From NCBI GenBank assembly GCA_965178125.1, contig OZ237748.1, forward strand, positions 124,001 to 188,000: 64,000 nucleotides of DNA, in the 5' to 3' direction. Source of the stretch: Bilabrum cf. latius (lineage: Eukaryota). The first letter of the stretch is position 1. Each line of letters opens with the position of its first letter. Made by a program: the position numbers and the translations under genes. Under the pieces are notes generated by a model. The model was not told the DNA's origin. It saw only the letters and a list, made by a program, of their open reading frames with translations, and searched no databases. Below are positions 1 through 64,000 of the stretch, one piece after another.

Positions 1-3000
1 TGGACGCACCACCGGTACGACTTCCCCGAGCAGCCCCTCCATCCTCTCCACGGTCATGCCCGGCTCCGGCTCAACGAACGTGCGAATGTTCGACCTCTGC
101 TCGCCCGACAGCTCCGAGGCCTTCTTGCGGACTATCCCTTCAATCGCTGCAGCACACTGCGCCGAGGAGCCCCGCGATGATGACTCTTGAGCGCCTGCCT
201 CTGGTGCCGACGCGCGGCGGTGCGGGGCATCCGGGCCAGCACCAGAGATGCCCGCACCGCCCTGTCCCGCTCTGCTTCCAGGGCGCGAATCCGCTGCACT
301 GGAAGCGGATCCGTGCGACGAGTGGTCGCTGCAGGCCGCACTGGCAGCCGATCTCGAACCCTTGACGCCCTCCTACGCAACCCCTGTGCTCGACCGAGCG
401 GCTGCACGCGCGCTCGACCCCCTCGGCTGCGCGACGCCCTCCGGACACACGGCGTCCAGTATGCGCGTGGTCACGCTCGCGCGGAAGTCGCCCATCGACG
501 CAGGCAGGGTCACCACCCGCGAGCCAAGCTGATCGTCCAAGTGCTTCTGCAGATGTCCAATGAGCTCGTCGGTGAGGAAGTCGGGCTGGAACGGGTGAAG
601 CACCCTGCCAAAGTCACTCTCGCAGCCCCCCGGCGAGAAATGCACGGCAAACCTCCGCCGGAGGTCCGAGTGGCGCTTGCCCTTCTTGCTGTTGTCAATC
701 TTCTCCCTGAACATGCGTGCCTCGTCTACAATCCTGTCCGTGTAGTACGACAGCATCACGAATGTCCTGACCATTGTTGGCACCTCGGTGCGCCCTCCTG
801 TGGCGGGCCAGTCCTCCGATGGGCGCCCTTGCATGAATGCATCGGCAGCGCTGAATAGGGCCATGTCGTGCCCTCCCTGTTCCAACGGAATGACAATGAC
901 GTCCTGGCTGGCGGTGTTGTACCGCATGCAGTTGGTAATCGTGTTGAAGGCGTCCTCTGCCCCGCGCACGCTAGGCAGGTACTTTTCCGCCGGGCCGAGG
1001 GTGCTCGAGATCGGCGAGCCGCCCTGCCCGGTCGGCCTGAACTCGATGCTGAACAGCTCTATTTTCTGCCTGCGGGTGCTGCCCGTATCCCTGAGGTCTC
1101 GAAGGAACTCTGCCACCTGCGGCGCGCTGTCTCGCAGCAGCACGACCCACGCCAGCTTTGGCGCCGCCTCGTTGCGCGATCTGACCGTGTCACGGTAGTG
1201 CGTCTCGGCGAATGTGTCGGCCATCCGGAACGCATCGGCGATCGCTTCCGGCTGCACGGACACTGTGAGTCCCCTGAAAGGCACCTTTGTCGGGGCGAAG
1301 AACTCGAGCGGCCAGGCTCGCACGAGCGATAGGCACTCCTTGTTCCATGCATCCGCCTGCACCGGCTCCAGTACCTCCCTCAGGTATCGCTGCAAGTCGT
1401 GCACCCGAGTCCCGGCGCGGTCATTGGCGAGTGCAAGCTCGAGCGCCCCCCAGGCACTGCTGCCGCGGAAGGTCCCGTGCAGCAGGCGCCATGCGTTGTA
1501 GGCCAGCACGGCTGCGCTGGATGCAACCCCACAACGCATGTGCCCAACGACGGTGGCGGCAATCGCAGCCATGTCGGGTGCCTCTAGCCTTGCGATGATC
1601 TGCCTTCCCTTGGCTGCGAGCCATGCCCACGTGGCTGGCGGCAGGTTGCCGATGCCCTGCTGCGCCTGCTTCTCGGATGTCCACTGCATCGAGACGAGCA
1701 CACCTGGCAGTCCATCCCGCAGGCCATTAGCCTTGCAATCGTCCCAAGTGCTGCAGAGCTCTTTCATAGCCCAAAACGTGGGATCCGAAAAGTCCCACTG
1801 CGACGAGAGTGCCACCGACTCGGTGCAATTATAGCAAAACTGCGTGACGTCCTGAAGGGTGGGAACCTCCTCGCCATCGGCCGATGCAGCATCCCTTTCG
1901 ATCTGGTTCACGATGTGCCTGGCAATGCCGTGGACCGACACGCCCCAGTGCTTGACCTCGGAGAGAAAGTCGAACACTTTCTGCCGCAGCGCTGCTCCCT
2001 GCCGAGCGGACCCTCCTTGCAGGCTCAGCAACCGCGCAAAGTCCTCGTCGCTCCAGTCGATGCCAAATGTGTCGCGGGCAGTCGCTCGACTCACGAGGTC
2101 CGTTTCTTTCAGATGCGTCATCGTCAGCACGTTGAGGCTTGCAAGCCCGCACCAAATGTGGCCCTGCTCCATCCACAGGCTCAGAGGGGTTCCCTGCACG
2201 GCCATGTCACAAAGCGTCACGCACGCCGCTGCCGTCTGGCTTGCCGCCTGGCTTGGTGCGCCAGTGCTTCCCATCGCCTCGGGCAGCCCGCCCCTGGGCA
2301 TGCACTCGGTCTGCACCCTTGCCATGGCCAGAAGCATGCGCACCATGTCATCCTCGTCGGGGGCATCGTCTTTCCCCAGCGCCTCCCGGGCCTCCCGCAG
2401 GAGACACTCGTCACTGGCCCAGTCCGACTCGGCGGTGAGAAACACGAACCGATGCCACACGCTAGTCCGCGCGAGATCGAACCCCCGCTTGAGCAGCTGC
2501 CGCTCGATCGAGGCGTGGTTGCCGTCGGTCGAGCCGGTTCCGTACAGGTGCGTGCTGCCGGCGTGCTGCGCCGTCCTCTGCAGCGGGCTGCTAGCCCCAC
2601 CGTGGTAGTCGATGGCATCGGTGACGCGGCCTTCCTCGTCGTGCAGGTAGAAGGTCATGCAGTAGGTCCCTCTGCACCTTGTGTCCGTCAGGCCCGTCAC
2701 GTGATCCACCATCCTGGGGCTGACGCGCTGCAGCCCCTCGATCAGCCCCAGGAGCGCTTCCAACGTGCCCTCCCAGGCCACGGGGCCGTCTTCGCCCGGA
2801 ATGACGAGTGACAGCGCGACGGTCCCAGGCACACCAGACTCCTGCAATGCGTCCACGTGGGCGACAGCCTCCCTTGCCCAGGTCATAAAAGCCATGATGT
2901 CTTGATCGGCGTCAGCACCCGCGTCTTGCATCGGGACGGACGGCTGCGGGCCAGAATCGCCCCGTGCGGCAGCGCTCGAGCTGGAGGACGAAGAGATCTC

Positions 3001-5095
3001 GGTCCGCACGATGGCAGGCCCGTCCGCCCCCGCCCCCGACGCTGGCCCTGCCCCTGCCCCCGACGCTGGCCCAGGCCCCGACGCTGCCCCTGCACCCACG
3101 CCGTCTCTCTACGAGCAAGTGTAAAAGTCAAGCACGAGCCTGCTGTCCTTGTTCGACAAGCGGTGCCGCACGCTGCGCTTCAAAGCATCGCGCACCGCAG
3201 GCATTCGATGCACGAGGGCGGTGTTGCTGGTGCGGAACACCTCATCGTGCGGGATGGGCTCGTCTGCATCCGGCACGCGCGCGAGTGCATCTGCGGCGTG
3301 CTTGGCGGCGAGCAAGCAGCTGCCGACTGCCACGCCGCTGCGCGTGGCTCTGTCGAGAACCGCCGCATCGTTTAGACCCTTGGCCGCGAGCGGCATCCAC
3401 ACGACCGAGGCATCGTTCTGCTCGTTCTCGGCCCCAAGAGCCGGCCCTGCGGCCAGGGGCGTGCCCATGACCTTCTCCATGTCGCGGACGGCCTCCTGCA
3501 CGGCCCGAGGAGGATCCACGCACACCTGGCCGGCAACGAGAGCGGCAGGGCCGTTAGTCAGCATCTCGTTAGTCACAGCATCACCAGAGTCAGCAGCACC
3601 AGCAGCCACAGCAGCACCAGCCACAGCAGCAACCACCGGAGACCCAGCGGCTTGCTCGTGGCTTTCGAATCCCCTTGTCCTTTCCATGACCTCTCCAAAG
3701 CTCTCCATGGTAGCCAGGCGCGGACTCGCCAGGCATACGGCGGGGTCGAGGAGCCCCACCGACAGCGAGTCCACGGACCTCTGCAGGATGCCCCTGCTCT
3801 TCAGCTGCCCGGTGACGACGCGCCGATGCTACCGACGGACGCCACAGACCCCAGGCATGCTGGCCCCCGACTCGTTGAACTCGCGTATCGGATAGAGCGA
3901 GCCGTCCTCCAGGCTGGCAGCATCGGCTCCGCTCGCACCCGCCATCTTCACCAATGCGTGCGATTTGCCAAACCGCCTCATCGAGTTGTTGCAGTGAACG
4001 GCGGACTCCTGATGCAGCAGGTCGTACAGCCCTTTGGTCTGGTCGACGGCAGTGGAGGTGTGCTTCCATTGCACCTTGGCTGAGGGCAAAGCTGAAGCCG
4101 CGGACGCGACACGGACCGGGGTGGCGAGCTGCGGCACGAATCCGCCGTCCTTCGCCTCGGACACCGCGGCTGGCATGGGCGCCTGCGGGGCGGGCACCGC
4201 ACCGCCCTCTCCGACCCTCAGTTTCTTCGATGGCGCCTGCCCTCCTTCTGAGCCTGGCGGGGGAACCGGCCCGCGCTTGCGGCTGGTACGGTTGGTTGCA
4301 ACCGATCCTGTCTGCTTTGTAGCAGCAGCAGCTCCCATCGGCACCTGCCCAGATGCAGCTCCTCCTGCCTCCATCGTAGCAGCAGCAGCTCCCATCGGCA
4401 CCTGCCCAGATGCAGATGATCCTGCCTCCATCGCAGCAGCAGCAGCAGCCCCTATCGGCACCTGCCCAGATGCAGATGATCTTGCCTCCATCGCAGCAGC
4501 AGCAGCCCCCATCGGCACCTGCCCAGATGCAGATGATCTTGCCTCCATCGCAGCAGCAGCAGCCCCCATCGGCACCTGCCCAGATGCAGATGATCCTGCC
4601 TCCATCGCAGCAGCAGCAGCAGCCCCCATCGGCACCTGCCCAGATGCAGATGATCCTGCCTCCATCGCAGCAGCAGCAGCAGCTCCCATCGGCACCTGCC
4701 TAGCTGCAGCTCCTCCTGCCTCCATCGCCGCAGCAGCAGCCCCCATCCGCACCTGCCTAGCTGCAGCTCCTCCTGCCGCCATCGCAGCAGCAGCAGCCCC
4801 CATCCGCACCTGCCCTGATGCAGATGATCCTGCCCCCATCGCAGCAGCATCAACAGCTCCCATCGGCACCTGCCCAGATGCAGATGACCCAGTCTCCATC
4901 GCCGCAGCAGCAGCAGCAGCAGCAGCTCCCATCGGCACCTGCCCAGATGCAGATGACCCAGTCTCAATCGCAGCAGCAGCAGAAGCAGCAGCAGCCCCCA
5001 TCCGCACCTGCCCTGATGCAGATGATCCTGCCCCCATCGCCGCAGCAGCAGCCCCCATCCGCACCTGCCCTGATGCAGATGATCCTGCCCCCATC

Positions 5096-5146
<51 letters not shown>

Positions 5147-6159
5147 CCCATCGGCACCTGCCCAGATGCAGATGATCCATGGGCTGCAATCCGGCGAGCC
5201 GTCTTGGATGACTGCCGTCTGCGGCGCGCCTTGGATATCTTCAAAGCAGGCGTGCTGCGGACAGCAATCACCTCAATGGTCAGGACTTCCCTGCCTCGGC
5301 CGACCACGGTCTGACCCTCGATCATGTGGCGTGGTGGTGCGACCGGCTGCAGGTCTTGGATCTTGGCGTTGCTTGCATTGCCTTCACTCCTTTCTACCGT
5401 CGGAGTAGCGGCAGGAGCTGGGGTCTTGGCCTCGCCCTCACCCTCCCTTTCTCTCGCCCCTGAAGCCGCAGCGGAGGAAGAAGAGGATGAAGATGAAGAA
5501 GAGGATGAAGAAGAGGACGAAGAAGAGGATGAAGAAGAGGATGAAGAAGAAGAAGAAGAGCTGGACAAAGCAGGAGCAGAGGATGGCAAGGCCGGCACAG
5601 CGGCTCTGTCCCTGCTAGATCCGCTCATCCCCTTGCCCTTGCCCTTGCCCATGCCCCGACCCCCCTGCCTGGCGCCTCCGAGCAGGTACCCCGACCTGGA
5701 CTTGCCCTTGGACCGGCTCCGAGTCCGCCCCCTCGAGGGCTTCTTCTTCGAAGCGAGGATCCCACCCCGATGCATGGATGCTTGCGTGGCCATCCTCTTG
5801 CGCCGGAGCTGCTCCGACGCTGAGACGCTCGTTCCGCCCGCCGCGGCGGTACCGTCGCGCATGGGCCCCGCCGCCGCCCCGCCGGCGCTAGCCGAATTCG
5901 CCACGCTCCCGCCGTCAGACAGGTGCTTGGTCTCGACGCCGAGCGGGGAGGTGACTTGTTCTTCCTTGCCGCTTCGGTTGGTTCCATCGGATGCCGGCGA
6001 GCGGCGACTGCCCGAGGCGGGCGCTGCCGAGGCAGAGCCGTGCCCAGCTGACGTCGAAAGCATCCCAGCCTGGGCTTGCCCGTGCGCGGCACGTTGCGGA
6101 GACTCTTGCTGGGACTCGCCAGCTCGTTCTAGCGTGACTCCTCCTTCCCCCGGCCCCAT
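1..6159 (-). CDS. Very large hypothetical protein (>2000 aa, 3' end beyond the window) with low-complexity N-terminus, Ala-rich tandem repeats and a possible GIY-YIG-like motif
   Basis: ORFs 3829-6219, 3109-3774 and 373-3099 share one frame and are separated only by TAG (3829, 3109, 373). The frame then stays open to position 1. First in-frame ATG is at 6159; a polypyrimidine+CAG acceptor near 6205 may indicate a short upstream exon. Confidence 0.7.
4318..5185 (-). repeat. Coding minisatellite, about 15 units of ~54-65 bp (GSSASGQVPMGAAAAAAME), with a (GCA)n tract at ~5096-5143
   Basis: Repeated ccccatcggcacctgcccagatgcagatgatcctgcctccatcgcagcagca units are directly visible. Confidence 0.95.
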
Positions 6160-7554
6160 TGCTGGGTCACGAGAGCGGCGCTGCGGCTCGCTCGCGCTGC
6201 CGTCCTGCGGAAGGGGCAATCAGGAGTCACACAGAAGCGTTCGTACCGAAACAAAGGGTCCTGTGGTTACAATACCGATGAAATCATCCATTACATAGCC
6301 GATAAATACCACTCCGCGCCTGTATCACCGCGAAATCTGCCGTCCGGGAAAATCGAGCAAGTGCGCGGCGACGGTGACGGGCCACCCTGCTCGCGCCGGT
6401 CCCGGCCGTCTCCGTCTTCATTACCTCGCAATGAAACCTATCATTGGCCCTGATCAACGAGATCGGAACGGATCCGGCGTAGAACCGCGGTGTTCGAAGC
6501 GGTGCGGCGTCTCCCAGAACGTGCTCGCCCAACATTCAAACCGCGGAGAATCAGGCAGGTTCTACCTCCAGCAGCCGTTATAGCGGGATCCAAGAAGCAT
6601 GCATACGGGCACTAGTATCTCACGAATGAAGTCATCGCACCCGTTGGGCCAGACGATGCGGCTGACCGCTTCGAATGTGAATCAGGGCCGTCCATGCTTG
6701 GGCAAAATCTCAGGGTTCTGTATATCCTTGAAACGAGGAGAAAATCGATGCAATTGCCACGTGTGGCAAGTACAAGCAAAGTATGTTCCTGTGCTGGCGC
6801 CTATTTCGGGTAGCAGACTTCCCAATGGATGCCAAAGTGTGAAGGTGTAGCCAGGCTGTCACGACCCCACCAATCGAGCCGTGCGATTTGGCAATCTGAT
6901 TAAAATGGCTCAAGCGTCGAAAGCGGCGAATGTATGGACGCGAACGGCCCCTGCATGCGCCACACGGCCCAACGAAGCGTAGTAGGCTGGCCGAGCCTAC
7001 CACTGGGCATTCGCGGTCCATTGCAGTCCTTTTTGAAGCGTTTGAAGGGAAGAATCGAACATTGCATCGATACAGAGCTTAGGCGCAAACGATACGCGTG
7101 GAAAGTAAGCTCAAACGTAGTGAAATGCGTTCGTACAATACTCTATCGGCGCGGTGGCGCCACACGGCACTGCATGCACCAGAGCCGCCGGCGGGCGATC
7201 CGGGGATGCCGATGCGCATCCTGCTGCCTGCATTCAACGGGTGCGCATGGAGTGCGTGCGATTAGTAAAGCTTATGATACATACGATCGATCGATCGATG
7301 GATGCTGACTGATGTGTATGGCACAAGGCAAGCATGCATCCGAGCGTGGCACCGCCCGCGCTGCCGAGCGCCTCGGCGGCTCCACCCACAGTGTCGGCCC
7401 CACTCCAGCCGCCCGCTCGCAATTCACCACGTTGGACGCCGCAGCAGCAACGACCCATCCGTACCTTGACAAGCGCATCACAGCATCGAGTCAGAGCCCG
7501 CGCCGGTCGCAGGCTCCCAGCGGCCTCATCCCACCGGGCCTGACCTAGCGAGCC

Positions 7555-8165
7555 TCACTCGACCACGCCACAGTCCACGATCTCGATGGTGGACAGGGGG
7601 GGGCCGTCGGCGGGGTTGCCCTGGGCCTCGATCTTGTCGCAGACGCCCACGGTCTCCTCGGTGGCGTGCCCGAAGACCATGTGCTTGCCGTCCAGCCACG
7701 AGCACGGCACGAACGTCAGGAAGAACTGGGAGCCGTTCGTGTCCGGGCCGGCGTTGGCCATCGAGAGCATGCCGCGCTTCGTGTGCTTTACGGCGAAGGA
7801 TTCGTCTTTGAAGGTCCTCCCTGGCAGATTAATATATTAATCGAAAGAAACAAGAGCAACAGGAAAGAGCGAGAAGTAAAGGCGAGAGGAAGCGAGAGCC
7901 GGAGGCGCAGCGATCGGCACCCCATGTTCTCACCGTAAATGGACATGCCGCCGGTGCCGTTGCCCTTGGTGAAGTCTCCGCCCTGGGCCATGAAGCCCTT
8001 GATGACGCGGTGGAACTTGCTGCCCTTGTATCCGAAGCCCTTCTCGCCCGTGCACAGCGCCCTGAAGTTGGCCGTGGTCTTGGGGTTCTTGTCGTCGTAC
8101 AGCTCGAACTCGATGCGCTGCGCGGGGCCTCCGCCAATGCTGATGTCAAAGAAGCAGTTCGACAT
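7555..8165 (-). CDS. Cyclophilin-type peptidyl-prolyl isomerase (CypA-like), 2 exons: 8165-7934 and 7820-7555
   Basis: FFDISIGG...[45 protein letters not shown] intron 7933-7821 joins [12 protein letters not shown], followed by [26 protein letters not shown]. Ends in TGA. Confidence 0.97.
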
Positions 8166-9042
8166 TGCTCTAGCTGTCCTTTTCTTCTGCGAGATACGGC
8201 TTAAGATGCACAGCTGGGTGAGCCAACACAGGTAGCCTTGCAAGAGCTAGGGACTGCAAAAGGAGCGCTCACCGCGCGTCAAATTGATTAGGCTCATTCA
8301 ACCAAACATGCAAGAAGACAGGCTGTCCGTGATGCAGCTGAGCAGCAGCTTGCAGCAATACACGAATCAAGCCACACAACCCAAAGTTCCCCTCCACACG
8401 TTGATGTACTGTAGGCCAGCAACTTGGCCATCTACCACGAGGAACGCATCAATCAACAAATCCTAAAATCAATGGTGGTTCTTGTAAGCTTGGACGTCAG
8501 CGCATTACCGGTCGATCATGTGCTGGAACAACCAATCCAGCGATCACTTCAAGCCGGGCTCAAACAAGGGGGCAACACTCGCAGTGCTTCGACCGGCTGG
8601 ACTTGCACTATTAGCAACAAACTATAGAGATCAATTCGCCAAAGAATGCTCGATCAGGCAATGCTACTCACCCTTGTTGAAATGACTGCAACGGATCGAC
8701 ATTGAACAATTGTTTTTCATATGACCCCAACAGGGGCAAGTATAGCGGAACGTACCCCTGCAGGATGCGCGGCGCAAATGCGAAGCTCGATGGTGTGTTT
8801 GGTATCATCAAGTAATTCTAGCATCTTGAAAGCGATGGTTAGGCCCTTCAAATATCCGACTGAGAGTTTGCGCGAGTCGGACCGGAGGATACGTGGGTTG
8901 TATAGCAGGCAAACACCAGAGAGAGCTGGAGGCACGGTCCCGAGAATTCCATCGGGCGATCAGGGCCGAAACCCCAGCTGCAGCCGCTATTCGGACGGTA
9001 GATGACTGCCAAGACAAAGCAGGCATCGTCAAGATCCAGGCT

Positions 9043-9349
9043 CTGCAGCCGGTTGACCCACCACGCCAGAGGATCGAGGGACAGGACCTGCAGCCGGTCG
9101 ACCCACCAACACCAGAGGATCGAGGGACAGGACCTGCAGCCGGTTGACCCACCAATACCAGAGGATCGAGGGACAGCACCTGCAGCCGGTCGACCCACCA
9201 CGCCAGAGGATCGTGGGACATGACCTGCAGCCGGTCGACCCACCACGCCAGAGGATCGAGGGACATGACCTGCAGCTGGTCGACCCGCCACGCCAGAGGA
9301 TCGAGGGATAGGATTTGCAGCCAATCGACCCGCCACGCCAGAGGATCGT
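9043..9349. repeat. Minisatellite, about 7 units of 45-46 bp
   Basis: Unit cagaggatcgagggacaggacctgcagccggtcgacccaccacgc recurs at ~9067, 9113, 9159, 9204, 9249, 9294 and 9339 (partial). Confidence 0.93.
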
Positions 9350-9890
9350 TGGCTCGACTCGTGATCACAGTCGCAGCTGATCCTTCCTGCGCGCTGCCCC
9401 TGGCGAGGAGTTGGTGATTGTCGCTAAGGTGGGAGCTGCAGAACGGCAGGTCTGGTCTGCCAGCGGGCGTGTGTTCTCTCCTGATCGGTGGCTGACGGCT
9501 GGGTGCGCGCCTGCCGGGGCATGCCCTGGAGGGTTAGAGGGCGGCAAAGCCAAGGTAGCAGCAGCAGCACCAGCAACCAGCAACCAGCCGCGAGCGGTGG
9601 GTCGGCGCCTGGATATCGCTCGGTGAGTCGGTCCGCTGTACCGCTGCCGTGCACGTCGATGGTGCAGGTCTCAATGAAGACCGCAAGGACGGCGACAGCA
9701 TGGATGGCCACGATGACGAGTAGCCCGATGAGGAGCTGCTGGCGCTCAAGAGGATCAGATCAGGGGCCTCTGCCACACACGACCTGCGTGTGTCCGTTCC
9801 TGAGAGCACGCCGGGGTATGATTGCCGGCCGTCGAGCGGCGCGCGGCGGCTGCCGCTGCACGTGTTTGCTGTGAGCGATGCGGTACAGCG

Positions 9891-10030
9891 GCGTGGATCA
9901 GCAGTCGAGGGAGCCAGGCCAGTGACGCGTGGATCAGCAGTCGAGGGAGCCAGGCCAGTGACGCGTGGATCAGCAGTCGAGGGGGCCAGGCCAGTGACGC
10001 GTGGATCAGCAGTCGAGGGGGCCAGGCCAG
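9891..10030. repeat. Minisatellite, about 4 x 36 bp
   Basis: gcgtggatcagcagtcgaggg(a/g)gccaggccagtgac at 9891, 9927, 9963 and 9999. Confidence 0.93.
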
Positions 10031-10280
10031 CGAAGTACGAGCGGGAGCGGCGGCTGGGGAGGGTTGAGGGCGGAGTAGAGAGGGGTGGTAGTTCACCAAG
10101 CGGGTGAGGGAATAGTGGACGAGGAGATGATGGGTGGAGTCATCTGGTTGACACGGCGGATTGAAAGGAGGAGGCACAGGCCGGGCAGGTGAAGGTGCGG
10201 GCGTGTGGGTGACGAGTGACCCATACGTGGGATCGGATCACGGAACAGCATGCGGATGACGAGGTTGGAAGGTCGCCATT

Positions 10281-10330
10281 AGGCTAATATTTGAGTGGCA
10301 ATCAAGTCGCGTGCCATTCGGGCGCTGAGG
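10281..10330 (+). repeat. Dispersed 50-bp repeat, copy 1 (copy 2 at 25848-25897)
   Basis: aggctaatatttgagtggcaatcaagtcgcgtgccattcgggcgctgagg has 3 mismatches to copy 2. Confidence 0.85.
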
Positions 10331-11015
10331 GGCAGCGCTCGCCCCTCGATCCGGATTCGTTGTGCACCGCTGTCGGGTCGGTTACGGGTAAAATGACTGC
10401 CAAGAAGAACAGCTATTGTGTTTAACCTAAGGTCTCGAATGGTCTAGTACACTGTAATGCGAAATGGATGGCCGCATGGACGGATGGGATGGCAGGATCC
10501 TTCGAACCACTTCAGTGAGATTCGACTGCATCAGTTTTTGGGGTGTGATCCAAATGGATTTGACTTGTACTTGAATGTTAATTCAGTTCAACGAGAGCTA
10601 GACATCGGATGTGTGGCATCATAAAACGAGACTTTTAGGGTTAGCCCGTGTCTACCAAATGATGCCAGAGGGTGCGAGGCACTGCGAGCAACCTAGTCTC
10701 GTAAATAAACAGACATGGCAAAACCTGACAAAGTTGTGCCTGTGCGCGACCCTTGACCGGACTGACCGGGGCTGGGAAGAGCACGTGCACTACTCCGCCG
10801 AGGAGGAGGGGGCCGGGAGGGTGGGCAACAAAAACTACCCAATCTCCGCCCCTCTCGCGAACACAGAGAGTGAATCCGCGCGTCGTATAACACGCCAATC
10901 CGTTGGCCTGGTCGCATCTTCCCAATAACGGCCGCAAGCGGAACCTGGATCTACCCACGCTCCCACTCTGGCATCGACACCGAACCCCATACGGGCGTTA
11001 GGATCATCAAGGACA

Positions 11016-14000
11016 TCAAGGACAGCCCAATGCAGCACCGGTGCCATGCAGCACATCCTCCGAGATGCCAGCGAGCAACTCATGCCGTCGCTTTCCGACG
11101 AATAGCGAGCACAGATGGGCCACCAGGCCCTTCCCTGGGTCGGGCAGCCGAGCTGCCTCATACCCCGGCACGGTTTTCTCCCAGGCAGCAGCCAGTAGAT
11201 TGGCCCCGGGACGGCCGTGCCAGAACACGACAGTTCCGTGGTCCCGCAGCACAGACACCGGTGCCACGTTCTCCTGTGCGCCCCCTTGCGGTTCCACAAC
11301 GCTGGTCAAGAAATCAGCAGGCAGCGTCGATCCCGTCATGAGTACCACGGCTGTGTAACCTCTGCGCAATGTCTCGGCGGCGGCCTTGGCGGCCAGCGCC
11401 AGCAGCTGCACGCGGCGAAGAATGTGAGTGGGTCCCGCGCCCCAGCCTTCGTCCTCTCTGGCCACACTCCGCTCACGTCGATCTCCGGGAACTCCATCCG
11501 CTCTGTTGGCGAGCCCGAGGTCGGCGTCGGCTGGCGCTGAAGCGGAAGGTGGCGGCACGCGGCCATCTTCGGCCCACGAAGGCACCAGGATATGGGGCAG
11601 GAAGTATGGCTCGATCCCGTGGGTGTCCCAGCAGTACTGGGCGTGGTCGAGCGTGGGTGAGAACACAGCCGGGATGCCCACCGCGCCTGCCGTCTCGAGC
11701 GCTGCACTCACGGATCCGAGGCTTTGGCGGTGAGCATCGGTGTCCTGGTCTTCGTCACCAATCACGGTAATGACGGCCGGGGATGTGGCGAGCGGCTGCT
11801 CTGTTGCATTGGCGGTGCCGTGCTTGCCTCCCACTTGCTCATCCGGATGCGATGCTTGCTGCAAGCCACCCGTTCGCTTCTCGCGTCGGTCGCCCGCAGC
11901 ACTGGGGTACACGGCTCGCAGGGCCAGGTACTCGTGCAGAGTTCGTGCAGCAGGGACTGCATCGAGCAAGGATTGCTCTGCGCGAGTTTGCGCTTCGCTG
12001 TTGACCCCAATGCCTCGAGATGCTGGCTTCTCGATCATGCCCCAGTCGCTCGCGGCGGATGGCTGCAGGAGCCGTGCATCGGGACGAATGCCCCGCTTGA
12101 TCGCGTGCAAGCGGCGGCAGAGCTCGCACGTACCTGCCTTGGTTTGGTCAAACTCGACAATTCCGTCGTTCGTCGTCTGCCGCGTCGAACCTTCCGCCCA
12201 GTTGGCGAACTCACCCTGCATGATGACTCCACCCACCGGCCTTCGCTTGCCTCGTCCTGCGCGGCTGGCGCCCTTCTCGTCGTCGACCGCGCTCTGGCCA
12301 GATAGACGCATCCTCCCACCGCGGGCTGTGGCTGGGGGCCGGCCCGCCCGCCAGGCCTAGAACCGCGCCATGCCGCTCTCCAGGTGGTGTTTCACGGATC
12401 GTACCGCTGCCTTGGCCGAGGAGAACCCGCTCAGGTCAATGAGCGCGAGGGGGTGCAGCGAAAGCTCCTGCCAGTCGGGCGCGCCGAGGTAGAGCGGCAC
12501 GGAATGCGCCAGCATGGGGTTGGTGGCCTTTTCCGAAAAGTAACCGTGGCACATGGTGTTCTCCATCGCCACCGTGAGCGGCCACGGCTCGAGCGCCTTG
12601 ACCCGCAGCTTGGCCGCGTCGGCATACGTCACCCCATTCCCAAGGATGAGCCCAGTACCGTACGCGTCGCGCCTGTTGTTCATGCAGGTTCCGATCGAGT
12701 CTACCCCAAGCCCTGCGTTTAAGAGCGCCTTGAGCGTCTTTTCTCGATTGGCGCGGCTCTCGCAGTTGCTCTGCATAAAGACGGCAGGTTGCTTGGGGCG
12801 GATGGACCGGATGTCTGCCAGAGCGCGCGCGAAACGGCCTGTGGGAGGACGGCTGTCCGACTTGTTGCGTCCTCCGGATTGGTCTGGACCTGGGAGACAA
12901 CTCACGCGCGGCGAGGGATTCTCGCGGCCGGCACGCAGCAGACCCCTCCGGAGAGACCCGAACTGAGGTTTTGGAAGCGCCCGCAGCGGCATGCTCCACC
13001 ATAGTACCGCGTCCTGCACAGCTTGATCCCACAATTCGGCAGTAAGGTTGCTGCCAGCGACCTGAGGCTGCGCGTGATCACCTGCGGATCGATCCAACTA
13101 GGTGCCGACCCTCAGAGCCAGCAAGGTGCCTTCGGCTGCAGCCTGGGCACCACCGGGCACCACCCCGCGCACAGGCTCACGAAACACCAGGCCGCTCCAA
13201 ACATGCGCGGCGAGCTGTGCCGGCCCCGGTCTGAAGTCGTGAGTGGCTATTTGATTGAGTCGGCGATCGAAGCCTGCAGACAGGTCCAAGAGCGGCTGCA
13301 GCCCGATCTCGCCAACAGGATAGTTCCCGCTTGATTCGCTGGTTGCCTTGAGGTACAAGAGCAGCGGCGGTTTCGTTTTACTGCCGTGGTACCGCTCCTT
13401 GGTCGCAATGAGGGCGCAAATCTTCCGAAAGGAGCTCGGGGGTTTGGCCGCCTGGCTGCGACGCGAGAGCCACTGCTGGCACTCGCTTGCGTCCCGGCGA
13501 GCAATCGATGCCGCTTGGATGCTTTGAACCCACTCCTGGGCATGGTCCTCAATAGCGAGCCATTCGTTGCTGGCCCCCGACCCTACAGCACGGCCGCGCT
13601 GGGAGTGCGCCTTCTGCTGCCAGGCTGCGTGCAGCTGGGCCCTGCGGCGATCCGCACGCAGCCAGGCCCACCGCCCAGTCTCGACCTTGCTCAAAAAATA
13701 CCCGGGCTGGAAAAAATCGGTTGTTTGCTTTGGCAGGCCGGATGCGGCCAGAAACGACCGCTACAGCATGCTATTGGACAGCTCCAAGGCTCCCCCCGGT
13801 CCGCCATCAACCATCGCCTCGTGCAGCTGCCCCGCATCGTAGGCCAGCTCGCACGATACCACATCGTCCTTGGAAAACTGTGGATGCGCGTCAGACCACG
13901 AGTCGTCGTACCAAGGGCACTGTAGAGTAGTGGAGCGTCTCTTTTGCGAACCGATCGCCTTCTTCGCTTCCGCCATAGACCAGCGGCTGATTTTGAGCAG

Positions 14001-14711
14001 GGCCAGATCGGCTGCCCCTCGCCCAACCGGGTCGGGCCCGAGCATCGACATGCACTTTGCACCGGTCTGTCCTTTCGGCAAGAAGAATATGGTCGCGCAG
14101 GCAACACGCCCCGTGGCGGGCTCGCACAGTCCCCTCGAGATCGCGACGGGGTCGCACATTGATTCCGCTAGCCCTTGCGCCACCAGCTAGCACCGAGCTA
14201 GATTCGGCCTGTCGCCCGCAGACTTGAGCGAGTCTGACAGCTTTCTGGTTGCCTAGAACATAGCCGCGCTGCAATCATCTGGGAATCGCAGGATAACTGG
14301 GCGGCCGCCGCTTGCATTGAGGCGGGCATGCTAGTAGCCTTGCAGTGCCTCGCGGGGGGGGAAACTGAGCCACCCGCGCATGGCATCCTAGACATGCCTC
14401 TCGCTGCCTTCCTTGGAGCAGAACTGTTCTTCAGCGGTATGTCCCAACCAGTCAACCGCATCCTATCTCCAGATCGGCATCGCCGGCAAATGACTCCCAC
14501 TCTGAGGAGCCCCGGATGTATTGCTATGCACTTGGTCCAGCTCATGCGGCATGACCAATCTGTGCGGTCGACTAGATGCCTGAAACCAGTAAGTCATGGC
14601 ACCCACTGTAAAAATGCTCGCAGAAACGAGTGCGCCAGAGCGAAGAAGGCACTTCGAACTGGCATGGCGTGCAGTTTCCCGCTCCTTCGTACACAGCTTG
14701 AACAGCTTCAT
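11016..14711 (-). CDS. Type II membrane glycosyltransferase with a GT10 alpha-1,3/4-fucosyltransferase domain (~1230 aa)
   Basis: One frame from MKLFK (14711) to TGA (11016), interrupted only by 8 TAGs (14463, 14388, 14331, 14253, 14187, 13761, 13098, 12357). N-terminal TM LLRSGALVSASIFTVGAMTYWF. GT10 motifs FMQSNC, VDSIGTC and VAMENTMCHGYFSEKATNPMLAHSVPLYLG. Confidence 0.8.
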
Positions 14712-15164
14712 CGAATGTGTTACCCAGAAGATAGGTAATTGAATGAGTATTGTACCTTGAACGAATACCAGACTGCAAAGCGAGATAGAAAGCAGCGAGC
14801 GAGTAGCAATGGCGCTATTGCATCGGTAGCCGCAGCGCAAACAAAAGTGACCGCCCTAGCAGGACCAGTTCAATCGCACCGAATTGTCTGAAATATATAC
14901 TCTTTTTGATGCCAGAGTGTACGCAAAAGTTACGCAATCTCCGGCCCTCTCCTGAACACAGAGATTGGATGCGCGTCATCGCTGGCAGTTCGTTGGCTCG
15001 GTCGCTACTGTGAATGTGCGACCAGGCCAACGGCAGGGCCGGCGCATCCGATCTATGCAGGTGTGCAGCCTTCGAGAGTATTGTGCATTTTCCCTTATTA
15101 TTATGAATTCCGTGTCTTACGAATTTCAACGGCTTTGTTTGCAGTAGGACTGTGAATGCAAGGA

Positions 15165-15480
15165 GACTGGGCCGGCTGCAGCTGGGCAGGTGCCGATGGG
15201 AGCTGCTGCGGCGGCGGAGACTGCGCCAACTGCAGCCAGCCGTGCCAGTCGCAAGCGTGCGCACGTTCCCTCGCCAGGTAAAGAAAGTGGGAAAGGCAGA
15301 GATGCGGAAGTTCGAGGCAGAGCCGCGCGCAATGGCGTGGCAATGGGCAGCTGCTTGTTCGTGGCCAAGAATCCCGCAGATGCACTCGCGCGCTTGCCGG
15401 ATGCAGACGACCCGAGCCCGCACGATGAGGTGGACCTCGTCAGCAACACCACCCTCTGCTGCGAGCGGGTACCTGGATAA
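15165..15480 (+). pseudogene. Internally deleted relic paralog of the large ORF at 1-6159
   Basis: GQVPMGAAAAAETAPTAASRASRKRAHVPSPG resembles ~4260-4350. RAARNGVAMGSCLFVAKNPADALARLPDADDPSPHDEV resembles ~3240-3370 (RATRSGVAVGSCLLAAKHAADALARVPDADEPIPHDEV). Ends in TAA. Confidence 0.8.
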
Positions 15481-15752
15481 TATTCAAGTGGATAGTCTAT
15501 GGGGCTGACATCGAGGCGCGCGGCAGTGGGCGGGGGCACACTTTTGGATGCATGCTTTGCCTTGTGCTGGACATCAGGCGGAATCAATAAATCGATCGCA
15601 TTTCATGTTTGCTTGTCACACACTTCATCATGCACCGGTCAGATGCGCATCGGCGGTCTCCCCAGCAGTGGTGGATGAGGCATCTGAAATTCGATCGGAG
15701 ACAACACATTGGCATCCCCGGGTTCGCTGGCAGCTTACAGCGGAGGCAATCC

Positions 15753-17985
15753 ATGTATCACCAGGGCGTTGATGTATCAGCGGTTGTCGTTAATGTAGGC
15801 TCACATTCTGTAAAGGTTGGCCATGCTGGTGCGGACGCTCCGACGGCAATCTTGTCTTCCGTGGTTGGAGTGAGGCGCCGGCGAGAGGCATCATCCGCTG
15901 CAATGGATGGTGACGACCGAATGCCATCCCGTACATCATCCGTATTAGCAGCGTCTGGAGTTCCTAGAGATGAGTACGTTGACGATTTGGACGCGGTCGA
16001 GGACTGCCATGGAGTTGACATCCGAGCAGCCACGCGAGACGGCCTTGGTAAGCAATTTCGGATCAGGCATCCGCCATAGTTGCTGTTCATGTACACAGCT
16101 GTATTAATATGAGGCAAACACGCCAAGATTGACGCGCATCGCGCTGCCGCAGCTCGCCTCAAGGACGAAGCAGCTGCAACCCCCCCCTTCCTCCTCCCTT
16201 GCACATCCCCACTCGATCGCCGCCGCCAACCGCCAACCGCCACCTTCTTCCGCAGTGCACGACTGGGACGCCACGCTCGCGCTGGTACGCAGGGGATCGT
16301 ACCGCTGCTCGTCCTCCTCCCCGCCGCCCCAGTCGTCCGCCTCCGCGGGGGGGCGACAACCAGCAGCAGCAGCGGCAGCATCCGCCGGCGGACAGCTTGC
16401 ATCTTCATCTTCATCTTCGTATTCCGACCGGGAGGCGCCCCTCGCCGGTCGCCCCATCTGCATCGCCGAGCCCGTGCTCGCCCCCTCCGCCGACCGCCGC
16501 CGGTGGGCCGAGCACCTGCTCGAACAAGAAGGCGCGGCCGCCCTCGTGTCCTCCAGGGAAGGCGTGCTGGAGTGCTTCTCGGCTGGCGCGACCAGCGGGC
16601 TGGCCATCAATTGCGGGCACTCGGGAGTGTCGGTCACCCCAGTGCAGGACGGCTACCCTCTGCTGCTGGGGCTCAGGAGAAGCACGAACGCTGGAGCGGC
16701 AGCCACGGACACCCTCGTGCGGCTGCTGGAGGGCCGCATGGCGGCGCGCGCGGGCCTCACGCCGGAGGGTGTGACGAGTGCGAGGGCGGCCCTGACGGTG
16801 GGAGGTGCGTCGGGATTCGGAGCGGGAATGGGCGCGGCCCCGATGGAGGACGACGACGGGACCCACTCGTCACACGGGTCGGCCACCTCCGGCGTGCTGT
16901 CGTGCGGGTCGATCGGGCTGCTGTACGCCTGGCCCTGCGCCTCCGTGGGCGCGCGGCTGCACGCGAAGACGAGGGCCAGGAAGCGGCCCGGCGGCGCTGC
17001 GGCGGCGGCCGGGGCGGCGTCGTCGTCCTCGCACTCGTCACACACCCTCGCGCAGAGGCTCGATCTCCTCGGCGCCCTGGACGGCGCCGGCGGTTGCAAC
17101 CGCTCGGGCTACACGGCCAGCTTCCTCCTGTGGCACGCGAGGCGGGCGGCGGAAGCGGCCAGGGAGCGGGTGTGCCGCGTGGCGGAGACCGGGGGCAGGT
17201 ACGCCGAGACGCAGGGGAGGTCCAGCGCCGATGGGGGTGGGGAAAGCGGCGGCACCGGGAGCGGTGGCAGCGGCGGTGGGGATGGTGGCCAAACCGGCGG
17301 CGGCACGATGGCCCCCGCCATACCGTACGAACTGCCCGATGGCAGCATCCTGCAGGTGGACGCGGGCGACAGGTACCGGGCCTGCGAGGTGACGATGGCA
17401 CCGTGGGAGGGACTCGGAGCCGGATTGGAGCCCGCCCGGTGGATGGCAGCGGCGGCGAAGGAGGGGGGGGAGGACCGCGCGGGCCTGCCGTCCTCGGCGT
17501 CTTCCTCCTCGAAGGCATCGGCTTCGTCCGCATCGGCATCATCAGCAGCAGCAGCCTCTGGCCGAAGCGTCAAGGAGTCCGCTGCCATGACCCTCGCCCG
17601 CCGGCAGCTCGCCCTCCACCGCTTCGACTACGAGGGTCCGTCCGCTTGTTCCCTGGCGGGGGCGTCACCCCTCTCTCGCCTGGTGGTGGATGCCCTGGTG
17701 GCATGCGAGCCTGATGCCAGGCGAGAGTGCGGCGACAACGTCGTGCTCACGGGGGGCTACTCGCAGACGGCTGGGCTGCAGGAGAGGCTGAAATCGACGC
17801 TCGCGGAGATCGCGCCCGCGGGGGCGAGGATGCGGTTCGTGCCCGCGGCTTCGCCGGACCCCCGGTTCGGGGCGTGGGTGGGCGGCAGCATCGTGGCGAG
17901 CATGGGCACGTTTCCGGATTTGTGGGTGAGCAAGGCCGAGTGGGACGAGCACGGGGAATCGATCCTGCTGAGGAAATGCGTGTGA
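15753..17985 (+). CDS. ARP4: Nuclear actin-related protein ARP4/ACTL6-like, 2 exons: 15753-16047 and 16256-17985
   Basis: MYHQGVDVSAVVVNVGSHSVKVGHAGADAP N-terminus. Intron 16048-16255 (gtaagc...ccgcag) gives DGLV|HDWD. Also YELPDG, NVVLTGG and AWVGGSIVASMGTFPDLWVSKAEWDEHG...RKCV followed by TGA. Confidence 0.85.
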
Positions 17986-18291
17986 AGCAGTGAATGCGGA
18001 TTGAATTGCAAAAGAAGAAATGCTTCCTGGGCTGCTCGGCGTGCGGTTCGGATCCAGCTCCCTCGCTCTCGCAGCAAATGGGACGCAGCAAATGGGACGG
18101 CCGCTGCCGGTGCAAGCACTGCGATCGATGCTCCCGGAGAGTGCTTCAAAGTAGATTCGTACGGTTTTTTCCCACTCAATTCGCGTGCTCAGGATCGCAT
18201 CCCGACCGGGTCAGACCCCACTCGTTGGAGGCGAGACCGCGGCCGCTGGACGCTTCGCTGAGCCGCTGATACATTCGTCCCAAACGGCTCG

Positions 18292-21200
18292 TCAGACGCC
18301 ACCGTCTGAAGCAGCCCGGGACTGTTTCATTTCGATCATGACGGCGCCCCTGGTCCCTAGGACGCGCCGAAGGTGCTTCTGCGTGCGCTCCATGCGGAAC
18401 CAATCCCGCCACAACCCGTCCCTGTCGTTCGCTCGCAGCACAAACAGCGGGGTCACGATCACCTGCCGCAGTTCCATGGAGACGGTCTCATCTGCGACAG
18501 GTCCGAACGCAGGGGGATCATCGCGGCCCCGGCCGATCACGTCGTCCGCCGGGCTGTCTGCGGGGCTCGCCGTCCCGGAATCGGAATTCGTCACGCTGGA
18601 ACGCGCGTGCGCAAGCCCCCGGTGGTGGGCGGCAGGAGAGAGCATGCCCCTGAGTGCCGCCCGCGCGCCTGTCGGCTCAGGTGTCCGCCTGACGGGCATG
18701 CTCATGTACTCTTCCTCAACCAATGTGTCAGCCCCCAGCGGACTTGCCGCGAGCAGGACGGTTCCATTGGCCTCTCCGCGAACGTTCGCTTGCTGCCGAC
18801 CACCACGGGGGTGGCCGCCGCTCATGGCCCGCCTCGGATAGCACCCCACGGACGAGCTTTTCCGGACCTGGGCCACGCTCTCTTCCCAGGCGGGCTCGTG
18901 CGCGAGCGCACCTGCCCCTGCTCCCTTGCCCCTGCCCCTGCCCGTGCCCTTGCTTTTGCCCATTCCATCTCCCTCGCTCATCATCTCCCGCTGCCCGAGC
19001 GACCGGCTGGGAGCACCACCATCGCCACCGTCGCCTGCCACCATGCGGCGATGGTGGTGCTGGTGCTTTGGCCCCGTGGCTTCGCGGATCCGCAGGACCA
19101 TGCCATTCCGGACCCCCCCTCCGCCACCCCCCCCCGCCCGGACCCCCTGTGCCAGCAGCGTGGACATTCCGGCAGGTCGGCCGGACATTCTCTGCAGCAT
19201 GGTCTTGAGGGAAGCAGATCCTCCCTTCGCCAGCACACTCGTCACACGCTGCCCCTCACCGGAGGCGCTGCTGGTCGCGACCAGGAGATCAGCTGGCTCT
19301 CTGTCGTCCTTCTTCATGATGGATGCATACTGGTTCCAGCCGTTGGCTGATGAGATCCGATCGGAGCTGAACAGCAGCTGCACCTGGATGCCCCTGGGGC
19401 GATGCATCCTCGGGAGACTGGAAGCACGCGTAGATGCTGTGCTCTGTGAGCTGCCTTCGCTGTGTGCGCTGAGTCTCCGCACCATCTCGCCCCTCGATCC
19501 ACGTATGGCGCTGCTCACTTCAACGCTCCCATGCACGTTGTCGCCCTGGAAATCGTCCCCCGCCTCTTCGCTTGTTCCCCCCGCAGCAGCCCCCGGCAGC
19601 GCCACTTCGCCCTTCAACCTCCGGGGGGGAGGGCTGGCATACTTGGCACCAGTAGCAGTGTCAGCGGTACCAATGCCGGTGCCGGTGCCGGTCCCTGTGC
19701 ACAGCTTGCCTCGATGCCTCACGCCTTTCCACGAGTCGGCAGCCACCATCTCCATGGCAATCTCATCGAGATTTTCCTCGGCGTGCTGCTGCTGCTCCTC
19801 CTCCTCCTCCTCGGACTTGTTGACGTCCGGGTGTGCCCTCAGGCCTAAACCAGTGCCCAGGGAAGAGGACAGCGCCGCAGTGGTCTTGCTGGAGACCTAC
19901 ACGGCGGCGGCGCCAGAGGGGATCGTGCTCGTGGGGGCGGCGCTGGATTGCCCTGACTGCCCGCTGATCACCGATGTCCGGGTTGTCGTCGCCGCGCCGC
20001 GCCGGCCGCCGATGGTGCTGGCGCCCGCCTCGTTGAATGCCAGTTGCAGCGGGATGCGCCCGGCCTGGTTCCGGATGCGCTGCCTGGCTGGATGATGATG
20101 CTCCTCCCGGCCGATGCTGGGCACGGCGCGATGGCCGCCCGCCATGCGGAGCAGCCGATCGACTTGCATATTGCTCTGCAGTAAGCCGTAGATGCACGCT
20201 TCTTTGGTCTTGGTCTCTCCCTCGCTCCCCGCTGCTTCGTCATCGTCATCGTAATCGCGCGCGACAGGAAAAGAATCCGGCCCTTCGCTCCCGTCCGCCC
20301 GCGACGAGGAGGAGAGGCTCGCGCCCGCAGAACTCAGCCAATTTGTTCCGATTCGCATTGCTGCTGGTTTCCCTGCGCCGAGGCCTGCGCTTGGCGACGC
20401 CATCCGGATGCGACCAAGCGACAGCAGCACGGAAAGGCTTTTTCCCTGCTGCCCGTCCTGAGCGACCGCTGCCCGCAAATCTGCGACCTGCGCCAGCTCT
20501 CTCGCGCATTGAATTGCGCCCATTCCACTGAATAGTCCGTCTCCTAGCTCGGAATCGACTGGAAATGGCAGTCCGTCGCGATTCGACGAGCGGCCGGCGC
20601 CTTTCTTGCTTTTGTGCAACGGACCGCCAGCTTGCTTGGCCAGCTTGTGCAGCACCATGCATATTTGGAGAGCATCACCGTCAGAAGGGACGAAGAACGC
20701 CCTTGCGTGCTTGGTGCGAATAACGCCGATCAGCCAGAACGAAGATGCGGCGCTTGCTGAAGCCCTCGACTCGCCGTTGCCTTGGTCTGCCTGCAAACCC
20801 TTTGCAGGAGCTTTTGGAGCAGAGGATTCCTGCGAAATGCGGCCATGTCAGCGATGAACAATCCCATGGTTGTATTATTGAAAGTCGGGGTTCCAATCAC
20901 CGACGGCAAGGTGCAAACGATAGTTGGCGACGTGGTGATCAGGCAGCCGCTGCAGTGCCCCGGCCTCATCTGTTCTGTGACATGACCGAGTCATACGAAG
21001 CAGTCTATGGGGCGAGCTATGAAAGTAGACACGTAAAATCTTACTACGGTTGCCTGCGAACCAAACTGTAAGTGAGAAACAGCATTGACGCTGTATCTGC
21101 GATCGGTCCTGCGGCTGGGAGCCAAGGATCCCCCTTGCTAGGCAGACGAGCTCGAAGTACAGCTTGCCTGCGAGCGTACGGTACCAGTATAATCTCATAC

Positions 21201-21315
21201 AATAAATCTGGTTTCTGCCACACGATTACTGCTTGAGGCGGTGTGAGCCAGGACTCACGTCTTTGTGGTCGGCCGCCAAGTCCTCGCTAGCTACCTTCGA
21301 AAACACGCAACCCAT
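18292..21315 (-). CDS. Hypothetical protein with an N-terminal MGCxxS acylation motif, possibly PH-like; spliced, 5' exon structure uncertain
   Basis: ORFs 19897-20796 and 18292-19755 share a frame and are joined through one TAG (19897); ends in TGA. Branch point and acceptor ctgac...cgcag near 20830. Upstream MGCVFSK at 21315 is followed by a GTGAGT donor. Confidence 0.55.
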
Positions 21316-22547
21316 CCGGTCGCTAGGTTCCCTGCAAACGAAACCAACGGAAGAATAGATCAAATTGTCCCGGGGATACGCCAGGAATTCGCGTTGTATG
21401 GAACAGCATCTCCTCGCGATCTCCGCGCACCATGTTTCTTCCTGCGGAACCTGACGCACCCACTGGCCTCGCACCTTGCCCAGCACCATGGGATTTCCCT
21501 ACGCGCACAGCGCCAATTAGGCGTCAACGTGATTCCGTGTTCATTGCTTCGTGACTATGGTATCCAATGTGGACATCCACTGTACGCCGATCGCAACCTG
21601 CTATCCAGCAGAACTGGATTGAACGTCGGATGCTGCCTGCGTGGCTTTTCATCAGCGGGCAGAGGGCGCTGCGTCCATCTCCATGGCACAACACTCCCAT
21701 GCATGCACAGTTACATCCATTGTCACCTCCGGTATAGGGTGGCCTGCCTTTTGGGTGCATGCATGCAGCTCATGCTGCTTGCCACTCCCAATCAGGGGGC
21801 AGCCTGTGTCCGACCGCCATGCAGCAAAGGGGGGGCTGCATTTAGTGGGCAGTGCTCGTGCTGTCTCATCCATCTGACCACATATGCAAAGAAATTGAAT
21901 CTCTGGCCGGTGCTACGAGAATACCTGCTGGGCAAAGCACGTTCGATCCCTCGGATCTAGAGAAGGTGGCGACGGCTGACGATCGATTTCTATGACGTGC
22001 GATCCATTTTCGGCTCCGAATACCGCAGGTATGTGCATGGAGCACGTAAAACTAAATTCCCTTGCCGATCATTGCTGCTGTATTATATCTTGTGTGGCAC
22101 GACCACGATAGCCTGTTTGGACTGCTTGCGTGCCCCAGCACAGTGGTGCATGGCGACATGAACGTGGCTGGATCAGTGTCTGATACGAAGCAGCACCATG
22201 GCTAGAATAAATATGTGCCTTTGGATGCACCATGCTGCCATGGCATCTCGCACTACTTTGCCCGCGAGCGGATCTGCACTTTCACCATGCTCCAGTAGAC
22301 ACAGCCACTGTAAATTGAAGGTGAGGATCACTCAGCATACGATAGATTCTATCCGAGTGCATACTTCTACGACATTTCCCAGTGTACTGGGTGTGTTATT
22401 TCCCTGAGTTTGGTTCGTGCCATTTTGCGGGGATATCAACTGCGTTGCTCCTCCTTCTCATCCACCCAGATCCCGTCTTCTCGCTTTATATTTTAGCCAC
22501 TGGCACCAAGTTCCCACACCTTTACCTGTTCCAAGTTAGTATTCGCC

Positions 22548-24728
22548 ATGTCTAAAAGCGCTGCCAGGAAGCGTACTGTCGTGTCGCCGAGCATGTACGT
22601 CCGGATTCGGCCTGCCGTGTACGATGGTTCCGGACACGACAACCGGGGCGCACTAGCCGCGAAAACGCTCGCCGGTTGGACCGACACGAGCGTAGACCTA
22701 AGCTCGAATTATTCGAGCAAAGGGTCGAGCGCCACATATACGTTTCCGAGGCGCGTTATCCGGCCGGAACATTCCCAGTCGGAGATGGCCGACACGGTGC
22801 GGCTGGACCGAATCGTTGACCAGTTCACGTCCTTGCAATCGTAGTGAGAAGCGTTTGTACTAGCGTTTGGGCAGACTGGAACCGGCAAGACGCACACGAT
22901 GTTTGGGCCAATGGCGGGACTGTCCGACGCCGCTGCCACCGAAGCGACTGCTTCGACTTTGAGAACGGGCCGGGGCGAGCATTTTGAGGCTACTGCGTTT
23001 GCAAGTAATGATGCAAGCAGGTCTGAATCTGCCACGCAATCAGCATTCCGAGCAAAAACTGCAAACAGCGCCGCTGCCAGTGGTGGGCCTTCTCTACCGA
23101 AAGGCCCATCACCCGGATCCTTCGGTGGCAGCAGCCCGGGCCCATTAGGCCTACCTAGATCTATAACGTCTCCAAGTCGTCCGGGATCGGGCCCGGAAGC
23201 ACGTTTACAGACAGGAGAAGGTACAAGCGCAGTCGGATCTTCGGCCGGTGCGTCGCACCGTGTCCCAATTGGCAGCAGCAGCAGCAGCGCACTGTCCGTG
23301 CGCGCCCCCGCTGCTGCCGGCGCATCCGGTCAGCCGCCTGGAGGGTGTGACGAGTGCGAGCACGAGCACGAGCACGAGCACGAGGCGTGGGGGCTACTGC
23401 CGCGGTTCCTGGTGCGCTGCCTGCGACAGCTGGAAGGCGCTGCAATGCAGTGCACCGATGGGGCGGGTGCGACAGGACTGTCCAAGGCGAAGGTTCGTGA
23501 AGGTTCTTCGGGTTATCGCGCCACAGTGGGCAAAGAGGAGGAGGACAAGCCGGACATGAGATCGTCATCTGCTCCTGCTCCTGCATCTCGGAGAGCCGAT
23601 GCTGCGCCGAGTGCCGACGCTTCTCCTCGTGCCGACGCTTCTCCTCGTGCCGATGCTGCGCCGAGTGGGCAGCGGCACCAGCACAGGTGGGTCATGTGCG
23701 CCCGTGCGGTGGAGTTCTATGCGTTCAGCGGACAGGACTGCTTCGGCGAGGCGCCTGTTGACGTGGACGGGGAAACCAACAACGTCATGGGGGCCACTCG
23801 TCACACCATATCGAACCTTCATGAAGCCCTGCGATTCTGCAGGGACGTGCTCCGGCACCGCACCACCCGTTCGACTTCCTGGAACCCGAGCAAGAAGGGT
23901 CTGGGTAGTATAGGGACTCGAGCCGGGGCTGGGGCTAAGATTGGGGCCAGGACTGGGGTCGGGGCTGGTGATGCTGATGGGGCTGGGGCTGGGGCTGGGG
24001 CCGGAGGGGATGCTGAAGCTGGTGCTAGACCAAGCACGGGTGCGGCCGGCGGTAGCTAGGGCGGGCCAGGTGTGACGAGTGCGAGCGAGCACGCGGGGTC
24101 GAGCCGCGGCCACGCCGCGATCGTGCTGGATCTGTACTAGCGTGTCGGCGACCGCGTATGTACACGCAACTCGGTGACCTTCGTGGACCTGGCCGGAGCC
24201 GAGGAGCGGATGCCTGACCGTACCCCCTCGATGGAGATATACTCCGCCATGATGCTGGGCAAGCCGATGGAGCAGGATTGGGAGGCGTTCTTTATCAATT
24301 TCGAGCTCTCGCACCTCACTGACGCAATCGTGCGGGCCCTCATGGTGCACAAGCAGGGCAAGATATACCGTCCCATGGCCCAGATGGCAACCCCGTGCAA
24401 CAAGGTCCTGAGCAAGTGCTTTGACGGGCGAGCATCGCTGCACTTTGTCGCTACCGTGTCCCAGGCGCCTCAGTGCGGCTGGAAGACCTGGTTCACGCTA
24501 GAAACGGGGAGAAAGTTCAGGAGGTTGGTGGCCCCACCGAGGCGGAAGAAGCCGACGACGCTCGCGAAGGCGATGGAGCGCGCCAGGTCGGAAGAGGAGA
24601 GGTTGAGAGCCAGCTTGGGCAGCAGCGGCCGCCACGGCAAGTACCGAGGGATCAAGGAACAGCAGCTCGCAGAGGCGGAGAAAGAGCTATAGATGTTTCG
24701 TATGCTGGCGGAGGAGGGAATGAAGTGA
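22548..24728 (+). CDS. Divergent kinesin motor-domain protein
   Basis: MYVRIRP, YTFPRRVI, P-loop AFGQTGTGKTHTMFG, switch I SSRGHA, switch II FVDLAGAE and LHFVATVSQ all lie in one frame. In-frame TAGs at 22842, 24057, 24138 and 24690; terminal TGA 24726-24728. One unexplained in-frame TGA at 22845. Confidence 0.85.
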
Positions 24729-24903
24729 GATGATTAGCTAACCCAAGTTTGCTCGGCAACCCGGGCAACCAGCGGACCAAGTAGTCTAGATGGTCAGTTA
24801 GGCCCCCGAAGTGCGGTCCCAGAATATGGGGATTTTAGTTTGCCTTTCGCTAAAAGGCTGTCCTGATCGCCACATCTATATTTAATTGCAGATGCTGTAA
24901 TTA

Positions 24904-24933
24904 GGGTAGCTATCCAATGCATGATAGCTACCC
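24904..24933. repeat. Perfect 11-bp inverted repeat (hairpin)
   Basis: gggtagctatc-caatgcat-gatagctaccc; related palindrome ggatagctatcc at ~25075. Confidence 0.8.
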
Positions 24934-25847
24934 AATGTATAAATATCCTTAACCTTAAAAACCTCACAGTGAGGCTCCCACCTGGCCCTTGTCCAACACA
25001 TAGTTCCTGTAGCTACCCTATGTAGTACTCACCAAGACTCCCAAGTACACTGAGGACGATCCAGCAACACCTTTGGATAGCTATCCGGATACCCGGCCAT
25101 TGTGGGGTTAAGGTGCAGCCGGAGCTCCTGGACTCCCGGGCTTGATCTCTGAAGAGGTGCTTCACCAGGCTCAGCAGCTGCGACTGCACCTCCCTGGACT
25201 CCACTCTGCGCGTTGAGTGCGACCGGCATTACTCCCTGCTGCTGGTTGGCCTCAACTTCGGCCTGCTCAGCTACTGCTGCAAGTGCTGCTGCTGCTTCAT
25301 GTTGTTGCTCTGCTCTCTGCGTCCTCACGTATTCACTCCTCCTCAGCAATAGCGCGGCGCGTAGCAGCCACTGGCAACTCAAAAGCGGACTCTGTGACGA
25401 AACTACATCTTGAACGAGGGCTTGGGACTTTTTAGGCTTCTCGCCTCACGCTTCAGCTGTAATGGCCTGAACCACCTGAGCTCCACCCTGAGTACCCATA
25501 TAGTCTATGGATCTTTCTTGGTATTAAGGAGACAGAGTCTGATTCGTTGTTGACGTCAAATGAGATGATAAGCGTCTGTGCGATGAGGATGGCTCTGCGA
25601 AGAAGGAGAACGCCGCAACACCTTGTCCGTAGGTGGGAAGAGGAATTGTAGCGTTAGACATCGTAATCTGATTAACGGAAGAGGCAGGCCACGAAGAGTG
25701 GAGGTTGGCATTTCTCCAGTCAATCGCCTCCATTCGGGGTGGAAGAGCTCAGGACTGACAGATCATCTTGAATTCTTTTGGTTGTGGTCTCATGGCTTCG
25801 GGTGCGGGTGCAGATACAGTTCAGCCGGAGCGCTAGGCCGTGATGGC

Positions 25848-25897
25848 AGGCTAAGATTTGAGTGACAATCAAGTCGCGTGCTATTCGGGCGCTGAGG
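25848..25897 (+). repeat. Dispersed 50-bp repeat, copy 2 (copy 1 at 10281-10330)
   Basis: aggctaagatttgagtgacaatcaagtcgcgtgctattcgggcgctgagg. Confidence 0.85.
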
Positions 25898-26071
25898 AGT
25901 CGCACTCGCTAGTTTTTGCAACATCTGGCGTGAACTGTGCTAAAAATACAACGTGCTGCTACTTCCTTAACCTCTGAAGGCGAGTGCATCCAGGGATGAT
26001 GCCGGACTAGCGCTCTTGGTGTCTCACGCCACCTGTGCTTCCACGACCGCCGAACGAGCAGACAAACCCCC

Positions 26072-27757
26072 TCACTCATCCTAGGACTCGCCCACGTAAG
26101 CGGATACCTTCTTGAACATATTTTCCGAGTATCCCTTGACCGGAGACAACTTGTGACCAACCGAATGGTAACCAGTCACCCACATACGATAGAACGTGGC
26201 CTCCTGGCGCAGGTGAAGCGCATGGCCTAATACCTCAAGCACCCTTGCCGCGGGCCGCATGTAGGACGTGTCGATGCTCCACAGGTACGCCCCGCTGTCC
26301 ATGTCCACGAGAGCGAGATCTCCCGCGCGGTCGCACTCCTCCCCCGTGATGACGAGTGCACACTTCTGGGCCTTGCCCCCGGTTTCCGACTTCCACTTGG
26401 TAGATCCCAGTGATATCTTCTCTACCAAGTCGCAGTCGTCCTGCAACTCGAGGGTGCCTGGGAACATGTCATCCTCACGGATCGTCTGCCCCATGGCCAG
26501 CAACTCATCGCTCCACAGAGAGTTACCGCTGGCGGCAGGTCGCTTAGCGAGCGCCTTGGGGTCGCAACGACGTGGAGCCATCCCTTCGATGGCCACCTGC
26601 AGCGCCGCCGTCTTGCGACCGTTGCCAAAGGTCTTGTCGTCGCCGGGACTATTCAGGTCCGCCGACCCCGCAGACCACGCGATGTCGCCTCCCGGCTGGA
26701 GCAAGACGGCATTCCCGTCCCCCTGCAGACGAAGGACTTCCACACCCGGGTCCATCAGCGAGGAAGGCACCCGCCAGATGTACTGCCCCGAGGCGCTGTC
26801 CACGATGGCCAGGTCGCCCTTGGTGTCGCACCCTTCCCCCGTGATGACGAGTGCGCACTTGCCCTCGGTCCCTTTGCCCATCGTGTTGGTCGCATACCGC
26901 GCCTAGCCCCCTCGGTACACCACCAGGTTGCAGTCTCCCTGCATGCGCAGCTCGACCCCCTCCCCCTCGCCCGCCTTCAAGGCGGCCCCGGCACGCAGCA
27001 CCTGCCCCGGAGAGAGCACGTCGCCGTCGGTCACTTGCTGGTACGGCGATTGCAGGGCCTTTGCATCGCACTGCAGACTGTGCACGTCCTCCCGCACCTC
27101 CAGATCGAAGCGGAAGTGATCCGCGTTGGACGGCAAGTTTCCGGCGGTGTTGGTGCTCCACAGCCGGTGCCCCCCTTCCTGAAAGAGAACGACATTGCCG
27201 TCATCCTAAACCAGAAAGGTGTGCACCTCTGGTGTGAAGATAGAGGATTGTACCCGCCAGAGGTACTTGCCTGTGTCCGTGTCGATGATGGCCAGGTCTC
27301 CCTGCGTGCTGCACGATGCATCCGTCAAGAGAAGCGCGCAGTGGGTGGACCGCGTCTCCCGTGGCCCGCCCACGTCGATCTCATCCGAATGACCATTGGC
27401 TTTGACGACCAACTTGCAGGACGGGTTGACCCATATCGTTGTCTTATCCCAGTATAAGACATCGCGTTTACCGGAGGGGGTCTCGGAATGCAGGATTTCG
27501 CCTTTCCCGAGCCTGTCGCCCTTTGCCGGCTTCCTCGCTGCCAAGGCGCTGACATCGCAGGAGAAGGTGTCAAGTTTGTCACTGATCATACTTTTTACAT
27601 GGCTGCGACTATCGTGCCTACTGTTGCTGGCGTGGACCGAGACCGATGACATAGAGCCAGCGCTGCGAAGGTGCTGCTGGCCTTCTGCTCGTCGCCCGTG
27701 CACAGTGACCACCGAACAGGCGGCCAAAGCCAGCGAAATGGAAGCGATAGATTGCAT
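26072..27757 (-). CDS. Secreted protein with three bulb-type (B-lectin, mannose-binding-like) modules
   Basis: Signal-like MQSIASISLALAACSVVTVHG. Three repeats with CALVIT...GDLAIVD..SG.YLW. Motifs MQGDCNLVVY, LQGDGNAVLL and LQDDCDLV. In-frame TAGs at 27206, 26903 and 26081; ends in TGA at 26072. Confidence 0.85.
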
Positions 27758-28188
27758 ATCTATGATGAGACCTAGGTTTATCTTCGTGATGGGTGGCAAG
27801 GAAGCCCGGCGATTAGGGGACACGCGCACGAGCAAAAACAAATCCTCGGATGCTTTACTTGAAGTAACGCGCGGTTTTCCGGAGCGCGCTGCGCTACGCT
27901 ACGCGCGCAGTACACGACCGCACGAGGTCCATACTTGCGCCTCCGTACCATGGTAGGCACCGCTCTAAGGTCGGACAACCCGAGAGACACCAAACTCGTT
28001 AAGTAAGTAAGGGTACAGCAACTTTCGCCATGGCCACTGCTGCTCCCTCCCTCGAAGGCGCGCAGCGGGCGTTCATGTCGACGAGGACCAACTCTAGAGC
28101 TGCAATTGTTTACTGTCAGAATATCCAAGTATACTAGATCTATCCTACTAGTTCATTGGGCGTATTGCTTCCACACTACAGGGTAACT

Positions 28189-28539
28189 GAGCTGGACGAT
28201 GCAACCTCAGTTCACTCCTCCACCGCCGAACTGGACGATGCAACCTCAGTTCACTCCTCCACCGCCGAGCTGGACGATGCAACCTCAGTTCACTCCTCCA
28301 CCGCCGAGCTGGACGATGCAACCTCAGTTCACTCCTCCACCGCCGAGCTGGACGATGCAACCTCAGTTCACTCCTCCACCGCCGAGCTGGACGATGCAAC
28401 CTCAGTTCACTCCTCCACCGCCGAGCTGGACGATGCAACCTCAGTTCACTCCTCCACCGCCGAGCTGGACGATGCAACCTCAGTTCACTCCTCCACCGCC
28501 GAGCTGGACGATGCAACCTCAGTTCACTCCTCCACCGCC
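28189..28539. repeat. Near-perfect minisatellite, 9 x 39 bp, containing the MAPR stop codon
   Basis: gagctggacgatgcaacctcagttcactcctccaccgcc at 28189 + 39n. Confidence 0.97.
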
Positions 28540-29681
28540 GACCGCTTCTGTCTCCTCCTTGCGCCACCAGCACCACTGCCACCGCCACTTCGTCGCTTGA
28601 CCGGACCTCCAGAAGCTGCAGTGGATCCGCGCACAGTCCCAGCCGTGGCAGCCAGCTGAGGATCGGCCATGGCACCATCGACCTTTGCATCATGAGTTGC
28701 ATCGTCAGTGGCAGTGATGGTGTTTCCTTCCCCGGCCTTTGCCTTTGCCTTGTCTTCGTCCTCGTCTTTGTCCTTGGTCTGGGGCTGCAAGGGAGAGATC
28801 GACTCTTCATCTTCGACTGATGATGCCCCCTCCGGCCCGCTCGCCTCGGCACTGTCATGCGATGCACCGGCCTCGTCCTCCTCCGTCGGCACATCACTCG
28901 TCACACTGGCTTCCACACTCGTCACACCGGGATCCGCCTCGTTGCCCTCGTATGGCGCCTCCAGCGAAGGCATCCCTTTCCGTGGCACGCACCCCTCCGT
29001 CAGCCAGCCCACGGGCTCGTACTTCCTCAGGAAATACTTAATCCATTCATCGGCGCCCGACCCGCCCCCGTCTCTGCTCTGCTCCTCCCACGCCTCCCTC
29101 GTCTGCAGCTCGTCAGAGATGTCGAAGTTGTGCCTTGCCAAGGGGATGGAAGCATCGCAGTGCGTCAGCACGTGGTATCCCTTCCCGGGACCGTAGGCAG
29201 ACATGTTGCTCGTCACATCGAACACGATTCCTTTGCAGGACAGGTACAGCCGGCGTCCGTCGTCACCAATTTCTGGATTGGCGAGTTCGGGGTCGATGCT
29301 CGCGTCAGTGCCGTCGCACCGCTTGATTTCCTCGAGATTATATCCTCGCTTTGGCAAAGAAGCCCGGTAAGCCCGCACGGCGTTCTTGCGTAGCGCCTCG
29401 GCTTCCTGCTCGTCCGTCTGGCAGCACATGCCGCCGCACGTGAACAGCTTGACTAGCATTGAGGGAAACAATGCCGACGCCGCGGCTACAACTACGACTG
29501 CAGTTAGCAATATTCCGTCCCATCCAAGTCTGCCGGCGAGATACCGCTGCAAACGCCCCTGCTCGGATTTCTCCCCTGAGCTGATGGGTTCTTCTTCGCC
29601 TGCCGATGCAGCGGCTGCAACTAGCTTTGCTGCAAGTAGTGCTGCTGCCAGCGCTACCACAGTACTAGGTGCCCCCTTCAT
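28524..29681 (-). CDS. Membrane-associated progesterone receptor (MAPR)/cytochrome b5-like heme-steroid-binding protein
   Basis: Signal peptide plus TM, then YNLEEIKRCDG...LYLSCKGIVFDVTSNMSAYGPGKGYHVLTHCDAS...WIKYFLRKYEPVGWL and an acidic tail. Ends in TGA. Confidence 0.88.
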   Translation of the reverse strand: MKGAPSTVVALAAALLAAKLVAAAASAGEEEPISSGEKSEQGRLQRYLAGRLGWDGILLTAVVVVAAASALFPSMLVKLFTCGGMCCQTDEQEAEALRKNAVRAYRASLPKRGYNLEEIKRCDGTDASIDPELANPEIGDDGRRLYLSCKGIVFDVTSNMSAYGPGKGYHVLTHCDASIPLARHNFDISDELQTREAWEEQSRDGGGSGADEWIKYFLRKYEPVGWLTEGCVPRKGMPSLEAPYEGNEADPGVTSVEASVTSDVPTEEDEAGASHDSAEASGPEGASSVEDEESISPLQPQTKDKDEDEDKAKAKAGEGNTITATDDATHDAKVDGAMADPQLAATAGTVRGSTAASGGPVKRRSGGGSGAGGARRRQKRSAVEE

Positions 29682-30017
29682 TTGATTAAAATGCTGGTAT
29701 TGGGTATCACTAAACGAGTGTGGATAGGAACCGGCGAAATGCCACACGTGGTTCGCGATAAAACCGGAAGAAAGCGACGAATACAGCGACAACTTGTTGA
29801 ATCTTCCCTGTGCTGATCCACGACGCGGACACCGCGAAGCATTCACCCTTTTCTTGCTTCAAACTATTCATGGCATGTCGCTTCCATCGTCCCAAACCAG
29901 CATGCGCTTCCTTCCTTCCCCCCGCAGCCCACACCTCCAGCCAACCCCCACGCCCCACGCCCCACACTCCACGAACGCAGCCTACATCGATTCCCCAGCA
30001 ATGCAGTGCAGTTGCAC

Positions 30018-31821
30018 TCACGCGTACTCCTTCTTGATAATCTTTGCGATCGTGTTCAGCTGGATGTTGCTCGTGCCCTCGTAGATCGCCCCGATCTTCT
30101 GGTCCCTAAAGTACTTCTCCACAGGGTAATCCTTCGTGAACCCAACGCCCCCCATCCACTCGATCGCCTTGGAAGCCGCCTTTTCGGCCACCTGAGAGGC
30201 GTACAGCTTCGCCATGGCGGCTTCCTTGACGAAATCAACACCGGCTTCCTTCCTTCTCGCGGCGTTGTAGACAAAGTTACGGGCGGCCTCGATCTCCATC
30301 GCGACCTGCGCGTGCTGGTGCTGCATTCCCTGGAAATCGCCGATGGCCTGCCCGAACTGTTCCCGCTCAAAGGAGTACCTCATCCCGTGGTCAAAGGCGC
30401 CCTGCGCGATGCCAAGCATCTGCGCCGCTATGCCCACCCTTCCCTCGTTCAAGATCTCGATCGCGATCTTGTAGCCTTTGCCCACCTCCCCAACCACCAT
30501 GTTCTTCGCCACCTTGACACCATCAAACGTTACGGGGCATGTGCTGGATGCCCGGATCCCCAGCTTGTCTTCCTTCTTTCCGACCTCTAAGCCCTCCGCA
30601 TCACCTTCCACGAGGAAGCATGTGATCCCCCTGTACCCCTTGCTGAAATCCGTGTTGGCCAGCACCAGGAACAGACCCGCTTCCTTGGAGTTGGTGATCC
30701 ATGCCTTGCTCCCGTTGATCTCCCAGTGGTCCCCTTTGTCCTCCGCCTTGGTCTTCATGGCGAAGGCGTCGCTGCCCGAACCAGCCTCCGAGAGACAAAA
30801 GCAGCCGAGGGTATCGGATGCAAGCTTTGGGTATGCGAAGGCCTTCACCTCATCGCTCGCGTACATTGCAAACACGTTGTTGACAAGGGTGTTCTGCACG
30901 TCTACCATCACGGACACGGAAGCGTCCACACGGGCCAGTTCCTCAACCACGAGGCAAGCAGCGGTGAAGGAAGAACCGGTGCCTCCATGCTCCATGGGGA
31001 TCTCCACTCCCATGAGCCCTTGCTGGAACAGGCCGTCGATGACGCCCTTGTCCATCGTTGCCGTTGCGTCCATCTCTCGCACGAGAGGGGCTACTTTCTC
31101 CTGGGCGTAGGCTCGCACTGCGTAGGCGGCAACGCGATGTGGACGGCAACGCGATGTGGGCGGCAACGCGATGTGGACGGCAACGCGATGTGGGCGGCAA
31201 CGCGATGTGGACGGCAACGCGATGTGGACGGCAACGCGATGTGGACGGCAACGCGATGTGGGCGGCAAGAGGGAAATTTCACGGCGACAGCATACTGTCA
31301 AGTTAGGTTGTTCTGACACATACACAGGGTGTTAGTTTTCTTCCAACAAACAAGCAGCGTCCGTTGCAGGCAGCAGGGCAGGTACGCAACCACCCGGGGA
31401 CAAGGCACCATCCCTCGCCCCAGCGCGCCAGCACCTCATGCTGCCCAGGGACGCTTTGTGCATCTCATGTGCAATCCGCGATGTGGCCAGATGCTTTCCA
31501 AATGCTGAACTCGGGACAAAATGCAAGGACGGACATTTGATCTCCCGAACCGACAGTGCACCCAGCTCTCTTGTGTCCTAGGTGCTTGAACATTGAAATA
31601 CATCATAGCCAAGCAGTCGTACACTCATATGATTCAATCTTACCCATGTCGCGGATGGCAGTCTCCTCCTCGGTGAAATGCCCGATAGGCAGAGCTCCTG
31701 AGGTTGCAGCTGCACTTGCCGAGGCGGCAAATGATCTAGAAGCGCGAGTAGCAGTCTGGCTGCGCGCTCCAGAAAGAGTCTTGGAAACAATCTTTAGTGC
31801 CGCTCTGCCCGTTCGCATCAT
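30018..31821 (-). CDS. ACADSB: Mitochondrial short/branched-chain acyl-CoA dehydrogenase, 2 exons: 31821-31644 and 31117-30018
   Basis: Arg/Ser-rich presequence. [22 protein letters not shown] across intron 31643-31118. [37 protein letters not shown] and [14 protein letters not shown]. Ends in TGA. Confidence 0.93.
31128..31268. repeat. Intronic 17-bp tandem repeat, about 8 copies, adjacent to the 3' splice site
   Basis: ggcaacgcgatgtgg(a/g)c units. Confidence 0.95.
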
Positions 31822-32389
31822 GTTTACTTCAAACGCGAGAAAATGGGCCACATCAGCGGTTCACATGATATCGTATTTGCCACGTTACATATACAGCGCG
31901 GCGAGAAGCTAGGTTCCGCAGAGTCTGCAACGAGGCGTAAACAGAATCAGAAGGGGGGCTCACCTGCATCAATCTGCTTGATTGGATATCCGATTGGGTT
32001 GTGGTAACATACGTCCATGGGAAGCCCCTGAACTTACCGCAATCGTACTAGATTTGCAGCCTTCCGCCCTCAGCTAGGACAGCAGAACTACTGATCTACT
32101 GTAGTAGTACATACCTTGGCATTTACGAGGCTATTATTTGATTAGTCAGTTAGTGCACTTCGCCCATATTTGCACGAGAAGGACTTTCTGGGCTCCAGCA
32201 TATTATTCGTGGGCTTCGCAAGGGTAGGACAGTCCGACGAGCATACATAGTCGAAGCTAAGGCCAATTGGCAGCGTGGCCGTTTACTCAATAGGACAGTT
32301 TGAACCGTTGTTAGGCTTGAACGCGCTTCAGTGGCAGCTAACGGCCACTAGACGACTTTGACGACTCGAGGCGAGCACTTGCCCTTGCC

Positions 32390-35300
32390 ATGGACCGAGC
32401 GTCCCGCATGCGCACTCTCCGGGGCGAGAAACCCGGCCCAGGCACTGTGTCAGGGAGCAGTACTAGTACCAGCTCGGAACATGCACAGGTTGTTGTTCGG
32501 GTGAAGGAGCAATTCCCCAGCAACGGGCCGGCCACGGTGGCGCCCATCTCGGCACCACTCGGCAGCGGAACCTCGGCGCCGCGCATCAGCAGCGACGGGA
32601 CGAATCACCCGTCACAGCCACGAGTGCTCCCAGATCCGATCCCGCCACCGCGACTTGTGCCCCCCCCGGCCCCCCCTTCCGGCACGGCCGTGGTGGGCGG
32701 CAGCGGTTTAACGGCCGCGGCCGCTGCAGCGACGGGGACAGGGGGGGGCGGCTGGTTCGCCACGATCAAGAAATCCAAGCGAAGGTTCGCTCAGGGGCTC
32801 TTCCGCGCCCTGGGGGTCGGCGGCGACCTTCAGTCCCACGAGAAAGACCCCGGCTTCGAACGGGCCCAGGCGCGGCTGCATGCGGTGGAAAAGGCGGTTG
32901 CAACCATGCAGCAGGCCACGCGGGAATATCTCGAGGGGCTGCGGGCGCAGCACCGCAGTGCGATGCACCTTGGGGAGGCCCTATACGGGGTCGCGGGGCA
33001 GCAAATCCTGCAGCCCCCCGGGGCGCAGCTGATCCGTGGTGGCGGCGCCGCGCTTGCGGAACCAGGTGATGGAACCGCAGACATTGCGCGGGGCCGCGGT
33101 TCCACATCCAGCCAGGGGTTGCAGAACTCGTCCCCGTCCCCATCGCGCGCAGCCCCCAGCGTGGGGTCGGGGTCGGGGTCGGGATCGGGGGGGGGGCTTA
33201 TCAAGCCTGCGGGGGGGGGCAGGAGCCCCCCGCTGAGCCGCACTGCGTCTGCCCGAGCGGTGGCCAAGGGAACCGGGAGTGTGGGTCGCGAACCCAGCGA
33301 ACTTTCGTCGCCCGGGGGCGGCAGGGTGGCGGGAACGTCGCGGTCGGGCCCGAAGCGGCGGAGGCGCAGCAGCGCTAGTTCCGGTTTGGGGCTTGGGGCG
33401 GGTGGGTCCAGGGAGCGGGGCATGTCTGAGATGAGCGCCGGCGGCGGAGATGTGACGAGTGGCGGTATGCGACCTAGTGTGACGAGTGCGGGGCAGGGCC
33501 TGAACAGCGCCATGCGAAGCGGCAGCGACGGCAGGTACGCCGCCGATTTTGGTGTGACGAGTGCGGGCACCGGGACCGGTCCGACCTCGGGTAGATCCGG
33601 AGCCGGTAGTGGTGCCGGTGCGTGGGTGACGAGTGCCGGTGCCGGTCCTGGCGATGGTGTCGATGGAGATAGGGAGAGCAGCGGGGAGATCCTGAGGGAC
33701 TACAGCGGAAGGAGCGAGCGGGGCAACAGCGACGTCACTCGTCACACCACCACCAACGCAAAGACCGCGGCGGCGGCGGCGCTGGACGCCTTCGCGTTCG
33801 ATACCCCCGCGGGGAGGGTGTTCCGAGGGGGGGGTGCCCTTTCGGGGCAGCCCACGGGCGCCAGGCTCATCGGCTTAAGGCCGGCATGGCTGGCCGTGCA
33901 GGAGCAGCAGGCCAGGGCGCAGGCGGTTGGGGGTGTGACGAGTGGGGTCGCGTCCGGGTCGGAGTCGCCGGAATCGGTTGCAACCGGTGGGTCGCCGCCG
34001 TCACACTCGTCACAACGCCACGGACGCGGCTTGCTGGGCGCTGCGGGGGCGTTGCGCGGCGAAGCCGCCCTGGCGGAATCGGAGCGATTATTCGTCACAC
34101 GTCGGCTGCACTCCGCGGCGCGAGCGGCGGACGTGGCTCGTGGCGTCTGGCGGGGCATGTCGTCCTCTGTCCTCGTGGCCATCGAGAGGGCCGCTGCTGA
34201 TTCGATCTTGGATCCGTGCGCGCAGGTCAGCGCGTGCTGCGCCGACGGTGCCCGGCTGCTGGCCAAGCGGCATCGGTATGCCACAGACCTGGACAGCTAC
34301 GAGAGACGACTCGTGAGCGCGTTTCAGCGGGGTGCCCGGCTGGAGGGCAAGGAGGGGGCGGCGGCGGAGGCCGCTCTGGTGGAGGCGCAGGGAGGTGTGA
34401 CGAGTGCGGGCATGGAGGGGGGGGAGGGGGTGCGGGCATCGGGTGAGGCGTATCGATCCGGCTCCGGATCCGTGATGGGATCAGGGAGCACGGGCGGCGC
34501 CGGCACCGCCATCGCGAGCGGAACCGGGACGCACCGCCGCGCGGCGCCCCCTGGATCCGGAGCCGGCCATGGCCCGGGCCCGGGGTCCATTCAGGCGGAG
34601 CTGGGGCGAGGCACGGCCCCCAGCGCGGATGCCACGGCGGACGCCCGGCGATACCTCGGCAAACTGCTAGCCGCGAGGGGGGTGTTCGAGGCGGTGTCGG
34701 CGCAGCTTGAAGCCCTTGTGTGGGCGGCCGAACGTTCGGTGTGCGAGATCACGGGGGCCGGCGGGGCGGTGCTGCTGGCTGCCACGGCCCACGCGGCGGG
34801 TCATGCTCGGGAGGCCAGCGAGGCGGCGGCGGCCCGGGTGCCAGAGGCTGCCGGTGCCATGGCGCAGCTGGCCGGGTACACGGCTGCGGCTGCTGCGGCC
34901 GCGGCAAGAACCATGCAGCAGCAGCAGCAGAAAGAACAGAAAGAGAGAAGCGAGTCGCAGGGCGCGGATGGTGTGACGAGTGATGGTTCCGGTTTAGAGG
35001 GTGCCATCGGGGTGAGCAGCTACAGCGACTCGGAATCGGATGCCGACGCGCACGGTGACCCCGCAGGTCCCGGCTCCGGATCCGACCAGCGGAACCAGCT
35101 CCCAATTGCGCGGCGCCGCCCCACGGACCCCATGATGCGCGCCCCCCGGGCCCTCCCCGCCTTGGGTCGCCTGGGACGGCGGGGCACCGTGGTGGTGCAG
35201 CGAAGGTTCCCTCAGTTCAGGTGCCTGGCCGACGCCGCGGCGAATCCAGTCGGGGCTGCGCTGCCGCGGTGGGGCCGTGTGTTCTCGGGTGCATCGCACG

Positions 35301-36901
35301 GTGGTGTGGACGCGGATTCGGAGCCGATGGGCGGTGGTGGTGCCGTGGTGCCGCCGCCCAGCCAAGCCACTCTCGAGGCCGAACGCGGCCTTGTGCGCGG
35401 CGCCATGCTCGGCGGAACCGGTTCCGCAGCCGCGCGCAAGGTACTAGGGGGGGATGGAATTAGAGGTGGTGAAAGTGGCGCCGTCGTAGGTGGCCATAGT
35501 GGTACAGGCGGTGCGGGGAGCAGCAGGATGGCATGGCACTCCGCCGCGGCGCCGCCCGGTTCCGCACCCAGACCCGGAGCAAGCCGTCTCCGCGGAGACG
35601 CTCCTGCCACGTCTCCATCTTCGGGTCCCGCATCGGTAGCTTCGAACGATCCGGGCGCCGCCGCCGCCGCAGCAGCAGCAGCAGCAGCGGCAGCGGCAGA
35701 GGCAGAGGCAGACAAGGCGCGGGCGGCAGAGGCCGTGCGGGGAGCAGAGAGGGGTTCGAGCAGCTGGAACTCCGGCATCCCACTCGTCACACCACACGCA
35801 GAGAACACCGCCAGTCGGGAGGGCAGTCGAAGCAGCAGCGTGGCATCCGCCCGATCGCACTCGTCACACCCCTCCTCCTCCTCGGCGTCTCCCCTGCAGC
35901 AGCGAGCCGCACTCCCTCCTCCGCCCCAGCAAGCGAGCGCGATTCTGGCACGGAGGAAGGCGAGGATGAAACTGCAGAGTGTGACGAGTGAAGGAGCCGC
36001 AGAGAGTGGAAGCGCGGGTGCGTTCGGCTCGCCTCCGATCGAAGGTGGTGTGACGAGTGCGGGCCCCTGGCCGATGACCCCACGAGAGGTGGACAGCGAG
36101 GATGACGATGACGATGACGAGGATGACGATGACGATGACGAGGAGGAGGACAATGAGGATGGGAATGAGGGTGAGAATGAGAGGGGGCAGCAAAGTGGAT
36201 TGACCGTGGAGGCTGGCAGTAACCGTACTACTAAATTGGATGGAGCTGCAGCTCGAGAAGGATGGTCAGCTGGCGGCGACGCAAGCTCCCGTACAGGCCA
36301 CAGGCACAGGAATGGCAGCAAGCTGCGAATGGTTGCATCGAACGGTGGTGCCGCGCCCGCCTCGCAGGACGCATTGGTCCCAAGCAAACCGCCAGCACCA
36401 GCACCAGCACCAGCACCAGCACCAGCACCGGCACCAGCACTGGCAGCGCAAGCCCGTGGCTTGACATCCGCAACCGGGGCCCCACCGCCCCCAAAGCCTA
36501 GGGGGGTTCTCAAACAGAAGGGCTCATTCTCGTCCCCGAGAGTCAGGTCCAAGAAGAGTGTGATGAGTGGGAATGGCGGTGTCGGTTAGGGGGCGCCAGC
36601 GGGACCAGAGGGTAGCAGCAAGCCAAGGGCCATGGCTATGGCCAAAGACAAGGCCAAAGACAAGGGTAAAGGCAAGGCCCCGCCTCCGAGGCCGAGGCAG
36701 AGGCAGAGGCAGAGGCAGAGGGTTGGCAGGCTATCCATCGCGGGATCAGGACCACTCTCAGGGGCTGAAAGCGGAAAGGCTGCATCTCGTGGGAATGAAT
36801 CAGGAATTGCAGGCTCAGCTAGACCCGCAAAGGTGTCTAAAGTGGTGAAGCCCTCGCTCAAGCCGCAAGCCCCAGGGCACCGCGAAAGCTAGGCTACATG
36901 A
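32390..36901 (+). CDS. N-BAR (amphiphysin/Rvs167-like) domain protein with large low-complexity insertions
   Basis: FATIKKSKRRFAQGLFRALG...EKDPGFERAQARLHAVEKAVATMQQATREYLEGLR and LLAKRHRYATDLDSYERRL. TAGs at 36587 and 36890 read through to TGA 36899-36901. ctaac...ctag near 32340 suggests an upstream intron. Confidence 0.7.
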
Positions 36902-39231
36902 GTCTAGCGGGCTTACAATCCATGGGATTCGAGGCGTCGGCGAATAAAAAGCTGGATCAGATCCGAACAGGCCTGGATCTGGAGCTACCGGGTAGCCTAC
37001 TATCCACGGATGCCGTGATTCAGGTTGCGATGGTTCACTTAACCGGATCTGGAATATCCAGATTCAATCCGGGGAATGCTAAAAGGGGCTTATTTCAAAT
37101 GTTGATTGCGCCATATTTTATTTGTTACGTGAAATATCCGGGTGACCAATTCCTGGATCCGAGGACCAGCCAAAAGGAAAACTAAACCTAGGTCCCGGAT
37201 AGCCATCCGATCTACCGAGCAAACAGGATCGTGATCAGATCGAATTAAAGCCGGTAAAGCGCATTTCAATCAAACTCAACTTCACATCGGTCCTAGACAG
37301 CTGCTTTGGCTTCATTTCCATACAGCCGCCCATGGGTCTGCCCCCTCTGTCCCAGCTGATGCTGGCTCGCTCGCCTGCTTGCCCACACGTCCTTCCGCCC
37401 ATGGGTATGCCTCTTCTTTCCTCATTGATGCAGTTGGCTGTTGCCCCTCTCGCCGTTGTACTCCTTGTCCATCTGGATTCCTCGATACATTTCGATTCCT
37501 GATGCTGGCAATACATCTTGATGACAGCCACGCCATGAATCTGAGTTCTTCCGCAGAAATGGTAGTCGCGCCCGCCAGTGTTGGCTGCAGCGCGGCCCGA
37601 TGCATGACTACCTTGTTAAAGCCATCGTGATCAAACTAGCGGGACTGGCTCGCTTCTGTCACAGCAACAACCGTTCCATGCGTTGAGGCGCGCCAAGTCC
37701 CGTAGGCCTAGGCTGGATCGAATCCGACCCGAGTCGACTGCCTGTCGATTCCTGCTGACATACTAGGACTAGGTGTCCCAGCAGGTGCAGATTGTGTCGC
37801 GATTCCACAATCCTTTGCCCGCGCGTCAATGTTGCTGATCATTTGCGACAGCCTGAGGCCCTCAATGCTGTACTTTATGCTTGCCTCCCCCTACTTGCTC
37901 ACACGATAATCTTCGTTCTTATCGCCGAAATCAATGGTGGTTGCGGCCAGCCAGGGGCCCCACTTCTAGCCAGATTTGGCGGCAGCTTTCTTTCTAACTC
38001 TCCTACCGACGCCTCTGATTGCCTTGGTCTTCTTTGCCTTCACGTAACTCATCTTCCTGTGCTGGACTTCCTGGCCCTTGCCTGCTATGTCACGTTCTGG
38101 AACGCCAGCCAGCGACGGCTTGTCCAATTTGGAGGCAGGCGCACCTACACGCGCGATTGTCTACAGGAAATGATCCTTGCCCCAGCACTGCTGCCTCAGA
38201 GAGCCGAAGACACGCTGCTCCAAGAGCGAGGCACCTCGGCCTGCCACGATCTTGCGTGCACCACCAGCTGATCCAGCGGTGGATTGCACGCCCGGCCGGT
38301 CGCTCCCTTTGCCAGATTTCGAGTCGTTTGACTAGGACAACCCAGGGCTGGTTGCAACCGTCGTTCCACTCGTGGTCGTGGATGCAGTGGGCGGCACCGA
38401 TCCGCTGCTGCCAACGCACAGGGCCCGCCACGTCGGATCGTCAACGATGGCCCCTGCTACCGACTGCCTCAGCAATCCCAAGCTTCGAGCTACGTGTCAG
38501 CCACCACAGATCCTAGCCGAGCTGAATGGGCCCGTGGAGGTGGGCAGCTCCTCCGGATCGGTAGATCGAGCGATGCCGGGAGATTCTGACCTTGATCACC
38601 GCATCTCTCCAAAGCTGAAGAAAGTATCCCCTCTCTATCGTTTACGACGCCCAGCGCCGTAATACCGCCTGCCAGCTTGCCCAGCCTCAGCCGCTTGGCC
38701 AATTCCAGAGGCCTGCCCTCACTTGCTGCCTTGAAGAGTATCACCGCATCTCGCTTCGCCTCAACTGCCCGCCGCCACCTCAAAACTCTCATGAATCGGT
38801 TGAATCGCCTCGATTTGAAATATTTGATAACAGTAAAGGTTTCAATGTTTCGTCGCTCCATGGCCACTGCTGCTGCTGTGCTACCGTACTACTGGTGGTG
38901 GAACTGCTGGTGGTGGAACTGCTGGTCGTGCCAGTGGTACTGCTGGTCCCCTGATGCGTTTGAACGAACGAATATCGGAAAAGGTTTAAACGGGAAAGTG
39001 CAACTTTCAACTTGAACCAACCATCCACATCGGATAGGAAGATGCATGTTGTCTCAAAGTATAGTGCCTGGTATAGAGTTGCCTTCGTCGCCATAAAAGT
39101 TGTGGCATGTGCTGAGGGTCCGCAATGAGCGCGTCGCTCATACTCGAACTGTTAATGGTGATTGGGCACCGCCATGTTGCCTTCAAGTTCGGCATATACG
39201 TTCGCAGATGCAAGGACGTGGGTGTACATTG

Positions 39232-42200
39232 TCAGTTACATTCGGCAGATCGGGTCGCGGCCGCTCTTCGAACCGAAGAGATCGACACGCCGATCGTCAC
39301 CAGCTCGGCCGCGACCTGTCTCTTTAGATCATCCGAGCCCTCCCAAATGCAAAGAATAGCCTGGGCTGCCATCCTGGCCCTGTATCCAGTTGTTTGATTT
39401 TGCACGACGCCCGCGAGCACCTTGATGGCATTCTCCCACACGAGGGCTTGCTTCCTGCTGGTTACACTGCCGGCTGCCAGCCACCTCATGGCGGACGCCG
39501 CAAAGTCGCCCGCCTTGCCGCCGTCAGTCTCAACAAGGTGCAGCATCGACCCTACCGCTTCTCTGCAGTGCGCAATGGACGCTCTCATTTCGGCGCCGAT
39601 GGCCATGTAGCTCAGAGCAGCTGCCGCATTGACCACCTGCGAACCGGTCCCCGATTTCAGCTGATCGACCAGCTTAGAGATCGCGCCTGCCTCTTTGACC
39701 ACCTTCCGCCTGTGCATGGCCAAACCCGCGTCGGGCCCCCTCATGAGATTCGCCAGTGCGCCCGCAGCATGCTCTGCAAGCCGGCCCCTCGCGGCACCCA
39801 GCCGTCTCACGATCGAAGGCACGGCACCGGCATCCACGACAGACTGCTTGCACTCGCATTCGCCGCTTCCGATTCCTCTCAGGCAAGCCAGCGCAAGCTC
39901 CTCACGGTGTAGAGAACCTTCGGCCGAGGGGGCTTCGCTCTCGAAACGGTGGATGAGGAGGCCACCAAGAGCAGTAGGCATTCCGGCGCGCGCCGCTGCA
40001 ATCTGCACCGATGGCCGCCTTTCGGCCAGTGCCTGTTTCACCAGCAACAGCATCAGATCCGTCGTGTCACGGGCACTTGGGCTCATCAAAGTGCACGCTA
40101 CTTCCATCGCGGGGGTACTCCCCATGGCAATCCCAAGGGCATCAGGCGCCATTTCCTTTGCTGCTAGGATCACCTCCCTTGCTATAGCCGAAGCAGCCGC
40201 CCACTCGCCCCGCAGTGATTGTCCCCCCCCAGCTGTTGCACCCCCCCTTGCTCCATCTTTCCCCTTCCCCTTGTTGCCCAGCCCGAGCAGCTGCAGCACG
40301 GCAGGCAGCGCACCTGCCTCTACGATCGCCACGGGCACATCCGGAGATGCGGTGAATATCGTCTGCAGCGCCCACCTTGCCCTCGGTGCATCGGTGTGAC
40401 GAGTGACGATGCCTACGAGGCCCTGGACTGCGCCCGCCCGAACCACAGCCAGGGCACCTGTACCTGCTTCGCTCTTATCTGCAATCAGCCCAAGGGCCCA
40501 AGCGACATCACCTGCAATCAGTGGTTCGGCACCAGCACCAGCACTAGCACCAGCACCAGCACCAGCACCACCACCAGCACCTGAAGGGGCCCCGGCAGCG
40601 GCAGCGGCATCCGTAAGCAAGGGAACAAGAGCGGCAGGTGCATCTGCCTCGACCACAGCGGCCTTCGAGTCCGGGCAGAGGGCCAGCACGCGGATGGCAC
40701 TGATCGACTGACGCAGCAGCTGATTGCGATCCGAACTGTGATCCGATCCTTGATCCGATCCTTGATCCGATCTTAGCACGTCGACGAGCGCCGGGAGTGC
40801 ACTGGCTCCAACGATCGCCGCCCTGTTTCTGACATCCCCTGCAGCATGCTGTGCAAGGATGAACGCTGCAAGCGCGGGCGACATGCCAGCGGCATCAATG
40901 CTACCTCTGTTCTGTATCGCATGCACGATCGCCTCGAGTGCTCCGACACGAGTGGAAATCATCGCGGACATGCCCTTCCTGGCTTCAAGGAACAGCGACT
41001 GCGCAACGGGAGGCAGGTCGCTTCGCTTCTCCACTCCCGATCCCACCCTGATGTGCCACATGATGGCGGCCAAACCGGCAATCTGGCCGAACCCTCCACC
41101 AATTTCTTGCATAATGTCCCTGATGGCTTTAGATACGCGCCCGTGTGCGGCCTTGTTATCACCTCCTACTAGCAGCTCGATGTCCTTGATGCTCACCCCT
41201 TCGGGCACGGGGATCCGGCAGCGCGAGGCGACACCCGGGCGTGCGGATGGGCAGCTTTGACCACCAGCACCACCGTGAGGTGCGTCTTCGTCTGAACCGC
41301 GGCTGGGACCGCTGCCAGTTTGACCACCCCAGCCAGTTTGTCCATCCCGTGGTCCGGACGGGGGAGTTGCGCGGCCGCTGGCACCACCTTGCGCGGCGCC
41401 CGACCCAGCAGGTTCCGCAGGAGCGCCGCTGCCCCATGCCGCGGGTACAGCGGGCTGTGCCCGACCGCAGACCTACCGGAGCAGCTCAACGGCTTTGTGC
41501 ACCTCCATCCGCTTGCCCGCGTCTGCCTGCAGCAACCCGCCGAGGATTCTGCGGAGCCAGGCCGGTCGGAAGGACAGGATGGCATTCCCGGCGAACGTTC
41601 CCTCCAGCGAAGCAACCGCGCTCTGCCTATTCCCAAGGGCTGGTACCGTGCCGTTGTGCAGCTCAGCAGGGTACTAGTCCCCGAACGGGTGCTGCCCTCC
41701 GGTGGCCAGCTCATGCAGCAGCACACCCAGCTCCCACGACGCCTGCTTGCCGTAGGGAACAAAGGACTCAGCACTGTCCCCAGTCTGGTCTATGTACAAC
41801 CCATCCAGGACCTCAGGCGCGAGGTGTGCCTGGTTCCCGCCTAGTCCTAGCCCGCCTTCTCTAGCGAGGTCACTGTACTTCACACTGTCAAGTGCTTCCG
41901 AGATGGCCTGTTCTCGCTCGTCTGCGTGAGGCGACATGTAGTCGGCGCCTCCCGCCCTGCATGCATCACGAACGTTCGTATCAATCGAACAACCTAGGTC
42001 GATCAGCACCGCCCGCCCCGCCCCCTCCGGACCCCCCTTCGAGTCCCACATCACGTTGTCCAGCTTGAGGTCACGGTGCACCACCCCGTGCTGCAGCAGG
42101 TGATGCACGCCCTCCGCGATATCGCACCCCAGTGCGGCCACGCTATCATCGTCAAAATCAGTACCTGTTTCTCTTTGCCGCCGGGCCATGCGCTCTTCTA

Positions 42201-42795
42201 GCGTGGTTTCGAGCATCTCCAATCCGATGATGCGCGCGTCGCGCGGGACGCTGGCTGCCGTCGATCCGTCTGCTGCTCCGGTTGCATCGGCGCCTCTTGA
42301 TCTACCTTCCTCGCATACAAGATCTGGCGATGGAAGCAAGTCAACCATCCACATTGGCGGCTTGGTGATGCATTCGAACACGACCCGAACGATGTTCCGG
42401 TGCTCTGGAATGTTCACGAGAGTGTCGAATTCTTTCTCCGTCTCCTTAGCCAAGACGGCTGATGTTGCCAATCCGTAATTGAAAGTTGCTTTGACTGCTA
42501 CCACGACTTTCTCATTAAGTAAGGCGGCCGATGAGCAGCTTGTTGGATTCAGCTCTGCCCGAGCAACGATGCCCATGCTGCCATGGCCCAGCAGTGCTCG
42601 ATCGCTAGGCTTTTGAAGGCCAGTAATAAACTCAGCAGCCAATGTTCTTGCTTGGCGAGGATCCTCGCGATTTATTCGTGTGATTGATTTGAGAAGCTGC
42701 AGCCGTCGGGGGAGCTCCGGGATGCAGAACTGGCTGCTCGCACCACTGGTATCACCAGTTGCTGAGCTCCCGGCGCCGCTGGAAGGACCAGGCAT
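39232..42795 (-). CDS. Ser/Thr protein kinase (PINK1-like motifs) fused to armadillo repeats
   Basis: GHGSMG, VAVKATFNYG, HRNIVRV, HRDLKLDNVM, IDLGC, GGNQAHLAPEV and LLQADAGKRM (subdomain XI, located after TAG 41674). A second TAG at 41473 leads into ARM repeats (VVEADAPAALVPLL, VVDAGAVPSIVRRL, HAAGALANL). Ends in TGA. Confidence 0.8.
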
Positions 42796-43016
42796 GATGA
42801 AGCGTGCACGCTGTAATAGCCTGAGTGGACGTCCGACGATGCGGCAGTCTGCAGTGTGGGTGAAGCTGTCTTTGCCCGTGCTACTTTATGTCTTCATCTT
42901 CACATTTCTGGGTTGACCGGCCTTTGCCTTGGGTAGACCTATGTGCCCCTCTGCTGGCATGAAACCGTGTGCATGACACTTTATCTTCACTAGGGTCTAC
43001 TAAAACTATAAATCAA

Positions 43017-43912
43017 TCATTTCTTCTTCTTCTTCTTGCCATCATCTGCCTCCGGCTTGGGCATCCTGGCGGCAATCTCGGCATCAGCGAGCAGCTTGCT
43101 CACATACTCCCCGTATCTCACAAACCCGCTGTCGGACGGATCCGCAGCCTCGATCAACCGGTCCACCACGTCAGGGTCCTATGGAAATGCCCCCAGCCTG
43201 GTCAGTGCTAGCCTAAGTTCCGCGACAGGCACCATCCCCGTGCCCTCTTTGTCAAACACGGCAAACGCCTCTTCCACAGCTGTGGGCGTGTCGAACCTCG
43301 TGTATATTCTCGCTAGTATTGCTAGGTATTGCTCCTGGGTGACCCGCGCTCCGCTCGCGTCACCCACTCCTGCTCCGGTCGATGCGCCTGCATCGGGGGC
43401 TGCTCGCCGTGCACCATTCACGTAATAATCGAGTTCCTCCTGCGAGACAAGCGAGTGCGATCGATTGGTTTATATAGTAAATGCGTAGTTTGAGTGTATG
43501 CGAGCGGTTCATAACTCGCGCAGGGGTTTGGAGTGCAGTGCGTGGCAGTGCAACTTCAATGGCCAATCCAAGCTAGAAGTGCCTATTGTCGTCACGAAGT
43601 CACATATGCACACACCATACGATGTGCATACTTCATATTGCAGCAAGTTGACCAGTACAAACTCACCTCTGTCGGTTCATAGCCTAGCGATCGAAGCATT
43701 GGCCCAATATCCCGAACGCCTACTACTCCAGTTCCACCGTTGTCATACTCGTGAAACACAACCATCGCCTCCTCCAGTCTTGGCCTTGGGAGCACCGTTG
43801 CTGGGGGCCAAGGGTCTTCCTTCCAGTGCGGTGGCGGCGGCGGTCCCTTCGGCTTTTCTTCGTCCTCATCAGCCGCACCCTTCCCTTTGCCTTTGCTTTT
43901 CGCAGCTGCCAT
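43017..43912 (-). CDS. Calmodulin/myosin-light-chain-like EF-hand protein, 2 exons: 43912-43667 and 43439-43017
   Basis: FHEYDNGGTGVV..IGPMLRSLGYEPTE|EELD and AFAVFDKEGTGMVPVAELR. TAG at 43179 is followed by the last EF-hand ADPSDSGFVRYGEYV. Ends in TGA. Confidence 0.88.
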
Positions 43913-44448
43913 CCTATCTATTGAATGCACGTACGAAACCAAGTTTACACAACTTGGTAGCCAGAAATTATTTCCGAAGCGCTTACACAGCCGATATGGC
44001 TGGTCTAATTCGCGCAGTTGCTTTTTGTGCAACGGATGGTGGCGCCGCGCATTGAATCGCGGAACCACCATGCACGCACAGGGACGGAGCCCCACTTCGG
44101 CAACGCAAATGCAAGTTAATGGTGCTTGTGTGCCGAAACAGAGATGAATGCGCATGCGCTACGATGGGGCCATGCCCCCCTCTAACGTTGTAGTGGCTTG
44201 GTCTGCATGCACGTGATGATCTAAGAGGTCGAACACTAGCTGGGAATCCGGTAGTGCACATGCCGCTCGGTCATTCAATCATCACGTGGTGCGCGCTCAG
44301 ATGCCGCGCACGGCGCTTCATCAATATGCACCGCTCTCATATTGCACGCAAGGCAACCCACGTCTCCCCCTCCCCCCCACCCCAAACACCACAGCAAAAC
44401 CGAGCATGCAGCCACAGCCAGTCCCTCCCCCATCCAATCTCGCACCGC

Positions 44449-45005
44449 TTAGTGCTCGTGGCTGTGGCGCCAATCGACCAGCTTCTTCATGTCCTCCTCG
44501 CTGACGTTGTACTTGCCCACGATGGACTGAAGCTCGGACAGCTCCTTGGCCTGGACGGCCTTGGCGGCGTCTGCGTCGCCGGTATCGGCCTGGTCCTTCA
44601 TCTTCTTGAGGATCTTGCGGAGGAGGCCCTCCTCCTGCTTGTTGAAGTACGCCTTCTGCGATTATTATAAACGTCATCAGATGGATATTCTACTTTGTTG
44701 TACCGGTCATACTGAGTAGCGATCATGCGCTCGTGGGAATGCTTCTGTTCTAGCTCGTGGCCCTGACAGCAACCTTATCTTCGTATAGCAGCAACCCTTG
44801 GTTGTACAGTACATTTAAACTGCTTGGAAAATACACCGCATGCCTGGTATGTACCATATATGGCTGCACGAACTAGCAATCTTACCTCCATCGCGCGCTC
44901 GCGGTCGTGCATGGAGACCATCGTTCGCGTGGCCGAGGCAACTGCAAACCTGGCACGAGGAATCACTGACCGAGAGCGAATGACAACTGCGCGAAACGCC
45001 TGCAT
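44449..45005 (-). CDS. Mitochondrial F1Fo-ATPase inhibitor (IF1)-like protein, 2 exons: 45005-44886 and 44655-44449
   Basis: Presequence MQAFRAVVIRSRS, then HDRERAME|KAYFNKQEEGLLRKILKKM...SIVGKYNVSEEDMKKLVDWRH. Intron is gtaag...cgcag. Ends in TAA. The ORF track misses exon 2. Confidence 0.75.
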
Positions 45006-46144
45006 AGTGTATATAGGTCTTTGAATGTACTTTCCTCGGTTGACAAGCAGCAGACGTCTCTAAATCACATTTGTGTAATGTTGCGAGCGGTTTGAAGGAG
45101 AAACGAACTCCGCGAATCACATCAAATTGCTGCGCCAACAGCATTCAATGGCAACGGTAAGGCATCAATTATTCTAATCTAGCACACGCAGTGCCTCATG
45201 TCCGAGATTGAATGTGGCTTTGTGGCATTTTCACTTCGAATCTGTCGAAGAAGATGCTTCTCGGTATCATGTATATTTGTGTCTTTCTGACTGCGGTCGA
45301 TCTGTGTTGGATTCCGTATCTGCTAGAAACGTACGCTTTTGCACAGTGGGATCCCTCCGGTGGCATATTACGGCGTTACATGTATTACTGTGGATCGAAG
45401 CTTGGCAGCATTGCGAACAGTGGCACATCATTCGATCGTCGAGCTCGGTCAAGGTATTTTGCAAATGCATGCGTGATAACCTATATATTTGCATGAACTG
45501 TGCACTTGGCGCATTGCCCGTTCGTCCCTTGGTGCGTGACCGCGGCGAGCTTGCAGTGCCACGTAGCCAGCTCTGCAGTTTGGACGAGCCGAAGGAGCAC
45601 TTGCCCTGGCACCCAGCGCTTAATTGCTGGTATGTATCTAAAACCGCTGGAGATTTTGTTTTATCTGCTGGGTGGCTCTCCACCCGATTGGTACCTTCTT
45701 TGGAAGTTTCGTTCTCCGGTCCGGACCGATCCGGGTGTGCTCCCTCCTATGCCAGTGGTGCAACTCGCTGGCCGGGTCAGCCGTGCAGCAAGGGACGGGG
45801 GGAACGGAAGAAACCTGACGGGCAGCTGAGCGCCAGTATTTAATTGCTGATGTATTGTAATCGATTTTGTTTGCTTGGACTCCATCAGATGGCACCGGCT
45901 GCACCGATGCAGCTCGCTTCCCTCCGTCGGTGCCTCGCGCGCGGGAGGCGCCTGTTGCGCGCTGCAATGCAATGGAATGCATTGCAACTCGCTGCACAGC
46001 GGACCATGTTTGGTCCACCAAGCTGCCAATCGATTCTAGATTTGTCACTGGTAATCCTCTGCTCGCACCGCCTCTCACTCACTTACTCTCCATTTAGCTG
46101 CTTTCATCTTTCTCTCGCAGAAACACTCGTCACAGGGACTGGAG

Positions 46145-49100
46145 ATGCCAAAGACCGGGGGAGGCATATCGACCATGACCCGCCTGACGTCACAGGGAGT
46201 CATGGACGCGAGCGGGTCATCATCGGACGGCGGCGGTGCTGGAGTCAACAGGGGCTTTGTGCAGAAGCAGGCAGGCAGCAGCGGAGGCACGGCGGACGCT
46301 GGCCTCGACACGATCAGGGGGGTGTTCCTGCCGTGCCTGCAGAACATCCTGGGGGTGCTGCTGTTCATCCGGTGAGGCGGTGGTGTGACGAGTGAATCGC
46401 CCGTCGCTCGGGTCGTCGGGTCGTCCGCTCCCCACGTCTCACGCCCCCTCATTTCAACGTAGATGATCCGTCCCCTTCTGACCTTAGCTGCACCCTCATA
46501 CTTGTTCCTTGCTTTTATAATTTCGCCACCAATTGTTTCCTTCCATGTTTTCTTATTTCGCCATCATATTTTTCCTTCTCAGGTTCGGCTGGGTCGCTGG
46601 ACAGGCGGGCGTGGTGCTAAGCTCCTTGATCATCGTGCTGTGCGTCAGCACCACTTTGCCCACCGCCCTGTCCATGACAGCGGTTGCAACCAACGGGAAG
46701 GTGGGCGGCGGAGGCGGGTACTTTATCGTATCCCGGAACATGGGCGCGGCGGCTGGGGGTGCCATCGGGTTTCTGTTCTATCTGGGCACCAGCGTGGCGG
46801 TGTGGTGAGTGTCTGGCCATTCCAGCCGATTCGTGCGATGCATGCGATCCGTGCGATGCACGCGATGCATGCGATGCACACCACAGCATCTTTACGCTGC
46901 ATTCATGCCCATCGACCACTCGTCATGCGATTCCGTCCAATGCTCATCACACCCATTACCACCCTCGCTCGTCACACCGCAGCATGTACACCCTGGGCGC
47001 CGTGGAGACGTTCCAGAAGGGCTTCGGGTTCGAAGACATGTTCCCATTCGACAGGCAGCTGATCGGGATCGGCGTGGTGCTGGTGCTGGCGTCCCTAGTT
47101 TACGTGGGCGTGGAAATGGTGAACCGAGTCGCTTCGCTGTTCTTGCTGGTGGTCATAGTGGCCATCGTGCTGGGGCTAGGGGGTCTGATCGCCTTCGCGG
47201 CTGGAAGCGACCACGGAGCCACTGGGGACGTGGGCAAAGCCGATGAAATCGCGGTCGGACCGGACTATTCCGAAGATCCCGACACTGGAATCACGCCCAC
47301 GTTCCAGCTGCTTGTGGGGATCGTATATCCGGCAACCACGGGCATCATGGCGGGTGCCAACAGGTCTGGCCTGCTGGCAGACCCGTCTGTTGCGATCCCC
47401 TACGGCACCATCGGTGCGATCGCCGTCACGTTCGTCATTTACATCGCCACACTCGTCATGTTTGGATCTCTCGTCGACCGGCAGACACTCCTGAGCAACA
47501 AGCTGGTCTTCGCATCGGTGGCATACCCCATCGACACCGTGGTGCAGGTTGGAATCCTCATGTCAAGCATCGGCGCAGGGCTGCAGTCGCTTGTGGGTGC
47601 CCCGCAGCTGCTGGCAGTGATGCTAAAGGATGACGTGCTTCCATTCGTGCACACGGGGAGACATCTCCTCCAGTGGTGCGGGGCCCATTGCTGCTGCCGT
47701 AGCTGCTGCTGTGGCGGAGGCGGAGGAGCTGGCGGTGTATTGGATAACGATTCCGAGTCTTCGGGCGGACCCCCCGGGGATGGATCAGGAGCCGCATCGG
47801 CGGCGGGCGGCGGCAGCCGCGAGGTGCCGGGGACTTCCGGCTCCGGATCACCGGACCAGACCACGGGGGCGTATGGCCTCCCAGTGCCCGCCAAGTCGAG
47901 ACCCTGCGTGGACGAAACCGCAGAGGAACGGGCCGAGCTGGTCCTTGCCCGGGCCAGGGCGCGCGCCCGGGCGCAGACAGAGGCCAAGGCCGCCGCCAGC
48001 ACTCGTCACACCGCCACGGTGATGACGGCGGCAGATGCAGCGGAGGAGGAGGACATGGATCGGACGGAGCTGGCCATCTCCAGGCCCGCTTCCTCGGATA
48101 GGCTCGTGGCGCAGGGAAACGCAAAGACCAGCACCAGCACCAGCACCAGTCGCAGGTCGATCAGAGAAACCGGAACTGTCCGCCGCACCCGCACGCCCAC
48201 CCCCACCCAGCACTCTGGGGGCGAGCCCTCGGAGGAGGAGCAGGCCGTCCTGGCCGCAGTGGAGGCAGAGGCAAACAAGGAGAGGGAGGGGGGCACGGCG
48301 GGCTTCACCGAGCTGGCCATCACCGCAGGAATCGCGGCGTGCTGCTGCCTCGCTGGAAACCTGGACGTGATCACCCCCATTCAGACCGAGTTTTTCCTCA
48401 TGTTCTACCTGAGCATCAACCTCGCCACTTTGGTGCTGACCCTGTACCCCACCCCCAACTGGCGGCCCACAACACCCGCCCACTGGGCCGTCAGTCTGCT
48501 TGGGGTGATCACGTGCTCGGTGGTCATGGCTCTGGTCTCCTGGTGGCAGGCACTTCTAGCGGCAGCGATGGCAACGGGCCTCTATTTCTGGATCTCGGCC
48601 GAGGACCAGTCCAGCGAATGGGGCGAATGGGGAAGCACCATGGACTCTGTGCTGCTGGGGAGGGCCCATTCCGCCCTGGTTGCGCTGCGAGACAAGAACT
48701 TCACTCCCAAGTCTTGGAGGCCGCAGCTGCTAATCCTTGCAGAGTCGGATGAGGGTGGTATCCCAAGGCGACCGGAGCTCCTGGAGCTCGGAGGTTAGTT
48801 GAGCAAAGGCAGAGGACTGACCATGTGCGCCACGGTGCAGAGAGGTCGCCTCCTGACCGTGCTGTCTCAGGAGAGGGACAGGTTGAGGGAGATGCGGCGG
48901 GCTGCCAAGGACAGGGCGGTGGAGAGAGCCCAGGAACTAGCAATGCAGAGGGGTGTGGTGCTCAGCGATTCCGCCATCGCCCGCGTGAGGACGAGTGCCG
49001 CGAGCCGGCTGGCTTTGCACGAGTACGATACTGCCATCGGGGCGAAGCAGCGACGGCTTGTAGCTGCCATGGAGGTGTGCGGCGTGTAGGGCGGGTTTGG

Positions 49101-50946
49101 CCAGGTGCTGTTCAACGAGACGCCGTTGGGCGGCATGCTGGACGTGTTCCAGTCGGCCGGGATGGGTCCTCTGAAGCCCAACACGGCGCTGTTCGGCTGG
49201 CCCCGCCGGTGGAGACAGGATTTCGACAAGGCCGCTAGGTTCGTGGAGCTCCTCAAAACCGCCCTGAGGATGAAACTGACGGTGCTGGTGCTCAAGATCG
49301 CCGGCGAGGACGGGATCCGTCTCTCACCCGCTGGAGCAGCCGCGGAACTGGCAGCAGCCGCCTCGGACCCTCGCCTGGAAATGGACCTCGAAGACGCCCC
49401 CGAGGTGCCGGGGCAGTCCATGGCGGACAAGGTACGGGCCGCCGACCGGTTCGCGTGGGATCCGGAATATTTAAAGGAGTTGGCGGAGGAGGGGAGGGAG
49501 AGGACGGGCAGGCGATCGAGGGAGACAGCCGATCGATCCGCGCGGATCGTGAGCGACGGTGGCCAATCCGGTGGCGGTTCGGGGAGTACTACTCCCCATG
49601 TGACAGCGGCCGAGGTCAGGTTCGAGCAGCCGGTGGGTCTGTATGCCGAGAGAACAATTGACGTGTACTGGCTGATGGCGGATTCGGGCGCGCTGTTCCT
49701 GCTACCCTTCCTGCTGCTGCAGCACCGGCTCTGGCGTGGTGCCAGGCTTCGGGTCTTTGCCGTGGACAGTGGGGTGAGCGCACAGAGGGCGGGGATCGAG
49801 AAATGGCTCAGACAGGCCCGGATCCCGGCAGAACTCTTTACCATCGACGTGGACGCGGAAGTTGTCGATGAGGCGAACGCGGGTCGGACCATGCTGGCGG
49901 GGGGCAGCGACGCAAAGGCGCTTCAGGAAGCCAGCCGGCAGCTCGCGAGGGGTGCGGATGAGGACGCCGTGGAGAGGGCGGCGGCGGCCGCGGCTGCTTC
50001 CGCGGCGGGGGGCTCGGATGGTGTGACGAGTGCCGGGGTGCACGGGGGCGTGGTGGGTACCTCTGGTGGCATCGGTGCTGGTGCTGGTGGGGGTGACGAG
50101 GAGGAAAGGGGTGGTTCCGCGGCGGATCGCAACACGTACACGATGATGGTGGGGCGAGGGGGGCGGAGGAACAGGGCCAGGGCGAGGGGGGCTTCCAGGA
50201 GGCAGTCGGCGCTGGACCTGTTCGGTGATGTGACGAGTGGGGGTGGTGGTGCGGGTGTGACGAGTGACGGCGGTGGCGCTGGCAAGCCGGTGGACTACTC
50301 CATGGTGAATGCAACCGTGGTGGAGGATGAGGAAGAGGAGGAGGAGGATGAGGAGAATGGGAGTGGGGCCAAGAACGGCGCCAAAGACAAGATTCACGAA
50401 GGTGATGGTGATGATAATCGCAATGGCAATGGCGAAAAAGCGGCGGAGAAGCACCGGCACCTGACCCACGGGGGCGACGGCGGCGACGACGAGGAGGAAG
50501 ATGTGATGAGTCCGGCCAAGAGGCGAGCCACGGTGAGGGACATCGGGGCCATGCGGGATGGTGTGACGAGTGGGGCGGCAGCCGCCGTTGGGTCAGCGAT
50601 TCAGGGCGCATCTTCGGCCTCCGCTGGCGCAGGTGCTACGGCGGGTGCTTCGGCGCATCACGAGTCCAAGCTCGATGCAGACGTGGACTAGGATGAGGAC
50701 GAGGACGAGGAGGGCGATGGTCCTGGCATGACTCGAGACCAGGCGTTCCTGTACTCGGCCGCGGTGCTAAACCGGAAGATCAAGGAGTATAGCTCCGACG
50801 CCGCGCTGGTGGTCGCAAACATGGCGCTGACCCGCGGGATCGGGGCGAAGGAGTTCATGGAGTACACGGAGGTTTTCACGAGGGGGATCAGGAGGGTGCT
50901 GCTGGTGAGATCCACGGGGTCGGAGGTCATCACCGTGTATGCATGA
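46145..50946 (+). CDS. Cation-chloride cotransporter (SLC12/KCC-CCC1-like); introns 46372-46582 and 46805-46982, possible extra 5' exon ending at 46050
   Basis: GVFLPCLQNILGVLLFIR|FGW, ATNGKVGGGGGYFIVSR, YPATTGIMAGANRSG, KSWRPQLL, QSAGMGPLKPNT, IDVYWL and AVLNRKIKEYSSDAALVVANM..RVLLVRSTGSEVITVYA followed by TGA. In-frame TAGs at 48796, 49087 and 50689. Confidence 0.93.
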
Positions 50947-51128
50947 TCATGTGTTTTGATGTTTTTTGTACACTTTTGGGTCTGTACAGTCGGTCCGCGG
51001 GAAAGAAGTAGGTAGATCTAGAGTGGCCGGATTTGTCTGCACACATTCAGCTCAAGCATTGCACACATCTTGCCACTTCCTCCGCTACAGCTCCAGCACC
51101 AGCGCACGTGACGGCTTCATCCACTCGT

Positions 51129-51575
51129 TCACACGGCCTCGGCCACCTGATGCTCTTCCTTCACATCGACCGCCTTGTCGTCCTTCTTGGCAATCCCTGC
51201 CTTGGTGTTCCTGCATAGAGCTATGAAGAAGTAGGCGGCTGCTCCCACCATGACGGCAATGACGACGACCAGCACCACTACCACGATGATGATGACTATG
51301 CTGCCCCCTCAGTCGTCGTCATCCTCGTCCGTAGAAGGAGCCACAGCCTCCTCCACTGGCAGGTCCTCTTCTTGTACAGTGACCTCCGCGGCAGTACTGG
51401 TGGTATCAACCGCCAGAAGCTGTGCTAGCTCGGCGGGTGCAGCCATCCTGAGCACCTCCACAAGCGTATCATCTTCGGACGTGGTCATATTGCCCCGCAG
51501 GAAGTCCAGGATGTCCTGCCTCGTCTGCTCCACGTCGGTGCGCTCCAGCGGAATAGTCACGGTGAAATCCAACGC
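51129..51575 (-). pseudogene. 3' fragment of a type I membrane protein resembling the C-terminus of the 58651-63628 protein
   Basis: DFTVTIP...EVTVQEE...DEDDDD(TGA 51309)GGSIVIIIVVVVLVVVIAVMVGAAAYFF...VAEAV(TGA). No convincing 5' part. Confidence 0.6.
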
Positions 51576-51576
51576 C

Positions 51577-51954
51577 GGCGCCTCGCACCTCAAGGCGGAT
51601 GGGGCTTGGTTGGCGGGCAGCATTTGGTCCGGGGCTACGCTCGACGGCGCTGACCTGAAGGGGGCAGATCTATCCGGAGCCGATTTCACCGGGGCCAGTC
51701 TGCGCGGCGCGACGCTGGACGGGGCTGATCTCAGCGGTTGCAACCTCGCGGGGGCGCAGCTGCAGGATGCATCGCTCGTGGGGGCGGACCTGACCGGTTG
51801 CAACCTCACGGGAGCGTCCGTCGTGGGCGCGGATGTTTCGGAGGCGGTGCTTGGAGCAGTTGGTGTGACGAGTGAGGCGGCCTTGGAGTGTGCGATCGGC
51901 CGGCAGCCTTCTTCCCATGCTAGCGCCGCCGGTGCCGCCGCTGGCAGAGCGTAA
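51577..51954 (+). CDS. Pentapeptide-repeat protein fragment, 5' end not evident
   Basis: A(D/N/T)LxG repeats: ATLDG ADLKG ADLSG ADFTG ASLRG ATLDG ADLSG CNLAG AQLQD ASLVG ADLTG. Ends in TAA. Confidence 0.7.
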   Translation, partial: GASHLKADGAWLAGSIWSGATLDGADLKGADLSGADFTGASLRGATLDGADLSGCNLAGAQLQDASLVGADLTGCNLTGASVVGADVSEAVLGAVGVTSEAALECAIGRQPSSHASAAGAAAGRA

Positions 51955-52303
51955 TTCCGCAAAACAAGCCAGGCGCTGCATTTAACGGATATCAGGCGAC
52001 ACAGGATGATAGTATGCGCGTACTTCATGGTGCCACTGACATTTGTCGGTAGAGCATTCAGGTCGGCATGGTGTTCTTGCTGATCGATTCTGATTTCGCT
52101 GGACGAAACTCAATTTCAATGGAATAACCTCCAAGCAGCTAGGCCACATTGGTAATCAAATACACGATCAATGTGTAATGGCCATGAATTTAACTTCGAA
52201 AAGTTCATTTTTGCAGCAGTTGCAGTTGGCCGATTGTTGCGAGCAGTCTTCGATATATTTCCATGTTCCTCTAGGATACAAATACACTCCAAATTTCAAC
52301 AGT

Positions 52304-55300
52304 ATGCCAGGGTCTGAGCGCAGCACAAAGCGTAGAAGACGGGCCCACGCCAGTCAAGATACCGTCACCGGTAGAGGTTCGGTTTCTTCTAAGGAAGAAC
52401 AGAGCAGCAAACCATCCAAAGTTGCAGCTGCAACTGAGCGAGCCACGCTGCCTTCAAAGGCTGACGAAGCATCTATTATGTCCGTTGACAGCAAGAACGG
52501 ATCAATATTGCAATCAATTCTCTGTGCACCATCACCCGCGAGCTGCATCGTGATTCGGAACATTTTGCCGCCAGTGTCTCCAGTGGTTCACATTGCTGCC
52601 ACGATCGACGGCAGACTTCTGGCAGCCGCGCGAGCAGACGGCACTATCGACATTTGGATTGCCTCTTCCAGCAAAGATATCATTGCTACCGGATTAGGAG
52701 ACCGCACAGCGGCAGCCATCGGAATGTCGAAGCGTCGCCGGAACAAGATGGTGATGGCTTAGTCGGCAGTTGGGACAGGCACCGATGGAGGAGACGACAC
52801 GGATGCGGGGGATGCAACCCCGACCAAGGAAACAAAACACGATACACAGCATACGGGGAGCCAGCGCCACAAGCTTAGCCGAACGCAGAGGAAAGCACTC
52901 GCGACCAACCACGCGCACGCCGCCGGCGCCGCGCGATGGAGGCCACTGCGGCGGGTGAGGGGCCCCGGTTCCGCAACCGTCCCAGGGTCCACAGCGCGAT
53001 GCATCGCGTGGGTGGAGAGCGGGCGCGCGGCGCCGGAAGGAGGTTCCGCAACCGGCGCGCATGCAGCGGTCCGGCCTGGCCAGAAGCGGCCCCGGTCGGA
53101 TTCTAACGGAACCGGCGCCGCGCAGTTCGAGCTGCCCACGAGCGAGCCGCCTGTTCTTGTGGCCGGGACACTGGCGGGAGAGCTCTGGGCGGTGGACTGG
53201 GGCGCTGGACTCCCGGGATCGGATCCGAGCTCTGCTAGCGTGTCCTACGCGGCGGCCGCCTCCTGCGTGTCCCTGGGCGGCTCCAGCGGAGGTGCGGTGT
53301 GGTGCATGGCGCCACGCATCGGTTCCGCAAAGGAGGGTATTCCGGGGCTGCTTGCGGTGGGTTGCGAAGACGGTGCCATGCGGGTGCACGCCTTGGAGAG
53401 TGTAGGTCCTTCGTCCTCGTACTCGGTGGCAGCGGGGCTTCGGGGGGACGGGGGTGCTGTAGGGGAGGGGGGGTAGCTTAGGCTGAGGCAGGTGGGCGCG
53501 GGAGCGTCCCGGGATGGTCGTGTGACGAGTGTCAGCTGGTTGGAGGAGAGTGGGTCAGTTTCTGGCTCCGGGTCCGATCCGATCGTCCTCTTCGCGGGTC
53601 ACGCGGGCGGCAGGGTCCGCGCGTGGGACGCGTCGCCGGCCGCGCGCGAGGCCGGTTCCGCTGCGGCGGCCGAAATGCGCGGCGCCGGTTCCGGTCCCGC
53701 CAAGGACCTAGCGTCGGAGGGGCGCCGCGGCGCGGTTCCGCTGCGGGAGGGCTGGAGCGCGGTTGCAACCTCGGGCGAGAAGGGCCGGCTGTCGGGAAGG
53801 GGCAAGGCCCGCAGGATGCAGGTGCAGGAGAGGAGGGGGGCGGAGCGACTCGGAGCCGCAAGTGGCGCCGCCGCGGTTGCGACCGGTGCTGCCCCCGTGA
53901 CGTGCCTTGCCGCCGCGGGCGGCGGATGGGCGGGTGCCGAGGGCGGGGTGGTGGCGTGCGGCGCGGGGGACGGGACTGTGACCCTGCTGGGAGCGCGATC
54001 AGGCCGTCTGGTTGGGCGGGTGCAGGCGCACGCGGAGGGCGCCGCCGTGTCTGGAATCTCGCGGGTTCCGCTGGAAATGCGCGGCGCCGCAGGGGTGCCG
54101 CCGAGCTTCGTGTCGGTTGGGATGGACGGTCGCGCCGCTGTGCTGCTGCGGTCGAGTGGGGTCACCTTATCATCATCATCGTCATCTTCATCGTCGTTGG
54201 GGCCTTGGAGGCTAGCGGGCAAGAGCGCCTCTGTATCATCGGATCTGACAAGTGTGACAAGTGCGGGGGCAACGGGAGTGCTAGCGGTGGGAACTGCGTC
54301 GGGTCGGGTGGCGGGGGGCGCCGCGCTTTCTCTCTCGTCCAGCGGAACCTTCTCCGACGTGTCCCCTTTGCCCACCCCCTGCGTCAGCTCGGTGGTGCTG
54401 CCCGATCCACCGGTGGATCCGACCGAGGCCCGGCGGCACGCCGGCTCTTCCTCTTCCACTTCTTCTTCTTCTTCCTCTTTTGCCCGGGTTGGAGGAGGCG
54501 CGTCGAACGCAGCGGTCCCGAGCCCCGTGTTTCTCCTGGCACCCTCGCCCCCCCCCCCCCCGCCGGGGGGACTCAAAGGAGCCAAGAAGGCGAAAGAGGG
54601 TAGCCTCGGCCTGTGGGTGGCAGGAGGTTCCGCAGGCGGCGCGGCGCCCCCAAGGCTGCTCTGCGCGCTGGGGCCGGCGGCCGGGGCGGCTCGCAGAGCA
54701 GGAGGACCCATCGATGCCGCGCTCGCCGGGGGGTGGCTAAAGTCGTCGGGATCCGGATCGGTGCGCGAGAAGGAGACGGCGAGTGGAGCGGACGGGTCCC
54801 CTGGCAGCGGAACCGCTTCCGGCGCCGCGCAATTGAAGCGGTCCATCGCGGCACTGCTGGTTAGGGAGGGAGGCGTGGCGGCGGTCGTTTGGGTCCTGGG
54901 CGGCGCCGCGCACGAGGTTCCGCAGGAGCTGCCCCGGCCCGTCGCTGCTGCGCCCAGCGCGGCCGTGCGGCGGCTTCTGGGCTGGGCTTCAGGAACGCTC
55001 GCACCCGAAGATGAAGACGAAGATGATGACTCGCAGGGTAGCGCGGAGTCGGGCGGCGGTGCCGATTTCGGCATGAGGGTGACTAGTGTGACGAGTGCCG
55101 AGCCCATGGTAGCTGGTGGGGGGCCGTGTTTCTGGGCGGTGGGCCGCGTGCGCGGCGCCGGCAGCCCGCCCGGTTCCGCAGGCCGAGCCTCTGTCGCTCT
55201 TCTGGAGGTCGCATCATCCGCCGACGCCGACCAGACGGATGCCGATGCGGAACCTCGTCTCAAGTTGCGCGGCGCCTGGTGCGATGACACCCCGACTGAC

Positions 55301-56110
55301 GCCACGAGCGGCTGGGCCAGGGCCTGGTCCGCCGCTTTGACCACCCCACAGGACCTGCCCCTGGCGGTGGGTAACCTGGGGGGTGGAACTGCGAGCAGTT
55401 CGGTCGCTGTCGTGGGGTCGGGAGCGGTTGGCTCGGCTGGGCTCGGGCGCGCGCTTGCAGTGGCCGTCGCTGGCAGAACGACCAATACCGGGCAAGGTGC
55501 TTCATCGCGCGGCAGTGCAGGCAAGACGAGGCTGCGCACGGGAGCGTTGGTTTCGACGGGCGGCGACGGCGGGTCGTCGGCATGCGCCGGGGCCGTTCTG
55601 CCGGCGCAAGGTGCATCGCACTGTGGCGTGGTGCTGCGATCCGGCGGGGACGCACTGACCCTGCCCTCTCTGGGCTCCATGGTCAAGTCCGGGTCCAGTG
55701 GTGCTGCGGCGGCCGCTGGACACTGGGCGCGGTGCGGTGTGACGAGTGCGGTGTTGCGCGCTGTGCGGAGCGGCTCGGACGGTTCTTGGCTGGGGGCAGG
55801 GGCAGGGGCAGGGGCAGGGGCTCCGTTGATTGCGTGGCAGGAGCGCGACAAGGTTGTGTGGGCGGGGGCGACTGGCACTGGCGGTGGCAGCAGCAGGGAA
55901 CAAGCGATCGGTGGGGCGGAGGAAGGGGGCGTCGGGTGGGTGGTTCGTGGGAGCACGCGGCCGTGGGGCGGGGCTGGGGTTGGCGGCGCCGCGCACGGAA
56001 AGCGGAACCATGCGGCAGGTGCTGTGGTGCTTGCCCTGGGGAGGCGAGCGGCGGGGGCAGCCGGCGGGAGCTCGGGGCCCACTGCAAGGGGAAAGGTGTT
56101 TGGGCTGTGA
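52304..56110 (+). CDS. UTP4: WD40 protein, UTP4/Cirhin-like (t-UTP, SSU processome), with large insertions
   Basis: LLAAARADGTIDIW, CIAW, GGAVWCMA, LAVGCEDGAMRV, GRVTSVSW, FAGHAGGRVRAWD, FVSVGMDG and C-terminal RPW...KVFGL. Three ORFs are joined through TAGs at 52760 and 53474. Ends in TGA. Confidence 0.65.
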
Positions 56111-58650
56111 ACGTGCAATTCAGGGTGTATGTTGCAAGGCAACACCTGAGGTTGTACTCTGGTGGTATGCGGAATTTCATCAACAAATGCCTGCAGTACT
56201 GGTAGGCCTATGTGCAGCTCCGGTTGCAGATCTGCCACCACCCGGCCATCCCCCGCCACCACTGCCACCACCCTTGGATCGAATGCCTCGGAAAAAGTCG
56301 AGCATGAAATGAACCTCGAATGCCCTCCATGCTGCCGAACGATCGCACTGGAAACCACAACGAGAAAGGTCGGCCTATTAATTGGCGGAGCTGGCTGCAG
56401 TTGAGGTCCGTCCTGGCTGCAGTTGAGGTTCATGGCTTCTATGGCCCTATTTTTCGGGGATGTTCCGCTTTTCGGTTAAAGAAAGTATTTAAGTGCGGAG
56501 GAACCATTATATGATGCGAGCTCGCGGACATACTACAAAGGGTAGCGGCCGAAATAGCTGACTGGGTGAATCTTGGTCCACCTGATGCACAACGTGTTTG
56601 GCTGGGATTCGAAGCCTATTGACCTTGTGCTGGCTGGTCATGACTTCAAAATGGATATCCATACTCACAAAAGTATATCCGGAGCACTGACCCGCCACTT
56701 CGCTCAGGTGCACCTTGAGAGATACCAGATGGAGCAAAGGTGCCGCTAGTTGGACACCTCCAAAGGATGTGCAGGTGCGGTGTATGGTTTTCCTCTAGAC
56801 ATATACAGGGCATTGCAGGACAAACAAAGGCACTTCTTAAGCTAATGAGGGGGGGGGGCGGGGCAGGCAAGGGGTAGGATAGGGGCGTGGCAATCGTCCT
56901 CAAATGAGATGCCTTCGCCCGTCCTGGCCTGGTGAGCAGGTTCGGCGAGGCGTCCCATCAGTTCACGATGCATAGACCTTGCTGGCCTCACCAACAGAGG
57001 CCAGGGACCCTCGACAAGGGCAGAGGCAAGGTAAACTGGACTGCAGCTCTACGAGAGGTACGCCAGGTTGGCTGTTATGTTTACTAGGCAGATGCAAGTG
57101 ATGCTGCTGCTGCCAGCAGTGCAGCTGTGGTGGGGGGCCATGTGGAGTCCGGCGGGCCCCGGGCTGCGACTGGACAGGTGAGCGGGGGCAGAGCCGGGGC
57201 CTCATTGACGTCCTCTTCATCTAGTGCTGCTAGAAGCATGTCCGTCCTCCATGGCCTGCGAGCGTCACGTAGTAGAACCATTGCATGTAATCGAGGGTAC
57301 TGGATTCGATAGAGGCGGACGCGGAGAGCAGCGGGGCGCTAGCTGGGCGGAATCGGGCTCGCCATGCCACTGGCAGTGGGGTCTGGCCAACCGGCCGGCG
57401 GTGAGCTCTCGATACAGACCGGCATCGTCTACATCGAGGAAGCAGTGGGATGAGCAAGCAAGTGGATTGCTACAAGGCTCTTGCACAGGTGCAGGGGACT
57501 GTTTTTGAGAAGGTCAGGGTGTTCGCCGAGGCTAGCAGTGCGCAAGAGGAGACCATCGGGGACCTCCTCAGCGCTGAGCAGGACCTAATACAGTCCCCAG
57601 AGCGCCCATCAAAGAAGAACAGGGTTTTGGAGTGTATCGAACTTAAGGACGCTGCTGCCAGATCGCATAAAACCTCGGCAGTCGCGGTTCTGGATATCCC
57701 CAGGCACACTGATGCGAAGATAGCAGCTCTCGGCCAGCGGCCAATATTGAAGGTTCCGACGGGTCCTGCCAGTGGAGACGGGCAGTGATTATATTTATAG
57801 TATATAAGTAAACTCTGAACAGATCAGATCACGGCGTTAGGCTAGGATTCAGCAGCACTAGAGCTGCAAAGTAGGGTGGAGGCATGGCAATTATGATGCA
57901 TGTGTTGTTTTGCCCGACCTACAGCAAAACCTACATAATGCTGGACATGTATCTTCACAGAATAGTAGATAAACTAAACATGCTTCTCCTCATTATTTTC
58001 TGGGGATGTATCGCTGGCCGCTTAATCAACCTAGCATATCTCAGCGCATCTGGATCGAAATTTTGCAACAAAGGCAACAAAATCAGCCAAAATGCAACGC
58101 CAACTACGATAGATTCTCTGAACGGCAGGGAATCGGCGATGCATGTTCTGTCAAATCGAGAGAAAGTTCGGCAACAGGTTCTAATCACTCACCACATTCA
58201 AAATCTGTATTTCTTCGCGCTTCCCCAGGCATTTCTCCTCACACGCGCCAAAGCAATCAAGAGCAAGAATGCGGCTGATAACGCGCGCCTTCGCACAATC
58301 GGTGTGTTACGGCGCATTTATCTCATGTGGCTTGATTTCGTGAGGTAATGGAAGGGTATTTGCTCTCTCGGGTCGTGACGTCGCGCTGGCTCCTTCCTCA
58401 CACTACTGTCTGCACGTCCATGGCGGTACATGATACCCCAAGTTACGAACCGTATGCTTTACCATGTGCATACAGTCTCCAATCAATGCTTTTTGGCGCC
58501 GTCCGGTGGCCGTCGTCCGTCTCGAAGAGTCCTCCTCCTCATCATTCGTCGTCGTTGTCGTCGTCGGAAGGGGAGAAGACCGCAGGATGGCACCTGCAGA
58601 ACCCGTCCACCCCTCGTCCTGTTAATTGTTTACTCTTTTAATCTCTGCAG

Positions 58651-61600
58651 TGGGGCGCAAGGCCAGGGTGGCGACCCGGTGGCCGAATTCAATGAAGACG
58701 GCCCGTTTGTCGATGCGTCGGGCGTCCCAACACACATCTCCACGTCAAATACGCCTGCAGATAGCGCGTATGAGCCTGCCCCGTATTTTTATCTTGGCCC
58801 TCCGGATGGGGATGGGAATGGGTATCCCATTACGGTAAACCCTGCCGCCTTCGAAGATGGGCGGCAAGTTCATGTTGAATTTCCAGGCTCATTGCTTGCG
58901 GGTTGGCGGTATGTTAGGGCTTCTTTTTCGATCCCACAGGGGCCTGAAACGTTCGATTCCAGTCAAGCCTTGGAAGGCCGATTACAACAACTATTCCTTG
59001 AACACGTTACCGAGTAGTACCCTAGTGAGTCGAGGCCATTCTGGCGTATCTTCCAGATCAAGGTCAGCGACGATGCCGACCGGTCGAACTTTCAAGTGGT
59101 TAACTTCAACGTGACCTTCTTGAGAGCCCCCGGGCCGACACTGAATACCAGCTAGGTCGCGCTTGACGTCCAGCACCCCACTGGTGGTGGTGCTCTGTCT
59201 TTCCTGTCGGGGCTGACGTGGAGTCTTCGTCCTGGATTCTGGACTCCATACACACTGCATATGTAGATTTTCGGCTCCTAGGAGGGGGACGAGATCGTGT
59301 TCCCGGATGGAGTGGGGCAAGACACACTCACGAGGAACGACACTGTGACCGTGTGGGACGCTTCGGCAACTACCTTTAAAAATAACATTCTCAATGTCTA
59401 GTTCAACGCAACCGGGAGGCAACCGGGCCGGCGCACGGTACAGATCACGATGACCGACAGGTATACAGGATAGTATGACAGCACTACCATCGCCATCTAG
59501 GTGGGTACGCTCAACGCCCCACCAGTCCTGGACACATCCGGCATGACGCTCCCGGTGGCCTACACGGAGGGCGCAGACGCAGTGGCCATCCTGACGGGAC
59601 TCAACGTCACGGACCCAGAGGGCCAGAACATGACCCTGGTGGTGAGCATCGACGAGCCGGAGGAGCAGGACGAGCTCGTGTGGACGGGGGGAACCGGCGA
59701 CGATGAGGCGCGTGTGCTGGCCTCGGACGGCCACACCTTCACATTCGGCCCGCAGTTCTCGCCCGAGCTAATCGCGGACGTGGGAAGCCTCTTGTTCCGG
59801 TCTGGCACGGAGGCCACATCGAAGACCATCACTCTCACGGCAACCGACTTCGCGGGGGGTGCAGTGACGCAGCAGATCACGGTGAGCATCACGAACACCA
59901 ACGACCCGCCCGTCCTGGACACTTCCGGCATGACGCTCCCGGTGGCCTACACGGAGGGCGCAGACGCAGTGGCCTTCCTGACGGGACTCGACATGGTGGA
60001 CATGGAGGGCGGCTCGGCCACCCTTGTGGTGAGCATCGACGACGCGGAGGAGCAGGACGAGCTCGTGTACACTGGCACCCTGGGTGATCACCGGGTCATG
60101 GGGGCGGACGGCCACACCTTCACATTCGGCCCGCAGGAGGACTCCATGGTGGAGGCCGACTTCGACAAGCTCCTGTTCCGGTCTGGCACGGAGAAGACCT
60201 CCAAGAACCTCACGCTCGTGTCCCGGGACGAGAACGACGGACTCGAGACACTGGTCACCATCACCATCCGCATCACGCCCGTCAACGACGGGCCGATCAT
60301 CGTCGTCCCCGAGGATATCAACTATTACAGGGAAGGGTCGCCGGCTATGCCGATCCTGTCGTCTGTCAACGTCACGGACCCCGACAGCGACGTGTCCATC
60401 AGCGTGACCATCAGCGGCTCCCACGCAGAAGAAGACGCGCTCTCGGCTGACACCGCACTCGTCACGCTGTCCGGGGACACGCACATGGCGATGGTCGCGG
60501 AGCAGGCGGCGGATGCGGCGCAGGCGGCGCTCCGGACGGTCGCGTTCAGCAGCGAGGCAGAGGACAGGCCCGCGGGCGGCCCCACTCGTCACATCCTCAT
60601 CAACGCCACGGACGCGGACGGAGCCGTGGCGAGCGCCGTGCTGAAGGTGTGGGTCATCCAAGTGAACGACGCCCCCGTCATCGATGCCGGCGCCGTGACG
60701 TCTCCGGTGGCCTACACGGAGGGCGCCACTGCGGCCCAGCTGCTGGCGGGCATCGCCCTGAGGGACCCCGACAGCGACGAGGTCTAGGCTGTGGTGAGCA
60801 TCAAGAACCCGCAGGCGGGGGACCGGCTGGAGTTCACGGGGACCGGTATCGCGCTCTCGGCGGACGACACGGTTGCGACCATCCAGAGAGGCGACATCTC
60901 CACGGTGGGGGCAGCACTCGAGGCCCTCAGCTTCTTCACGACGAGCGAGGTGTACGAGAACGGCCGCAGCATCGAGGTCAATGTGACAGACAGTGCGGGG
61001 GAGGGTAGCCTCACGTCCACCTTCATGCAGCGCGTGTCCATCACGCCTGTCAACGACGGCCACTCGATCCAGGCGGGAACCGCCCCTGCTGCAGTCACAG
61101 AGGGGCAGGACGCCCCCTTCCCGCTGCTATTTGACGGCGTCACCGTGACCGACCCCGAGGAGACCCGCAGCTACGACGTGCACGTGGCCATCCAGCAGCC
61201 CGTGGAGGGCGACGCCATCGTGTGGGCACCCACGGGCCAGGCCGGCGCGGGCATTTCCGTCGTGTCTGGTGGGCACTCCGCCACCAGCGACCCGGCCCAG
61301 CGCATCGCCACCGCCGACATCCCGGAGGTGCTGAGGGGGTTCCAGTTCAGGACAGACGCCGCCTACTCGGCCTCTCTGACCCGCACCGTCACGCTGACGC
61401 TCACGGACGCCGGTTTTGGGAGCGTGGCGGGCGTGTCGACGTCCCTCAACGTGAGCATCACCATCGTCCCGGCCAACCAGGCGCCCGAGATCGCCCTGCG
61501 GAACTCAACGGTCACATACGACGAGGGTGCGCACATGCCGCTGCAGCTGCTGGGGGGGGTGATGCTCACGGACGCGGACGACGTGCTGCTGGAAGCAACG

Positions 61601-63628
61601 GTGGAGCTGCAGGATCCCATGCAGGGAGACCATCTGGTGGACCTGACGGCGGGTGCGGGCGGCCTGATGCTGGGCCTGGACGGCCTGACCGCCATCACCG
61701 CCGGCCTGTCGCCGATGGACCTGCAGACGGCCCTGGAGGGACTCGCCTTCAACAACTCGGCCGCATTTATGACTCCGGGTGATCGCCACTTGAGCTTGGC
61801 GATCAAGGACACGGGCAGCCGCGGGCAGGTGGACGAAGACGACCAGGAGTCTGCCTCGGACAGCGTCACGATCGACGTGCTGCTGGACTACCAGCCGGTC
61901 GTCCTGGGGATCGATTCCGAGTCCGCGGTCTTCGTGGAGGGGCAGGACGGGCCCGCCGAGGTGTTCGAGGGGCTGCAGGTGCAGGCCCAGGACACGGGAC
62001 GCAACATCAGCGGGATGGTGACGATTGAGATGGCCAAGGCGGGAGACCAGCTGGTGGCTGCGGGGTCGGCGGACCCGGACGTGGCGGCACTCGTCACACT
62101 GAACGACGACGGAATCAACGCCACCATCGCCGAAGGTTCCCTGGCGCACGTCGCGGCGGCCCTGCAGACCCTCGGGTTCCGGTCTACCGCCGGCCAGGTC
62201 ATCCCCGTTGGCCCGAGGCGGGTGTTCGCCACGCTGCACGACGCGAGTCCCAGGGCAGTCGCCGTCAGCGGCGGTGCACCCGCGGTTGCAACCGTCGGCA
62301 GGGGCGTGGCCGTCGTGCACGTGAATCAGCCCCCGGCGCTGGAGGTGTCGCTTGCCTCTGCGCTTGATTCGTACACCCGCGGAGACGACGCAGTGGAGCT
62401 GGTGGGCCAGGGTGCCACGGTCACTCTCAGCGACCCCGACGACGAGTCCATGGCGAGGCTGGTGGTGCGAGTAGCCAGCGGGTGCAGGGCGGGCGAGGAC
62501 GAGCTGTCCCTGGGGGAGGGAGCGCCGGCATCGCTGGAGGGCACCTGGGTCGGGGAGTCGAGTGATGCTGCAATGCAGTGCACCCTCACCGTCGCTCCTT
62601 CCTCTGCTTCGGAGACCGCTCCAGTGGCGGACTGGATCGCGGCGATCCGATCCGTGATGTTCCGGTCTGCGCGCAGCCTCCAGGGCAGCAGCGTGGATGT
62701 ATCCGTTGAGTTCAACATCACGGACGCAGCGTCGATCGGGGATGTGGCGACCAACGGGGGACGGCAGTCAGCCTCTGTTCCTGCCCCGGGTGCCGACAGC
62801 CCCGTGGTGCTGACCGTGGTGCCCGTGCCAGCCCCGGAGGTGGAGCCCGTGCCGGAGGACAAGCCCGTCGAATGCGGCGGGGACGATCCCGAGGACCAGA
62901 CCTCCATCGCCTCCACCTCGATCCCCAACGGCCAGCCCGTGCTGAAGATCGACCTGTCGATCCAGTCCGAAGACGCGCTCAACTGCGAGGGAACCAAGGT
63001 GCTGTCCAAGGTCATCATCGACAAGGCGTTCGAGGCAGAGGGGGTAAAGAAGCCCCCCCAGGTCGCCGTGCTGACGAGGGGGAGGAGGAGGAGGGGCAGG
63101 GGCAGGGCGCTTACTTCACTGGTCTCAGGCGGAGCTGTCGGATCTGTGACCGCCTCTTCCGCAAGCCTTCGCGCCCTGCAAGAAGCGGATGCGACGGTGA
63201 TCTTCGAGACGGACATCACCATCATCGCGCCGGTGGAGGACGAGGAGGTTGCAACCGCCGCCCTCGAGCGCCTCGTTGCCGCCGACGGGGATGGGTCTCT
63301 CGATGCTGCCATCAGGGCCGAGCCCGCACTCGTCACACTCATCACGGGCGAGGTGGAGGTGGAGATCGAGGAAGAGACGTCGGCTGTGGGCAGCGCCCAG
63401 GAGATGCTCGGTCGGCCGGAGGACGACGAGAGTGGCCTCGGCCTCATCATCGGGGTCGTGGTGGGCGTGATCGTGCTGCTGGCGGTGGCGGCTGCAAGCT
63501 GGTGCTACTGCCGCCGCCAGCCGTCTGCTTCCGAGACCAAGAAGGATTCGGAGGGACTCTCAGAGATTGTTCCCGGGTCAAGCAAGCTGGGAGGCAAGGC
63601 CGGTGCATCAGGGGCCGAGGAGGTGTAA
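58651..63628 (+). CDS. Large type I membrane/cell-surface protein with tandem cadherin/Ig-like adhesin repeats; 5' exon upstream of the acceptor at 58650 uncertain
   Basis: Repeats N.PP.LD...YTEG..AV..L.G..VTDPD...EGD.L...L..L.F. TM GLIIGVVVGVIVLLAVAAASW. Eight in-frame TAGs (59015, 59153, 59264, 59279, 59399, 59471, 59498, 60785) and no TAA/TGA until the terminal TAA. Confidence 0.85.
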
Positions 63629-63752
63629 TGGGCGAGCAGTGGATAGGGTGCAGGTGGATCTGTTTGGGCGGAATAAACGGATCCATCATCTCATCGTGTC
63701 GCGGCGAGCAGCCGACGGCAGACGCGGGCATGTGTCGTGCGGATGGCCCGGA

Positions 63753-63880
63753 AATCGGTGGCAACAGAGTTTGACTCAGCCTTTTTGCCCGATTCGTGAT
63801 GGGTGTATCCGTATTAACTTGTAAGGGAAGGACCAGGAATCGGTGGCAACTGAGTTTGACTCAGCATTCTTGCCCGATCC
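63753..63880. repeat. Imperfect direct repeat of about 43 bp, 2 copies
   Basis: aatcggtggcaac(a/t)gagtttgactcagc(c/a)tt(t/c)ttgcccgat at ~63753 and ~63838. Confidence 0.75.
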
Positions 63881-64000
63881 ACTCTCGGTTGGTTCCAACG
63901 CCCGTTTGCTCACTTTGTAAATGTTACAAGAATCTAGATCTAACCAGGCATAAGTATAAATCCGCATCATGCGTGTGTCCTCTTCGACTCTGGCAAGCCC

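Follow-up and report, generated by a model that had tools for sequence, protein, structure and literature searches.

In-frame TAG codons in a three-domain GNA-like lectin gene and the probable use of UAG for glutamine in a GC-rich eukaryote

A gene on the minus strand of a 64,000-nucleotide stretch of DNA, here called the window, raises the question of whether a TAG codon within a carbohydrate-binding motif ends translation or is read as an amino acid, and if so as which one. A sequence-only reading of the window had proposed that this TAG occupies the invariant Gln of a B-lectin motif and that sister modules in the same gene identify the residue without any external database. Our sequence comparisons support the assignment of this TAG to the Gln of the lectin motif. 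The explanation that best accommodates the whole window, and one that we regard as very probably correct, is a GC-rich eukaryote in which UAG means Gln genome-wide in the nuclear code, while UGA and probably UAA terminate translation (NCBI table 15).

The lectin gene and its three domains

The motif FLV-TAG-DDGNVVLF..LWSTNT described by the sequence-only reading is present on the minus strand, in frame, with its TAG at 27208-27206. The codons are ACC TTT CTG GTT TAG GAT GAC GGC AAT GTC GTT CTC TTT ... CTG TGG AGC ACC AAC ACC, which translate as T F L V * D D G N V V L F ... L W S T N T, and the in-frame TAG within the lectin motif is confirmed as genuine. Read with the standard code, the gene splits into three ORFs of the same frame (27841-27206, 27136-26903 and 26881-26081), each of which ends in one of the TAG codons listed in Table 1 (27206-27208, 26903-26905 and 26081-26083). 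If TAG is read through, these ORFs merge into one frame (28021-26072) that is closed by TGA, and translation with table 15 gives a single open protein of 561 amino acids. The same frame continues downstream of the motif TAG for 377 codons without a TGA or TAA. Given the density of these two codons in all six frames (1977 per 127,998 codons), a run of this length has a probability of about 0.003, which is a naive estimate for GC-rich DNA. The GC1/GC2/GC3 coding pattern is equal on both sides of this TAG, and matches to solved lectins go on past it.

Table 1. Positions of the lectin gene, its domains and motifs, and the TAG codons of other genes in the window
Feature	Positions	Strand	Remarks
Three-domain GNA-like (B-lectin) CDS	26072..27757	-	561 codons + TGA; three in-frame TAGs; probably secreted
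Probable signal peptide MQSIASISLALAACSVVTVHG	27695..27757	-	Read by eye; near-identical in relative fragment P0025
Lectin domain 1	27122..27529	-	4pdt_A, E 5.3e-7; first two sub-motifs degenerate
TAG-D-D-G-N-V-V-L-F, as Q-x-D-x-N-x-V-x-(Y to F)	27182..27208	-	Domain 1, third sub-motif
TAG in B-lectin motif	27206..27208	-	CDS codon 184; residue 272 of long ORF
Lectin domain 2	26660..27022	-	Best conserved; 3a0c_A, E 1.5e-7, residues 341-454
QGDCNLVVY	26915..26941	-	Domain 2, sub-motif I; fully canonical
Second in-frame TAG of lectin gene	26903..26905	-	CDS codon 285; context VVYRGG-TAG-ARYATNT
QGDGNAVLL	26699..26725	-	Domain 2, sub-motif III; positional equivalent of the TAG motif
Lectin domain 3	26222..26524	-	8a9m_A, residues 500-557; third sub-motif degenerate (VLEVLGHALHL)
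QDDCDLVEK	26417..26443	-	Domain 3, sub-motif I
Third in-frame TAG of lectin gene	26081..26083	-	CDS codon 559; two codons upstream of stop
TGA terminator of lectin gene	26072..26074	-	Same end as relative fragment P0026
Fucosyltransferase (GT10) TAG	12357..12359	-	Residue 841 of ORF 14879-11016
Kinase + armadillo-repeat gene TAG	41674..41676	-	Residue 374; second TAG at 41473-41475
SLC12 (K-Cl cotransporter) TAG	48796..48798	+	Residue 705 of ORF 46684-50946
SLC12 second TAG	49087..49089	+	Residue 802

The relationship to bulb-type lectins is clearer from relatives and from predicted structure than from the family profile. Pfam B_lectin (PF01453) scores 24.7 bits against the whole protein, below its curated gathering cut-off of 32.4, and 16.7 and 14.0 bits against isolated domains 1 and 2, with no match to isolated domain 3. 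Solved-lectin sequences match at E <= 1 in 34 cases (best 1.5e-7, 3a0c_A), and 1602 library proteins are similar at E <= 0.001. The same Pfam profile is found at E <= 0.001 in all 30 members of an alignment of 29 relatives and the window segment (best 1.3e-32). A word-indexed homologue search with the lectin returned just four proteins, which are distant. In the AlphaFold2 model, block-mean pLDDT is 82-96 in domain 2 and 29-50 in the first half of domain 1. For domain 2, Foldseek gives an E value of 2.3e-7 and target-normalised TM-scores of 0.86-0.88 to 1xd5 and 1xd6, and the predicted fold is the bulb-type beta-prism II.

The lectin motif is not uniformly kept within the protein. One of its nine sub-motifs is fully canonical (QGDCNLVVY), two are partial, five are degenerate and the last bears the TAG, with D, N and V kept and Phe in place of Tyr. 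The Q-x-D-x-N-x-V-x-Y motif that contains the TAG may bind mannose. Fragment P0025 from a relative shares the start of the protein and its probable signal peptide, and fragment P0026 shares its C-terminus. The protein is probably secreted. An intron after ...ARVLE, where GAG|GTATTAGG resembles a splice donor, was considered and rejected, since the alignment with P0026 runs on across this tail and reaches the same C-terminus. We also rejected TGACGTCA as the source of recurrent G-V-T-S peptides because it occurs just twice and the repeat is a different 12-mer.

Residues aligned with the TAG codons

The three sister motifs invoked as an internal control are all found in the same frame of the same gene, with the Q codons of LRMQGDCNLVVY at 26941, of LRLQGDGNAVLL at 26725 and of LELQDDCDLV at 26443. 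No further instance of this pattern occurs elsewhere in the window on either strand. When the three domains are aligned to each other, the position equivalent to the TAG is Q in domain 2 and L in domain 3, and at the Q position of sub-motif I domains 2 and 3 have Q but domain 1 has N. The proposal that the gene itself identifies the residue therefore agrees with domain 2 and is weakened by the L of domain 3 and the N of sub-motif I in domain 1. The internal control on its own is weaker than had been claimed. It takes outside evidence to make the assignment firm, including a Q in fragment P0026 and a column that is mostly Q among SLC12 homologues.

For comparison with other lectins, the TAG in domain 1 was written as X before alignment, and the guess of Gln could therefore not influence the placement. 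The TAG was placed by phmmer alignments instead of the Pfam B_lectin HMM, whose match is below cut-off, and relatives were compared by protein residues rather than codons. For five solved B-lectins, 13 stretches were printed, of which 12 have Q in the TAG column and one has T. Of the 153 relatives retrieved, 141 contribute a total of 510 stretches, and 474 of these have Q in this column; the residues in the remainder include R (8), E (6), S (5), H (4), L (4), K (2) and Y (1). Where a stretch has the same D, N and V as the window module, Q occupies the column in 456 of 478 cases. The TAG consequently does fall in the Gln column of the B-lectin motif, as had been claimed, and this column is about 93-96% Q rather than invariant.

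The other two TAG codons of the gene can be compared with fragments from relatives. The third (codon 559) aligns with Q in P0026, which ends in ...ESQDE at the same place. For the second (codon 285), solved lectins have K or S, and fragment P0048, which is 77% identical, has K. Relatives' copies of the lectin gene are present in the database as fragments only (58-185 amino acids), which is the outcome expected if standard-code ORF calling met in-frame stops. If the organism does have a UAG-only code, the fragmentation of these genes suggests that its close relatives probably share it. An exact look-up of the full-length table 15 lectin and four standard-code pieces in the protein collection found none of them.

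Three further conserved genes contain in-frame UAG with homology beyond it: an SLC12 cotransporter, a kinase with armadillo (ARM) repeats and a fucosyltransferase. At SLC12 residue 705, seven of nine homologues have Q and the remaining two have H and W; in a separate alignment human KCC3 has Q here as well. At residue 802 the column is variable (D in five of the nine, and A, K, E and S in one each), KCC3 has K, and homology beyond this residue is seen in alignment stretches 779-870, 981-1061 and 1356-1420. The fucosyltransferase TAG lies inside a Glyco_transf_10 match (residues 697-844) and corresponds to H in 7yro_A. In the kinase-ARM gene, the kinase domain is upstream of the TAG and the ARM repeats (residues 763-1118) are downstream in the same frame; the alignments printed the ARM repeats only, and the TAG columns fall outside this comparison. 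A kinesin-like frame (22899-24728) with two TAGs has no solved-structure match at E <= 0.01. In the small sample of six comparable TAG positions, three are on Q (the lectin motif, the lectin C-terminus and SLC12 705). The columns of the other three (K; D/A/K/E/S; H) are variable and polar, which is compatible with Q and not diagnostic.

These columns also bear on whether UAG could be a sense codon for some other amino acid, such as Lys, Glu, Leu or Tyr. Such assignments have precedents in PMC5304391 and PMC11687900, which describe UAG as Leu and UAR as Glu or Tyr in other lineages. The K that aligns with codon 285 in P0048, a fragment that ends exactly at the window K, and the K of KCC3 at SLC12 residue 802 would both fit Lys. 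However, K and Q swap easily at exposed positions, and other comparisons favor Gln: the lectin column has K, E, L and Y in only 2, 6, 4 and 1 of 510 stretches against 474 with Q, SLC12 column 705 has Q in seven of nine homologues and none of these four residues, and the C-terminal lectin TAG is Q in P0026. We consider a different amino acid improbable.

Gln at the TAG sites would likewise result if the mRNA were edited from U to C, converting TAG to CAG while the standard code is kept. Editing of this kind would also be expected to convert TAA to CAA and TGA to CGA, but there are no in-frame cases of either. We know of no established example of systematic nuclear U-to-C editing that rescues stop codons in eukaryotes, and we give this possibility very little weight.

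Stop codons across the window

Across 13,274 codons, the twelve frames bounded by TGA or TAA contain TAG in frame 37 times, and the long frames that are supported by homology are interrupted by TAG only, never by TGA, TAA or a frameshift. This pattern is relevant to the view that the lectin is a decaying pseudogene or an assembly error, with TAG as a real premature stop. Its three pieces under the standard code, the degenerate motifs in domain 3 and parts of domain 1, and the Pfam scores below cut-off could all be read in this way. A decaying gene, however, would not be expected to accumulate TAG alone, to follow a pattern that recurs in at least four unrelated conserved genes, to have an intact coding signature on either side of the TAGs, or to have a start, an end and a C-terminal QDE in common with its relatives. 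Because only TAG interrupts the other frames of the window and homology continues after it, the lectin does not appear to be a broken gene, and we judge decay or misassembly to be highly improbable.

The window has a GC content of about 61%. If TAG is read through, the total length of frames of at least 300 codons approximately doubles, from 18,195 to 33,755 codons, whereas reading through TAA instead increases it to only 21,271. When TAA is read through on top of TAG, none of the eight longest frames gains more than 57 codons, and reading through TAA at frame ends adds 7-162 codons without homology. Reading through TAA or TGA did not join coding frames among the dozen or so genes, whose frames are themselves defined by these codons. 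TGA closes ten frames and TAA closes one, a ratio that is close to the base-composition expectation. The single TAA closes a cadherin-like gene, and the sequence beyond it looks non-coding and has a further TAA. UAA is probably a terminator, a status that depends on this one gene end and on some 13,000 codons in which no TAA occurs.

A broader or context-dependent code is the most substantial alternative, even if still an unlikely one. UAA might also encode Gln but be rare (table 6), or UAG might encode Gln and serve as some stops as well. The UAR = Gln code is the commonest variant according to PMC11687900, and TAA is scarce in the window in every frame, with 415 in the six frames compared to 747 TAGs. 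Nevertheless, about nine in-frame TAAs would be expected beside the 37 TAGs from the CAA:CAG ratio of 90:353, there are none that join frames, and the sequence that follows the TAA of the cadherin-like gene does not resemble coding sequence. In three frames, a TAG occurs 2, 2 and 11 codons upstream of the closing TGA, and in the two of these frames that have no comparable relative it may be a real terminator. In the lectin, on the other hand, the TAG two codons before the TGA corresponds to Q in P0026, a relative with its last residue at the same place, and this argues against UAG termination near 3' ends.

If UAG is Gln throughout the genome, then the TAG at 27206-27208 would be an ordinary Gln codon that supplies the Gln of one Q-x-D-x-N-x-V-x-Y motif. 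By analogy with other UAG = Gln lineages, in which these components are established, it would be decoded by a tRNA-Gln(CUA) and the release factor would no longer recognise UAG. Neither the ARAGORN tRNA scan nor the Rfam scan finds a tRNA(CUA) in these 64 kb, and no eRF1 gene is present in the window. The sole ARAGORN call is a tRNA-Gly(tcc) that lies inside a coding frame and has no Rfam confirmation.

Known codes and lectins compared

The proposed code corresponds to table 15. In PMC5304391 and PMC11687900, UAG = Gln with UAA kept as a stop is described for Iotanema spirale (Fornicata) and the ciliates Hartmannula sinica and Trochilia petrani, in which UAG alone has changed to Gln as proposed for the window. 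These organisms have UAA as their primary or preferred stop, whereas 10 of 11 frames in the window, at about 61% GC, are closed by TGA. The UAR = Gln code (table 6) is reported in PMC5304391 and PMC6299283 for Tetrahymena, Oxytricha, hexamitin diplomonads, oxymonads, ulvophytes and the aphelid Amoeboaphelidium protococcarum. These lineages resemble the window in the change from stop to Gln and in having TAG at conserved Gln positions, but they also read UAA as Gln, for which the window has no supporting in-frame TAA. An aphelid origin was considered and rejected on base composition, since Amoeboaphelidium genomes have about 40% GC (PMC10608142) compared to 61% in the window, which is therefore not from that genus. 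A code of this sort in the nucleariid Parvularia found no support in the literature searched.

The best named relative of the SLC12 protein is from the stramenopile Cafeteria roenbergensis (a bicosoecid, 43-47% identity). The named matches of an acyl-CoA dehydrogenase (ACAD) are mostly from zoosporic and other fungi (63-70% identity), and an Atlas look-up with this protein returned only generic acyl-CoA dehydrogenase clusters. The genes of the window are long and mostly uninterrupted, which is unlike ciliate macronuclear genes. The literature searched contained no relevant report that UAG has been reassigned in heterotrophic flagellates, in stramenopiles or in Bigyra. We tentatively suggest, as a possibility held with less than even confidence, that the lineage is neither ciliate nor metamonad and that a UAG-only Gln code, with UGA as the working terminator, arose in it independently, as a case that would not have been reported before.

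Codes that split UAG from UAA are rare, and they bear on whether there is mechanistic coupling of the two codons. In the literature consulted, separate meanings are reported for a rhizarian, a fornicate and a small number of ciliate lineages. A GC-rich UAG = Gln lineage, if true, would be an independent case in which termination is by UGA rather than UAA. Gene callers that use the standard code would cut the genes of such an organism at every TAG, and annotation and metagenomic binning of the group would need table 15.

The lectin itself is similar in sequence and predicted fold to the monocot GNA-like lectins (Polygonatum 3a0c, garlic 1kj1 and the Gastrodia antifungal protein 1xd5/1xd6), with which it has the threefold Q-x-D-x-N-x-V-x-Y architecture in common. 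The monocot proteins have one domain of about 110 amino acids, whereas the window lectin has a signal peptide and three tandem domains. It also differs from them in that the middle sub-motif of each domain is replaced by C-A-L-V-I-T-G-E-x-C-D-x-x-G-D-L-A-I-V-D. Tandem GNA-like domains, with functional motifs in only some of them, are also found in the two-domain SCAfet (1dlp) and in the bacteriocins LlpA/putidacin L1 and pyocin L1/L2 (3m7h, 4le7 and 9pxj), which match in both sequence and fold. Those proteins are two-domain plant storage or defence proteins or bacterial toxins, whereas the window lectin is eukaryotic, apparently secreted and has three domains, and the resemblance does not imply killing activity. 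The Cys-containing middle segment scores 27.2 bits with PQQ/BamB propeller models, just under their cut-off of 27.6.

Alignment column of the lectin TAG

Window positions 27220-27150 on the minus strand read ACC TTT CTG GTT TAG GAT GAC GGC AAT GTC GTT CTC TTT CAG GAA GGG GGG CAC CGG CTG TGG AGC ACC AAC ACC, which translates as T-F-L-V-stop-D-D-G-N-V-V-L-F-Q-E-G-G-H-R-L-W-S-T-N-T. Under the standard code the lectin region is divided into three ORFs in one frame, and TAG readthrough fuses them into a single frame that ends with TGA (see table). From the ATG at 27757, the CDS encodes 561 residues and is a single open protein under NCBI table 15. The sequence-only reading placed the TAG inside a lectin motif with sister motifs in frame, and this is borne out by LRMQGDCNLVVY, LRLQGDGNAVLL and LELQDDCDLV, which all lie in the fused lectin frame; the window contains no further instances of the pattern. 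Judged by eye, the N-terminal stretch MQSIASISLALAACSVVTVHG resembles a signal peptide, and it is nearly the same in the relative fragment P0025. An exact look-up in the protein collection found 0 of 5 forms of the protein (the full-length lectin under table 15 plus four of its standard-code pieces).

To keep a guess from biasing the alignment, lectin domain 1 was aligned with its TAG coded as X. Thirteen printed stretches from the five best solved lectins span X, and they carry Q in 12 cases and T in one. When the query TAGs were read as Q, an exhaustive search without a profile across 1.84 billion representatives returned 1602 proteins at E <= 0.001. The 153 proteins retrieved comprise 149 newly listed from the 150 best of these 1602 and four from a separate homologue search (one shared). 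Comparison of the X-bearing domain with this set by phmmer gives 515 stretches, 510 of which have a residue at X; among these best-listed relatives it is Q in 474, R in 8, E in 6, S in 5, H in 4, L in 4, A in 2, K in 2, and the rest once. The other motif columns are D in 504/512, N in 490/512, V in 496/512 and Y in 467/510, and stretches with D, N and V as in the window module have Q in 456 of 478.

The phmmer alignment therefore sets the TAG within the Q column, as originally proposed. The Gln was also called invariant, which is too strong for a column that is ~93-96% Q. The further claim that the sister modules identify the amino acid without an external database holds in part: domain 2 has Q at the equivalent site, but domain 3 has L, and this internal control is weaker than claimed. 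At sub-motif I, domain 1 has N and domains 2 and 3 have Q.

Positions of the codons, frames and repeats discussed in the text
Feature	Positions	Strand	Remarks
First lectin TAG	27208-27206	-	In domain 1 motif
Second lectin TAG	26903-26905	-	VVYRGG-TAG-ARYATNT; K in P0048
Third lectin TAG	26081-26083	-	Q in P0026; two codons ahead of stop
Standard-code ORFs, one frame	27841-27206; 27136-26903; 26881-26081	-	Each closed by TAG
Lectin frame, TAG readthrough	28021-26072	-	TGA end
Lectin middle sub-motifs	~27290-27340; ~26790-26850; ~26300-26360	-	...GDLAI[IV]D..[ST]G.Y[IL]W...
K-Cl cotransporter	46684-50946	+	Human KCC3 1.9e-83; homology before, between and after three TAGs
Cotransporter residue 705 TAG	48796-48798	+	
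Acyl-CoA dehydrogenase	30018-31133	-	
TAG 2 codons ahead of closing TGA	36890-36901	+	Like lectin
TAG 11 codons ahead of closing TGA	24690-24728	+	Like lectin
tRNA-Gly(tcc) call	4032-4122	+	91 bases
12-mer, examples	33477-33488; 34395-34406; 50021-50032; 55086-55097	+	
12-mer, examples	28895-28906; 62088-62099	-	
Tandem array	28189-28541		Period 39, 9.1 copies, 99% matches
Tandem array	4321-5145		Periods 57 and 174 bases, ~13 copies, 83-86% matches, then GCA run
Tandem repeat	31127-31268		17-base unit, 8.4 copies, 96% matches

Family, fold and relatives of the lectin

The lectin matches solved bulb-type (GNA-like) mannose-binding lectins, with 34 distinct PDB sequences at E <= 1. The top match is a Polygonatum lectin (3a0c_A, 1.5e-7, long-ORF residues 341-454), and with domain 1 as the sole query 4pdt_A is matched at 5.3e-7. 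The structural model, which spans residues 165-460, averages pLDDT 68, with block means of 82-96 in domain 2 and 29-50 in the first half of domain 1, and Foldseek matches it to the Gastrodia lectins 1xd5/1xd6 (E 2.3e-7, target-normalised TM-score 0.86-0.88). The Pfam B_lectin model scores 24.7 bits against the lectin protein, under the curated cut-off of 32.4, and 16.7 and 14.0 bits against isolated domains 1 and 2. It matches 29/29 scanned relatives together with the window segment aligned with them (best E 1.3e-32). Because the window score is below the cut-off while all scanned relatives match, this protein is a divergent three-domain member of the B_lectin family.

The middle sub-motif of every domain is swapped for a Cys-containing ...CALVITGExCDxxGDLAIVD... 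segment, and a single sub-motif of the nine, QGDCNLVVY, is fully canonical. These middle sub-motifs reach 27.2 bits against a PQQ_2/BamB beta-propeller model (cut-off 27.6), a resemblance that we regard as sequence convergence and that could mislead automatic annotation. The motif Gln, Asp, Asn and Tyr are the mannose hydrogen-bonding residues in GNA-type lectins. The TAG-bearing site would keep Q, D, N and V, and its sugar binding is uncertain because Phe stands in place of Tyr.

Close relatives occur among the representatives as four short fragments from two contigs of 8.1 and 9.8 kb: P0025 (60% identity), P0048 (81%), P0020 (73%) and P0026 (66%). The end of P0026, ...ESQDE, coincides exactly with ...ES-TAG-DE-TGA in the window, and the TGA at 26072-26074 is therefore the lectin terminator. 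On sequence grounds the third lectin TAG is a second, independent TAG-to-Q correspondence. An intron in the lectin tail was considered and rejected, since P0026 aligns through the tail, which is thus coding. The relatives' lectin copies in the collection are pieces of 58-185 aa only, the product that would be expected of standard-code ORF calling on genes with in-frame stops. In the public protein set the 60-81% relatives appear as no more than these four short pieces, which suggests that in-frame stops also occur in related organisms and that these are being mis-annotated with the standard code.

TAG as a sense codon across the window

The window is ~61% GC and has long genes on both strands. 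With TAG as sense, frames of at least 300 codons grow from 18,195 to 33,755 codons in total, and pieces join into frames of 2073, 1749, 1519, 1422, 1338, 1319 and 1217 codons. Twelve frames (13,274 codons) contain 37 in-frame TAGs, and codon-position GC keeps its coding pattern on either side of them. In a kinase and armadillo gene, the kinase domain precedes two TAGs and ARM repeats lie 300-700 codons beyond them. A GT10 fucosyltransferase has a TAG within its domain (residue 841, opposite H). Cotransporter residue 705 is opposite Q of KCC3, in ...FASQLKAGKGLT..., in a column with Q 7, H 1 and W 1 (9 aligned homologues out of 13), and the TAG at residue 802 falls in a variable column (D 5; A, K, E and S once each in 9 homologues). 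Of the six comparable TAG positions, three are on Q or Q-dominated positions, and at the other three the column is polar and variable, which is compatible with Q. The counts speak against an amino acid other than Gln: K, E, L and Y combined make up 13/510 lectin-column positions and 0/9 cotransporter positions.

TAG as sense is consequently a property of the genome and not of the lectin gene alone. A lectin pseudogene or an assembly error could also interrupt a frame, but here TAG alone breaks frames, the same pattern occurs in several unrelated genes, and gene ends are conserved, which makes either explanation unlikely. U-to-C editing of the mRNA at the TAG would likewise produce Gln, but rescue of TAA and TGA would also be expected and none is observed, so we consider editing very improbable.

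No in-frame TAA or TGA requiring readthrough was found in the window. Treating TAA as sense on top of TAG lengthens each of the eight longest frames by no more than 57 codons. TAA readthrough gains just 7-162 codons upstream of four frames, and past a cadherin-like gene it adds 56 codons that contain a further TAA and look non-coding. The CAA:CAG ratio is 90:353; by our own arithmetic, TAA used likewise would give about nine in-frame TAAs beside the 37 TAGs. A broader (UAR) or context-dependent code is possible, with low probability. Complete frames end in TGA (10/11) or TAA (1/11), a ratio that says little on preference because across all frames TGA outnumbers TAA ~3.8-fold. In-frame TAGs occur genome-wide, lie within conserved motifs and pair with Gln, and the best description is a code in which UAG means Gln and termination is by UGA and probably UAA.

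By analogy with other lineages, UAG would be decoded by a tRNA-Gln whose anticodon is CUA, and a release factor would have lost UAG recognition. Such a tRNA should read UAG and not UAA, according to an excerpt of PMC11687900. Neither a tRNA-Gln(CUA) nor a release factor gene was found in the 64-kb window, where ARAGORN reports only a tRNA-Gly(tcc) and Rfam no RNA family. The tRNA-Gly(tcc) call is on the strand opposite to the long coding frame 6219-1 (-), lacks an Rfam tRNA at gathering scores and is probably a false positive.

UAG alone is reassigned to Gln in Iotanema spirale (PMC5304391, in excerpt), which is described there as having UAA as its main stop, whereas window frames close with TGA in 10 of 11 cases. 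UAR=Gln is widespread (PMC11687900, in excerpt) and includes the aphelid Amoeboaphelidium (excerpts of PMC5304391 and PMC6299283), with genomes of ~40% GC (Table 1 of PMC10608142) compared with ~61% in the window, a difference that rules out this aphelid as its origin. Literature searches for UAG reassignment in stramenopiles, Bigyra or heterotrophic flagellates gave nothing relevant. The evidence supports the lectin TAG as one clear instance of genome-wide UAG=Gln, a known type of code; the case would be of greater interest if this lineage were an independent, unreported origin.

The closest named cotransporter relative is from Cafeteria roenbergensis (43-47% identity). The best acyl-CoA dehydrogenase relatives have 76-78% identity, and named ones are mostly from fungi, with some animals (63-70%). 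An acyl-CoA dehydrogenase homologue (P0178, 70%) and a cotransporter homologue (P0007, 44%) come from the same source, with 47,232 bases given as the longest contig for each, so the two genes may be linked in a relative too.

Repeated elements

The 17-base repeat lies directly upstream of the acyl-CoA dehydrogenase homology start (profile position 8) and is probably an intron or leader; the first exon of this gene was not located in the window. The period-39 array is near-perfect, has several open frames on both strands and overlaps the 3' end of frame 29846-28524 (-). The array at 4321-5145 is inside the >2073-codon frame 6219-1 (-) and encodes Ala-rich GSSASGQVPMGAAAAA repeats.

The 12-mer GTGTGACGAGTG has 31 copies in 64 kb (19 plus, 12 minus), and dinucleotide shuffles predict 0.02. 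Its edges are sharp, its flanks are unconserved except for G-richness on the motif strand, and just 12 one-mismatch and 8 two-mismatch variants occur. In the full text of the literature the string appears in just 4 papers, titled on unrelated subjects, presumably as primers. Most copies are within coding frames in either orientation. The sense reading is G-V-T-S, which occurs, for example, nine times in frame 32390-36901 and four times in C-terminal low-complexity inserts of the cotransporter.

Follow-up and report, generated by a model that had tools for sequence, protein, structure and literature searches.

In-frame TAG codons in a spliced, cadherin-like adhesin gene point to a probable nuclear reassignment of UAG to glutamine in a GC-rich eukaryote

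Introduction

Nuclear reassignments of stop codons are rare, and it is even less common for UAG and UAA to differ in meaning. Ciliates apart, codes of the latter kind have been described for Iotanema spirale, where UAG is read as Gln, for one rhizarian (Leu) and for Scotinosphaera (Ser) (PMC5304391, PMC11687900). Iotanema, a member of the Fornicata, is an anaerobic gut flagellate known by its transcriptome, and its nuclear code is described as reading UAG as Gln while retaining UAA and UGA for termination (PMC5304391). Amongst ciliates, reassignment of UAG alone to Gln is described for Protocruzia tuzeti and two phyllopharyngean lineages (PMC11687900). The broader change, in which both UAR codons stand for Gln, is given for many ciliates, hexamitin diplomonads, some ulvophytes, oxymonads and the aphelid Amoeboaphelidium protococcarum (PMC5304391, PMC11687900). 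TAG is also read as Gln in amber-recoded bacteriophages, where the recoded codons are described as concentrated in some of the genes (PMC9523058). Iotanema aside, our literature searches found no report of UAG-only reassignment to Gln in a GC-rich non-ciliate. As a formal code, TAG read as Gln is the disused NCBI table 15.

Results

Layout of the adhesin gene and its TAG codons

The adhesin gene lies on the plus strand of the 64-kb stretch of DNA analysed here (the window). Exon 1 (58269..58339) opens with the ATG at 58269 and a signal peptide, MRLITRAFAQSVCYGAFISCGLI, in an open frame in phase with that of exon 2, and ends at the splice joint at 58339. It is followed by a spliceosomal GT..AG intron of 311 nt (58340..58650, plus strand), whose joint, 58339>58651, is present in runs X1 (depth 517.7) and X4 (77). 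Exon 2 (58651..63628, plus strand) holds eight in-frame TAG codons, ends with the TAA at 63626, past which GC3 falls from 0.75 to 0.54, and encodes an N-terminal region, approximately nine cadherin/Ig-like repeats (~130 residues each) and a transmembrane helix with a short tail. Seven of the TAG codons form a cluster at 59015..59500 (59015, 59153, 59264, 59279, 59399, 59471 and 59498; plus strand), within the degenerate first repeat and the region preceding that repeat. The eighth (60785..60787, plus strand) lies in repeat 4, and the frame thereafter is open until the TAA.

The first-pass annotation of this DNA had reported seven TAG codons without TAA or TGA in the adhesin frame, and a recount agreed: the 173 codons of 58982-59500 on the plus strand comprise seven TAG, 0 TAA and 0 TGA. 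Comparison with the remaining five frames of the same interval found mixed stops, with TAA/TAG/TGA counts of 0/0/6 and 3/1/4 in the other plus frames (+1 and +2) and of 1/1/0, 0/4/1 and 3/3/7 in the minus frames. A run of seven TAG in seven is not an effect of composition, because in the off-frames (two per frame) of the 12 gene frames examined in the window TAG makes up 113 of 577 stop triplets (TAA 51, TGA 413), and 0.196^7 is about 1e-5.

Self-alignment of the repeats placed the TAG-bearing segment, as the annotation had supposed, as a degenerate copy of the adhesin's own ~130-residue repeat, and the repeat frame is maintained throughout all repeats. The two peptide comparisons on which the annotation had based Gln (IFGS*EGDEIVF, and ILNV*FNA against LRGFQFRT, the asterisk standing for TAG) are present in the sequence, but by themselves they cannot fix the amino acid, because the TAGs occupy variable repeat columns. 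Against Pfam, the adhesin scored 20.8 bits with Cadherin_4 (PF17803), under the cut-off of 25.1, and a homolog search with its N-terminus returned one match (P0001, 30% identity), which bears PF17963 and PF17803. A second homolog set, of nine representatives at E<=1e-3, aligned to residues 208-352 only. No homolog covers residues 1-207, and the TAGs at residues 122, 168 and 205 are essentially without a homolog column. The single-sequence AlphaFold2 model of residues 1-293 had a mean pLDDT of 33.7 and was unusable.

Coverage of TAG sites by RNA-like runs

None of the runs is recorded as RNA; the RNA nature of X1, X4 and X5 was deduced from splice joints and depth (the automatic label of X1 is 'probably DNA'), and all runs are assembled contigs, in which rare variants can be lost. 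GT..AG joints were found in these three runs, from two studies, at 46370>46582, 46803>46982 and 58339>58651. Their depth was 519-774 on the adhesin, which is among the most deeply covered loci, versus 1-5 in the intergenic interval 56007-58007, a difference of more than 100x. Run X2, which is DNA, had a flat depth of ~14-31, was unspliced, and was contiguous over the adhesin intron (57843-59566).

RNA-like contigs span 58651-59566 and 60107-63946 of the adhesin, and over 58651-59566 and 46982-50035 they match the DNA at every letter, without a gap. Between 57837 and 64000 no run has a differing letter listed, and the DNA and RNA-like runs of three studies are identical letter for letter. RNA continuity, on which the annotation had made its reading depend, was therefore found: the TAG cluster is spanned without a joint or an altered letter, and splicing is seen 360 bases upstream as well as in the SLC12 gene. 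Nine in-frame TAGs, seven in the adhesin and two in SLC12, stand unaltered in spliced RNA-like contigs. The adhesin TAG stretch is neither an intron nor decayed sequence.

In-frame TAG across the window

A GT10 fucosyltransferase-like gene with an N-terminal membrane anchor (11016..14714, minus strand; PF00852, 3.5e-11) has eight in-frame TAG codons and a TGA end. The annotation's remark that the adhesin pattern recurs in this gene was borne out by a second cluster in the stem region, where the minus-strand frame at 14187..14465 carries five TAG, 0 TAA and 0 TGA in 93 codons (P=0.009). In-frame TAG is a property of the window as a whole and not peculiar to these two genes, a point that the annotation had missed. 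At least one TAG occurs in 10 of the 12 gene frames examined, including those of the SLC12 transporter, a kinase-ARM protein, a B-lectin and a kinesin. The window contains 761 TGA, 379 TAG and 207 TAA triplets, TGA thus being twice as frequent as TAG. Across the 12 gene frames (13,331 codons) we counted 35 in-frame TAG and 0 in-frame TAA or TGA, a zero that is partly built in, because the ORFs were delimited by those two codons; it counts as evidence only in SLC12, the adhesin, the lectin and the kinase-ARM gene, where both ends are set by homology, a signal peptide or RNA. Only TAG interrupts verified coding frames. An ORF at 37315-38496 with six TAG was left out of all counts, its GC being flat over the three codon positions and intergenic-like, as were the TAGs at 27967 and 27901 upstream of the lectin start, in a probable 5' UTR.

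Of the 15 read-through ORFs, 13 close with TGA and two with TAA, TAG being zero by construction, and the only gene end fixed by homology, that of SLC12 at its conserved C-terminus, is a TGA. Codon counts in the 12 gene frames were 369 CAG, 89 CAA and 35 TAG; if TAA stood for Gln as well, approximately eight in-frame TAA would be expected, and none was seen. Reading through TAA lengthened no verified gene. UAA and UGA have thus probably been kept as stops, the support for UAA being thin (two ORFs). The lengthening of ORFs was dropped as a line of evidence, TGA read-through lengthening them even more than TAG read-through does.

The TAGs are tightly clustered (permutation P=1e-4), bunching in the low-GC 5' parts of the adhesin and fucosyltransferase genes, and in the first 900 nt of the adhesin, where GC3 is low, TAG and CAA are both concentrated. 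GC3 was considered as the cause of the clustering and rejected, its Spearman correlation with TAG count across the 12 genes being -0.01 (-0.27 for CAA). A tRNA scan of the window yielded none with anticodon CUA and only one doubtful 91-nt tRNA-Gly call, and an Rfam scan of the window gave 0 matches.

Amino acid specified by TAG

The conserved-Gln test over ten sites, a small sample, gave two strongly conserved Gln, one T/S and seven variable positions. In the SLC12 cation-chloride cotransporter, the TAG at 48796..48798 (plus strand) falls at a conserved Gln (human KCC3, ...FASQLKAGKGL). Besides human KCC3, this column is Q in 7 of 9 homologs and W in 2 of 9; homology continues through the codon, and the X1 contig is contiguous at 46982-50035. 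In the three-domain B-lectin, the TAG at 27206..27208 (minus strand) occupies the Q of the QxDxNxVxY motif, with LV#DDGNVVLF (# standing for TAG) matching the paralogous LRMQGDCNLVVY, LRLQGDGNAVLL and LELQDDCDLV. The motif Q is encoded by CAG in the three paralogous copies, and comparison with gastrodianin (ilQrdrnvviy) also gives Q, though the third domain is weak.

Other sites were more varied. The EF-hand TAG (43179-43181) aligns with Thr/Ser of calmodulin. Q is the commonest residue in adhesin column 210 (6 of 10); in columns 250, 274 and 283, T or S leads and Q comes second or third. The columns of TAG sites 49087, 26905 and 41676 are variable or charged, and the kinase TAG sites lie in poorly aligned regions. 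A search of the kinesin against PDB sequences gave 0 matches, leaving the TAG in its SSRGH...VDLAGAE region without a score; Q is presumably common at this position. A crude BLOSUM62 sum over the ten sites ranked Q (14.5) above E (9.7), K (3.7), S (2.0) and T (1.6). The annotation's main proposal, that TAG stands for Gln and does not reflect decay, is thus supported by RNA continuity and by conserved-Gln TAGs in independent genes, with Gln resting on two strong sites and one site pointing elsewhere.

Relatives of the encoded proteins

The nearest named SLC12 homolog is from Cafeteria, a bicosoecid stramenopile (43% identity), and the nearest named ACAD homologs are from early-diverging fungi (at most 70% identity); both are distant. 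Given the ACAD homologs, the host may be a relative of aphelids. The green-algal poly(A) signal TGTAA was present after the adhesin gene only, and the idea of a green-algal host was dropped. A Protein Atlas search with the ACAD returned generic ACAD clusters only, without lineage information. The closest ACAD genes in metagenome contigs have 74-78% identity, and eight of 79 such loci were inspected (L002-L005, L008, L012, L013 and L073). Loci L002 (74%) and L003 (78%), the two closest with flanks, showed no TAG read-through pattern, and a firm extent of the code could not be inferred from them. A 10-mer motif was absent from all eight inspected loci, and a literature search with it returned primers only.

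Discussion

We consider it probable that the window derives from a GC-rich eukaryote in whose nuclear code UAG has been reassigned to Gln on cytoplasmic ribosomes. UGA would then serve as the principal terminator, and UAA probably terminates as well. On this reading the adhesin gene is intact, spliced and strongly expressed, its product is a secreted protein with cadherin-like repeats that is anchored in the membrane, and its seven TAGs at 59015-59498 are most likely ordinary codons. By analogy with other UAG-decoding eukaryotes, a tRNA-Gln with anticodon CUA, one base from tRNA-Gln(CUG), would decode UAG but not UAA, and recognition of UAG by eRF1 would be weakened (PMC5304391). More tentatively, the window could represent an independent and so far unreported origin of UAG-only reassignment to Gln in a GC-rich aerobic non-ciliate, with UAG bunching N-terminally in secreted or membrane proteins. 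This bunching may reflect a mutational regime of local extent, or a device for pausing translation.

Other readings of the TAG codons have to be weighed against reassignment to Gln. TAG could act in a position-dependent manner, as a sense codon inside coding regions and as a stop near the 3' end, as in Condylostoma or Blastocrithidia. TAG precedes the TGA by two codons in the lectin, by 11 in the kinesin and by 103 and two in the ORF 32342-36901, so that it could also terminate in these three ORFs, and ambiguous stop-codon codes have already been described (PMC5304391, PMC4967479). We regard this dual use as unlikely, given that no gene end can be fixed at TAG, that the homology-fixed end of SLC12 is TGA, and that 13 TGA and two TAA close the 15 ORFs of this small sample. 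Somewhat less probable still is that TAG encodes an amino acid other than Gln, such as Glu, Ser/Thr or Leu. The Thr/Ser of the EF-hand site, the T or S heading three adhesin columns and the second place of Glu in the BLOSUM62 sum are consistent with it, as are the described cases of UAG as Ser in Scotinosphaera and as Leu in the rhizarian exLh (PMC11687900). Both of the most conserved sites are nevertheless Gln, Q leads E, S and T in the summed scores, and columns rich in T and S are typical of beta-sandwich repeats regardless of the residue in the query.

Two further explanations, which deny that the TAGs are translated codons of intact genes, appear very improbable. The genes might be pseudogenes, either decaying or specific to a strain, and the TAGs nonsense mutations in them, possibly arising through local RIP-like C-to-T hypermutation of CAG. 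The usual thresholds for RIP are TpA/ApT above 0.89 and (CpA+TpG)/(ApC+GpT) below 1.03. The adhesin cluster, unlike its flanks, gives 1.09 and 0.84, the seven TAGs themselves raising TpA, and the tight clustering and reduced GC would also fit. Against decay stand the 0 frameshifts and 0 TAA or TGA, the TAGs in conserved genes (SLC12, kinase), the high RNA-like depth of the adhesin, the intact TGG codons inside its cluster, the lack of a RIP signature in the fucosyltransferase cluster (0.77 and 2.0), and the agreement by letter of DNA and RNA runs from three studies. An undetected intron or U-to-C RNA editing could in principle remove or alter the TAGs ahead of translation, and contigs can lose rare variants, but contigs with true splicing nearby run through 58651-59566 with neither a gap nor a changed letter, and in-frame domain homology continues through every TAG.

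If reassignment of UAG to Gln is true, the expected tRNA-Gln(CUA) and the changes in eRF1 can be tested directly on genomic DNA, which was not possible for Iotanema. Another lineage for which a genome assembly and plentiful RNA data exist would offer a direct view of how the tRNA and the release factor change when UAG is separated from UAA, and would be one more case for judging how often the same code arises. Annotation under the standard code would truncate or split a large share of the genes, considering that TAG occurs in 10 of the 12 frames examined.

Comparison with known UAG-recoding systems

Amber-recoded phages resemble the window in reading TAG as Gln and in concentrating the recoded codons in certain genes, but theirs is described as a recoding of late genes in phage genomes (PMC9523058), whereas the DNA here is spliced and of eukaryotic nuclear type. 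UAR codes (NCBI table 6) share UAG as Gln, presumably through a tRNA-Gln(CUA). They differ in that the window has 0 in-frame TAA in 13,331 codons, against ~8 expected, and two ORFs ending in TAA, although TAA is rare anyway in a GC-rich genome and 64 kb therefore excludes the UAR class incompletely. The formal code of Protocruzia and the phyllopharyngean ciliates is identical to the one proposed here; unlike theirs, however, the genes here are long and GC-rich, lie on a contig of at least 64 kb and have ordinary GT..AG introns, with nothing ciliate-looking about them.

The window holds no sequence evidence of kinship with Iotanema. Gene ends in Iotanema are described as mostly UAA (104/119; PMC5304391), whereas TGA closes 13 of 15 here, a dominance attributable to the GC content of ~62%. 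The present data are also genomic and GC-rich, and they encode a mitochondrial-type acyl-CoA dehydrogenase. In both systems, UAG alone appears to be reassigned, UAG occurs at conserved-Gln positions (here at two of ten sites), and UAA is probably still a stop; UAG is described as unseen as a terminator in Iotanema and closes 0 of 15 ORFs here, by construction, with a TAG close to the end of three.

Stop triplets and structure of the adhesin gene

The first-pass annotation had described positions 58982-59500 of the adhesin gene as a stretch in which TAG is the only stop triplet. Triplet counts bore this out, with seven TAG and no TAA or TGA in the adhesin frame versus mixed stops in all five other frames. 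Amongst the three forward frames of 58700-59800, one gave a continuous protein-like translation broken by TAG alone, at 59015, 59153, 59264, 59279, 59399, 59471 and 59498. The same pattern held in the GT10-like fucosyltransferase gene, where the minus-strand frame of 14187-14465 contains five TAG and neither TAA nor TGA. Stop triplets in the whole window comprise 761 TGA, 379 TAG and 207 TAA (TGA being about twice as frequent as TAG), and across the off-frames belonging to 12 gene frames TAG makes up 113 of the 577 stop triplets. These two observations argue that the TAG-only pattern is not a composition effect.

Once TAG is read through, the adhesin frame (forward strand) remains open between 58379 and a TAA at 63626. 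A 311-nt GT..AG intron is spliced out in RNA-like contigs, which connect 58339 with 58651; upstream of this intron an in-phase ATG (58269) is followed by a hydrophobic, signal-peptide-like stretch. The product of ~1,682 residues consists of a signal peptide, an N-terminal region, about nine repeats of ~130 residues each with N-D-x-P at the end, a transmembrane helix and a short tail. Self-alignment of the repeats, to which the TAG-bearing segment had been likened, identified residues 160-287, with six of the seven clustered TAGs, as a degenerate first repeat copy in an unbroken frame. In Pfam, Cadherin_4 scored under its cut-off, and the few homologs are long proteins with bacterial-type Ig/cadherin-like repeats; "adhesin" appears a reasonable but unproven name for the product.

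Transcription of the TAG stretch

Of eight sequencing runs listed, four (X1, X2, X4 and X5) were compared with 44001-64000. Run X2 behaves as DNA by its even depth (about 14-31 over the adhesin gene and on either side of it, apart from a few higher bins at other places) and by its unspliced contigs, which are contiguous across introns and lack the short GT..AG intron joints. Contigs of X1, X4 and X5, from two studies, carry such joints at 46370>46582, 46803>46982 and 58339>58651, and depth in these runs is 1-5 in intergenic 56007-58007, compared with 519-774 on the adhesin gene in X1. From joints and depth, we infer that these three runs are RNA; their automatic labels read just "RNA?", and "probably DNA" for X1.

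The RNA-like contigs cover 58651-59566 with no gaps and no differing letters, and none of the differing letters listed falls within 57837-64000. This check, set beforehand, found the transcript unbroken and unaltered over the TAG cluster, and it speaks against three explanations of the TAG stretch: an intron, an untranscribed segment and RNA editing of the TAGs. The contig break 59566/60107 is shared with the DNA run X2 and falls where repeats 1 and 2, which are nearly identical, lie; it is therefore an assembly break, not a splice joint.

In-frame TAG across the window

The window is eukaryotic nuclear DNA whose genes include a kinesin, an SLC12 cotransporter, an armadillo-repeat kinase, the GT10 fucosyltransferase, a B-lectin, an actin-related protein, an acyl-CoA dehydrogenase (ACAD), a cyclophilin and an EF-hand protein. 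In-frame TAG is a window-wide phenomenon, with 35 in 13,331 codons of the 12 gene frames and at least one in 10 of these frames. The corresponding zero for TAA and TGA follows in part from the method, as ORFs were cut at these triplets; it carries meaning for frames with both ends fixed. Human KCC homology flanks each TAG of the SLC12 frame on both sides, and this frame ends in TGA exactly at the conserved C-terminus. Kinase and ARM domains flank two TAGs of the kinase-ARM gene, and lectin domains lie on both sides of the TAGs in the lectin gene. ORF lengthening was dropped as evidence because, in DNA this rich in GC, TGA read-through extends ORFs further still.

A 394-codon ORF at 37315-38496 (minus strand), open but for six TAG, has no family match, and its GC is as flat across codon positions as that of intergenic DNA; it represents either a chance ORF or a highly unusual gene. 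At 4032-4122 (plus strand), inside a large minus-strand ORF, ARAGORN called a 91-nt tRNA-Gly(TCC) for which Rfam gave no tRNA match, so the call is probably a false positive.

Repeats and inserts

The 10-mer GTGACGAGTG occurs in 57 copies at no more than one mismatch in the whole window (40 exact), against 4.8 expected from shuffles. Copies lie on both strands (e.g., 33452, 33479, 33554, 50023, 50230, 50257 and 55088), usually preceded by GGT and with unconserved flanks. Within genes they encode G-V-T-S-(A/G), in inserts rich in Gly/Ala/Ser, and are kept in RNA-like contigs; one copy lies in an SLC12 intron. None of the eight inspected metagenome loci, among them the two nearest ACAD relatives with flanking sequence, contains the 10-mer. 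Conserved domains are interrupted by long low-complexity inserts rich in Ala/Gly/Ser/Cys at 47668-48313, and similarly in 32342-36901 and 52094-56110; the first, in SLC12, is retained in a spliced RNA-like contig (46982-50035). In-frame tandem repeats were located at 28191-28656, 9900-10010, about 4700-5300 (minus strand) and 8900-9400. Their units include a 39-nt one translated as AELDDATSVHSST (about nine copies), GSAVEGARPVTR and SLDPLAWWVDRLQV, both in frame, and the ~20-residue MEAGSSASGQVPMGAAAAA in the large 1-6219 ORF.

Probable amino acid read at TAG

The TAG at 48796 of SLC12 (...LELGG(TAG)LSKGRGL...) falls in a column with Q in human KCC3 and seven of nine homologs, and W in the two most distant. 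The B-lectin gene (26075-27757, minus strand) encodes a secreted protein with three bulb-type domains. Its TAG at 27208, in LV(TAG)DDGNVVLF, occupies the Q position of QxDxNxVxY, the bulb-lectin motif. This motif Q is encoded by CAG in three paralogous copies within the protein: two have the full Q-x-D-x-N-x-V, and a partial fourth copy (LELQDDCDLV) has D replacing N, the third copy being the one with TAG. Gastrodianin also aligns Q at this site, though in the weak third domain.

Other sites were more mixed. In 54 domain alignments to 10 homologs, Q is commonest at adhesin column 210 (6 of 10), and T or S comes first at columns 250, 274 and 283, with Q second or third. Sites 49087, 26905 and 41676 fall in variable or charged columns, and the EF-hand TAG lies opposite calmodulin Thr/Ser, which counts against Gln. 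Some non-Gln columns are to be expected, since in Iotanema Gln dominated no more than about 41-44% of the conserved positions that carry UAG or true Gln codons (PMC5304391). A crude per-site BLOSUM62 sum put Q (14.5) ahead of E (9.7) and K (3.7); S and T each scored about 2. The earlier reading of TAG as Gln is backed by two strongly informative Q sites and the best BLOSUM62 sum, with the EF-hand site against it; it is likely but not proven.

Terminators and TAG clustering

Final codons of 15 read-through ORFs are TGA in 13 and TAA in two, and past the adhesin TAA the GC3 drops from 0.75 to 0.54, UTR-like as expected. The 12 gene frames contain 369 CAG, 89 CAA and 35 TAG, and no in-frame TAA was found in them versus about eight expected if TAA also encoded Gln; UAA thus probably remains a stop, in what is a small sample of 64 kb. 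A TAG stands shortly before the TGA in three ORFs, as a dual, position-dependent TAG (sense internally, stop near the end) would predict, but we consider such a dual role improbable.

The TAGs are also unevenly placed. Seven of eight in the adhesin gene fall within 13 of its 69 Gln-type codons (P=1e-4, permutation within Gln-type codons), and five of eight in the fucosyltransferase gene lie inside 93 codons (P=0.009). The first 900 nt of the adhesin gene have a GC3 of 0.52-0.72, compared with 0.76-0.90 downstream, and hold eight of its ten CAA. One possibility is that repeat gene conversion drove CAG in the repeats, which the unique 5' part escaped. TAG count and GC3 were uncorrelated over the 12 genes (Spearman -0.01), and RIP-type indices reached RIP-like values in one TAG cluster and not in the other. 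Both clusters lie directly downstream of a signal peptide or membrane anchor. The base before in-frame TAG is C in 18 of 35 cases in the 12 gene frames (background 0.34, P=0.024; 0.24 before CAG). The resulting CTAG palindromes give antisense frames TAG-only runs as well, such as the five TAG in a plus-strand frame of 14187-14465.

Comparison with known codes and relatives

The closest named SLC12 homolog, from Cafeteria, has 43% identity and an insertion at the same place as the SLC12 insert of the window (47668-48313). Closest named ACAD homologs are from early-diverging fungi (70% or less) and unnamed sequences reach 74-78%; the exact ACAD of the window was absent from a 5.8-billion-cluster collection. 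The literature search returned no fitting report of this code, and the genome authors' own account may exist outside the material searched. The lineage may already have a known code, for example if it is related to the UAR=Gln aphelids.

Iotanema spirale was the first organism shown to reassign UAG alone to Gln while keeping UAA and UGA as stops; the predicted mechanism combines a tRNA-Gln(CUA) with an eRF1 of weakened UAG recognition (PMC5304391). The same code was later reported in Protocruzia and two phyllopharyngean ciliate lineages, and UAG encodes Leu in a rhizarian and Ser in Scotinosphaera (PMC11687900). The code of the window is probably a further case of the already known UAG-only to Gln type.
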